From Tubiluchus corallicola (lineage: Eukaryota; Animalia; Priapulida): 64,000 bases of DNA. Positions 1 to 64,000 of this stretch are shown here, piece by piece. Position numbers and translations under genes: made by a program. The DNA lies in the NCBI GenBank assembly GCA_030141605.1, contig JAQGDQ010000075.1, forward strand, positions 648,269-712,268, read 5' to 3'. Below the pieces are notes generated by a model. The model did no database searches and had not been told where the DNA came from. It saw only the letters and a list, made by a program, of their open reading frames with translations. How positions within the stretch are numbered: the first letter of the stretch is position 1; the number at the start of each line of letters is the position of its first letter.

Positions 1-55
<55 letters not shown>

Positions 56-63
56 ATCTATCT
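1..63. repeat. (TCTG)n microsatellite
   Basis: Tandem TCTG units read directly, ending in TCTA units. Confidence 0.95.
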
Positions 64-489
64 ACTTGTATTGTTTAGGAGATGCGTAATCAAATGATTA
101 AAAATTCGTTAAGGCAAGAAAGTAGATTTGTACCCTCAGGACGATTAGGCAGCGAATCTTTGCAAGTACGCTATAGTGAGTAATTACGGTGTGTTCTTGC
201 CTACCAAAGTTAAGCAATGCCGTGCCTCGCAACTTTGCTGGATGACCTCTTAGGAATTTACTGTTGGGCGATTAATTTTACTGTGATTCCGAATCATTTC
301 GTTTCTCAGTGTTTAGAAAATATATACATGCAATCGAATGTGACTGTGACATCTTTCATTTCAGAGAATTATCTAGATAACGAACTAGGGACTTTATTGG
401 GCAAATTTAGAACTCAATGTATTCACAAATCTATAATAGTTCGCAAAGCCTCGGTGTTTTAATTTCCTAGAATTGAAATTCTGAAAGAA

Positions 490-629
<140 letters not shown>

Positions 630-764
630 AGATAAGGAGAAAGAGAAAAGAGGGAGAGAACAAGAGCGGCTAGCAAAGGAGAGAGCTAAAGAGCAAACAA
701 AAAAGACAATGATATCGAAGGCTTTGTCCTACTAAAATAGCACATTTAGCAATTAAAAACCGTT

Positions 765-955
765 AAAAAATCTTTTTCAGTGAAATGTTTTTTTCTGCGA
801 AATGGGTTTTCTAGGAAAATATTGTTTGGGAAAAAGTTTTTGGGAAAATTTTCTGACATATCTTTTTCTGCGTTATTTTTTCTCAGAGACGATTTTTGTG
901 TGAAAGAAAATTTCTTTGAAAAACCCTTCTGGGAAGCCGGCCTAAGCCTAAGTTT
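765..955. repeat. Degenerate tandem repeat (TTTTCT...GAAAA units), probably the interior of a non-autonomous element
   Basis: Recurrent ttttct/gaaaa motifs ending in cctaagcctaag. Confidence 0.45.
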
Positions 956-1500
956 TATATAACTAATTTTTTCCAATATAACTCGGCTTCTTTGTTCAAT
1001 AGAAAATGTTGTTTACATGCGCGTTTTGAAGTGAATGAATAATTTATCCGATTACCTACAAGTAATTAAGAGTAAAAGCAAAATAGCAAGCCATTTCTGC
1101 AAGCTGTGCAGATATAATCGGTAAATAAAAACTATGGGCAGCTAAAAGAGTATCCATGTATTCTACATGCTATCAATGAAATTATATATCTTCTGTTGTC
1201 ATACTAAGTTACTAGACTAAAAGACGTGCTATTTAAAATAAAAATCTGTTACATGCAAAGGTAAATGCTGTACATGTAGAACAAACGTATCTACCGAAAT
1301 ATTGCTGTTGGTGTTGTCGTTGTCGTCGTCATCGTCGTTGTTGTTGTTATTGTATTTAAGCCTGTAATTGTCAAAGAATGTGTTAATTCCGTTACAGCCG
1401 TTCTACAGATAAAATAACCTGCATAAATATCAACTTGTCATCCTGCCGTCACAGATTTATAACATTGATCAATCACTTAGGGGCTCAAAATTTTTTGAAG

Positions 1501-1519
1501 CTACCAACCTGCCCATCTA
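1501..1519 (-). CDS. Candidate short terminal exon of cassette B (..A-(R)-W-A-G-W-stop)
   Basis: NAGNAG acceptor (ttttagTAG) about 120 nt after the 1639 donor; phase 2 matches; TAG stop at 1503-1501. Very short, so weak. Confidence 0.3.
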
Positions 1520-1639
1520 CTAAAAGTATAATTTATAATCTCCATGCTTTATGATTCAGCAATGCCATGGATCAACTTTTTAATATTGTATCCCACGCAC
1601 AGTTTGCTCTGTTAAATCCACAATATATAATCAACTTAC

Positions 1640-1950
1640 GCGTATGGTAGCCTAAAACGAGTTGGAAAACGGTGGTCTCCTGGATTCCCGTTGAAAGGTG
1701 ACCCGTATTGACTGTGATATCTGTCCAGCACGTTGTACCTGTTGTATCCATTCCCGTACAGTGGTGTAAATACGCACACTTGCTCCACGGTGTTGTCCCT
1801 GTCTGGATAGCCATGTTCTCCAGGACTATTGTTTAAGGGTGAACCATGCAAAGGGTGGTACCTGTTCAAAGGAGTATAGCTTGGACCACGTCCGTGCCCA
1901 AAATTCATATGTGCGTACCCGCGGGACCGCACTCTTGAAATTAGAATAAT
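1640..1950 (-). CDS. Coding exon, cassette B, of an unidentified Gly/Tyr/Pro/His-rich protein (IILISRVRSRGYAHMNFG...RFRLPYA)
   Basis: Acceptor gcttttccag at 1951, donor GTAAGT at 1639, phase 0 to 2. About 87% amino-acid identity (14 substitutions plus a 3-aa indel) to exon 5422-5741, with many synonymous third-position changes. Confidence 0.9.
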
Positions 1951-2653
1951 CTGGAAAAGCAAAGTGCAGGGTTGTAATATTGCTGATGGAACTATAATGC
2001 GCAGATTATATCAGTTTTCACTAAAAAGCAATATGATTGTGTGATTTTAAAAATTCACGCTTAGAAACATACAGTTAAGCGGACACTTTAAGGTAATAAA
2101 ATATTGAATTAGCTATAATACGTTCAACTTTTTCACTTCCTTTATTAAATCTACTTGAATAAAATAAACATTTTACCATTATAGACAACAATAAAATCTC
2201 CACATTTAACTTGACATTCATCGTTGTGGAGTCGCTCTTCCTTCACTGTAGTAAATAAACAAACAAACAAACAAACAAGTACCAACTAATCGGCGGGAAT
2301 CAATATGCCTTTCGATGTCAAGCTCGCATCAATTCTGACTGAGCAACTTCTGAGTTTCCACTATTATGAGAACTACCTCAAACACTTAATATGTTCCAGT
2401 CTAATAATTTAAAGCCTGCGATCTTGTGCATTTGATCTAAGCCATAAATCGTCTCTGATAACATTTATTCCTTTGTATTGTCTAATTTTCCTGACATCAT
2501 CATAATCCGCCCTAATGAGATTTAGCTAAACACCAGACCTAAATAAAAGCGATTACAGTAGCACGTTAATAAGTCAAGGTCTGAAAGGCCAAGGCCAATT
2601 ATCTGTAGAAAGACCCAAAACACACGTAACACAAGTAGGCGTAATTAAGTTTT

Positions 2654-2687
2654 GCATTTCGGTCCATTATTCTTAGGCCATCGTCGC
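2654..2687 (-). ncRNA. Degenerate hammerhead-ribozyme-like motif (Penelope-type remnant)
   Basis: Minus strand gcgacga-tggcc-loop-ggacc-gaaa; the CUGANGA core is mutated. Confidence 0.35.
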
Positions 2688-3579
2688 AATGAATGCCTAG
2701 ACAAAAATAACAAATTGCAAGGGGAACAATATATGAAACGCCAATAAAAACTGAAAAGAGTAGGATTAAAATAAAAGAAAAGCTGGAAAATATTTTTAAC
2801 AAGTGATCAGGATAGTTTCAGTAATTAGGCTATTTTTACTTTGCAGCACTGCTCAATGTTAATATGGGAAAGTTTAATTATATTTACTTGTTTTATGTGG
2901 GCGTCACGTCCGGCTCTACCAGTAGACGTACTAAGCAGTTAATTAGGTCGTCAATTTTTTTGGGGGCGGGGGGGGGGGGCACCAAATTCTGGAAGTATTC
3001 CATAATTTTTAAGTTTACTAGGAGTAATAACACTTTGTACTTTTGCTTTATGCGGTTTCCTAAGATTACATAATTTCACGCAGACATTACTGACGCGTTA
3101 CCCAGCCTTTGCCCACAGTTTCTATATAAGTGCTTATAGAATGACCCTCTCGTTACTAAAAAATTTCTTACAGTAGCATTTATTTAACTAGGCAGATAAA
3201 CCTATAAGTATCGAAATCTTCATGAAGGAATACAGGAAACGAAGGCTGGCTAGTCATAAAAATGCAGTGGGCTCAAAAATTCAATTTCAAATTCAATCAG
3301 CGCAAGCTGTAGATATGTAGTTAACTACACTTATTAGTACAACATAATTCACGCATAAGCCCTACACCCAGGTATCATTATACTTTACTATAATGTTATA
3401 GAAGAAAAATTCAATATTGTGAGCATGGTGGAGACCGTCGGGAAGAGGTTGGCAGTTGAGGAGGGGCGTCAAACTACCTAGAGCCGGCTCTGGTGGGCGT
3501 TGGTTTTCCATAAATGATTAAGTTGCGGTTTCCCCCACAGATGTCAATTACAATCATTTATTGTGGGTTTTTCGTCAGA

Positions 3580-3800
3580 CAGTAGCTTGAATACTCATGG
3601 TGCGTGATTAGTGAGTAAAGTTGAGCAAAACTGGGATTGGTTGGTAAATGGATGGGCGACCAGAAAAATATTTTCTGTACTGCCTCGGCTGTTTATCTCG
3701 CAGATTTGTAGATATCTGAATGTGGCTGAATCACCTTAGTGGATTATCACTGATAACTGGAATGATTCCGTTCTGGCACAAATTCACACTCCACTCAGCG
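3580..3800 (+). mobile_element. SINE copy with tRNA-like/5S rRNA-derived head
   Basis: aagttgagcaa...ggttggtaaatggatgggcgacc resembles the 5S rRNA internal control region; downstream gtttatctcg body is shared with other copies. Confidence 0.6.
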
Positions 3801-4864
3801 TTAGATTCCCTACTGCTCTTGATTTCCTAACCTTGACAACGAAATTCTGTTCCCCAAGCGCAACAGTACAAAGAGATCTTTATAAAAAAGTTTATAATAA
3901 CAACTTGGTCTGTTAACTTGAATACTTCTTTCATAACTTTGATTTCCTTACTGTTAGTTTGAAATGGCGTACACAAATTGGATGTTTATATGGCGTATCG
4001 GAGTTTATGAAAGCTGGAAGGTCTCTTAACAAATATTATGTAGGACTCCCATCACACAGAGCTTTGTTATGTCCATAATTTGCTTAGCCTTGCTGCCCTA
4101 CCTGCGGTTAGTAGTATCATCTCATCATTGTCTGCTACGGGTAAGTGGCACACTTCCTGGAATAAGTGCCGTCCATTATCAGCTAAATTAGCGTTTATCA
4201 TAATAAGATCAGCTTATTGGGATCTATTTTATTATTTCTGAACCAAATGCGTTTTCATTTAGGAAGTATATTAGCATTTTTCAATGTTATCAAGTAAATT
4301 TCTAGTATTACTTTTTGACTAGACATGAAACTTGAACATAAACTTGTAAAAATCACTAACGGAAAACAAAATTTGTAATTTATTAGAATGATACTTTTAA
4401 TAAATATATATAAACTATAGAGCGAAGATGAGAGTTGCAAATGTAGACGTAATATATAAAACTAATGAGTTAAAATGTAAAAATGGTCAATATTCTACGA
4501 TTAAGCACGTTTTGCACAAGGCGTCCATATAAAAATGTCGCAGCTTGTTTTCGCTATAATTGATAAATGTTTTTTTCATTTTGACAAAATTGAATAAAGT
4601 TTTCATGTAGCGTACACATTGCAAACATAATCAACATGTTACACAATCACCACCAATCAACGCTTTGCCACAGAAATGCAACGAAAAATCTGGGTTTTGC
4701 TATTTTGTCAGCGTATGTAGCCGTCGCTTCTAGACGAAGATAAGTTACGTATTGCCTATGAGCGTTTCATAAATAAAGAAAATGCTGTATTCGTTTTTAT
4801 AATTTTGCCAGACCCCTTGAAGAAAAATAAATTAACGATAGATGTATAATGTAGTCCACTTTAT

Positions 4865-5003
4865 TTAGCCAGCCACTGTAGTTGTTGTAGCACAGTAGAG
4901 AATGTAGGGGTTATAATTATTCCCTCCATATCCTCCACTGTGACTTCCACCTCCATATCCGTATCCAGATCCATATTGCAAACCATAATTTCTTCCTGAA
5001 GGT
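4865..5003 (-). CDS. Terminal coding exon of cassette A: PSGRNYGLQYGSGYGYGGGSHSGGYGGNNYNPYILYCATTTTVAG-stop (Gly/Tyr-rich tail)
   Basis: Acceptor tttttacag at 5004; phase 2 matches the donor at 5421; open to TAA 4867-4865; AATAAA overlaps the stop. Confidence 0.85.
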
Positions 5004-5421
5004 CTGTAAAAATATTGTTTACTTTTTCAGTAAGAAAAGGAATTTTTTAATTGTGTGTTCATGCAGAAATAATTTAATATGATAAAAAAACAACTAGAAT
5101 GAGGAAAGAAAATGAATAAGAAAACGTGATGGTGGAAAAGCAAATGGATTGTGAGAGAAAGTGGAAAGGTCAAAGATAAAGTGATAAGAGTAAGAAAAGA
5201 AGTTAATAAAATAACAAACACATTTGTTAAGAACTGAAATAGGTTTGAGGTCCTGACTAGAAGTTTTTAAACGCTGGCGCTTAAAAACACGTTTCAAAAA
5301 AAACTTGCTGCAGTATTCTAGTGATTATCACCAAAGTTCAAACTTTGAATGTTAGGTTATATACATATCTACATGTACAAATTTCAGTACTTGCGCACGA
5401 TATTATTTCTGTCAAACTTAC

Positions 5422-5741
5422 GCATAGGGCAACCGGAAACGAGTTGGATACTGATGGTCTCCTGGATTCGCATTGAAAGGTGATCCATACTGACTATGGT
5501 ATCTGTTCAGAACGCTGTACCGACGATAACCTGACCCGTACAATGGTGTGAATACGCACACTTGTTCCACAGTATTATCCCTATCTGGATAACCATGTTC
5601 TCCAGGACTGTTGTTTAAGGGTGATCCATACAGAGGGTGGTATCTGTTGAGAGGAGTGTAGCTTGGACCATGCCCGCCGTATCCGTGCCCAAAGTTCATG
5701 TGCGCATAACCCGCTGATCTTGCTTTAGGAATTAGCGTAAT
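5422..5741 (-). CDS. Coding exon, cassette A, of the same unidentified protein (ITLIPKARSAGYAHMNFG...RFRLPYA)
   Basis: Acceptor aattttcag at 5742, donor GTAAGT at 5421; paralogous to 1640-1950 with identical splice positions and phases. Confidence 0.9.
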
Positions 5742-8700
5742 CTGAAAATTCAGTTTTGTTTTTAACAATAATTTTCTTATCTTGTAATATAAATTTTGTC
5801 AAATCCCGGACTAGCAGTGCAGTATAATGTACATTGTTTAAATCCAGTCAATTGATGCAAAAATGTGTCATTTTTTAGTGTTTTACATTTTCATTCAGGA
5901 TAACACTTAATTACAATATTAACTAAGAACTAGACTTCTCTTACATATTTTATTAATATAGATTATTAGTAAATTGGGCAGCAAGACATTATGCAGTCAT
6001 ATTAACCATCTTTAAAAAGAAATCATTGTAGCATCTCAAAACTGACTTCGCAATAAGTTATTTAACTTTTGTGTTTTGTTTTACGTTTTCTAAAATAATA
6101 AACTTCGAACATTTTTCTAAAAACGCGTTAAAAGTTTTGCTTGGCAAGGCGATAAGTGATCATGATTTGTTCATCGGCCATCAACAGCTTTAGAAAGCTT
6201 TTCCACATTCTCGGTTTGTGGTTGTTGCCTTCTTAATTAGTAATTTAAGTTTTTGTTATATTTTGATTATCTGTTGTTATCGTTTTGATTTGCGGTGGCG
6301 AGTGGTATCCCTAGATTAGCTTCTTTTTCACGTCTTTGTATAGGTTGAATCCATGGTAAAAAGTATAGTTCAGTAATTTAAAAAGAAGTTCACTAAGGAT
6401 TTACAACCATGGCTTGGACTGGCTCTCACATTAAATATAAATAGATCAAGGTAGAAAACTCATGTTTACTTACTTTATTCAAGTTAATTTAACGTTATGC
6501 TATACACGAATGGCCACATATACTATTTTGACAGCAAATATATTTATTTGCTTTTCATTAATTCAGTTGAATTTCAACTTTTTATTTGAGTCCTGCAGCA
6601 ATTACAAAAAAGGTTCGAAGAAAAATACAGTTAAAACATACCGGATTGCTGCATTAGATGCGAAGCGCTGTTAAAAAGAGTGTCGTTCATTATTAAATAC
6701 AACCCTACTAATCATCTTTATTAATTAACGCTATCATACCAGTATGAGAGACGAAGCGAGAATACTAGTGTAGGATCCAGAAATTTTGGCACCAAGAAGC
6801 AACATCGTCTTGTCCTCTTTATATCTTTCCCTTACTCAATAATGATAGTACACTGAAGTGAAAACTACCAGAGGTAAGGCACCTCTGAAACCCTAACACA
6901 AATGCCATTGCAGAAAGAATCGCGTCCATTTTCAGGGTAAAAAATTTGGGTCAGTCAGGTTACGGTCAATATCAATGAGAACCCCAAGTTCATATGGCGC
7001 ATCCATTGACCATTATTTTTTCATTACAAATCCACACTTAGATCTGTATCAAACTCATGTAACAGTTGTGGACACAAATTCTTTTCTGGGAAACGAGAAA
7101 GAAACATAACTCTTCTTTATATGGCCACTTTCACGAAAGAAAATATTGGAAACTCCCCAAGGGTCGAGCTCCCATGTTTTTGTTGTAACATTTTTATTGT
7201 ATTTGTGAACATGCACAGAGCTTCAATTCATTAAGTCACACAAAGAAAATCTCATTTGTAAACACTGTTCCTGAGTTAATTGCCTGGAAAGTAATTTTGC
7301 CACTTGGTTAAACGCATGTACAAGTATGTCCGTTGCACCAGTAATATGTTGCTTTTCCTGGAACATTGTATACTTGCTGTATGCCTTTTTCTTTTCGTTT
7401 AGGCGTTTTACTGTGATCATTACAGTGGTATGTTATACATTTAAATATTTTTTGCCTCATACGTCAGAGAGTTCATTAAATTTTGTTAAATCATGCAGCA
7501 ATGTCAACAAAATGAACGGTTTATAGTTTTCAAACGCAACAAAAAGAACGGTTTACAGATTTTAAATGCAATATAGTGCAAATAAAACTATACGAAAGTT
7601 GTTGTATAATTGTAGAATTGTAGGTTTTGTCATCATTGTCACTCCTGCCACGGCCGCTGTCGCCACTCATTTACCGTCGTCATGTTGGTTTTACTTAAAT
7701 TTTATTTTGAATTATGGCACTCTAAAAAGGATAAAATCGTCAGATACTATAATTGTTGGTTCTTAAAGGAAACATTAACGTAAGTTTCAATCCTGTTGCA
7801 TCTATTTTCACACTAAAATGTTACTTGGGCAAAAACAAAATTTATTATATTTATTCACCCTCACTGTATAGATCCTTTGAAGCGATTTCAATTGTTTAAA
7901 TTGGCGTATTATAACTATTTAGTTACATTTTATTGTTGCACGTTTTATCCCTATACTAATTTTGACATTGAACTGGTAGCTGGCAAAAATTTTTACTTTG
8001 TAAATGAAATTATTAATTTGAACTTCAGGGCGGTTTTGTTTGCAGGTGGGTACAGAAAAGTGGTGTTATCGCGTTATTTAAATTTATCTAAAGTAAAAAA
8101 GCGAATATCGTTGATCACTGATCAGTTATCATTGCTTAGTTAACATAGTTGTAACAACCGTAAAGTCCATCATAATACGATGATATTATTAGATGCCTCA
8201 GTAGAATCGATGACTTTTCTAATCATAAACTAGCAAAAAATAGTTCTATTTGTTTGATAAAAGTTTCCCCTTCAGTATGACTTTAAACCACTAGTTTGGT
8301 GAAGTGGAAAGCCCTATGCTCCTAATAACGCCTTCGTTTGACTCATATTGAATATAAGCGCACGTTCAGATGTTTTTTCTTTCAAGTGGTCCAGTCGTCC
8401 AAGTGGCAATCTACTTTTAAGTGATCTATATTTGATTGGTCTATTTTTTTAAATGGTTGCCTTTAGAGTCCTATACAAACAATGAGTTAATCAAAAGAAA
8501 ATGATCTGAAGAGACTGGTCGTGCTGTGTACACGCAGTGTGAACCCGACCTAATATCAGTTACTATTGCTATTTTGCATTAACTATTTTGTGAAATCAAA
8601 CGATTCCTTTAATGTCATCGCATAGACCATGAGCGAATGATTAATAACTATCTATATTCTCTGTATATGTCCTCTGACCTCTCCATACGGAACGCAATCA

Positions 8701-9300
8701 CTCTGCTCCGTCTCCCAAAGGTCTTGAGACCACGGAATTTCATCAAGACGATTTCTAGCTCTCCCTGCCCTAAATTGCCATATTCAATTTACTGCATTCC
8801 GGCGCAGAGCTTTGGGACACCGACTGCTAATTCGTTATTATGATAATGTATGTCCCACGCGTCAAAACGTCTAATAAACTTGGACTGCACCCTTCCGCTA
8901 CGCGCTATTCATTGCCATTTACACCAGACAAATCTTGGGCTCAGTGTCATTCGCAAGTCATAATATATACAATAATTGTATTTCAGATGCAATTTGGGGC
9001 CAAGCCTTCCACCATTGTTTAAAGTCATAAGACGGAGAGTTGACGAATGCGATGTTATTGACTGAACTTACAAGCTCATATCCCTAGTCAATTCCTTGTA
9101 ATTTGTTTCATATTGAGCTCGAAATTGGCTTACAAGTATCTAATCGTGGATAGTAACTGAGCCGAACAAATACAGATAAATTGAGACATCTGGAAGAATT
9201 CGTTTCCCAGCTTGCAATTTGGCATTGTGCGCAGAAGTTTTTTTGCTTTTTGCGAAACAAATTAGAAAATGTGCGGATTTTCATTCAATACACATAGCCT

Positions 9301-9555
9301 ACTCCGGTGTACCAAAAATCTTGTCACAATATTGGTACCGATATTGCCACAACATTGTAAAAAAAATTTGACAATATTTTTTTGCATATTGTGACAATGT
9401 TGTGCCGATATTGTCACAACATTGTCACAATATGGAAAACCATTGACAAAAAATGTTGGTACATTGTTGTGGCAAGTCCACATTTCTATACTGTCCCAAT
9501 ATTTGCAAAAATATATTGACAACATTGTGCCAATTTGCCGTGCAGCCTGGGTACA
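9301..9555. repeat. Non-autonomous element with internal tandem ttgtcacaatattg-like units
   Basis: Multiple degenerate TTGTCACAA/CAATATTG units; ends show only weak inverted similarity. Confidence 0.5.
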
Positions 9556-10269
9556 ACTGGTGCACCTGAAACAGTTGTTGTGCTTCACCAACATGTTAAA
9601 AAAACAACCTTCAACAACACGCTCTTAGTAGTGCCATTATTTTACTCTTGCTAATATAAGCGTACATTCCGATATTTAATTTTTCAAGGTGTTTGAAAAT
9701 TTCAAAAAGGTATTCAAAACTAACAAGACGACTGAAAAGAACAAAGTGCTTCGTTTTCTCTGAGACTCACTAATAGTTCGGATATGGTTCCCTTCACAAT
9801 TTTTTCTGGATATGGACCACGTACCCTTGGCTTCCCAAAACTAAAGCTGTACATATTACACCTTCTCCAGAATCAACTTTCAATTTACTATATTATTTAT
9901 ACTTTTTTTACTAATATATTATTCAACTTATATATCAAAATTGAAATGTTAGTATTGTGACAAAGACTATGCTGCGACGTGAGATATTTATTTATGTTAA
10001 TAAGAGTTATTATGTTAATATGTTTTGTTAATTAGGAGTTGAAAAGAGTAAAAAGAAGGAGTAACGGAGTAAAAGAAAACATTGTTAAATTTTTTTTAGA
10101 TTAAATTAGATTATATTCTTTTTCACAACACCTAAGTCAGAAATTACGTAAAAATGCACATAATTACAAGTAAACACAATTAATAATAGAATTTATTATT
10201 GATATATAGATTATACTACAATTACATACATACAACAAAATACAAAACAGAGCTATTATAGTATAGCTA

Positions 10270-11260
10270 TTAAAAGAATTTCGTCTTACTTGTTGGCTGT
10301 CACAGTGTTGACAGACTCTCATATTCACAGGGACTTTATGTAGTTGGTACCGTCCTTTTCCTATTAGTAAGTTATGTGCACTTATTCGCAGCTTCGTGCG
10401 CTTTCAGATTTGTTATTAATAAAATGTAAATAGTTTTCTTGCTTAAATTCTGATTTAAACTTGCAATAGGTGCACAGTTCATTGTTTTCGTTATTATACC
10501 TGCCTATTTTTAAAATGTAATGTTATACTTCCAAAGATCGCTGTAGGCCGCTTATAGCTTAAATTTTACTGCACGAATGAACTGGACTTCATGCATCATG
10601 CGGTGGTTTTCTCAGAGATGTAAGAAACCAGTGTGATATAGGATGTTTTTTACAAAGGTTAGCCAGCATGACATGTTAGTATTAACAAAATTCAAGTTTT
10701 CTTGATAAGTTTGATATATTAGTGTGTTACTTGGGACTGATAATAGTCGTATCCAGTATTTTAGAATTTTTGGAATTATTTCAATATAAAATGGATAGCG
10801 ACCCAATTCACCACGGACGGCATTATTGACAGTATTTCTTCCGACACCTAATGCGAACTTACAATATTTTATGCTTAATAATTCTGCTGGGATTGAGTCA
10901 TAAACATTTTCTATGCAAATTATATTGTTAACTGTAACTTTATGATTATTAAAAGAAAGCGCTGACCAGATTTCTGAAGCGCAGAGTGCTACTGGTTTAA
11001 TTAAAGTGCCAAAAAGTTTAGTCAAAGTGTTAACATTGGTGTTCAGGTTCCAAAATATTTGCCTAAATTTAAAGGGAGCATTCATTGCCTTATTATAAAG
11101 ATCGTGTCTGGCTGTCCCGAAAAACGACTTCCACTAAAATTTAGTCCTAAAACGTATAGTTTTGTACTGTACTACGTCTACTATGTCGCTGCCTAATCTG
11201 AAGAGAGGTTTAGTAATTTTATATCCTCCTTTATTAAAAATTATTATGTTAGTTTTTTTC
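10270..11260 (-). mobile_element. Decayed non-LTR retrotransposon (LINE) ORF2 C-terminal fragment
   Basis: ORF 10612-11085 contains KLFGTLIKPV..SEIW, KYCKFALGV..AVRGELGRYP..KYW; downstream KLRISAHNLLIGKGRY..RVCQHC. These are typical post-RT LINE motifs; frameshifted. Confidence 0.85.
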
Positions 11261-12995
11261 TATATTTCACATAAATCATAATTACATGCACTTTTAATTA
11301 CTATGGTTTAACTACATTAATTACTGTTTTTTGTTCTACAGAATGCATATCAACAAGGATGAAACGACAAGAGTTTGCATGTGCAGTTTTTCGACTCAAT
11401 TTAAAACACTTTTCTAGCATACCACAGGCAGTTTCATAAGATCTTTTTAAATGTTTGGTAATCCGTAATTTCTTTTGTTTTACGGTTATACTCTAATAGT
11501 GTAGTTTCTCTCACACCTTTATCTACGTTTTCAGGTTCATTAATCTATCAAATTTATACAACTGTAATATATACTTGTTATTCAGCATCACCAACTTTCA
11601 GGAAATTTTATTTTCCTTTGCAAGTTTTAGCACTAGATACAACTGAATGTGCAAAATGATGAAATAAATTTACCGCTATATTGTTTCTGAGAGGTAAAAA
11701 TCTTTATTGAACTTCACACATCACATTTTTACTCCATATTCATCGGGGTATTTGTGCGACAAAAACGTGTCTTGCTACTTGCTATATATGTGTAGTATTC
11801 ATGGCTTGTTGAACTCAAGATTGCCAATCATGGAACTATTGTGATATTATTAGGTATAATGTTCACGTCTGGATCTCGTATTCACTAACCATTTATGCTT
11901 TATCACCGAAGACAAGACTGTATTCCTATATACGCTAAGTCAAATAAGTTTTGAATTATTTTATTCTTGATTATGTACTGATTTTGTATTGACTGATCCC
12001 CGTTGCCTACGAGGCAAATTCTGTGTGCAACAACTTGTGACACAGATTTTTGCTCCTGTGCCTGCTCGATAAACGCCGTTTTTCCGACTTTACAGCAAGC
12101 AGATTTTTTATTAAACGTGCTTAATTTTCTGTCTCACCCAAACTTGTCACTCGATATGATGCATCACACAAAACTATACAGATCAGACGAATAAAATGTA
12201 ATCGATTTGTTACATGTCATCTAGTAAATGTTTATTGTTGTTACCTATGCAAAAGTAGCTTCATACAAAAGTCTGCCGTGTGCGTGCGTGCAAATTTTGT
12301 GTGAAAGAGTTTGCGTCAGACATTCTGCTTTACAGATTTTTGGCATGCAAAATTATAGTCCTTTTACGACGAAAATTATTCGGTAAATAGCGTTTTTACA
12401 AAGTTTTGTTTTCATTATTTGATTATAACGTTATTACGTAGTTTAAACTACGTTTACAGATAGGGTGCACAATTGTTTTTGTTATTAACCCAACTATTGT
12501 CGCTATAACTCTATACTGATTTACGATTAAAATCTACATACATTTGCCTGTTGTGTACATAGCTGCATTTGTGTGTGGCGCATATGTTACAGGCAAAGTG
12601 TGAAATAAGATGTTCTAAAACGCCCAGTCATTTTATAGAATGCCAAAATAAACCAGTAAAGTGTATAAATTAGTTCCTTTTACACTTTCCCTAGACACTA
12701 TATACAATGCAAAGGTCCCTCTAGGCAAAGCGTGTAATTCTTAGATTTTAAGTATACCTTTCCTAGGCATCTTGTAGAATCTTGAATAAATTTTAGTTAA
12801 TATAAAAATAAAACAAATGTTCAATTGTTCAATTGTTCAACCTAATTTTCCTAGGCATTTTATATAATCTAATTTAATTTTAGGGAATGTGTGAAATTGA
12901 ATTAAGTCATGTTTTAATGCACTTGCAAATTTACGTGATTCGTAGGTTGGCTTTATCTCGTGACCAAGAATTCTGTCGTTTCTCTTCTGCGGTGG

Positions 12996-13126
<131 letters not shown>

Positions 13127-13927
13127 CAAGCCTTGTGGTCTGCTGTGCAGGCTGTATTTCGCAAACTCTTTCATTCAAATGGTCTAATTTTAATTTATCT
13201 CAAAAAATACGTTCTCTGCACATCAAATTTCTGTTATTAATCTCTTTTTCTTCCATGACAACACCAGTCATGTCATTTAAACTATGCACAACATTAAAAA
13301 TTATATTTACGCAAGCTCTAAGTGGAAGGTGATTGAGCAGCATGTCAGAGATAGTGATGTTGTGCCTATTACCAGTAAAACAAAATTTTAACTCAACTGT
13401 TTACTTGGACAGCTTTAGTTTAAGTAATTGCTATGTTTCGTACACTGACTCAGTCGTTGCAAACATTCTATACAATGCCTAGGTAATTTACAAAATGGGT
13501 AGGAAAAGTTCGATTCAACGCGAATCATGTTTATTTTACACGTTACCAAAGTCACTTTGTGCATTTATGTAAATTCTAGCTATTATACAAAACACCTATG
13601 TAAAGCTTGAAAAAGTTGAAGCAGGAAAGATTTATTTCACACTTTTCCCGAAGCGCACAGGTATTACGTGAAATACCCAGGAACTTTATAAATGTCTAAA
13701 TTTTACACATTGCGGATAACACATATATAACGAATTTGAAATTTCTTCTTTTTTGTTCCGGAAATGACATTGATTGTATTACGAAATCGAGTTTGTTTAG
13801 TCGAAATTGAATTTGTTTATTCTGAAAATGACATTGATAATTACGAATAAGAAATTAATTATTCCGAATTTGATGTTGTAATGGTACATAGATGAGTTGG
13901 CATATTGCGCTATGTAGAGATACTATG

Positions 13928-14118
13928 TTAAACAGAACCTATACGTGGAAATCTTTTAGTTGTTGCAGTTATTCCTCCAAAAAATAGATAACAAGAAAGG
14001 CAGGAACTAGCCGCCATACAAAGAGAGACAGAGCAGCGAAATATGGCAACGATAATAATAGCAACCGTAGTAACATTGTCGTCGTTATCATTTTCTTTTG
14101 CAACTCCAGGTGGTAAAT
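13928..14118 (-). CDS. Putative orphan terminal exon encoding a transmembrane segment (DLPPGVAKENDNDDNVTTVAIIIVAIFRCSVSLCMAASSCLSCYLFFGG...SV-stop); possibly pseudogenic
   Basis: Acceptor ttcctaacag, phase 1, 63 codons including the TAA. Acidic linker, hydrophobic stretch, short basic tail. No confirmed upstream exon. Confidence 0.4.
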
Positions 14119-17100
14119 CTGTTAGGAAGTTACTTCTGTTCAGGTTAAGTTACACAGTTACCATGACGAAGCCACTTTTTGTTCCGGTGCAATCTGTTGA
14201 GTAAGAAACAGATACCCTAGTCTCACTGAATAAGCATCTAAATATACCATATGGAAATCATATTTTCAACGAAAAAAGGAGATTCTGCAAGAAGAAAGAA
14301 CAAGAAACAAAAATCTGCGGATCTTAAGAAAATAGCTGCAACGGTCTATGAGAATATTATACTTTTACTGAATACTAGCATTTTTCGTTGGCGTAGAAAC
14401 AGACCGTTCAAAGTTTGTCATTGTTAGTCGGCAATAAATCTATGACTGTCACTGGCATTGTGACTATAACTAAATAGACGTGACACATAAATTTTGTATC
14501 TACGCATTCAGGCCGTCGCATATTATGAGATAAATGATGAAGAACATAGTGATAAGTGATAAATTTTAACATTAGTGCACACAAACCCATTTCTAAGTTC
14601 AGAAGTGAGTAACGCTTAAATACAGGATAAAAATATTCAAAAATATAGAAAAACAATTGCATATACATGCGAGCATTAAGTTTAATTTCACATCGCAACA
14701 ATCACTTTGGCACTCACTGAAAGCTTTTATGTGATAAACAGAGAAAATTACAAATTTCTATCCAGTTAATCGTTTGTCCAAATTAAATTTTCAAGATCCA
14801 ATATTCCTGTCTATATGCGTTGTCTATTGTCATTCTTGAGAAACACAATTCTGATTAAATTTTCTCAGATTGAACGTTTGTGATTTTTTTTACAGTATGG
14901 TAAGGTTTTGTTGTTTTCTGATAATACACGCTTTGTCGACTTATGAATATTTAATTTTGTTATAAATATGTTATATTTTTAAAAATTGTTTTGAAAATTA
15001 ATTTACGCAAAAGGTTTCTGCATAAATGGTTTCTGAAGAGGAGAAACAACTCTTTGCCAATGATAGTAACACTGTTGTGTTATAGTTATAGAGGTCCTTA
15101 GATTATCTTATTTCTAGCGGATTGCAAAACGTGAATGACTACTACATAGTTTTACATAGTAAAAAGTTCGAGTTTTTATTTATTTTTACCATTTTTCGTC
15201 GTTATTGAGCCACCGGATTATTAACGGATGTTCGTTGACGTTTAATTCCTGAATTCTCATTGGAACACCTTTTAGAGGACTTTAATCAAACCACTACGAA
15301 TTACTAACTCAAAACTCAATCCCTCTCACAGCCCATTTAACAAAGACTTTCTACATTCAGCAAGGCGCGGAGGATTACGCAACAATTAGAATTTTAGTTC
15401 ATTTCTAGCAGTTGTTATATAGATTTCAAAAGAACATTGTAAATATCTGCCGTTACGTATTTTTAGCGTTTTAATTGCTTTTCCCACTTCGCGAAACAGT
15501 TACTTCTACTAGGCACTACATGTTCTCTTCATGATGTGCACTTGTGAGGAGGGGGGGGGGGGAGTAGGCTAGTCGTCATTTGATGACTTTGTTTTATTTA
15601 CTTTTTCGTCATCATATCTAGATACGGTTTAAACACGTTCACCATTTAGCCTTTGATATACAGAACTATTATTTCATCTATCGACTTACGTGTGTTGATT
15701 CGTGCCAAAAGCAGCAGTATTGTAATTGGCAAAGCAAACCATTTTTACAGAGCGGAAATATTCGCCAAGTTTCGTTTCTACAACAAAGGACTCAGATCAA
15801 TGGATGAAACAAAAACTACAGTTCCGCAAAATAAACTTATGTTTTTCATAAAGCCATTTGATTTGAATTCTTCTTGACTTCTTCTCGCTTTTGTGTTAAT
15901 TCGGGGAATTTGCAAGCGGATCGTAAGCTATGTCTAGATGATCAAACTTACTGTTTGAACTTTGAATTGCTATAACTCTGTGTTACAATGCAAATTCATT
16001 CTACACGATAATTGCTTCGTTTGAATTAAGGATTAAGTGAATCGTCGAAAAAAACATTTTTAAAACCAGTTTTGTAGCGGAAAGGAAAAAATGTGCATAA
16101 ATTTGGAACTCAGCCATCGACTTATATATGTATAAATGTTGCAATTTTGCTTTAACCACATTACAACCTGATTGCTTACGCTATTAACGTTTTTACGATC
16201 TCATTCTGTATTATATGAATAAAATTTAAAAAATCATATTTAATTAATATAATTAAACGATCCAAATAGTTTTGCAAAATTAATTATGAAAATTAGTGAT
16301 AAAAACTAATCAGAAATAGCATAAGAATTTTGTAATTCTCATTATAAGCTTTTTCAATGGTCTGTTAAGGCGGTTAAAATAGAACGAAACTCACAGTTAA
16401 AACTTCAAACAACATAATGTCAGGAACCGTCTGTTATTTTTATGTAAGCTGGTGTGCCACGCATATTACCGTAATTTGCCCAGCTGTGGCAGAACAAAAA
16501 TGATTAGAAGAAACTTAATACTGGTACTTCATTATTTAAAGACTGTGACTTCATTTTTGCGCAGTTTCACCAGTGCAAGCCAAGATCTAACAATTAACGA
16601 ATCTTCAAAGAATTGCTTCATTAATTATTCATAAACGTGAAGTAAAATTGTAGTAAAATATAATTGTGCTCGCACTTCAATAAATTTGATTCCATAGTGC
16701 TTTTTTAAGCCAACAGTCTGACTCAGTCAAACAATTAAAAGAAAACAAAAGATTGATTTGAGGAAATTTTTATTCTCTTGTTCTACCGACGTTACAATAC
16801 CCATCACAGATGTACAAGTGACGCCGAGTCTGTGTACAATAAGTAGAAATACTGTAAAACTCTTAACGTATCATTTGCTTATGATTTAAAATTTTGCTTG
16901 AACGTTTTTACCAAATCGCCTAGTCTATCATGGTCTCGTTTGTAAACTACAATAAAAGTCAATCTAATCAAGCTTACGGCAATATTACACACAGTGTGCA
17001 CTTTCAAATTCAATTTGCTAGTCAGCTATAATTTATTTACAATACCTTCTCGAGCTCCTTAAAGGATAAACAGAATTATATATCATTTGAGAAGTAATGA

Positions 17101-17864
17101 TGGAGAAAGCACAATAGTTTAAGATTAACTTTTGTTACATCACGGAAATTGGCAACTAAATGTCAAACCGAGTTCCCTCAGCTTTGTGTACATTACAAAG
17201 TCGCTTAGGGAAAATTGTTGCGTGGTCTAAAATGGCAACTTTTTGTTTTGTTTGTAGTTTAAGATCTTCTGAGCTTTCCCTGCATGATACGAGTAGACTA
17301 CACTTTTAGGACTGTAGATACCTAATAAAAGTACTAGATACTGTAAAATTGATCTGACAATTTGCAAAACGTTCGTGCTTTGTTTGAATGATAAATTACG
17401 CCATTAATCAGACGGACTTTAGTATGGAACAGAAAATTTAACTTAACAATACTGCTGTGCAACGACAACGTGTACTGGCAGAGGTTTAACAATGTGTTAA
17501 GGTCTTACTGCTGTATTCAAAGATGAAAATCTAATTACATCTTGATGAAGTACAATTATAGATAAGTAAGTTATTAAATTACATTTGCGTTCATAATATA
17601 TTATGTGGAAAGGAAAAGTGGAAATTTGGCACATAGATTCAGCTATAATATTAGCATGTTTCAAGAGTAACGTAGTATCCGGAATTTGATTTATGGACAA
17701 AATATGCAAATTAACTTTGTGATAAAGAATATAGTACAGACCAGATTTCTGAATAAATAGACATATTTAATCACCAGCGGTTATTTAATGAGCAAATTTA
17801 ACGAAAAAAAAGTTGCATTCAGGTTAAATCGCATTGTTTGACATCTAACAGACGAGCTAGCTAA

Positions 17865-17939
17865 GGACCTGTTTGAACGGTGCGTTTTTGACGCAAGCGT
17901 CTGACTCATGCGTCAAAAACACACAGTGTAAATAGGCCC
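17865..17939. mobile_element. Small palindromic MITE (PIF/Harbinger-like)
   Basis: ggacctgtttgaac...gtgtaaataggccc inverted ends, internal tttttgacgca/tgcgtcaaaaa hairpin, TAA on both flanks. Confidence 0.7.
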
Positions 17940-18217
17940 TAACAGTAGTCGATAATATTGAGGCATATTTTTGCATCTACTTGTGCGTGAAACTAAGATT
18001 ACCATGTTGCAATACAGGTATATGGTTCTTCAGTACAGAATCTAACAAGGTTCTTAAATTAAATTAACAGACGAAAGCAACAGTTTTGACCCATACAAAT
18101 TACAGCTGTGACTTATAAAATTAATTGTGGACAATATGAAGAATGTTATAGGGCCTATGTCTACATTAATTATGTAAACGTAAACAACCAGATTATAAAT
18201 AATGTACGGTAAATTAC

Positions 18218-18343
18218 CTTTAATATTCGCGGGCTAAAGCCGGATGTCGGACAGATGAACGATGGTTTCTTATATTTAGTTACAAGGTGTGCAAATTCCT
18301 GCTTGCCATAGGAGTTATTTTTCTTAGAATCGCTATTGTGATT
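18218..18343 (-). CDS. Candidate internal exon NHNSDSKKNNSYGKQEFAHLVTKYKKPSFICPTSGFSPRILK, probably upstream of cassettes A/B
   Basis: gtatag acceptor, AAG/GTAATT donor, 126 nt open in phase 0-0, phase-compatible with the 5741 and 1950 acceptors. The acceptor is weak. Confidence 0.5.
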
Positions 18344-18662
18344 CTATACAGTCAAACTCTTGCCAAACGCAACAAAATGTTGAGACATGTTGTGAACTAA
18401 AGCAGACTGACATAATTCTGAACAGAATTTGAAAGGACTAAAATCTCACTCTGCAAAAACTGAAAACTCCCAAATTTACAAATTTCGCATTTTCTGTTCA
18501 ATATGCTATCAAGGGAATAAGACATAGAAACCAAGGCATAACTACAGGATCGACATTAAGAAACATAAAGCACGCAAAGGCAAACAAATATCATAATAAT
18601 AATTATTACAAGTGATGCATGGAAGATTATTGATTGGTTAGCAGCTTTTTTTGTATAAAATA

Positions 18663-18668
18663 TTTATT
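18663..18668 (-). terminator. Candidate polyadenylation signal (AATAAA) of the neuropeptide gene
   Basis: AATAAA on the minus strand about 275 nt after the TGA at 18942. Confidence 0.45.
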
Positions 18669-18941
18669 ACAAAAAATAAATTGCCTTATCCGTAGCTAAT
18701 TAATTAAATTCTATTATACACTATGCATTATTCTTCAATTCCACCATGTCACCAAGTAGATGATCCTGCAAGATGTCTACAATTATTATTCCTGAATGCG
18801 AAACTTCGATGTGGTAATAATGCAATCGTACACTTCTCCCTTAATGACGCAGTGGATAATTTAGTAATGGAATAGAAACAGTCCCAAAAGGTGAGCAATG
18901 TGCGCAATATGTCAGAGCCGGGTAATTCCCACAGATACTGT

Positions 18942-18977
18942 TCACTTCCGTCGACCAAAACAAGAAATTGGGTGAAG
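18942..18977 (-). CDS. AstC: Allatostatin-C/somatostatin-family precursor, last coding exon (LHPISCFGRRK-stop)
   Basis: Strong acceptor atttcttttgcag at 18978. Phase-0 join to exon 20542-20664 gives KR-DYFRKCQLHPISCF-GRRK*, i.e. C-x6-C-F with the PISCF signature and an amidation signal. Confidence 0.88.
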   Translation of the reverse strand, partial: LHPISCFGRRK

Positions 18978-19075
18978 CTGCAAAAGAAATAATAAATGTT
19001 CTGTATAGATAGGCACGTACGATTATAGATAAGTACAAAATCTAGCTTAATTCGTTAATTCATTAATTCATTCAT

Positions 19076-19146
19076 TCGTCCATCCATCCATCCATCCATC
19101 CATCCATCCATCCATCCATCCATCCATCCATCCATCCATCCATCCA
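19076..19146. repeat. (TCCA)n microsatellite
   Basis: Tandem TCCA flanked by TTCA units. Confidence 0.95.
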
Positions 19147-19719
19147 GTCATTCATTCATTCATTTTTATTTTGTTATTAAGTCAGCCAGTTGGTTGGCAA
19201 GTTAGCTGGTTATTGGGACAGTCAGTCAATCAGTCAGTCCGTCATTTATTTATTTGCCTTTTTCCTATTGTTTCTATCTTGCTTCGTTTCTTCTTCTGCA
19301 TTATGTCCCTCCTTCCACACTTCCTAACCGGTTCTCACATCTTCCTTATGTCCTTCCCTAGTTCGTTTCTTTCTTGTGTCTTTTTTTCTTATTCTCTTCT
19401 CTTCCCTCTGCTCTACCTTCAGCACCGTAAGACATTTCCTTTCCTTCCTCCCTCTTTTTGTACATTTTTCTATCTGCTCCAATTGTTTACTTATTTTTTG
19501 TATTCCGTTTACTCTGTCGATTTAAGCTGAAAGTGAGTAAATCGTTTGATAGTTTTAGAGCTTCGCATTTCAGAGAACATTAAAACAACTGGCAAACAGA
19601 GGCTCCTTTGGTTATCCGAGTGATTCGCATCTGGTAAGGCTAAGCCTGTGACCTGAAATAAATAATGCAAAAAAGGACGGCCTGGCGACCAGCAGACGAT
19701 CAAGTAGACAATTATGCTT

Positions 19720-20040
19720 GCCTCCATTTTGAATCGAAAATGGCGGATGCGACTCAGATACAGATTTCATTTTAGCATATTTCTATGACGATCCATCGCG
19801 AATTAGCAGAGCGTTAGATTTTCTCGAAAATTATGTTATTTTGAATTCAAAATGGTGGATCGAAAATCCGATTCCGCCAGTCGATGCGAAATTCCTGCTA
19901 GTATGTTCGTGTTAAGTTTCATGACGACCCATTGTAAATCCACGGCATTTTGAAAATAGTCGCCCCAGCAACAATGACAACAACAACAACAAGTTTCAGA
20001 TGAGGAGCGGTTTGAGTCGAGCCTCAACCAAAAGCTGAAT
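19720..20040 (+). mobile_element. Dispersed non-autonomous repeat, copy 1 (internal subunits aaaatggcgg/tttcatgacga, CAA-rich tail)
   Basis: Similar to 26960-27330 and 30660-30950. Confidence 0.6.
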
Positions 20041-20541
20041 TTTTAAGTAGCTTTTCTGCATCTAGGAATGTGCAATTTCAAGAATATAAAAAGTAATACT
20101 TCGGGCAAACTACGAATTTAAAGAAAGGTCCCCAGAGCATAAACCTAGTATATTAAACTCGACAGTTAGCTCTTGACAACTACCCTGCAACAAATCTGTG
20201 ACTTGTCCGTCACGCAATGTAGGCAGGCAATTTTTCGTACAAACTGACTTAAGTTTTAATCAGTGTTATTATCACTTTACATGGTCATCCAGCCACCGCA
20301 AATTCACTAACCTCTAAAATAAAGGCAACATGTAAAGAACCCATGGTCGTACCTTTTTATTCTTAGTCTTTGTATGTTTTGTAATTATTGCATTTGACCC
20401 TCTGTGTGTGACATAAATCGTCTATGTCTGTGTCTATGGTTAAGACCGTTATGCAGCTTAGTTATATAAAATTTCTATCAGAATAAAGGTCTGAGCGTTA
20501 TACATTTAAGTTATTGACTGTTAAAGTTAAAAGACTTTTAC

Positions 20542-20664
20542 CTGACATTTTCTGAAATAATCTCGCTTCTCCGCTAGCGGTTGTACATCTCGTCCTCCTT
20601 CCACTGCTCTCATAATAGCATTGTCTATGAGCATGTTCAACAATCGGTACTGATCTGCACTTTC
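20542..20664 (-). CDS. AstC: Allatostatin-C-family precursor, middle exon (ESADQYRLLNMLIDNAIMRAVEGGRDVQPLAEKRDYFRKCQ)
   Basis: Acceptor tttttatgtag at 20665, donor CAG/GTAAAA at 20541, 123 nt phase 0-0. Contains the dibasic KR site and the first Cys of the peptide. Confidence 0.88.
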
Positions 20665-23600
20665 CTACATAAAAATATAAAATTGTTAAATAATCTGAGG
20701 CAAGCGGAATACATTAATAAATACGTGTAGCTAATTTTAATGTTCTTACAACGTAAAAGAATAATAACTATAGTCGATAATCTTAGTGTAATGGTTGATA
20801 TATTTGACTAGAATCAGAAAGTTCTGGGAATTTTCTCTATCGCCCTACATTTGGAATATATATCGCCCTGTCAGAATACAATACAGTCGTAGGTTCTGCA
20901 AATCTATGAATGTAATATGAATTATTGTTGTACTGTAGAACTATCTTATGGCAAATTTAATTAATGTAAGCCTAATCATGTAAATAGATTCACTATCTTC
21001 CATAATATGATTTTTATTTTGCATATCTTCATTACTAAAGTATTAATTAATTTGTCCAAGTCCTTCTGTCTTCATGAGGATTTAAAAACGTGATTGTTAC
21101 TTCGTTCATTGGGAGGGAATAATTGTGTGGGGTCGGGTTGTCTTTGGTGAACAAAGTTAAATAACACATACCAAGCTTGGTCTGTACGTAGGTGGGTGAT
21201 AGCTAGGCAAACTGCTGCTCGGCTGCTTCACCTGTCATACTGCTATCAGCAATTTATGTACTAAAGGGAATATGCACACTACGGAATATTAGGAATCTGA
21301 CCCTATCCAACCAAGCCCAGATTGGGCGTGGGTTTTCGGCTAACTTCGTTGGCGATCGTAGCGGTGTCATTAATAATTAGCTAGATACCAGTCCCGCCAC
21401 AGTCATTTACTTTAAGTAGGCCCTATACTTGAGTGTTGATCTGGGCTTGCAGAGTGATGAACTGTAGGGCTATAATATGGAAGGAATTTATATTGTAACG
21501 AACCCTTTCCCTAGGGAAATGCAGGTATCTGTGACATCATTTCCCTTTATAGCAAATGGCTTGTACCTGACGAAGCCTGTGCATATTTTAGGCCCTATTT
21601 AGTCTGCTTTACACTAAACTCATTGGTTCAGTTCTTAGTTCCCTGTCATACAGCACGCAAGAAAGGACTTCTGGGAAATTATTACCCGTTAATTTCCGGT
21701 TATGTCGTTCTTTTGATGGTGTTGGGCACGTAAGCTCAGTACAGTAAGAGACCATTCTGACAATAAAAACTAGCAAAGTGTTTAGCAGTTATTAAATGAA
21801 GTATATAAATATAATATTAAACATCTACTGAAAAAAATGAATGATTTAATGAAAAACGAGTAAAAGATATACGCACGAACTGATGCCTATGAACTAAATA
21901 AGAATGTATCATATAAATGAACAATCGCAGAAAAAAGATTTTACCGTTATTGGTGACAAATTGGTTTTTTGACACTTGTTCTATTGCATTATCATTTGCA
22001 TAAAGAAGAAAGAGATAAATAGACAGAGGAGAAAGAGAGAAAGAAAGCATTAAAATGAAAACATTTTATAAAATGTCGTATAAACCATGTAGTATTTGTA
22101 CTAAGAGCTGCATAATTTCATTTTTCATGTTATTATAAATTGTTCACTCTGTTGTAAAAAGTTACAAACGCATAATTGGTTGATCGACCGGGTCGCGAAT
22201 GAGATAAAAAAGTGTCGTTGTTACATGATGCTTACATGCGATCTTACCTAGGAGTTGGTCAAGCATTAGTTGAAAGTGTGGCTAAGCGTTGCAGAGTACT
22301 CATGGGATAGCAGGGGTTAACCGTAAAACGAAACGTTCGCACAAATATAGTTGACAGGATTCGGGAGTTGGCGTTTTATTTCCAAGAACGTTTTTCATAC
22401 ACCAAATGGCAGCTTTTACGATGTTAATAACAGCAATCATTCAAATTGCCATAGATGGAAAAGTGTAAGGTTTAACTCCTTTGTGGGCTTCTGCCACGTG
22501 ATGTGGCAAAAGAACAGAAACCTGATGCTGATTGATAGTGACAAATCATAGGTTTTATTCGACTTAATCTGCCGATATCACTGACAGTTGCGTTATTTTA
22601 AACCTCGCACCTTTTATCCCTTAAACGTCAGACCATGGAAGTAGGTGTATTTGGAAACAAAAATGCAACGTTATATATACAATTGCATAGTGGCTAAGTG
22701 ACAAATTTTTATGAGAAATGTTCTTTACATAAACAAACAGGAATAAAGACCGTAAAATGTAAAATTATCATAGAGAAGTTTGATTTGCCTGGGTAATTAA
22801 TCAACCCAATGGAGAATAATTCGCGAATTTTGTAATTTTTACTCGTGCTTAAAAAACTTTGTGCATGTAAGGTGTTAAAAAGTAACGCTAAATCGAATAA
22901 ACCACTAAATGGAGTTTCTTAGCTTCCGAGGTTATTATGCGCAAAAAGTGAAGCTTACGATGACTATATATGTAGATTTTTGTTACAAGCAAAAAAAAGG
23001 CTAAAAGATAACAGAGATCAGAAACCATTTACAATGCAAAATGGCTGATGACTACAGAGCTAATATTTTCAAAAAAAAGATCTTCAAGATCAATAAAAAA
23101 ATTAAAATCATTTAGTACTCTTGAAGTATTCGGAAGTGAAAACCGAGTTTGTCCACACAACAAGTATTAATTCCCACTTAGTATTAACTAACGCCGTTAA
23201 TTGCCCCGCAAAATAACCAATCGCAACAAGAAGTACAATGATGTTGAAAACTGGTGAGCTAAGGATATCTGGCGTCCTGAAAGCATATACACACGAACTT
23301 CCAAGAAGGTGACCAGAAATACTAATACAAATAAACGAACTAAATAAATTCAGGATAAATCCGTTCTATTGCACATTAAGATAAATCCATTGTGTTGTAC
23401 CTAAGCCTAATGTGGAGAAAAGGCTTTGGGAGTTGTGAACAGAAAAAAAGTGAGAAACTGCTCCCTATTTTGGTATATTCGTTTTAGTTATCATATTTCC
23501 TTTTTTTTCATGTCGTGACTTAATGCTCTATATAGGTCTTTTGCTCTGTGGCTGTGGCAAACGATGACTATACATGCCACACCAAGTACTGAAGGACTAC

Positions 23601-23912
23601 TCATACACAAATTAGGCTTTGTAAATACTTCTTTATGTCTATGCTTAGACGAGGAACAAAATGTCGAGCACTTGAGGTACAGACTCATGTTAACTGATGA
23701 TACTATCACGCAGCAGTTTTTAGTAAGGTTAGACCGAAAAAATTTGAGTAATATAGACGTAGAAAAAAGGTCGAGGACTTAAAGACTTATTTCGTTAGTT
23801 TCGCAATATTATGCGCAGTATTTATATTAACTAAACAAATAGCTAGAAAAGTAATGGGCTTGTATATATTTAAAAATTTGTTGTAAATATGTTGGCTTGC
23901 AAGTAGAGGCGG

Positions 23913-23946
<34 letters not shown>

Positions 23947-26900
23947 TATATTATATTATAAAAATAAAGATTTATTATCATCGTCATCATCATAATATAA
24001 ATATGAATAGATGAACTATGAATATTCAAAATTAATTTATTAATATTAAAAAGTGATTTTTGAATATTTAAACTGTTATTCATAAATGATTTATTACTAT
24101 TAGAAATTCCACTTTGGCGTTCTATATGTTCCATTACCCTCAAACAAAGTGCAGTAGTTATATAACATATTTACTGTATGTAGCATTCGAAAGGCAATAT
24201 TTTCTACATCTCAAGACGCTGATGATCTTTTCACATCATTAGAAATGTGGATGATATTGGGCAAGTCAGATAATATAATAAGTGGGTTTTTAAAACAATA
24301 AGAATTCAAGCTTAGTAGCAAGAAGACAATTTAATATCGCATTCAGCATGGAGGTGACGAAACTTTAAAAAATGTAAATATCTGGGCAGGTTGTTGTGAC
24401 ATTCTGCGGGGTATAATATTAAAGGATAAATTGATTTGTCAGGAATACAGGGCAAACGTTTTCTTTTATCTAAACTGAACACACCACAGTGCATCACGTT
24501 TGGGTAAAAGTAATAAAGAGAAAAATTATTAAGCTTTTCCACACTAATCTCTCAACGCATGGTCTTTTATCCAAAATTACACGAAGGTCCTAGTAGTTTG
24601 GTTAAAACCGGGACGCACGCGTTCTTCGTGCTATTTTCAATGTATTTAGAAATTCAAGAATGAACAGCTGGCAAAGAAGCGTAATTGCTTTTTTATAAAA
24701 ACCACAAATTATTCAATAGCAAACTTAACGAATAAATCAATAGTCACTTCCACATATACGTGTGACAAAACTCAAATCACCCCAAATCTAGGTTAATGAA
24801 AGGTGAGGTAGAGATATTTGCCAGCGTGTGGATCCAGTAGACAGTCCAGTGGACTTAGAGAATGCACCTCAGCACGTTGAGCGACCACGGACCCAGTCGT
24901 CGCGTATATATCTGCACAGAAACTGCTTGTAGCGGCTCACAACTTTGCTGATCCTCCCGCAAACGTGAATTTGACAGGAACTACTATCCCAAAACTTCAA
25001 GCGACTCCGTAAACTCGTGTTTTCCAGGATTCGTCAAAGTTGCACAAGAAAGCGAGAAAACTCTTCGCTTCAACAATACACCTGGAACCCATTGAGCATT
25101 CTCACCCAATCCGATTCTGTTAACCCGGATGCCTGCACTCCACCAGTCCCACTAGCAACCGATGTGGACTCCGCATCCATTCCAAACAAGCCACACAATA
25201 TGAAGCTCCACGGCTACTTTTAATGCTGCGAAAGAACCATCTTGGACTTCTCTCAAAGAAATAGAGAACGTAAACTAAAAATCACTTGTTTGGGATGGCA
25301 GTTATCAAGGAACTGTTTCGCTGCTCCTCTCGATCCAACAGATTACAGGATCACCAAAATCTGCTGCAAAATGTCTTTCCTCTATAGCAGCATAACCTGT
25401 AACGTCAGCAACAAGGAAATCATGGCTCAATGAATCCCCGAGGCGCGAAGATTTACCTGTGGATAACCACTGAAGTCGTGTTAAGGAAGATTGCTATCAA
25501 AAACGGGAAGGAGAGAGGTACTGAAGGATGGGCACAGACCCAACCCCATCACACAACAAAAGTGAACATTTTATTATTAAAGCCATTAATTAAAATGGTG
25601 TACAAATGAACTCCTGAACTCCGGACGAGGCCGACTGTGACGCCACAGTTGTTAAACATTGATGCTAACAGCGCAGGAAGATTCTGTGACACTGGCCGCC
25701 TTATTCAAATCTCACTTACGTTTTTTTGAAAACTCCTGTAGGCAAACTTCTACTTCCTGTCTACATCAGCTGAAGCTGTATGCAGAACGATGAACACTAA
25801 AAGTTAAGCAGCAAAGGAAACAGAATCTTTCCACAGAATCTTTCCACAGAATTGGATATCAAATGGCCTGATGAACTATCCAATACGTATAGAAAGAATT
25901 GGAAAGGCAAAACAAAATCTGAAGACTGCATCACTTTAAATGTGCTCGAGGAATCTCAGATTTACTTACTATACTTGTCTTACTTGAACCAACACAATGC
26001 CCAAAAATGATCAACTACTGACTTATACTGACATACTATCGACTCGCCGCCTTTCAATGTAAGTGCAACAATACATGTGCAACAATACATGTGCAATAGT
26101 GCATGTGCAACAATACATGTGCAACAATACATGAGCAAAAATGTGAGAACAATCATCATACAGTTGCCGAGAAATAGTAAAAACTGTCCCAAAGTACGTC
26201 ATTCAAGCAATCTATCGCGGACATTCTCATTGCTTAACTGCCTTGTGCCACGTGCTACTTGAAGTTCTCCAAGTTCGAAAAAGCCTTTCAGCGATAAATT
26301 GAAGGTCTTCGTAAGTGCCCAAAGCCGCGCCAACATTATTATACCGCCATGCGCATTTAAGTTGTTTACCGCTTTTCCGGACGAAATGGCCAATCGTTGT
26401 GTTATAGCAATGCTATCATTTTGTAATGAAATTGCCTGTTATCATGCACAAAGTCTATGGGCGATCATTGACAATTTTAACTGAGATTTCCAAGAAGATT
26501 GCAATATCCGCTTACCTTCACGTTTTCACGTTTTTGCGCCTAGGATATTACATACGCGTATAATGATCACGCTTATCCAATCATGTATATTACCCACAGA
26601 GGAAAAAACTAAAATAAACTGCCTGAACAAAACAGAGAAGTTATGGCCATTCAAGACCCTAGTCAAGATAACCAACTTGACTTATACCAAAGACCTAAAA
26701 TCTCATTTGTACATTTTTATTACAAAAAGTTTACTGGCGCTGTGTTGCTAACCACCAATAACTTCTAACGTCGCTTTTACACGCTGTCAGAATTTCAGAT
26801 ATGTACACAGGATAAACATTACACAATGGTAAAGAAACAAAAAAATTAAAAACAATTCAAACGTGAATGAAATATATCAAATGTGTCTTCTACACGTAAA

Positions 26901-26959
26901 ATTAAACGTCGTTAAGTTTTTTTATGTTAAAGGCAAAGAAACCAAGTTCCATTCGAACT

Positions 26960-27330
26960 ATTGGTCGAGGGGTACGCTTGAGCTCAAGATTGTGGATTAG
27001 AAATAGAAATGACATCAATGCCGCCATGAATTTAAGATGGCAAATCAAAAGTCAAACTCTGTCAATCAGTGCATAATTCACTGTAGTATATTCCTAAAAA
27101 TTTCCATGATCGAATTGGTAATGCCTTAGGCGTTTCTTCAAAAATGATATTATTGCTGACCTTGAACTCAGAAGGGCGGATCAGTTTATGGATAATTCGT
27201 TTTAGTATATTCGTTGTAACGTTTCGTGACAATCCTATTCAAATTCGCGGAGCCTTAAGCTTTTTTTAAAAAGCCATCCCCAACAATAAGCACAACAACA
27301 TCCACACGAATAACAATTTAGCTAACAGTT
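26960..27330 (+). mobile_element. Dispersed non-autonomous repeat, copy 2
   Basis: ctcaagattgtggattagaaat...gaatttaagatgg...cccaacaataa shared with 30660-30950. Confidence 0.65.
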
Positions 27331-27484
27331 CGCTGGATTTTTATATTTAATATACTAATTTTTTTAGCTAAATTTTGTAACATATCCTGTCGCTATATTT
27401 CTCTGTTAAAAATGTGTGTATAGTTTGTAACACTGTTTTATTTGATACAACTAAATTATGAATTATGAATTATATTTCACCAAG

Positions 27485-27730
27485 AGCAATGGGAGTGGAT
27501 GATTGGTTGCGGTGTATACTTAGCGACAGAAGTTAAGCAACGCCCGACCTGGTTAATGTTGGATAAGCCAAAAAAAACTGCATATTGGCGATTATCATCT
27601 GCCATATTGCTGCTCCGGCAATTTATATCGTTACATCCAAACATGGCGAAGATACGTTTGCCTAACGTATAATCATCTCAGAGGATTAATCTTGCTGATG
27701 AAATGGATTGCTGTCCTAACACTACTGTCA
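27485..27730 (+). mobile_element. SINE copy with tRNA-like/5S-derived head
   Basis: gaagttaagcaacgcccgacctggttaatgttggat resembles 5S box A to box C; body similar to the 3580 copy. Confidence 0.6.
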
Positions 27731-27959
27731 AAATAACATGTAGGCCTTGTCGCATATTCCAGGGCGTGCAACTGCCAAATAAAAGTGGCTAGAAAATCAC
27801 GCCTATTTATACAACTATATGGTAATCATTATAAAACATATAGTTGTCATTAATAATATTCAAGAATATGAACTTATCGATGTCTCACAAATCAAAAATT
27901 GCGGAAATATTTAAAATATCTGAATCTATACCGCTCTGTCTCTATGAATTACAATATTA

Positions 27960-28210
27960 TTTGAGCCGAGTGGTTAGTGTATACGGCGTGTATTTGGCGG
28001 TCGAAATCAAGCAATGGCGAGGCTAGCTAGTGAACGGATGGGTGGTCAGCGGGTTTAATTCTCGCTCTGGACGGTTTCATTTGTCGCTGATTCTAGTTAT
28101 CTACCTCGTTTTGGAAGGATGTAGTCAGTGTCTCAACTTATATGATTAGTTTTGATAATGGGCAGGGCTCTGGTCTTACCACATTAAGTGGCTTCTGGGG
28201 TGGCGTGTGC
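27960..28210 (+). mobile_element. SINE copy with tRNA-like/5S-derived head
   Basis: agccgagtggttag (tRNA A-box-like), then gtcgaaatcaagcaa...ggatgggtggtc. Confidence 0.55.
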
Positions 28211-28794
28211 CAAATTGCCTCAACGTTGCTATACAAAACATACATCTAACTTCACCTTTACGGTTAAGTTGCTAATTTTTAAATGCAACATTAAAAATTT
28301 TACACGTGCAAATTATGTCTGTAAGTTTTCCATAATTGACTTCCATCCCATTTCATTAGTCAGAACCTTTGAGCATTATATGCAAATTGTCCCCAAGTAC
28401 TTATCCATAACTTAAGATTAGTAACTGTTGAACATCAGTACTACGTATATTCAGCGCTGAAATGACCCAAAAAGTTTATTGTTTAATGTTTATTCAACAG
28501 TCATACAGTGATATCAGACTACCATCTTTCAGTGCAGTAAATGATGCTGAATCGTAGAAAATAGTACAACGATTTAATGATTTTATTTAGCACAATAGCC
28601 AGTAACAACAATACATGCCAAGACTCCTAGTAGAAGTTTGTATTAGAAACTTCGCATCAGTAAAACGCGCCTTGATAGATGCTATCAAGCCAAAGAACAA
28701 GTATTTATGGCTTCCATTAAGTTTAATTCACTTCAATATTTCCAAGGGCTGATAATCATTCAATAGTCGCATAACTGTACCAACTAGATTGTAT

Positions 28795-28985
28795 GTCGTT
28801 TCGCCAGGCCACAATTTGCCAGTCTGTCTTTTCGTCAGGGAATCATTTCGCCAGTCTATCTTTTCGCTACTCTGCCTTTTCGCCAGTGCTTCGTTTCGCC
28901 AGTCTATCTTCTCACCAGTCCATCTTTTCGCCAGCCGATCTTTTCGCTAGTGCGTTGTTTCGCCAATCTATCTTTTCGCCATTGA
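28795..28985. repeat. Degenerate tandem repeat (tttcgccagtc units)
   Basis: About 11 recurrences of TTTCGCCA-like units. Confidence 0.8.
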
Positions 28986-29324
28986 TATTGGAATTAGTGC
29001 AATACGTAGGAATGTTCATTATACTGCCAATGGTAATTTTTTTTAATGGTAACTAAGGTACACGTCTATGTAACAAAAACGTCTAAGTTACTGAATCTAA
29101 GAGCATTGCGCGAAGTGGTGATAGAATCAATCAATCTCTATCCAATGCTGTACAACACAGCCGCAACTGCTACAAGGTTGCATGTCGGTACCATAGTTAT
29201 ACTTAAATAGCAGGTATGGGCATTTTTTCCTTAAAACGCTCTGAGAACAGAAGCTATAAGTCGTCCAAAGATGCCCATATATCATCCGATTTGCCGCAAA
29301 ACCTAAAATCAGATGGCTTCACCT

Positions 29325-30435
29325 CAAATTTACGAATTGAGCTTCGTTTTGCCACAAAATGGCGATAAGTAAGATGCTATAAACCGAAAATGTTCACATT
29401 CAGAATCTGGTAAAATCTTTGGTCTATGGTGCTTAGTTCCCGAGGTACAGATTTTTTTGTAATAACTCAATAACTACTCGACCAAATGTGGCGTGCTTCT
29501 AATCAGGGTATACGGCCATTCTAGCTTGAAGTTTCGGGTCGTGACCCTTTGCCCTGCTTGAGCCATGACCTAAAAATCGTCAAAATAGTGTACTACTTGA
29601 GAAGCCATTACTCCCACAAGAAGCACCGCCTATCCAAACGAGAAAAAAACAAGCACCGTGCATTGGCTACGTGTAGCCGGCGTAGTTTCTGCCCAGACGC
29701 CCTTTCTGAATGGCGCCACGAGATTTGTAAGACTTTTTCTGGGGAGATGCTACAAAATCTTATTTTTAAAATGCAATTACACACACAAAAAGCGCCCTCT
29801 AGCGAACCAAAAAAAAAAACAAGTGAAGTATTGTGTGCTACATTGTTAGATAGACGGACTATCGCCACCTGTCTTGAGTAACATATTGTGTATAATCGTG
29901 GTAAATTCCAGCAAAAATTATGACCTCGAGGTTCTAATGGCTTCTCGACTTAGTAAGCCAAGGACGTCTCTATCTCGAGTGTTAGCCACTTTCTTCCATA
30001 AGGCTTTCTTCAAGACATATGGATTGCCAAACTAGGCATTTCGACACCTTCACCGATGGCAGCAGTTTAGGGTTCGACAAAATGGAGAAGTGTATCTATA
30101 GCCAAGACAGAGTTGCTTTTTTGTTTGTGACACTTCTTGTAGGTATCATGGCTTCTCAGTGGACATATTTTGACGATTTTTGCGTCATAATTCAGGTTCA
30201 AAGGTTCACGACCTGAAACTTTAAGCTAAAGTGGCCATGTATCCTGGCTACAAGCACGCCAAATTTGTTCGAGTAGCCCTACCTATTTTTGGGTTATTCC
30301 AAAAAGATCCGTATTTCGCAAACTAAGCATCAAAGGGGCAAAAATTTTAACAGATTCTGAAAGTGCACATTCTCGGTATCTAACATCTTACTTATAGCCA
30401 TTTCGTGGAAAAACGAAACTCAACTCCAACTTTCA
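29325..30435. mobile_element. Foldback/large MITE with about 320-bp imperfect inverted arms
   Basis: 29325-29650 is the reverse complement of about 30110-30435, e.g. gaagtttcgggtcgtgaccctttg vs caaaggttcacgacctgaaacttt and cattcagaatctg vs cagattctgaaag. Confidence 0.8.
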
Positions 30436-30659
30436 GATAGAGCATCATTGTATATTTAAATGCGCATATGTGGATTCCACTTTTTAATCTCATAAGATAA
30501 ATTTCTAAGAGCTGCTATCTTATATACAAAAGTTTTGTCCTAAAACAACCGGTAATTAGAATCGTAGGGCTAGGTAAGTTTTACAAGGTTCGTTTTATAC
30601 TAGTAAACTGATTTTTTCTGTATATTCTGCACTATTAAGTTATACAAACAAGTTAGACT

Positions 30660-30950
30660 CGAACTGTTCTACGAAGGACTCGTTAAACTCAAGATCGTGG
30701 ATTAGAAATGATGTCAATGCCGACTTCTTGAATTTAAGATGGTAACTCATCCGACTCTGTTAATCGGGGCAGAATTCGTTGTAGCATATTCCTGTAGGGC
30801 TTCATGACGATCCATTGCAAATTGGCAGCATCTTGGGCGTTTTTCGAAAATGATCCTTTTCAAAAAGGTCATCCCCAATAACAATAACAACAACATCCAG
30901 AAGAGTAGCGATTTGGGCCGAGTCTCTCGACGAAAATCCCTGAGTCAAAG
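30660..30950 (+). mobile_element. Dispersed non-autonomous repeat, copy 3
   Basis: Similar to 26960-27330 and 19720-20040. Confidence 0.65.
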
Positions 30951-31619
30951 ATTAAATAACTTTTTAGTTTTAATGGCTTAACTTGATTTTGCTGTAAGTT
31001 TTCTATCAAATTTAACTACTAACGTTCTTGTAAATAATTGCTTTCTGTTCAAATTATTACCAATAAAAGGCATTATAACTGCTTCGTGCAAAGTTCTTGC
31101 TTTTCTTGCTATTCAAAAGTTGTTAATCTTTGTTTTCTGACGATCGTGCACTCAATTGTTAATCTCACTGGACTCATTAATAAGTGGGTAGAAGACGTTG
31201 GAGGTGGGCAATTTTACCTGCCATATTGTTCTCTTGATTCTCACGACTGTGGGTTGGGGGTGTATGCGCATGCTGCACCTGTTTGATACCTCTGCTGCAC
31301 CTGTTTTATCCACTAAAAGATTATAATTTGTAAATAACCCCAGTGTTTATCTGCAGTTCATCAACAGTTTACCAGACTGTATTCTTCTTGCTATGAATGC
31401 TGATACTATGAATTCTGCAATCCCAGATAGGTTTGCCCATCCATACGTTGATACAATGAAGGCAAACAATATTATAATTAGTGCAGAAGTCCACGGCAGA
31501 AAATCGCCATAATGTAGAAGTAAGCCATCGCGAATTCAATACAAACTAGTGAAGAGAAAAGATCAGCAGGAAGCCAAGGAAATCCATTATTGAATGTGCA
31601 GATACATCCTGGTGTAACA

Positions 31620-32100
31620 TCCCTCAAACTTTATCTGAAAACTTGGAAAAACTTCAAAAACGTGCCGCTTACATCTGTTCCAAAGCTATGAAACACACAA
31701 ACTCTGATAACCTATTGTTCAAAGTTGGCTTCGACCTCTTGTGTAACAGACGTACATTTCATAGATTGAGCACTTTCATAAAACTGTAAATCATGTTTCA
31801 TCTCCCTTGTTATTTGAGTTGCTACCTCCGATCAATAGAGGTGCATCTGCATATTTATTGAGAAACCGTGACAATTTATTTTTATATCAAGTTCGCTGTA
31901 ATTAATTCCGCTCATTCTTCTTCCCTGCAATCGTGTTTGACTGGAATAATTTACTCTTATATTTAAAGTCAATTCCTACCACCAGTGGGTTTTCAAATTT
32001 CAGTTTTTTTTCAAGAGACCAACTTATTATTCGCATGGTTCTAGACTACACAGCATTCAACCATACACGTCTGAGGGTGGGATGAGCACGAACATTTTTT
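31620..32100 (+). mobile_element. Decayed CR1-like LINE ORF2 C-terminal fragment
   Basis: Translates to LEKLQKRAAYICSKAMKHT..L..RR..HRL, YLLRN, SFFFP...DWNNL, TRLRVG with stops and frameshifts. Confidence 0.8.
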
Positions 32101-33419
32101 CAAAGTTAGCTACCATAAAATCTAGCTTTGTGGGCCTGCTCGTTTGCACCATAATTCCCAGGCAATTCACTACCACAATTAGACCTATGCTCCCTATAGA
32201 CAAACGCTTAATTATTAGATCATATTACAGACATTTACTCTCGAATTCGCGTGCTTTACCGATAATTTGTATGACAAATACGGTCCTTTGACAAAGTGAT
32301 TGAAAGATCGATTGCGTCTGTCAAGAGGCGGACGCATATGCTCGATAAACTACATTCGCTATACCACTGCTGTTGTTCAGCTGTAGACTTTGAAAAACCC
32401 CACAGGTCGTGTGTCGGTGCATTTAAGAAATAACTCAAGCCACTTAATATCATAGCTGAAAAAATACCTGCCACATTCATAATAATGGTGGTGTCATTAA
32501 GTTCGCTAATACCACTTAGTAATGAAATTTCACACTGAGACCACCTTAATAACAATATTGTGGTAAAAAATTAGTAATTTGACAAAGTTAACTAGACCAA
32601 ATATTTCATTATAACAAACCTCACTGGACCAAATCATCCATTATTTGACATCTTAATCTGTAATGTTGCGTGGTGGTGTTTTTCACGTAACTGGTCTTGT
32701 CAATTTTGTTAAATTACTTATTCTTACTAAGATGTGGTACTAAACGTGGTCTCAGTGTGAAATTTCGCTATAGCTACTTTTTACATGTTCCCGAAATTCT
32801 CTAACGAGTCTGTTAAATGATGATGTTTTGCTCTAAAAACAATAAAACAGTTACAAACCTACATCAATTATGACGTCGGTTAGCTTCTCAAGATCTTTTA
32901 CAAGATATCATCATCATCGACCACCACCATCATCATCATCATCATCAGGATGACAGATTTTATCATTCATTAAGTGATTGACAGGATGACTGACCGACTT
33001 TCTGATTAGCTAAATAAATAACTGAGTGACAGATCGACTAACCGACTGATTGACTGACTAAGTAACTAAATGAAATAAAGCCTGACTCACCAAACCTGAG
33101 AAACAACCTAGCTAGTTATGTGAGGTATAACGTTTAGCATTTCTTAGATGATTTTCTAATCAATGGTTTCAACACAGGTAAAAACTACATAATTTATCCT
33201 GCTTGTAGCACTAAAACGTGCAGTGGTGATGAACACAAGTCGAACAACAGTTTGTTCGCGACACCTAGTACATATATGCGCCAGACACCAATACCGAACA
33301 CATGAAGACATGAAGACCTAGCATTCGCAGTACATGTTCGAAATGTTTACATTATTTTTCATTATTTAACCCCTTACTTTTATAACTACTTTTATGGCAT
33401 AATTATATTCACTGAAATT

Positions 33420-33775
33420 CATCGTGTAACAAAGGCTTATTAGGTAACAAAGCAGCATGACATAACTGAAATGCTACATTGTGTAACATATTACGTCATT
33501 CGTCATTACGTAACGAATCTTGCGACATTACGTAACAATCATTATGTGGCAAAGTTTGCGCCACACGTAACAATCATTATGTAACAAAAATAATGCATGA
33601 TTACATAGTACTTGATTTTTCTTACGTAGTGATTGTTACGCAATGACGCAAAAATTGTGACGTGTTGATCGTTACATGGTGATGAATTTTGTGATTTGTT
33701 AAACAATCCCGTATTTCCTGATATATAATGCCGAATTTTTACATAATGAACCTTTTGTTACATAATAAACCGCTA
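33420..33775. repeat. AT-rich degenerate tandem/inverted repeat (tacgtaac/ttatgtaac units), MITE-like
   Basis: GTAAC units in the left half flip to GTTAC units in the right half. Confidence 0.6.
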
Positions 33776-34235
33776 GCACTCCTATTTCTGAAAAACAAAA
33801 TCTCCTAATTTAGCATCAGACTTGATGTTTGACTGGTTTACTCGATTCTTAGCCTCTAGTGCTTCTTATGCTTCAAGTTGCTACTCTTACTTCGTGTGTA
33901 TTACGTACATGAACCGATCCAGTGATGTAATTCAGAGTGGAACTATTTGACAAGGGAAGACGCTTGATAGCCGTAAAACAATGGATGGAAATATCGTCTC
34001 TGTTGCTCAAGGCATATCCTGACATTTGGCGGCATATTAAAACGAGCCACTTAATAAAAGATTTCAGTCGTAAGAGCGTGGCTCACTCGACAATTGTCAT
34101 GGTGAAGGTGCTCCAATATGAAAGGAAGTTGTGCGCATGAACTGAATAGTAATGACGCCGTGAGCATCAGTCCTTCGTTTTACAAGTTCACTAACGCTCA
34201 TATTACTTTGATAGTGAGTTAGGTCCCAGTCTCAC

Positions 34236-34424
34236 CACAATCATCCGATTTGAGTAGAACCTGCTGTTGAATGCCGCTTGCAGATTCCGAGTTGTAAAAA
34301 ATTCGGATTTTTCTTTTGTAGTCCACTGACCGAAGGAAACACATATTCGAAGGAAGAGCAGTGTATTCAGGAAGATTCCTTTCGGGAACATGGTAATCGT
34401 AATCATTAAACACGAATTCAGATT
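34236..34424 (-). other. Exon-like segment inside intron 1 of the neuropeptide gene
   Basis: ttctctatag acceptor, GTG/GTGAGA donor, 189 nt, open in both phase 0-0 and phase 1-1. Product not recognised. Confidence 0.3.
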
Positions 34425-37400
34425 CTATAGAGAATGTTCTACGATTTGTCGTAGGCGTTTACTGCATAGGAAGGTCTGCTGTTAACATTTGTTCGCTGTG
34501 CAGAAATAAATAAAGACAATGGCGCAGATTTGATGATGATAATAAATGAAGACAATGATGAACAAAGTGGTTGTCTAAACCGGTAGTTGTGATGTGGTGA
34601 CAGTGATGGTGAAAGTGACAAAGCTACTGAGAGAGGTCGTGGTGCTAGTGGCAGCAATGGTGATGGAAATTATCTAAGAATTGAGAGACTAATCTGCCCA
34701 CATTGATTACTCAGCACAGATGTTTAAATATGCCGTATGAGAAATTTTTTATCCCAAAAATGGTTTACTATATTTTTTATTCTGCCCAAGAATTTTAAAT
34801 GTTAATACAGCAGTTTTCTAAACAGTAAATGACCAGAACAAATCATACAGCATTCTTGATAGTGATCTTGATTAGTGTTCAACAATTCCCAGCTTACCTC
34901 AAAAAGATTTTCCTGAATAATCTACACCGCTGCTTCCAAATGTGTGTTTCCTAAGGCTTTCTCCAGTAAACTTTCCTAAAAGTTGTTCCCAAAACTTCCC
35001 AAACTTTCTCAATAGATACCCTATCTGTAATAACTGCAATCTGAATTATTACTAATATCATGTACTTACAAATGCTTACTCCCCAAATCTTGAAATATGT
35101 GTATCTTTGATTTTTTTAGTAGGTGATAATAAATTAAGTTGCGTTATGTCAAAAATAGAAAAGTATGTTTTGACAATATCAATTTTACATGCAAGCAAAT
35201 CAAAAGAGCTTTTTCTCTGAAACGGCAATATGTCCTGTACATGAGTAATAGCTGAACTACTTGGCCTAAGAATATTGTCTAATTTTTCATTTTTCTGCTT
35301 CATTTTCTTTGAAATATTTTTTTTATTGTTGCGTGTAGAAAATTCTTCTTCTCGTATATTACATGCTGATTATTCTTTAAATTGATTCAGACTCGGTAAT
35401 TAAAGCTTTTTTCGGACCATTACCGTGCAGGCGTATTTGTAATAAAATTTGCATAATCGTTTTCCAAGTTCCAACTGAAAATGGTTCACAGACGGTTTGC
35501 GCTAATGTAAGCATCTTGTATTATCTTTTTCTCTTCATTTCTGCATGAATTTGCCAGTTAAGCAGATATATAGGATAGATACATAGATTACCTACAGAGC
35601 CTACACAGGCAAATAGAGAGGCAGGCGGGTAGGACATGTAAATGTACGTACGTGAATATGTACGTATGATTATAGAAACACAAATTATTTAATACGTAGC
35701 AATTATGTAATTAAGCAGGTACGTAAGTCTTTGAAATTTGGATTTATTTGTTGATCCATTTGGTACGATATTACAATATACAAAATATTACAATTACAGA
35801 ATTGACAATGCATTACAGTGCTATGAGCGTACAGAACAAATTAACTTATACGCTACGCTCATCGTGAATAGGCCTTAACTATGGCATAAACATACTGATA
35901 AAATTATGCTGGTAAATAAGGTAGAGCAAATGGAGGCGACGCCAGAATCGATGATCTAAACTAAGTGAGTTATTTTTACAGTGTTATGAAGATTAAAATT
36001 AAAATAGTGAACTATAAAAGATAAGGATGTGTGTTAAGGAGCCAGGAGAGCACTCCCATATTTGAAAGTGTATAAATCCAGTAACTGCATAGGTAATAAA
36101 GCAAACAAACAAAAGCACATAACAAAAGACAAGCAAATTGAGAAACAGAAAAACAAGCAAAGAAAAAACAACAAATCAAAAAATCAGCAAACATTTAGAT
36201 TTAGAATAACCTCTGCCTATGTTTTAGCCTCGTCTAATGCCAAAGTCTATGGTAAATATTTTACAAAATAAATTAGAAAACCACAAAGAAGGTAGCAACG
36301 GCAAAGCTAAACAACTAAACTTTACTATTTAATGCTTTAACCGAATAAGGAAAACTAATACAACAGCGAAGCTTTAATAAATAATGGGGTTCGGTGACTG
36401 TCTGTGAGGAAAACACGTACAAAATTAGGTTTATGTAACGAATGTGCGTGAAGTGGATTTAGCGCATCTTGTAATCATATTGTCAATGATTAAATAAGCC
36501 ATTTTTAAAGCGTAGAACTCATGTGAGACTCAAACAGCAAGTTACTCTGTTACTGTTGTATTATAGAAATTACATATACAATTCAGTTATATAATTTTGT
36601 GATAACATGCTTTTATTTACTGGATTAGCAACAGCATCCGCAACAATAATAATAAACAAGCATGGCAACCATATATCAACTGAAACTTACGCTCTTGAAT
36701 TTACGGTAGATTTTTGGGCTTTTATGACCTTTCTGATGTAATTGAGCGAATTCTTTCTGGGTTTGAGAGAAAACGAAAAACGGCAAACGCAAACTTCGCC
36801 TTCCCAGAAATATTAGGGTTAAAATAATTATTCCCCGGGAGATTGGTTAGAAGCAGCTAGTTTAACAGACATTTTCTGGGCTGCCACCGGATCTCTGCAA
36901 ACAGTATAGATATGGTCTGGCGGATTTAATCGTCTTTAGTTAAAGCTTCTTTGTAAGAGAGAATGGAGAGCTTTGCAAAAGTTGTATAGGATTTTCCTGC
37001 GTAATAGAAGATTGTTTCTTGGGGATTGAGTGCGCTTCTTGAGTCTCAACTATTATCGAGAATGCACGTATTAGCTCTTCGTGCAATGAACCAAATGAAA
37101 AAGTTCAATTTTTCATGCACAAAAAAAGCTTACTTTGAAAATAAAATTATGCATCCTATTTTCGATATAAGCTTAACTGAAGATTGATTTCGAACAAACC
37201 CAAGTCGTTTGACCTATACTGAAAATTTTGAAGGTTTCTATAGTATTTGATGACAAGGAACTAACATACGGCTTCGTCTTAACTGCCAAGTTAATAACGG
37301 CATTAGCGTGCATGCGAGCTAACATCAGAGTATTTGGAGTTACTAGTCTTACACGTCTCTCGGGCAAAACAAAAAAAGCTAGAATTGGATCCATGTACTA

Positions 37401-40400
37401 AGTTGTTATTAGAATTTAAACCGAAATGCGGCTTCCCATGTTCCACTACGATTTCATATAAAAAACCCAAGTCGCAAAAGTAGTCTAGCTGAGCAACCAC
37501 CTTAGAATAATAGACAATTTACATGCGACTTCTCCGCACTTTTTATACGTTAGTGTTGGGTTAGGTTGGGTTGGGTTAGGTTGAAATAGACAATAGCAGA
37601 GATTTTTGCATTTCTTGTCAGAACTGCGTAAAGTAACTTTCATCATCTCAACCTACGTAAGTAAGTTCATATTTCACAAATGATCATATCGTTTAATCAA
37701 ATTACTTTCATTTCAACTGCAACATTTGAAATTGTGACAGTGTTAAGTGCATGTTTACAGAAACTTTTAAACAATATAATAATTATTATTGAAAATTATT
37801 GAACATTATTTTTATTGATTGTTTGAAAGTTTGAGGCTTAAAGTCGCACATTGATCTTTTTTGATGTGGCTCTTTACCAGACGTCACGGTTTTTTATCTT
37901 TTGGTAAGTTTAGTTTTCAATTCTGTTACTTTGTTGCTACTTTCCTTTAGACGTTTAAATTGAGTAGATGTAAAAATATTTTATGTGAAGCACATTAATA
38001 TATATAAAGTTGGATGATGGCTGAATGACTTTCTTACTAATGGTAAATTATTATTACAGTGATTAACTTGTCGAGCGAGTGTCTTAGAAATGGGCGAGTG
38101 TATTTCTGTATACATGTTATTACATAACTATTCCCTGTTAAAGATATCACCGAAGGCCTGAAACAGATGCCATCAAAGACTTCAAACATATTTTATGTAC
38201 AGCAACATTAAATTGTTGTGCTGTTGTATGTAATAACTTTTTGTTCAGCAATGAATTCGTGCTTCATATTGTTGAAACATGTGTGAATGATTTTCTGTGC
38301 TAAATAAATAAAAGAAAGGTCATATGATTATGCATATTCTTTTCATAATACAATTCAGGCCATTGATGATGCAAAACACTTCAAAGTGAAATTTCGACAA
38401 AACTTTCATCTGAATGCAAATGTTTATAAAGAAAAATATTGAGCAGTCACAAGACAACGGGTTTTCTGAATGACGTGTCAAAAGTAAAAGGTTAAACGTA
38501 TAGATACACTCATCGTCTGATTAATATATAGATGAATGCATTGGCTTCGTTCAAAGACTAAGACAGCAGGACAAACACACTCACCGTACCACTGTTAATT
38601 AGGATTCCATTTGTCCATATTGTCTTCCTTACACAAGACATATCCGACAGACAGTTAGCTCAGCTTCTCAAATTAGGCAGGAAGGGATTACAAAATTGTA
38701 TTACATTTGTATTCACTTATCTGACGTTGGACATTCAAGCGCGAACGTGGGAACTAAATCGCTGGGACGATATGACACATCTTCGCTATTCGTAGTAATT
38801 AAATTTCATATTAAATGAAATATATAGCGAAACGATTTTCTTTTCTTTCCCTCTTTTTTATGAAAATCGGCACCCTGTAAGCCAGAATCTGGCATTCAAC
38901 GACAGGGCATACTTAACGTTGATGTTTATGGCAAGAACATGGCTACTTACGAATGCTTTAAGATGAACCGCAGAACCAATTACAAGCCAAAGTTGTAAGA
39001 CGTATAGTATGAGTACAGAGATGGCACAAGTAAACTTTCATAATACATTACAATATACGTTGTTTGTAAGGACGAAGAGAGTATAGGTCTAAGTTTCCTA
39101 ACTGATTTTTTTAAATCTCGGTTGTTCACATCAAATGAACGGAAGCAGACTGAATGCTCAAGCTTACTAAGATTTTGGTTTATCCTCATGAATTTTCAAT
39201 TCGTGTAAAAATTAATGAAGCGCAAACTAGAAAATCAGTCAAATTACTACTTGACTGACATGTATAACTCCATTTTATGAAACAAACCTTCGTCTGCTCA
39301 AATTCCCTGCCCGAATAATTCGATTTCTTCAACGATATTTTACCAAGTTGATTAATTTGCAGCGAAATTATCATTTAGAACTGATATGATGCAAATTATA
39401 AGCCTGCTTCCTTAATGACTTCTATTTCAAACACTAATAACAAAAATTGCATGTCTTCGTAATTCCAAACTTTAGAAAATCAAACTGTGTTTCAGTCACT
39501 AATAATGTCGCAGAGAACGTTAAAGTTTCTCAAACGAAGAGTATTAAATGATCCTGCTTCGACGGATTTTCCGCGATTTGCTTAATTAAACAATTGACTT
39601 GTTTGCAGGCGTACTATCGTTTGCAATTATAATTTTAATCTATTCAAATAAAAATCGATAAATCGGTCAAAATTGAGATTAAGTGTCGCAGTATAGTCAC
39701 TGTAAACAGATATCGTTCCTTACAACTAGCCTGTAAAGCAATGATTATTGTGCCATTAAAGGTTGAGTGTTTGTACGAGTGTTTAAAAAATCTTTTAAAG
39801 ATCCGTTCAATTTCTAACTTTGGAGATATTTAAAACTATAGTTGACGTATCCCACGTGAAAATTCGCGTGGTTACGGTAAATAGAAGTTGTGCTTGTCTA
39901 TTTTTACTTGACTTTTTTATTAAAAAGCAAAGAGCAAATAAGACACTTTCAGATTTTAATGTGCATGCAGAGTATTAAAATTGTATTATTATGAAATATC
40001 ATACCACAGCACGCGCATGATCAAATTTTCTTAACAAGAGCAAAGTTAATCATTTTTAATACCAAAACACTAGATTAACTATGTTGATTACATGATTATT
40101 GATTGTTGATAGTTGTTACCTATTGAAAACTTTTTTGTTCTCATTTTACGACTAATTTTACGATGAAAAACGATTCATAACAAGTTTCCAAAAAGTTCCC
40201 ATCTCCTTTAATCGATCCAGAAAAAGTTATATATGTATTTTTTTTCGTAAGTTTTATATATTATATGTATATATATATACATTATGTACATTATATACAT
40301 AATTTCAAAAAGCTCTTTATATTCTAGTGACGGCATAACTCGCAACCGTTGTGTCGTTCAATTTTCATTTTGTGAAAACAGGCCGGTAATTTTAGGTAAC

Positions 40401-41893
40401 TAAGGCCCAATATATATATATATGATACAGGCAGCTAATTATTGTTGTCTGTGACGTTAGCTTGACCCTTCAATAGTTTAGCGCCAATAAAATCTTATAA
40501 TAAAACGCATTATGACTATAATCGTAATACGTTTGCTTACATAAAATACTTTCAGAAGTTTATTTGATAAGAGATGCTGCTTAAAATTTTGTCAAAAAAA
40601 ATCAGTTGAATTCTGGATACCGTAATAATTTTGCAAACGATGACAGAAACACAAGGAAGCTAGCTCATAATTAACTCGGAACAAACTGTCAAGCAGAAAA
40701 TTGAGCAACATTACCTGTACGTTTGACGAAGAATGTAGAAAACCATACCACGAAGGTCCCCCTCTGAAGTGAGATCTGTGATGATCGTTACATTTCGCAT
40801 ATTTCACTTATAGATGCACGTATATAAACACTTAGTAACTGTGTCATAGACTTGTACAAAGGGGCAAATTACACAACGCCCCTACACATGTAGTTATTAA
40901 CATTGTAAGGGATTACGAAGCCGTAGAGATATCAAGGAAAAATAAAATGTAACAACAAACCCCTCAATCAGGGTATGCTATAACATAGCCTGGGACAAGC
41001 TGAAACAATGGTAGTTATATTCAGTTATCTGGCAAGATTTTTTAAGAGATTAATAATACGTTTTATTATAGAAACAAGCTAATACACAAATATAGCATGG
41101 CGCGCGTCCCCGGAATAGTGAAATTTTATTTATATTGTACTGATCAAACTTTTAACAACAAAATTATTGAACATAACATCTAGCAATAAATTTAACTCTG
41201 ATAAACAAATGTTATTTAAAATTTAATGGTGATTGCCGGTGAGTGATGGATTAGTAACTGGAATCGCCGGAGTCGAAATTCTGGCATGTAATTAGCGAAA
41301 TGGCTCTGTTGAACAACAGCGTTACAACTAACCCCAAGAGGAGTTTTCTACTGATAAACCATAATTTAAAAAATACTTCAGGATTTAAAAAATTTGTTTT
41401 CGCAAAGCGTAGTTGATGGACAATACTTTCTTATTTGCTACTTAACAACATTTGAAACAGCGTACTTTAATTAACAGATCAAATATTGCAAAAAAGCAAA
41501 AATTTACTTTCAACTGTTAAAACCGTCTCGAGCTCAGAACTCTACTCAGTACACTAAACACATCATCACTGACACGCATATAATAGAACGGTTGCCCAAA
41601 TGTCATTGTTACCCATGAACCCTCAGCCAATGATAACGGAGATATAAAGGCTGTTTCAGCTTCCACGTGTTACATTCACCCCGGCCTCACCTATGGTAGA
41701 ATGAAATCGACGCTTGTTACAGTGTAAAATGTTGCTGCAGTGCTCAAAAGTTTAAATTATAATTGATGTTATCTAAACAAAATAACAATTGTTTAACATT
41801 AATAACAATAGCAATAAAAAATAACAACACCCGCTTAAGTAAAACTTGTACACCGTTGTGCAATAAAAAAAATTTTTATCCTAAGTTTCTTAC

Positions 41894-41974
41894 CTCCTCG
41901 TCTGGTTCCGCTAAAGCCGCACTGATAAACAAAACAAACGCGAAAAAGCTGGTGAAAAACATAACGTTTTGCAT
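41894..41974 (-). CDS. AstC: First coding exon: signal peptide MQNVMFFTSFFAFVLFISAALA-EPDEE, assigned to the allatostatin-C-family precursor
   Basis: ATG 41974, hydrophobic core, A-L-A cleavage site, strong donor GAG/GTAAGA in phase 0, core promoter about 130 nt upstream. Linkage across the 21-kb intron is inferred. Confidence 0.75.
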
Positions 41975-42096
41975 AGTGACTGTAATTCTTTCTTTACAAT
42001 GCTTCCAGTAAAAATTTAAAACAATGAAAAATTCTTAAAGTCCTTTTCTCCTGTGTCTTCTAGTATGCTTCTCCTGTCCTCTTCTTATCACCCACT

Positions 42097-42172
42097 CAAC
42101 TGGATTGTCTACTCTCCTTATGATTTATATCTTTCGTTAGCCGCGGCCACGTGACGATTATTAATGACGTCA
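42097..42172 (-). promoter_or_regulatory. Core promoter: Inr-like CCAGTT (about 42101), TATAAA (42129-42124), E-box CACGTG (42148-42153), CRE TGACGTCA (42165-42172)
   Basis: Motifs read directly; TATA starts 28 nt upstream of the Inr A; locally CpG-rich. Confidence 0.75.
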
Positions 42173-43164
42173 TCACGCGGCTTCAGCGAAATCGCGATGA
42201 TGCTGCTACGCACTAATGATAGATCAGTTTATCGAGAAGTGGATGAACACATAAGATATAAACCCAAAGGAGAATCGCAATAAATGAATGTTTTTATTAT
42301 TATATCACGTGTTCCTATTTGATTAGTGTATGCCTAGTTATTTGTCCAGCTATTTTCCCTTGTTCGTATGACCTCGATTTCTAGGCTTACTGACGTATCC
42401 CATTAAATATCTTACTTGTAAAATATAATGTAGCTCCATCATAGTCACCACGGATAACTCGTTAACGTATTTTCCATACTAGTGCCATACCTAAGACAGC
42501 AGTTCAGTTTACATTACCATGCATAAATAAACGTTTTCGTTGCCGTTTATTTGGCCATTCTCAATACTTGTAATCTTAAAATTAAAATGTTTTATAGAAA
42601 TCCTTTAATGCATGCACAACTGTTGTTATAAAAGGCCCAATGTGCTACATCCAGCTAGGTCAGTGCTTTCAGAATCAGACGCAAACTGAACGTGGTACGC
42701 TCCCGGACCTTTGTTAGGCTCCAGCATAAATGCAACACAATGTTGTGACCTTTGGTATTTCTTTCGTTTATGTTGTTTATTGTTAAACTTTTCCTAATTT
42801 TGAGCCGCTTTTTTATTTTGACGAGTAATTTCTTCCAATTTTTATAACTGATTTTATGTTTCGAACAAACTTTACACTTGATTTTACCCTGCATTTCATG
42901 ATTTTGATCAGTTTTCCCCTAATTTTATACTGTATTTTAATTGTTAATCATAATTATAGATTATAGCTAGATTATAGAATATTATAGTTAGGTCATTCTT
43001 AGATTATAGATTTGAACCTATTTTAATCGCCCCAGTATGTTTTATGATTTCGTCTAATAGTTTTTAGCTGTGCACTATGTATAATCATACATCGCTTATC
43101 ACTTTTTGTATTTGCGGACTATTGTGGACATAATAGTCTGTAACTATTTTCAATGCAACTAAGA

Positions 43165-43220
43165 AAAATCTTATCTTATCTTATCTTTTCTTGTCTTGTC
43201 TTGTCTTGTCATGTCTTGTT

Positions 43221-43251
<31 letters not shown>

Positions 43252-43600
43252 TGTCCTGTCCTGTCCTGTCCTGTCCTGTCCTGTCCTGTCCTGTCCTGTC
43301 CTGTCCTGTCCTGTCCTGTCCTGTCCTGTCCTGTCCTGTCCTGTCCTGTCCTGTCCTGTCCTGTCCTGTCCTGTCCTGTCCTGTCCTGTCTTGTCTTGTC
43401 TTGTCTTGTCTTGTCTTGTCTTGTCTTGTCTTGTCTTGTCTGGTCCTGGTCTGGTCTGGTCTGGTCTGGTCTGGCCTGGCCTGGCCTGCCTTGGCCTGCT
43501 CTCGTCTCGATTTGCCTTGTCTTGTCCTGTCTTGCCTCGCCTCGTCTTGCCCTAGCCTTGCAGCCCTTGCCTTGCCTTGTCTTATGTTATCTTATCTTAT
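43165..43600. repeat. Compound pentanucleotide microsatellite (TCTTA/TCTTG/TCCTG/TCTGG/CCTTG)
   Basis: Read directly; source of the SCPVL ORFs. Confidence 0.95.
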
Positions 43601-46600
43601 TAGACGTTAAGAGTCACGAGTTATGTTTGCAAGGGTTCTCCCGGTCGCACAGAAATGGTAAACGGTATTCTAGGTGTTTCAACCTCTGAGCCGGTTGAAC
43701 AACATGCTAAATGCGCATTCGTCGATTAGTCAAGTTACATCCAGAAATAGTTTGGGAGACGAAAGATGTCGGAGGCTTTTCGATTGCTAGTCTGTGGAGC
43801 ACAGTTTTCGCTCCTCGTGCCTACTAATGTGTGGAACAGCGTCCAGCCCGCATTGTTACGATTATCTTCTTCAAAAATAATAAGTTATTAAAACTGTCGT
43901 AATTACAGTTCAGAAATACGTTCAAAAAGGTCAGTACTATTAAAGTTTTCCCAGCTGTAAACGGCAGCACAATTAAGTTAATAAATGTGAATTAAAAGCA
44001 CGAGCTAATTACATTTTTAATAGTGTCTCACGCGTGTTGATGAGACCCTTGCAACCAGCTCACGCATCTTCTGTCTGCAATGACACTAATTATTCTGCGC
44101 AAAGGCAAATATTATCTTTGTACATGTTTCCGTTGCAAAATCATTTTTTCTTATTAGTAACGTTTTAATTTTGTTAATAAAAAACAGAATTTCTACCTGT
44201 GTCGAGCACACAGATGGCCAAGACCGAGGATAAAATACAAGTAATACATATGGCTTTTATGTCTTGCTTTGAACTGAAGTCGAACTCAAAGAGGCTGAGC
44301 ACTCGAGATCGGCAGTAGATCGCGGTCCGACATTACAAGATTGTGACGTGTTTGCCATTAGCATCCAAAATAAAAGATCTGGAATTAATCGTGTTAGAAT
44401 CGTGTATTGTATAATGCAATTATTAATCGTGTATTGTATAATGCAAAAAGAGACTGTGCATTGTTCGTAAAAGCTATAAATTTAATGAAAAAGTTATAGG
44501 GCCTACTTTATGGTAAATTTAGAAGTTTATGTAATTACTTTTCAGGGAGAGTATTAAGGCTCATTCTGCCTGAAAAATCTGTTCTAAGACAAGAATAGAC
44601 ATTAATTGTTAAATCTTGGAATTCAAAGAATTCGTTCCGACAGAGAATTTGCCAACTTTCGTTTACTTTTGCCTACTCAATAAGTTTTTATAAAGCAATT
44701 TTATGCCATTACTAAATTTACAAGTGTAGAGTAATTTCTAATGAGAACTGTATTATAGAAATCTAATAGCTACTAATATAGTTAGTTGATTTGTTGGCTG
44801 GTTGGTTGGTTGATTGGTTGACTAGTTAGATGGACGAATGGATGGATGGCCAGTTGATCAGTAGGTTGGCTTGTTGATTAATTAGTTGGATAGTTGGATA
44901 GTTAGCTAGCTAGCTAGATGGATAGTAAGCTAGCTTACCAATTCCAATTATGTCGATCCATTCCAGACGGCAATTTCGGGTCCCACTTATGTGCCCCAGT
45001 GTAACGGATCCAGGGTCCAGCGCAGACCCGTCTCAAGATGTATAGAGCGGCATACAAGTTATGAAATACTACAGCAGACGAGGAAAGTTAAAGAGCCGGA
45101 ATACGAGTGTAAAATAAACTTTATTGCATAACTAGTAGCTCCAAAAGAATGACACGTGAACAGATTTTTGTATTTTAATTAGCAAGCCTACAGCACTCAC
45201 CTTTACAAACAGAAAGGCCGGGTTGGAATCGTCAAATTACGGTGTGCATTCTGCTTTATACAGGTGCATTTGCATTACTGGGCTTCTCAGCCATACCCGG
45301 CCGTTACCAACATTAGGGGTTGATCAAAATCTGCCTTCGTAACAATATGATAGCAAGGTCACCCAATTCTTCGCGTTTCGGGCTAGGTTATTTAAAGGGA
45401 AATAAATAATTAAATAATTAAAGCAAGGGGAAAAGGAATTTTAAAGAATGTCCCAAAAATATTCCTTGCGAAGTTATAAACGCTTACCTGCTTGAAAGAT
45501 TTATGTACCTGGAAAAGAAAATTCTTAGTAATTTAAAATGTTCGCGCCAACTCTAAAACGTCAGTGTTTCACTATCCCAGTGTGCACCAAAAGGCGTCAC
45601 TTACTTACAAAAAAACGTGTTATTAATCTTACGGACAAGATAAAAAAGCAATTGATGCCTTTGCTTAGTCAGCGAAGTGTGCGCTTTATGGATGCTCTGA
45701 TTTTTTTTTTAATTTAAATTTGCTTAAAATTCTTGTTAAACACCTTATTAAAATTTCTGCACCTGACTATCAGCGCGGGGAGTTTAAATTTACAAGTTTA
45801 TATCTTTACGTAAGTAAAAGGTTTTCTTGTCTTTTATAAAAAACCTTTTATTTTCGCGTGCGTTTAGTAAGTCGTAATCGTTAAATTTTAGTTGGTTCTG
45901 TTACTAACACTTCCACTAATAATTAACAATACGTGTCCTTTCCGGTGCTTATTCAATAAAATTACATACTTGTTAAGTAAAAGAGCATAATTATTACAAC
46001 ATCCGTTATCTGAACAAAAAGAAAAAAGATTAAAAAACTGTTGCCTGATAAAATAATTTGCGCAACTTTAAGAACCTTTAAGAACGCAACTGTAACAGAA
46101 ACATTTAATTCAGCAATGCCTGAACACACCACTGTGAGCTCTTTTTACACAGATACTGGCCATTTGCTAGTCTTTCATTTCAGAGAAACGCTCCAGGGAC
46201 AACATTTCTTAACGCTACACATCTTCACTGTCTTTGATCAAGCATCCTTTTCAAAATACTTTATGACATTTATAAAGCACTGGCTCCGGGATATTTAAAC
46301 GCAATTAACTGTCTAGCGTTAAGACCGCTATAGTCTCAAGTTGTTAATTTAGTTTATTGGCATAGAAAAGAAGTTCTATTATTCTGAGAGAACGAATGAA
46401 ACATTTGGGATTTGGGTCTATAGGTGTAAGCTAGTATTAAGTTAATTCTGCTAATATACTTGCAAGAACTGAAGTTCGGCAGCTGCACCGTACTTGAAGA
46501 ATCATACATCAAACAAAATTTATCGACATAATATCTGATTGATCATTGACGGTTTACATAAGCCGAAAAAAGGTAAAGAAATAAATCACATTTTGGACTA

Positions 46601-47187
46601 TTTTAGTCAGTTTTCTTTGCAAAATGTAAGCTTCCCAGCTTGAAAGGATAAAAACGGCCCGAATTGGCAATAGTAAGTTAGCCCGTTTTATGATTGGTGT
46701 TATAGCCCCATACAGACTTTCAAAAATTTCCCCAAACACCATGTCTTTGGCGTCACGTTTTTGGAGTTTCACTGTTCCTTGGAGAGATGGCAATCAGGGC
46801 GGCAGGTCGTGAATAAAACATCTCTATGGAGCAAAATGGGGATTGTGTGCTCCAAACTCTATTTTTGGGATTTCTCGCTCAAAAAATTAAGTCATCGAAT
46901 ATTCATTGCCATGTATTTTTTGCTTAATACTACTAAGTGTCAGCATCAGTGTATGTCCGCCGACGTGCTTGCGTTTCCCGGAAATTTATGCAGCTATTGG
47001 GTTATGAGTCCAACATTTCAAACAATATATCAAACATTTTTGGGTAAGGTTGAGCAAGGTAACGGTAGTAAAGACCACAGAAAAATAAGACAAAAGTAAA
47101 AAGCAATGGTAAAATATAATATGCAACTATAAATCAAGTTAACACAGCAGTACAAGGTGGTACATACTAAAACAGTGACTAATTGTA

Positions 47188-47813
47188 CGGAACAATTTAT
47201 TACATCAAAGTTTTGCTGAAACAAGAAAAATCTGTCATGTCATCTGTGTGTGAAAGACTCACGCATCTCGCAAAGCCTGCAATCTTGATCGGTATGATTG
47301 GAGCAACAACTCAAAAATTCTGGGATTGATTTCTTAGATCAAACTGAAATTTTCTGAATAGCCTAGAAATTCTCCAGACCTCAACCTCGTAGAACTCATG
47401 GGCGCTTTCCTGAAAAGTGATCAATATATTGATTAGCATTCAAAAGAGAAACTTGTGAGACATCTGCAAGATGTGTCGGAAGATCTTGAGTTCGACACTG
47501 ATCTGTCTGAACAGCTGCATTAAAACACCCTAATGTAAAGTTTTAGATTCCGATACGTAGAGAAAAAGGCATATTCAGGGATAGAAATTTTGCGAATTAA
47601 AGTTTACAGGAAAAAATCACCCGTAAACTAAACATATCTTTTTTTAGGAAATTACCTACTTAGAGACTGAACTGTATTGAAGCCAATATGAATAAAGCGG
47701 ATTTTAATTTCTCGACACACACCTCAAGATGTGGGTTAAATTATACACTAAATATTGAAGGCATGACAGATTTTTATTGTTTCAACAATTCTTTGATGTA
47801 ATAAATTATTCTG
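47188..47813 (+). mobile_element. Internally deleted Tc1/mariner transposon
   Basis: About 55-bp imperfect TIRs (aatttattacatcaaag...aaaaatctgtcatg / catgacagattttt...ctttgatgtaataaatt), TA on both sides. Remnant PRNSPDLNLVE near 47362-47395 matches the Tc1 WP.NSPDLNPIE motif. Confidence 0.85.
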
Positions 47814-48644
47814 TACTATTAAGTAACAAACTTAAGTGAGGCACACCAATATTTTGACAGTTTGCATTTGCTGAACATTATTCATGCTCACTGTTTTAGT
47901 TTTTACTGAGCTTAGTTTTTGCTGCTGCATTTGTTAATCCAAATAGCAGAACAGTCATTTTAAATTTTTAATACACTTTCTCGGCTCTATATGATTTGCT
48001 ATTACGGTTAAAGTTTTTATTGACGCAGCTATACCTTGCTTAGGCTCCTTAATAGGAACATCTAATTTCCAACCAGTTTTCCTATAATTACCTTATCATA
48101 CGTTTTATTAAAGGTTTCAAACCTAAAAAAGTAGCGTGTACGTCCCTTTCGTTGTGAAGTTCTACTGAAGATGGCGCTACATCCTGATTCGTTCGAGTTT
48201 CTGCAATACTCACTGCAGCTTGTGCGATTAATTTTTAACCAGTTTAAATTCATTTTTATCGTATCGTGTACTTTGCTTATTTTGTAAAAGTGAAAGGTAA
48301 CAAGTCAAAATTATTAATTATTGATTCACGGTTTCAGGAAAAAGAACGTCAGTGTGTTACTCATGGGCTCAGCTTGATCAAACCACATATCTTTTTGGCG
48401 AAATCGGAAAGTGCTTTTGCAATCACATTGGATTCCGCTAATAAATTTTTCTAAGAAAAGAGTTGATACCAGCTCATGGTAATAAAGCTGTATTTTTTCA
48501 TCATCATAATATCAGTTTTCGAACCGCTGCTAAAAGCTAATTTTTTGTTTTCAGGGTTGGCATAGTTCAGTTAATTACTGGACTTTATTTGCTGGTAACA
48601 TGGGTGAGCATGGAAACGCTGGTTAGTTTTTTTTGTTCAGAGCG

Positions 48645-48810
48645 AAGGACGCAGCTGAATGGTGATTATGCGTGCTTAGTGACCGAAGTTAAGCAACATC
48701 GGGCCCGATCTATGAATATGTGGACGGTCGCTTTTGTGCAATTTCAACTGCTAGGTATACTTTCCCGCTGTTCACTCTTACTGGAAGAGGATGTATGTCA
48801 ATCCAAAGGT
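48645..48810 (+). mobile_element. SINE copy with tRNA-like/5S-derived head
   Basis: cagctgaatggt...gaccgaagttaagcaacatcgggccc and downstream ggaagaggatgta shared with other copies. Confidence 0.6.
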
Positions 48811-49091
48811 GACTGTAACACTCTAATCTTTTCATTTCAGAAGCTTCCTACATCCGCTTACATTAAGGCAGTGCTGTTCAGTGTTACTTTCTGGTTTGCT
48901 GTGTGCTGAACTGTATGAAGACGTGATCTTACAATCAGCTGCTCAGTTATCGTGACATGTATGAACTTGTTATCTCTTTTTGTTCCTGTAACTCCTAAGT
49001 TCGACATGGTCTTGTAAAGGACTTAGGAACAATTGCATTTAATCATTAAAATAATAAAATACAGTTAAGCTTAAAAAATTATCGTCGTTTT

Positions 49092-49285
49092 AGACGACGA
49101 CGATCACCACCACCACCACGACCAAAACGGTTGTCGCCGCCGCCGCGGCCTCCACCTCCACCACCACAACCACCATCTCCACCACGACCACCACCGCCGC
49201 CACAACAACAACAACGACAACAACAATAACAACAACATCAACAACAACAACAAGAACAGCAACAACAACAGCGACAACAACACAA
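49092..49285. repeat. Compound (CAC/CGC/CAA)n trinucleotide repeat
   Basis: Read directly; source of the poly-V/poly-L ORFs. Confidence 0.9.
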
Positions 49286-50289
49286 AGGTACTCATTACAG
49301 TCTGTGCATGTCCAAAGGTGATACTGAACATCGGCAAAACAACAACATGGATAAGCTAGCAACAGCAACTAAGCTGTCTTAAGCTTTAATTAATCTAATT
49401 ACGTGCGTCATGTAAAGGCGGCTATTCTTTTAAACATATACAGGAGTATTCGGTGAATTTGGACAGATCAAGATAGATGAACAGCAGTCTCAAGGAAGAG
49501 CGTATGAATTGCTTTGCGATGTTCAAAAATTCTTAAAACGTCTTTGATTTCAAATGTCAAACTTAATTAATAATGTCGTTTGCTGGAGAGGGGGTGTTGA
49601 TGGTAACAAGACTGAACCCGTTTTGGTGCTCCTGTTTACTGTTATGTAACTGTGGTAGCATCTGATGTCATGTATTATGCACAATTCCAGCGATAATGAA
49701 GTGCTAAAAATCATTAGCAGCCATTCGATTATCTAATATTAAAGGAGGTGGTGCAGCCACCGTGTGAAAGCGAAGTTGGATAAAACAGCAACAATAAGGA
49801 AGTCAGGGTTTCTTTTTTTCAAAAGTCAAAAGAGAAAAGAGATTTTGTTGGAAGATTGTTTCTCTCTACAGCAAGTGTCCAAAAGGCAAATGGGAGTGTA
49901 ATGAGGACATCATTAGTAATCACTTTTTATTAGTGTACTTCTATAAAGTGGAAAACTGCCAGGAAGCTTATTTCATGATTAAAATTAGTATCTTGCGAGT
50001 AACAGGAATAAAAACAAAATAGGGAGGTAAGCAGAATACATATAAATCTTATCTTACTAATTATATTAATAGTTCCTAAGCATGCTATTCGTTAAAAGGA
50101 TTTAAACTGTGTAATTAATTTTGTGTTCGTAGAGCGTTTTATTGATAAGGTTGGGAGTGGTAATAAGAGATGCTTGAAGTACCAGAAGTGAAGAAGTATT
50201 CGTTGATGGATAGTACAGGACTCAAACATTATACTGTCTTATTCAATAGCAGCGGTTTCACAGTTCGGATTGAAAAGACTGAAAAACGT

Positions 50290-50660
50290 TTGTGCATGCT
50301 TCGCTGCTAATTTCAAACCGTGTACGGGTTCGTGCTTTAAATTGACTGTCTTTTACTCCAGTTCAGGCTTTATATTGTAAATACTGTAAATTGTCAGCCA
50401 ATGTTATTTATTATTATTATGGCAAAACAAAGCGCTACCTAATCACAAGAACTGGCGAACATTCTGGCATCTCTGCCTTAACTAGAAGAGAAATTACTGC
50501 GTCTGATGATTCTGTTATAAAAAACACATTGCTCTCACTGGCAACCCTATTTCCAATAACTACTTCAAAAATGTTGACATCGTCATCATCATATAATATT
50601 CATTCTTTCATTTTCATGTGACTGACGATGGACTTAGCGCGTTCGAAAGCTACATTATTA
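50290..50660 (+). mobile_element. Penelope-like element fragment (GIY-YIG endonuclease remnant plus hammerhead motif)
   Basis: YYGKTKRYLITRTGEHSGISALT resembles the PLE Y.G.T.R.L..R..EH motif; ctgacga-tggac..gttc-gaaa at 50622-50648. Confidence 0.75.
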
Positions 50661-50922
50661 ACTTTAAAATATTATTTCATTGCTGTGTTTATTAGTTATT
50701 GACCAGCACCATATAGGTCTCTACACTACAATACACGTATTTTTCCTGATGACTAGCCCAAACAATAAGCCTTTTCACGGTTTCGTTGTTTCTCAGCTTC
50801 TACTTTTCCAACTGTTTTTTATTTCTTTTTTCCATTGTGACTTCAGTAAGCGTTGTATTGTCCCAACGTTTATATGTAAATCATACATAATCATGCAATC
50901 TCTGCAATAAGCCGTTTCATTG

Positions 50923-50955
50923 TGCGCACGCGCAGTTGCTGTAGGTCAAAGGTTA
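50923..50955 (+). promoter_or_regulatory. Candidate promoter: NRF1-like TGCGCACGCGCA plus nuclear-receptor DR1-like AGGTCAaAGGTTA
   Basis: Motifs read directly, upstream of a donor site at 51135. Confidence 0.45.
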
Positions 50956-50959
50956 AGTG

Positions 50960-51134
50960 TTCCCAGCAACGCGTCTTAAATACAACCGTAAAGTGTGGGT
51001 AAAGCAAAGCCGTCTGTCGCATCAGTTTAAGTAACTTCAGTTGTTTTACGTGGATTTTACTCAGTTATGAATAAGTCTGAGCGTAAAGTGATTTATTAGC
51101 AGGATCTTGCTTGGGAACAAGAAAAATGAACTAG
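50960..51134 (+). other. Candidate non-coding first exon of the mucin-like gene
   Basis: Follows the promoter motifs and ends at TAG/GTAAAG. A strong acceptor (ctattttacag, 54357) precedes the mucin ATG. The start coordinate is approximate. Confidence 0.4.
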
Positions 51135-52689
51135 GTAAAGGTTTTATCTAGCTGTTAAATGCGTTGTGTGGTACACTTAAGTTTTGACCTTTTCACGATT
51201 ATCATCAATCGCTTAACCTGTGAAAAGGCTTATTGACGAAACACTTGTTGACTCATAGTTAATTATAGATTCTTTACCGAAAAATGACCAACTGAACAGT
51301 CTGATCATTCTTGTCTTTTATTAAATGTCAACGCGTAGGTAAAACATTTCCAATATAACAGACGTAACAAGTCAACATAATCAGAATCCAGTAAACAACA
51401 ATTAAAAGCCAAGGGGTACACACCTTCAGAGAAATTACCAGCAATACCAACCCAGACAAATTCGTGTCTTTTTGTGAAACTCCTTTTAACTGTCAAATGT
51501 ATATAACAAACCAGTCAGAATGAAAGCCAATATGTCGTCAGTTATCAAAAGCTTTTAAGTGCAGGTGAGATGCTGAGATACGATACTCCTGATTATAAAA
51601 AATCAAGTTGCCTGCAAGTAACGCACAACAAAACGCTAAAACTGTAATCGGTCTAACTCTACTGGCAAACTATAAGCTCTCGGTCTATAAAAAATTCTGT
51701 TTAATTGTAACTATTAAAGTAAAATAAACTAAAAATTAAAACCACAATAATTGAAATATAGTTGTGTAGTGTAACTTAACGCAACAATTACACAGTCGAT
51801 ACGACGACAACCACACAATAGATCAAAATTATTAGAACTCGCTAACCTAGAATTTGCAAATATGGGCCTACATCTTTAAATGTCTTAAAAGGATTACTTT
51901 AATCATAAAATTTACCGTTTTAGTTTGCATAAATGCTTCAAAAAAAGTCAGTGTTTTGCGTAGTTTTCACGGCCCTGTGCCAAATTCGGGTGGAAATCCC
52001 TACAATGCTGAGTCGGGATCTTTAGCTGCCTTTTCCACATGAGCATCCCACTCCATCAAATGCATAAGGTCCCTGCACAATAATTATTACAGCATGGGCC
52101 GGACAAGTCAGGCAACAAAACGCTGCGCCTTAGAGAGTTTTCTGCATGTGTTTCTATTATTATCTGGCAAAGTTTTTAACTTTTTTAATCTAAATTAATC
52201 AAAAAATAGCACTGACGTTTACACTGACGATCCTCCTTAAAGGTTCCCCTTTGCCCCATCTGGTGAATTGTTGTATCTGCTGCCATTACAATGTCAGCTA
52301 AAAGGCGACCTACGCTTCTTAAAGGAATAAAAAATTAGTCTCAGGTAGGAGCTTTACTACACTGAATTAAAAATCTGCCAATGGATTAAGCGCCATTTTG
52401 CTAACCTGCTATGTTGGCAATAACGGATGACGCAAGGTTTCTATTAGACATTATAAATATTATATTTATTATAAGGGCGGGGTTAAAAGGATGTCCGGGG
52501 GAGGCGCTAGTGAAGCATAGCTTTGAAAATGGTTTGAAAATGTGTTATCCTTCAAACAAACAAACGTGTACACTGATTTTTTTACACAATTCAGAATCCA
52601 GTAAGCCAGAATTCAGCATTCAGTGACAGATCTTGCTCGAATTAGATTGTAGTAGCATGGAAAGACCAGGACCACAACTTGACTCGTTA

Positions 52690-52895
52690 TCAAAGCTACG
52701 CCTCTAAGTTGGGCCCCCTAACTGACAGAGGTATTTCAGCCATGTTCCAATGTGTGTACATCCTCTTTCCACGAGATAAACAGGCCGAATCAGCATGGCG
52801 AATGAAACCACACAGAGCACCCGTTCACTTAAGGACTAGACTCGGTGCTATCTTAACTTCGGTAGTCAAGTTTCCGCCACTACCACTGGGCCATG
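52690..52895 (-). mobile_element. SINE copy with tRNA-like/5S-derived head
   Basis: Minus strand tggcccagtggtag...accgaagttaag...gtttatctcgtggaaagaggatgta matches the family. Confidence 0.6.
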
Positions 52896-53144
52896 TACTT
52901 CGCGTCAAATGTGAGACAAAAGTGTCGTGAATGTCCTTAACATCTAGTTATCTTTGCCATAGAAGGCCTAAATGTCTCGTGGATTCATTGATAATGTCTG
53001 ATTTTTTCACACTATTCCAAACCATTGCATATTTAGATGTAATACGTAGGTAAATGCAGTTCATGAGAGCACTGATAACTGAATAAGTTTAATTCCTGGA
53101 CATTTTAAATTTAATTTAAGCCAATTTTATTATAGGCACGTAAA

Positions 53145-53615
53145 AACATTTGTAGTTAAAAACAACGCAACTTTATTAAAAACGTTTACATTAGTTTTAC
53201 ATTAAAAACTTGTACTATAACTGGGACTCATTAATAAAAGAAAGTTTGTCTATGTACCCTAATAAGCCTTCTCTTAATGTTCAAAGCAGTTCAATTCCTT
53301 TAATTTTATTTTCAAACATTTAGCGATTTGTTTCTGTGTCAATTTCTTAGGTCTGTTTACCTGTTTGGCTTTTGTAAACACATAATTGCTGCTTAAGTTG
53401 CTGTACCAATTTCTTTACTGGTCTGTTTATTCATTGCCTGTTTGGCTTCTTTTAACTACTTATTTAGTGCAATATAGGCTCTGCCTATATAAACTGGTTG
53501 TATGTTTGTAAATGTACCACCGGTGATGACAGCAGCAGCTAGTCGAAACGTCTGGCATGATTTTAACTTTCTAATGTAAAAGTTTTTAATAAAATTGTTG
53601 TTTTTAACCATAAAT
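53145..53615 (+). mobile_element. Penelope-like 3' end with inverted terminal duplication
   Basis: LIKESLSMYPNKPSLNVQSSSIPLILF (PLE C-terminus-like) at about 53227-53312; hammerhead-like tgatgac...gtcgaaac at 53524-53549; 53148-53195 is inverted relative to 53571-53615. Confidence 0.7.
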
Positions 53616-53859
53616 TTAATTTGTTATCACCCATAATCTGGACGACATCACTATATGACTGCAGTTCGCTTTCTATATTTTATGCGACAAGTCGCGATCA
53701 TAAGCTACACTATCGTCAGCGTGCATTTTAACAAATCATTTGCTTGTGATGAAAATAATAATGGAGTAATATCAGACCGCAAATAGTCACCGGATTTATT
53801 TGATCTTGAGTTTGGCTCTTTCACTACTTAACTCCATACGCTACAGCCTGGCAGTCAAG

Positions 53860-54065
53860 TAACACCAAACTTTGTCCAAAACCTATTCTATAAACCAGTA
53901 ACTTGTTTAAATAATGTTGTGATCGTCATAGAAGCATCAAAAGATTTTCTCGAGGCCTGCAACCTAATGAGTTATCAGTAATTAATTACCAATTCATCAA
54001 TTAACTTTATTAAAGCAGCTTCAATGCTATATTTAGGGCGAAAACCAGGTACGCGGAATGGCAGT
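53860..54065 (-). mobile_element. Short LINE reverse-transcriptase fragment
   Basis: GFRPKYSIEAALIKLIDEL matches the RT motif Q.GFR..HST.TAL..L.D. Confidence 0.65.
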
Positions 54066-54396
54066 TTTTGGACCCTTACAACCTCACTATACACATATAA
54101 CGCAACGCAATGCAACGCACCGAAAAACACAACACAGCAGAATGCAATTAGACTTATGGTATAGTATAATTGACACATTTTGAGCTTCAACGCGCTCCAT
54201 ATGCCCAGCGCCATGTTTTAGCACTTGTATGCCACATTTCTTGAATTATGCCCAAACTTAGTCTTACTCGAAGCCATTACTAAATTTTCGATGTTTAATT
54301 TTCAGTCATTAATTTTCAAAACTTCAATATTTACTACTAAAAAACTCTATTTTACAGGTTACTGCAAAATTCGTCCTCACTGCCGATTATTGAAGA

Positions 54397-57300
54397 ATGG
54401 GGCAAATAGTTTACTTTATGATTCAAAGCATCATCATACTGGAATCAGTAAAACTATGTCTAGCAGAGGGAACGGCCCCAACAGAGCAATCGGTAGTAAC
54501 AACAGAAGTTGTTCTTGTGACAACAGAGGCAGTACAAGTAACAACAGAAGCAGCAGTTGTTACAACAGAAGAACCAGTACTAACCACAGCAGAACCAGTG
54601 CTAACAACTGAAACAGGTGTTGTGACAACAGAAGAACCAGCAGCAATAACAACAGAGCAACCAGTGATAACAACTGAAGAACCAGTGGTAACAACAGAGG
54701 AACCAGTGATAACAACTGAAGCAGCACTCGTGACAACAGAAGAATCATTAGTAACAACGGAGGAACCATTGATAACAACTGAAGCAGCTGTTGTGACAAC
54801 TGAGGAACCAGTGGTAACAACAGAGGAACAAGTGATCACAACTGAAGCAGCTGTTGTAACAACAGAGGAACCAGTGGTAACAACAGACGAACCATTGATA
54901 ACAACTGAAGAACCAGTGGTAACAACAGAGGAACCTTTGATAACAACTGAAGCAGCTGTTGTGACAACAGAGGAACCAGTGATAACAACAGAAGAACCAG
55001 TGGTAACAACAGAGGAACCATTGATAACATCTGAAGCAGCTGTTGTGACAACTGAAGAGCCAGTTGTAACAACAGAGGAACCATTGATAACAACAGAGGA
55101 ACCAGTGGTAACAACAGAGGAACCATTGATAACAACTGAAGAACCAGTGGTAACAACAGAGGAATCATTGATAACAACTGAAGAACCAGTGGTAACAACA
55201 GAGGAACCTTTGATAACAACTGAAGCAGCTGTTGTGACAACAGAGGAACCCGTGATAACAACTGAAGAACCAGTGGTAACAACAGAGGAACAAGTGATAA
55301 CAACTGAAGCAGCTGTTGTAACAACAGAAGAACCAGTGGTAACAACAGAAGAACAAGTGATAACAACTGAAGCAGCTGTTGCAACAACTGAAGAACCAGT
55401 GGTAACAACAGAGGAACAAGTGATAACAACTGAAGCAGCTGTTGTAACAACTGAAGAACCAGTGGTAACAACAGAGGAACTATTGGTAACAACTGAAGAA
55501 CCAGTGGTAACAACAGAAGAACCATTGATAACAACTGAAGCATTTGTTGTGACAACAGAGGAACCAGTGGTAACAACAGAGGAACCATTGATAACAACTG
55601 AAGCAGCTGTTGTGACAACAGAGGAACCGGTGGTAACAACAGAGGAACTAGTGATCACAACTGAAGCAGCTGTTGTAACAACAGAAGAACCAGTGGTAAC
55701 AACAGAAGAACAAGTGATAACAACTGAAGCAGCTGTTGCAACAACTGAAGAACCAGTGGTAACAACAGAGGAACAAGTGATAACAACTGAAGCAGCTGTT
55801 GTAACAACAGAAGAACCAGTGGTAACAACACAGGAACCATTGATAACAACTGAAGCAGCTGTTGTGACAACTGAAGAACCAGTGGTAACAACAGAGGAAC
55901 AACTGATAACAACTGAAGCAGCTGTTGTAACAACAGAAGAACCAGTGGTAACAACAGAGGAACCATTGATAACAACTGAAGCAGCTGTTGTGACAACAGA
56001 AGAACCATTAGTAACAACAGAGGAACTAGTAATAACAACAGAAGCAGCTATTGCGACAACAGAAGAACCAGTGGTAACAACAGAGGAACCATTGATAACA
56101 ACTGAAGCACCTGTTGTGACAACAGAAGAACCAGTGGTAACAACAGAGGAACAAGTGATAACAACAGAAGCAGCTGTTGTAACAACTGAAGAACCAGTGG
56201 TAACAACAGAGGAACCATTGATAACAACTGAAGCAGCTGTTGTGACAACAGAAGAACCATTAGTAACAACAGAGGAACTAGTGATAACAACAGAAGCAGC
56301 TGTTGTAACAACAGAAGAACCAGTGGTAACAACAGAGGAACCATTGATAACAACTGAAGCACCTGTTGTGACAACAGAAGAACCAGTGGTAACAACAGAG
56401 GAACCATTGATAACAACAGAAGCAGCTGTTGTAACAACTGAAGAACCAGTGGTAACAACAGAGGAACCATTGATAACAACTGAAGCAGCTGTTGTGACAA
56501 CAGAGGAACCAGTGGTAACAACAGAAGCTGCTGTTGTAACAACTGAAGAACCAGTGATAACAACTGAAGCAGCTGTTGTAACAACTGAAGAACCAGTGGT
56601 AACAACAGAGGAACAAGTGATAACAACTGAAGAACCAGTGGTAACAACAGAAGAACAAGTGATAACAACTGAAGCAGCTGTTGTAACAACAGAAGAACCA
56701 GTGATAACAACTGAAGCAGCTGTTGTAACAACTGAAGAACCAGTGGTAACAACAGAGGAACTAGTGATCACAACTGAAGCAGCTGTTGTAACAACAGAAG
56801 AACCAGTGGTAACAACAGAGGAACAAGTGATAACAACTGAAGCAGCTGTTGCAACAACTGAAGAACCAGTGGTAACAACAGAGGAACCATTGATGACAAC
56901 TGAAGCAGCTGTTGTGACAACTGAAGAACCAGTGGTAACAACAGAGGAACAAGTGATAACAACTGAAGCAGCTGTTGTAACAACTGAAGAACCAGTGGTA
57001 ACAACAGAGGAACAAGTGATAACAACTGAAGCAGCTGTTGTAACAACTGAAGAACCAGTGGTAACAACAGAGGAACCATTGATAACAACTGAAGCAGCTG
57101 TTGTGACAACAGAAGAACCAGTGGTAACAACAGAGGAACCAGTGGTAACAACTGAAGCAGCTGTTGTAACAACTGAAGAACCAGTGATAACAACTGAAGC
57201 AGCTGTTGTAACAACTGAAGAACCAGTGGTAACAACAGAGGAACAAGTGATAACAACTGAAGAACCAGTGGTAACAACAGAGGAACCAGTGATAACAACA

Positions 57301-60300
57301 GAAGCAGCTGTTGTAACAACTGAAGAACCAGTGGTAACAACAGAGGAACAAGTGATAACAACTGAAGCAGCTGTTGTAACAACAGAAGAACCAGTGGTAA
57401 CAACAGAGGAACAAGTGATAACAACTGAAGCAGCTGTTGTAACAACCGAAGAACCAGTGGTAACAACAGAAGCAGCTGTTGTAACAACTGAAGAACCAGT
57501 GGTAACAACAGAGGAATCATTGATAACAACAGAAGCAGCTATTGTGACAACAGAAGAACCATTAGTAACAACAGAGGAACTAGTGATCACAACTGAAGCA
57601 GTGGTAACAGCTGCTGTAACAACAGAAGAACCAGTGGGAACAACAGAGGAACCAATGATAACAACTGAAGCAGCTGTTTTGACAACAGAGGAACCAGTGG
57701 TAACAACAGAGGAACAAGTGGTAACAACAGAAGCTGCTGTTGTAACAACTGAAGAACCAGTGGTAACAACAGAGGAACCATTGATAACAACAGAAGCAGC
57801 TGTTGTGACAACTGAAGAACCAGTGGTAACAACAGAGGAACCATTGATAACAACTGAAGCAGCTGTTGTGACAACAGAGGAACCAGTGGTAACAACAGAG
57901 GAACAAGTGATAACAACTGAAGCAGCTGTTGTGACAACTGAAGAACCAGTGGTAACAACAGAGCAGTGGTAACAACAGAAGAACAAGTGATAACAACTGA
58001 AGCAGCTGTTGTAACAACAGAAGAACAAGTGGTAACAACAGAAGAACAAGTGATAACAACTGAAGAAGCTGTTGCAACAACTGAAGAACCAGTGGTAACA
58101 ACAGAGGAACCATTGATAACAACTGAAGCAGCTGTTGTGACAACAGAGGAACCAGTGGTAACAACAGAGGAACAAGTGGTAACAACAGAAGCTGCTGTTG
58201 TAACAACTGAAGAACCAGTGGTAACAACAGAGGAACCATTGATAACAACAGAAGCAGCTGTTGTGACAACTGAAGAACCAGTGGTAACAACAGAGGAACC
58301 ATTGATAACAACTGAAGCAGCTGTTGTGACAACAGAGGAACCAGTGGTAACAACAGAGGAACAAGTGATAACAACTGAAGCAGCTGTTGTAACAACTGAA
58401 GAACCAGTGGTAACAACAGAGGAACAAGTGATAACAACTGAAGAACCAGTGGTAACAACAGAAGAACAAGTGATAACAACTGAAGCAGCTGTTGTAACAA
58501 CTGAAGAACCAGTGGTAACAACAGAAGAACAAGTGATAACAACTGAAGCAGCTGTTGCAACAACTGAAGAACCAGTGGTAACAACAGAGGAACCATTGAT
58601 AACAACTGAAGCAGCTGTTGCAACAACTGAAGAACCAGTGGTAACAACAGAGGAACCAGTGATAACAACAGAAGCAGCTGTTGTAACAACTGAAGAACCA
58701 GTGGTAACAACAGAGGAACCATTGATAACAACAGAAGCAGCTGTTGTGACAACTGAAGAACCAGTGGTAACAACAGAGGAACCATTGATAACAACTGAAG
58801 CAGCTGTTGTGACAACAGAGGAACCAGTGGTAACAACAGAGGAACAAGTGATAACAACTGAAGCAGCTGTTGTAACAACTGAAGAACCAGTGGTAACAAC
58901 AGAGGAACAAGTGATAACAACTGAAGAACCAGTGGTAACAACAGAAGAACAAGTGATAACAACTGAAGCAGCTGTTGTGACAACTGAAGAACCAGTGGTA
59001 ACAACAGAGGAACAAGTGATAACAACTGAAGAACCAGTGGTAACAACAGAAGAACAAGTGGTAACAACAGAAGAACAAGTGATAACAACTGAAGCAGCTG
59101 TTGCAACAACAGAAGAACCAGTGGTAACAACAGAGGAACCATTGATAACAACTGAAGCAGCTGTTGTGACAACAGAGAACCAGTGGTAACAACAGAGAAC
59201 GTTAACAACTGAAGAACCAGTGGTAACAACAGAGGAACCAGTGATAACAACTGAAGCAGCTGTTGTAACAACAGAAGAACCAGTGGTAACAACAGAGGAA
59301 CTAGTGATCACAACTGAAGCAGCTGTTGTAACAACAGAAGAACCAGTGGTAACAACAGAGGAACCATTGATAACAACAGAAGCAGCTGTTGTGACAACAG
59401 AAGAACCAGTGGTAACAACAGAGGAACCATTGATAACAACAGAAGCAGCTGTTGTAACAACTGAAGAACCAGTGGTAACAACAGAGGAACCATTGATAAC
59501 AACAGAAGCAGCTGTTGTGACAACAGAAGAACCAGTGGTAACAACAGAGGAACTAGTGATAACAACTGAAGCAGCTGTTGTAACAACTGAAGAACCAGTG
59601 GTAACAACAGAGGAACCAGTGATAACAACTGAAGCAGCTGTTGTGACAACTGAAGAACCAGTGGTAACAACAGAGGAACCATTGATAACAACTGAAGCAG
59701 TTGTTGTGACAACAGAGGAACCAGTGGTAACAACTGAAGCAGCTGTTGTGACAACTGAAGAACCAGTGATAACAACAGAGGAACCATTGATAACAACTGA
59801 AGCAGCTGTTGTGACAACAGAAGAACCAGTGGTAACAACAGAGGAACTAGTGATAACAACTGAAGAGCAGTTGTAACAACAGAGGAACAAGTGATAACAA
59901 CTGAAGAACCAGTGGTAACAACAGAGGAACTAGTGATCACAACTGAAGCAGCTGTTGTAACAACAGAAGAACCAGTGGTAACAACAGAGGAACTAGTGAT
60001 AACAACAGAAGCAGCTGTTGTGACAACAGAAGAACCAGTGGTAACAACAGAGGAACTAGTGATAACAACTGAAGCAGCTGTTGTAACAACTGAAGAACCA
60101 GTGGTAACAACAGAGGAACCATTGATAACAACAGAAGCAGCTATTGTAACAACAGAAGAACCAGTGGTAACAACAGAGGAACCATTGATAACAACAGAAG
60201 CAGCTATTGTAACAACAGAAGAACCAGTGGTAACAACAGAGGAACTAGTGATAACAACTGAAGCAGCTGTTGTAACAACAGAAGAACCATTAGTAACAAC

Positions 60301-63300
60301 AGAGGAACTAGTGATAACAACTGAAGCAGCTGTTGTGACAACAGAAGAACTAGTAGTAACAACAGAGGAACCATTGATAACAACTGAAGCAGCTGTTGTA
60401 ACAACTGAAGAACCAGTGGTAACAACAGAGGAACAAGTGATAACAACTGAAGAACCAGTGGTAACAACAGACAGTGGTAACAACTGAAGAACCAGTGGTA
60501 ACAACAGAAGAACAAGTGATAACAACTGAAGCAGCTGTTGTAACAACTGAAGAACCAGTGGTAACAACAGAGGAACAAGTGATAACAACTGAAGAGCCAG
60601 TGGTAACAACAGAGGAACAAGTGATAACAACTGAAGAACCAGTGGTAACAACAGAAGAACAAGTGGTAACAACAGAAGAACAAGTGATAACAACTGAAGC
60701 AGCTGTTGTAACAACTGAAGAACCAGTGGTAACAACAGAAGAACAAGTGATAACAACTGAAGCAGCTGTTGTAACAACAGAAGAACCAGTGGTAACAACA
60801 GAGGAACCATTGATAACAACTGAAGCAGCTGTTGTGACAACAGAAGAACCAGTGGTAACAACAGAGGAACAAGTGATAACAACTGAAGCAGCTGTTGTAA
60901 CAACAGAAGAACAAGTGGTAACAACAGAGGAACCATTGATAACAACTGAAGCAGCTGTTGTGACAACTGAAGAACCAGTGGTAACAACAGAGGAACCAGT
61001 GATAACAACTGAAGCAGTTGTTGTCACAACTGAAGAACCAGTGGTAACAACAGAGGAACCATTGATAACAACTGAAGCAGCTGTTGTGACAACTGAAGAA
61101 CCAGTGGTAACAACAGAGGAACCATTGATAACAACTGAAGCAGCTGTTGTGACAACAGAGGAACCAGTGGTAACAACAGAGGAACAAGTGATAACAACTG
61201 AAGCAGCTGTTGTGACAACTGAAGAACCAGTGGTAACAACAGAGGAACCATTGATAACAACTGAAGCAGCTGTTGTGACAACAGAGGAACCAGTGGTAAC
61301 AACAGAGGTACCAGTGATAACAACTGAAGCAGCTGTTGTGACAACTGAAGAACCAGTGGTAACAACAGAGGAACAAGTGATAACAACTGAAGAACCAGTG
61401 GTAACAACAGAAGAACCAGTGGTAACAACAGAAGAACCAGTGATAACAACTGAAGCAGCTGTTGTAACAACTGAAGAACCAGTGGTAACAACAGAGGAAC
61501 AAGTGATAACAACTGAAGAACCAGTGGTAACAACAGAAGAACCAGTGATAACAACGAAGCAGCTGTGACAACAGTGTAACAACTGAAGACCAGTGGTAAC
61601 AACAGAGGAACAAGTGATAACAACTGAAGAACCAGTGGTAACAACAGAAGAACAAGTGGTAACAACAGAAGAACAAGTGATAACAACTGAAGCAGCTGTT
61701 GCAACAACTGAAGAACCAGTGGTAACAACAGAGGAACCATTGATGACAACTGAAGCAGCTGTTGTGACAACTGAAGAACCAGTGGTAACAACAGAGGAAC
61801 AAGTGATAACAACTGAAGCAGCTGTTGTCACAACTGAAGAACCAGTGGTAACAACAGAGGAACCAGTGATAACAACTGAAGCAGCTGTTGTGACAACTGA
61901 AGAACCAGTGGTAACAACAGAGGAACAAGTGATAACAACTGAAGCAGCTGTTGTCACAACTGAAGAACCAGTGGTAACAACAGAGGAACCATTGATAACA
62001 ACTGAAGCAGCTGTTGTGACAACTGAAGAACCAGTGGTAACAACAGAGGAACCATTGATAACAACTGAAGCAGCTGTTGTGACAACAGAAGAACCAGTGG
62101 TAACAACAGAGGAACCAGTGATAACAACAGAAGCAGCTGTTGTAACAACTGAAGAACCAGTGGTAACAACAGAGGAACCATTGATAACAACAGAAGCAGC
62201 TGTTGTGACAACAGAAGAACCATTAGTAACAACAGAGGAATTAGTGATAACAACAGAAGCAGCTTTTGTGACAACAGAAGAACCAGTGGTAACAACAGAG
62301 GAACCATTGATAACAACAGAAGCAGCTATTGTGACAACAGAAGAACCAGTGGTAACAACAGAGGAACCATTGATAACAACTGAAGCAGCTGTTGTGACAA
62401 CAGAAGAACCGGTGGTAACAACAGAGGAACTAGTGATCACAACTGAAGCAGCTGTTGTAACAACAGAAGAACCAGTGGTAACAACAGAGGAACAAGTGAT
62501 AACAACTGAAGAACCAGTGGTAACAACAGAGGAACTAGTGATAACAACTGAAGCAGCTGTTGTAACAACAGAAGAACCAGTGGTAACAACAGAGGAACCA
62601 GTGATAACAACTGAAGCAGCTGTTGTAACAACAGAAGAACCAGTGGTAACAACAGAGGAACCAGTGATCACAACTGAAGCAGCTGTTGTAACAACAGAAG
62701 AACCATTGGTAACAACAGAGGAACCATTGATAACAACAGAAGCAGCTGTTGTAACAACTGAAGAACCAGTGGTAACAACAGAGGAACTAGTGATCACAAC
62801 TGAAGCAGCTGTTGTAACAACTGAAGAACCAGTGGTAACAACAGAGGAACCAGTGATAACAACTGAAGCAGCTGTTGTGACAACAGAAGAACCAGTAGTA
62901 ACAACAGAGGAACAAGTGATAACAACAGAAGCTGCTGTTGTAACAACTGAAGAACCAGTGGTAACAACAGAGGAACCATTGATAACAGCAGAAGCAGCTG
63001 TTGTGACAACTGAACAACCAGTGGTAACAACAGAGGAACCAGTGGTAACAACAGAGGAACAAGTGATAACAACTGAAGCAGCTGTTGTGTCAACTGAAGA
63101 ACCAGTGGTAACAACAGAGGAACCAGTGATAACAACTGAAGCAGCTGTTGTAACAACTGAAGAACCAGTGGTAACAACAGATGAAGTATTGATAACAACT
63201 GAAGCAGCTGTTGTAACAACTGAAGAACCAGTGGTAACAACTGAAGCAGCTGTTGTAACAACTGAAGAACCAGTGGTAACAACAGAAGCAGCTGTTGTAA

Positions 63301-63872
63301 CAACTGAAGAACCAGTGGTAACAACAGAGGAATCATTGATAACAACTGAAGCAGCTGTTGTAACAACAGAAGAACCATTAGTAACAACTGAGGAACAAGT
63401 GATAACAACAGAAGCAGCTGTTGTAACAACTGAAGAACCAGTGGTAACAACAGAGGAACCAGTGATAACAACTGAAGCAGCTGTTGTAACAACTGAAGAA
63501 CCAGTGGTAACAACAGATGAAGTATTGATAACAACTGAAGCAGCTGTTGTAACAACTGAAGAACCAGTGGTAACAACAGAGGAACAAGTGATAACAACTG
63601 AAGAACCAGTGGTAACAACAGAAGAACAAGTGGTAACAACAGAAGAACAAGTGATAACAACTGAAGCAGCTGTTGCAACAACTGAAGAACCAGTGGTAAC
63701 AACAGAGGAACCAGTGATAACAACTGAAGCAGCTGTTGTGACAACTGAAGAACCAGTGGTAACAACAGAGGAACCATTGATAACAACTGAAGCAGCTGTT
63801 GTAACAACTGAAGAACCAGTGGTTGGGCAACAACTAGAACGAAAGAGGGGAGAGAGAAGAGAGAATGAGTGA
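54397..63872 (+). CDS. Very large secreted or cell-surface mucin-like Thr/Glu/Val-rich repeat protein (about 3,100 aa if the frameshifts are errors); 3' end uncertain
   Basis: Acceptor at 54357, ATG 54397, signal-peptide-like MGQIVYFMIQSIIILESVKLCLA, then 1191 aa open. Repeats continue through several small deletions. Synonymous and conservative variation between units supports the plus frame. Confidence 0.8.
54494..63822 (+). repeat. 21-nt coding tandem repeat (about 445 heptads [VI]TTE[EA][PQAL][VL]) with 63-nt higher-order period
   Basis: Units TTEAAVV / TTEEPVV / TTEE(PL|QV|LV|PV)I recur in order. Confidence 0.97.
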
Positions 63873-63886
63873 GAGACAAAAGAGAG

Positions 63887-64000
<114 letters not shown>

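What the first reader, a model, noticed from the sequence alone, without database searches (positions are those of the whole stretch)
18942..41974. Hidden allatostatin-C/somatostatin-family neuropeptide gene split over 23 kb
Seen: three small minus-strand exons with canonical splice sites join in phase 0 to MQNVMFFTSFFAFVLFISAALA-EPDEEESADQYRLLNMLIDNAIMRAVEGGRDVQPLAEKR-DYFRKCQLHPISCF-GRRK*. None appears in this frame in the ORF track. Known: AstC peptides lie at the precursor C-terminus after a dibasic site and have C-x6-C-F, as in insect ..CYFNPISCF; Gly plus basic residues signals amidation. Inference: the mature peptide is DYFRKCQLHPISCF-amide with one disulfide. Extra exons in the 21-kb intron cannot be excluded.
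Basis: partly seen in the sequence, partly recalled or inferred. Interest (0 to 1): 0.88.

Follow-up and report, generated by a model that had tools for sequence, protein, structure and literature searches.

The report
Priapulid amidated allatostatin-C neuropeptide gene
Three small exons spread over 23 kb, in what is likely a priapulid (penis worm) genome, encode a short hormone precursor predicted to release a ring-shaped, amidated allatostatin-C-type peptide; it belongs to a known family, but its likeness to both arthropod and ribbon-worm versions hints that this subtype may be older than arthropods.

Summary
Three minus-strand exons with GT-AG phase-0 introns (21,229 and 1,564 nt) give a 79-aa precursor. 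One 605-nt contig from a related animal's run spans both junctions with no extra exon. An independent 79-aa protein matches 70/79 residues and has an identical mature peptide. The only named close relative is Priapulus caudatus 'prohormone-1-like' XP_014663882.1 (47/79). The neighbouring gene also hits only P. caudatus, so the host is likely another priapulid. Remote hits are arthropod AstCCC/prohormone-1 precursors, whose pro-region aligns gap-free. The peptide mixes types: an AstCCC-like start and amide donor with an AstC-like end. It is allatostatin-C family, not somatostatin proper, and a priapulid member was already reported. The one fresh lead, read by eye from supplements, is a close likeness to the 'nemertean-only' allatostatin C2, which is amidated by mass spectrometry. 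That suggests an amidated paralogue older than the arthropod triplication. Processing, receptor and function are inferred. New member of a known kind.

The parts
42165..42172 (-). Palindromic CRE-like octamer upstream of exon 1 (the only copy in the window); an E-box-like hexamer lies at 42153-42148
   Evidence: about 0.003 expected in 250 nt, about 0.7 in the whole window; the CRE label is recalled, function untested
42124..42129 (-). TATA-like box, candidate core promoter
   Evidence: inferred
41975..42068 (-). 5' untranslated leader, contiguous with coding exon 1
   Evidence: X1 contig aligns to 42030 and its 38 loose letters resemble the next window bases; true start not determined
41894..41974 (-). 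Coding exon 1: predicted signal peptide (residues 1-22, 41974-41909) plus start of acidic pro-region
   Evidence: hydropathy 2.1-2.7 for 9-residue windows starting at residues 6-14; SignalP not run
20665..41893 (-). Intron 1, 21,229 nt, GT-AG, phase 0, in the pro-region as in other SS/AstC-type genes
   Evidence: PMC7536072 passages
20542..20664 (-). Coding exon 2: pro-region, Lys-Arg site (20568-20563), first 7 residues of the mature peptide including the first Cys (20547-20545)
18978..20541 (-). Intron 2, 1,564 nt, GT-AG, phase 0, inside the disulfide loop
   Evidence: joint 18977/20542 in X1
18942..18977 (-). Coding exon 3: last 7 residues of the mature peptide including the second Cys (18962-18960), amide-donor Gly (18956-18954), three basic residues, stop
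17656..18941 (-). 3' untranslated region; an AATAAA lies at 18668, and X1 contigs resemble stretches down to 17656
   Evidence: contigs cannot show the true end

Best explanation
This is a spliced three-exon gene, likely from a priapulid worm, for a 79-residue allatostatin-C-family precursor that is predicted to release one 14-residue, disulfide-looped, C-terminally amidated neuropeptide, which likely signals through an allatostatin-C-type GPCR. Shown: exon structure, splicing in a relative, conservation of the peptide, and homology to P. caudatus 'prohormone-1-like' and arthropod AstCCC. Inferred from established neuropeptide processing: signal peptide removal after Ala22, convertase cleavage at Lys60-Arg61 and at the terminal basic run, carboxypeptidase trimming, conversion of Gly76 to an amide, and a Cys67-Cys74 bridge (calculated monoisotopic mass 1752.82 Da). 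Inferred by analogy: neuronal and gut-endocrine release with a modulatory, probably inhibitory, effect on feeding or muscle. Within the family it is best called AstCCC-like, not classical AstC.
For: Splicing. Second full-length relative with an identical peptide, all 9 changes at residue 50 or before. P. caudatus orthologue 47/79 global identity, 15 of 17 identical across Lys-Arg, peptide and Gly. phmmer over 1.84 billion representatives gave 6 hits: the query, 2 repeat-rich proteins, and 3 arthropod precursors that all end in the AstCCC peptide (two named Prohormone-1, one unnamed millipede protein; E 2.8e-4 to 6.2e-4). The 27 residues before Lys-Arg align gap-free to the 2 of those 3 tested, beating 20,000 of 20,000 shuffles each. 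ESM Atlas top rows: Prohormone-1-like 0.94, Allatostatin C 0.90. The closest-looking spiralian peptide, nemertean AstC2, was seen by MS as the amidated 14-mer (PMC8557429 supplement). AstC peptides activate AstC GPCRs at nanomolar levels in bee and Aplysia, and the disulfide matters.
Against: No peptidomics, tissue expression or receptor data exist for this animal. X1 is only guessed to be RNA and is a relative, not this species. The loop departs from the family norm: His where most AstCs and P. caudatus have Asn, and Gln-Leu where arthropods have an aromatic residue. It has Pro where AstCCC has Ala, so a defining AstCCC residue is missing. The Atlas recognition value (2282) is just under the tool's 2300 bar, and a consomatin cluster also scored 0.90. 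The shuffle test used hits already selected by phmmer and had no AstC or AstCC control. Pfam found nothing, though it also misses a true AstCCC precursor. The clustering of changes away from the peptide is not significant alone (P about 0.06).
Confidence: 0.88

Rival explanations
1. It is the priapulid's single, unduplicated AstC gene. Its mix of AstC-like and AstCCC-like features is the ancestral state, and the CCC label has no meaning outside arthropods.
For: The mature peptide shares 6-7 of 14 residues with classical AstC, including the Pro-Ile end, against 5 of 14 with AstCCC (by eye; for AstCCC). No second paralogue was found in the 64-kb window. Amide-donor Gly also occurs in some spiralian AstC1 precursors. 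NP-HMMer authors say C, CC and CCC cannot be told apart automatically.
Against: The only family hits from the library-wide search were AstCCC precursors, and the pro-region length and register match AstCCC without gaps. No whole genome was available, so other paralogues were not looked for beyond the window.
Confidence: 0.4
2. It is the orthologue of arthropod AstCC, the label the NP-HMMer preprint gives to the priapulid peptide reported by Christie et al. 2011.
For: The preprint says priapulid 'allatostatin-CC (misclassified as allatostatin-C)' was known. Spider AstCC precursors carry a similar leucine-rich pro-region helix (by eye).
Against: The AstCC precursors read here lack an amide-donor Gly and have a longer N-terminal extension after Arg-Arg-Gly. 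Only 4 of 14 residues match lobster AstCC (by eye). I could not see which sequence Christie 2011 or the preprint's Table 1 meant (figures not held).
Confidence: 0.1
3. It is a somatostatin/urotensin-II-type (SSRP) peptide or a venom mimic of one.
For: Atlas rows for a consomatin cluster (0.90) and urotensin II (0.85); shared phase-0 pro-region intron.
Against: No Trp-Lys core, and the loop is 6 residues rather than 4 or 10-15. The second intron is phase 0, not phase 1 as in SSRP-like genes. The peptide is conserved, not fast-evolving. SSRPs are reported absent from ecdysozoans.
Confidence: 0.02

Closest known systems
Priapulus caudatus prohormone-1-like isoform X2, XP_014663882.1 (RefSeq prediction)
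   Same: Same layout and length class (83 vs 79 aa), 47/79 identical, 12 of 14 peptide residues identical, Gly plus basic tail.
   Different: Two loop residues differ (Val-Asn there, Leu-His here). P. caudatus also has a predicted isoform X1 with a longer tail after the Gly; the X1 run contig shows no such splice here.
Arthropod allatostatin CCC / prohormone-1 (e.g. Armadillidium RXG67144.1, Chamberlinius GAB6022935.1; lobster AST-C II)
   Same: 14-mer directly after Lys-Arg, Tyr at 2, aromatic at 3, basic at 4, Cys-x6-Cys-Phe, amide donor, gap-free pro-region.
   Different: Loop has Pro-Ile where AstCCC has Ala-Val, His for Asn, Gln-Leu for Ala-Phe; only 5 of 14 identical.
Nemertean allatostatin C2 (Thiel et al. 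2021, PMC8557429; labelled 'Nemerteans only' in the supplement)
   Same: By eye: amidated 14-mer directly after Lys-Arg, 7 of 14 identical (8 for Nipponemertes) including Asp1, Tyr2, Arg4, His9. A six-residue pro-region run (window residues 39-44) is letter for letter in Malacobdella grossa.
   Different: Spacer between that run and Lys-Arg is 3 residues longer; Ala for Pro and Tyr for Phe at the end. No nemertean sequence came up in the phmmer search, and no alignment statistic was computed.
Classical arthropod AstC (PISCF type; Manduca, Drosophila, lobster AST-C I)
   Same: Identical last five residues and 6-residue loop.
   Different: Classical AstC starts with pyroglutamate and is not amidated. 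Ecdysozoan AstC genes are reported to have a phase-2 second intron in the pro-region, whereas here the second intron is phase 0 and inside the loop.

Membership tests
Allatostatin-C family (broad, protostome) | Two cysteines separated by six residues | tested here: met
   Cys67 and Cys74; criterion from PMC9048919 section 12 and PMC8786951
Allatostatin-C family (broad, protostome) | Single peptide at the C-terminal end of a secreted precursor, after a basic cleavage site | tested here: met
   Lys60-Arg61 then the 14-mer; signal peptide by hydropathy only, SignalP not available
Allatostatin-C family (broad, protostome) | Phase-0 intron in the N-terminal pro-region (shared with SS-type genes) | tested here: met
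   Intron 1 after residue 27; PMC7536072
Allatostatin-C family (broad, protostome) | Sequence homology of the precursor to known members | tested here: met
Allatostatin-C family (broad, protostome) | Activation of an AstC-type GPCR by the disulfide-bridged peptide | not testable with these tools
   needs a receptor assay
AstCCC / prohormone-1 subtype | Amidated 14-mer directly after Lys-Arg, Tyr2-aromatic3-basic4 | tested here: met
   amidation is predicted from Gly76
AstCCC / prohormone-1 subtype | Conserved pro-region | tested here: met
   gap-free alignment, 0 of 20,000 shuffles reach the score for each of 2 arthropod precursors; selected hits, no AstC/AstCC control
AstCCC / prohormone-1 subtype | Ala in place of Pro in the loop | tested here: not met
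   Pro71; criterion from PMC8851493 section 5. Filed as AstCCC-like only
AstCCC / prohormone-1 subtype | Lies in a local cluster with AstC/AstCC paralogues | tested here: inconclusive
   no further copy above threshold in the 64-kb window; no genome held; split exons could be missed
Classical AstC (PISCF type) | C-terminal PISCF motif | tested here: met
   exon 3
Classical AstC (PISCF type) | Free-acid C-terminus and N-terminal pyroglutamate | tested here: not met
   Gly follows the Phe, and Asp follows Lys-Arg; reference peptides
Somatostatin / urotensin II / SSRP-like | Trp-Lys core; loop of 4 or 10-15 residues | tested here: not met
   no Trp in the precursor, loop of 6; criteria

The most novel reading that the evidence does not exclude
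The priapulid gene links arthropod AstCCC to the supposedly nemertean-only allatostatin C2. All three would descend from one amidated paralogue already present in the last common protostome ancestor, beside a second, pyroglutamyl-type AstC. The split between AstC and AstCCC would then predate the ecdysozoan-spiralian divide, not arise in a local arthropod triplication, with repeated losses in molluscs, annelids and many insects.
Probability: 0.4. Interest if true: 0.6.

Novelty: new member of a known kind. Interest (0 to 1): 0.36.

Why it matters
As an annotation it is modest: a verified gene model and predicted peptide for a phylum with almost no functional neuropeptide data, ready for synthesis and receptor testing. 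Priapulids branch early among moulting animals, so their AstC informs what the ancestral peptide looked like. If the tie to nemertean AstC2 and arthropod AstCCC holds, the history of the somatostatin/allatostatin-C family needs one more ancient duplication, and the 'arthropod triplication' account needs revising. The His-for-Asn change and the intron inside the loop are usable markers for that test.

Tried and rejected
No whole genome is held, so paralogues, the receptor and synteny could not be checked. The run search listed 2 runs and none on record as RNA. X2 covers introns at 99% or more and may be the window's own source, so it is not counted as support. Pfam gave nothing for the exons or the full relatives. 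PDB sequence search with alignment A1 gave 2 designed TIM barrels, treated as chance. Rfam found 0 matches in the window. Two of the 6 phmmer hits (P0005, P0006) are repeat-rich proteins without the peptide and were set aside. A six-frame motif scan, tblastn and an HMM found no second AstC-like gene in the window; the next HMM hit was E 0.065. Christie 2011 and Veenstra 2016 are not held. Paper searches for peptide strings found 0 main-text matches; this is a weak test, since the nemertean peptide is also absent from main texts yet present in supplements. Earlier scan notes: nothing by place or sequence, two unrelated Wamide notes by words. No structure or complex prediction was run: a 14-mer without its receptor would not change the verdict. 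The somatostatin/venom-mimic reading was rejected on motif, loop size and intron phase.
Full report
Observation. Joined by coordinates they give a 79-residue open frame from Met to stop, with both introns GT-AG and phase 0, 21,229 and 1,564 nt long. A six-frame scan found the exon-3 ending only once in the non-repeat part of the window.

Splicing evidence. The run search listed 2 runs, neither on record as RNA. X1, guessed to be RNA, covers only 7 of 30 bins of 17.5-37.4 kb, and its matches differ from the window by several percent, so it is a related animal. One 605-nt X1 contig skips exactly 1,564 nt between 18977 and 20542 with canonical ends. The same contig carries exon 2 at record 308-432 and exon 1 plus leader at 426-567. 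That settles both junctions, and the question of extra exons, for the relative; this species' own transcript was not seen. Independently, a search with exon 2 returned 1 protein among 3 candidates: P0001, a contiguous 79-aa Logan protein identical at 70 of 79 positions, with all 9 changes at residue 50 or before. X1 and P0001 differ from each other in exon 1, so three lineages carry the gene.

Host. A search with P0001 returned, besides itself, only Priapulus caudatus 'prohormone-1-like isoform X2', XP_014663882.1 (2 of 2 candidates), 47 of 79 identical to the window protein with the signal peptide conserved. The neighbouring gene at 5421-5741 also hits only P. caudatus, at 73% (1 of 1 candidate). 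The host is therefore likely a priapulid other than P. caudatus. This is inference from two genes.

Anatomy and mechanism. Residues 1-22 are hydrophobic and end in small residues, as a signal peptide would (SignalP not run). An acidic stretch and a leucine-rich pro-region follow, then Lys60-Arg61, a 14-residue peptide with Cys67 and Cys74 six residues apart, Gly76 and three basic residues. Standard processing (recalled) would give a cyclic amidated 14-mer of 1752.82 Da. AstC peptides act on AstC-type GPCRs at nanomolar levels in bee and Aplysia, and removing the disulfide lowers potency (passages of PMC4704819 and PMC8786951). In lobster the amidated paralogue has distinct effects on the heart (passages of PMC6008092). 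Receptor, tissue and effect in the priapulid are not shown. Upstream lie a TATA-like box at 42129 and the window's only palindromic CRE-like octamer at 42172-42165, which fits a neuroendocrine promoter but is untested.

Which subtype. phmmer over 1.84 billion representatives gave 6 hits: the query, 2 repeat-rich proteins that I set aside, and 3 arthropod precursors ending in the AstCCC peptide, two named Prohormone-1 and one unnamed millipede protein. Their pro-regions align without gaps up to the peptide. For the 2 of 3 tested, the 27 residues before Lys-Arg beat all 20,000 shuffles; these hits were pre-selected and no AstC or AstCC control could be run. The ESM Atlas ranks Prohormone-1-like first (0.94), then Allatostatin C (0.90) and a consomatin cluster (0.90), with a recognition value just under the tool's bar. 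Against a plain AstCCC call, the loop has Pro where AstCC/CCC have Ala (PMC8851493 section 5), and the mature peptide shares 6-7 of 14 residues with classical AstC but 5 of 14 with AstCCC. It lacks the pyroglutamate start and free-acid end of classical AstC. So it is AstC family and AstCCC-like, without meeting either subtype fully. It is not somatostatin-type: no Trp-Lys core, and a 6-residue loop. The second intron is phase 0 and inside the loop, unlike the phase-2 pro-region intron reported for ecdysozoan AstC genes (PMC9048919 section 12); I could not check it in other species. No second paralogue was found in the window.

The nemertean lead. In the supplements of PMC9048919 (parts 9-11 of 43 read) and PMC8557429 (passages) are 9 nemertean 'allatostatin C2' precursors, labelled 'Nemerteans only'. 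Read by eye, their peptide is a 14-mer directly after Lys-Arg, with 7 of 14 residues identical to the window peptide (8 in Nipponemertes), including Asp1, Tyr2, Arg4 and His9. The Lineus longissimus peptide was seen by MS with C-terminal amidation. A six-residue pro-region run (window residues 39-44) is identical in Malacobdella grossa. The other nemertean paralogue, AstC1, shares 3 of 14. Several spiralian AstC1 peptides begin with Gln after Lys-Arg, like arthropod AstC. This suggests two ancient paralogues. Against it: the His is absent in P. caudatus and recurs in a rotifer peptide, so it may be convergent; the spacer is 3 residues longer in nemerteans; some AstC1 precursors also have an amide donor; spider AstCC has a similar pro-region helix; no nemertean sequence passed the phmmer threshold; and no statistic or tree was computed on these sequences. 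Shared ancestral features could explain the likeness without orthology.

What is already known. The NP-HMMer preprint (10.1101/2024.07.20.604414; passages and section 12 read; table, figures and supplements not seen) states that Christie et al. 2011 reported a priapulid allatostatin of this family, which it relabels AstCC, and that it mined P. caudatus again. Christie 2011 and Veenstra 2016 were not held and are known here only through citing papers. The passages of PMC8557429 that I saw mention only 'a second paralog in nemerteans'. I did not find the priapulid-nemertean-AstCCC link in the listings of searches or the string searches, and 'Priapul' gave no AstC hit in the supplements searched. 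Subscription papers and unseen supplements may hold it. PMC7536072 was read in passages; PMC5209844, PMC13760995 and PMC5531438 in passages, with nothing relevant.

Verdict. A real, well-supported neuropeptide gene, found by a sharp reading of raw sequence, but a new member of a known family with a RefSeq orthologue. Interest 0.36. The ancient-paralogue reading has probability about 0.4 and would deserve about 0.6.

Noticed in passing
window 5741-5421 and 5002-4865 (minus); second copy about 1950-1639 (minus): Tandem pair of genes for a small Gly/Tyr/Pro/His-rich protein with an internal repeat. Only homologue found is P. caudatus LOC106814556 (73%), which has a signal-like N-terminus. No Pfam or confident Atlas match. 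Possibly a priapulid-specific cuticle protein (guess).
   Followed up: partly
window 54394-63872 (plus): About 9.3 kb mucin-like Thr/Glu/Val/Pro-rich tandem array (21-nt unit, about 438 copies) read as several ORFs with frame breaks, which may be assembly errors or real; likely one giant exon of a secreted glycoprotein.
   Followed up: no
window 42172-42124 (minus): CRE-like palindrome, E-box-like hexamer and TATA-like box within 50 nt upstream of the leader; vertebrate somatostatin is the textbook CRE-driven gene (recalled).
   Followed up: partly
window 10612-11133 (minus): 173-aa frame that looks like the decayed 3' end of a LINE-type element (by eye); no Pfam hit.
   Followed up: no
P0003 (P. 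caudatus XP_014663881.1): Predicted isoform with a different tail after the amide-donor Gly; several arthropod AstCCC models show similar extended tails. May be alternative splicing or annotation artefact.
   Followed up: no
window 43169-43549: Pentamer microsatellite of 76 copies about 1.1 kb upstream of exon 1.
   Followed up: no
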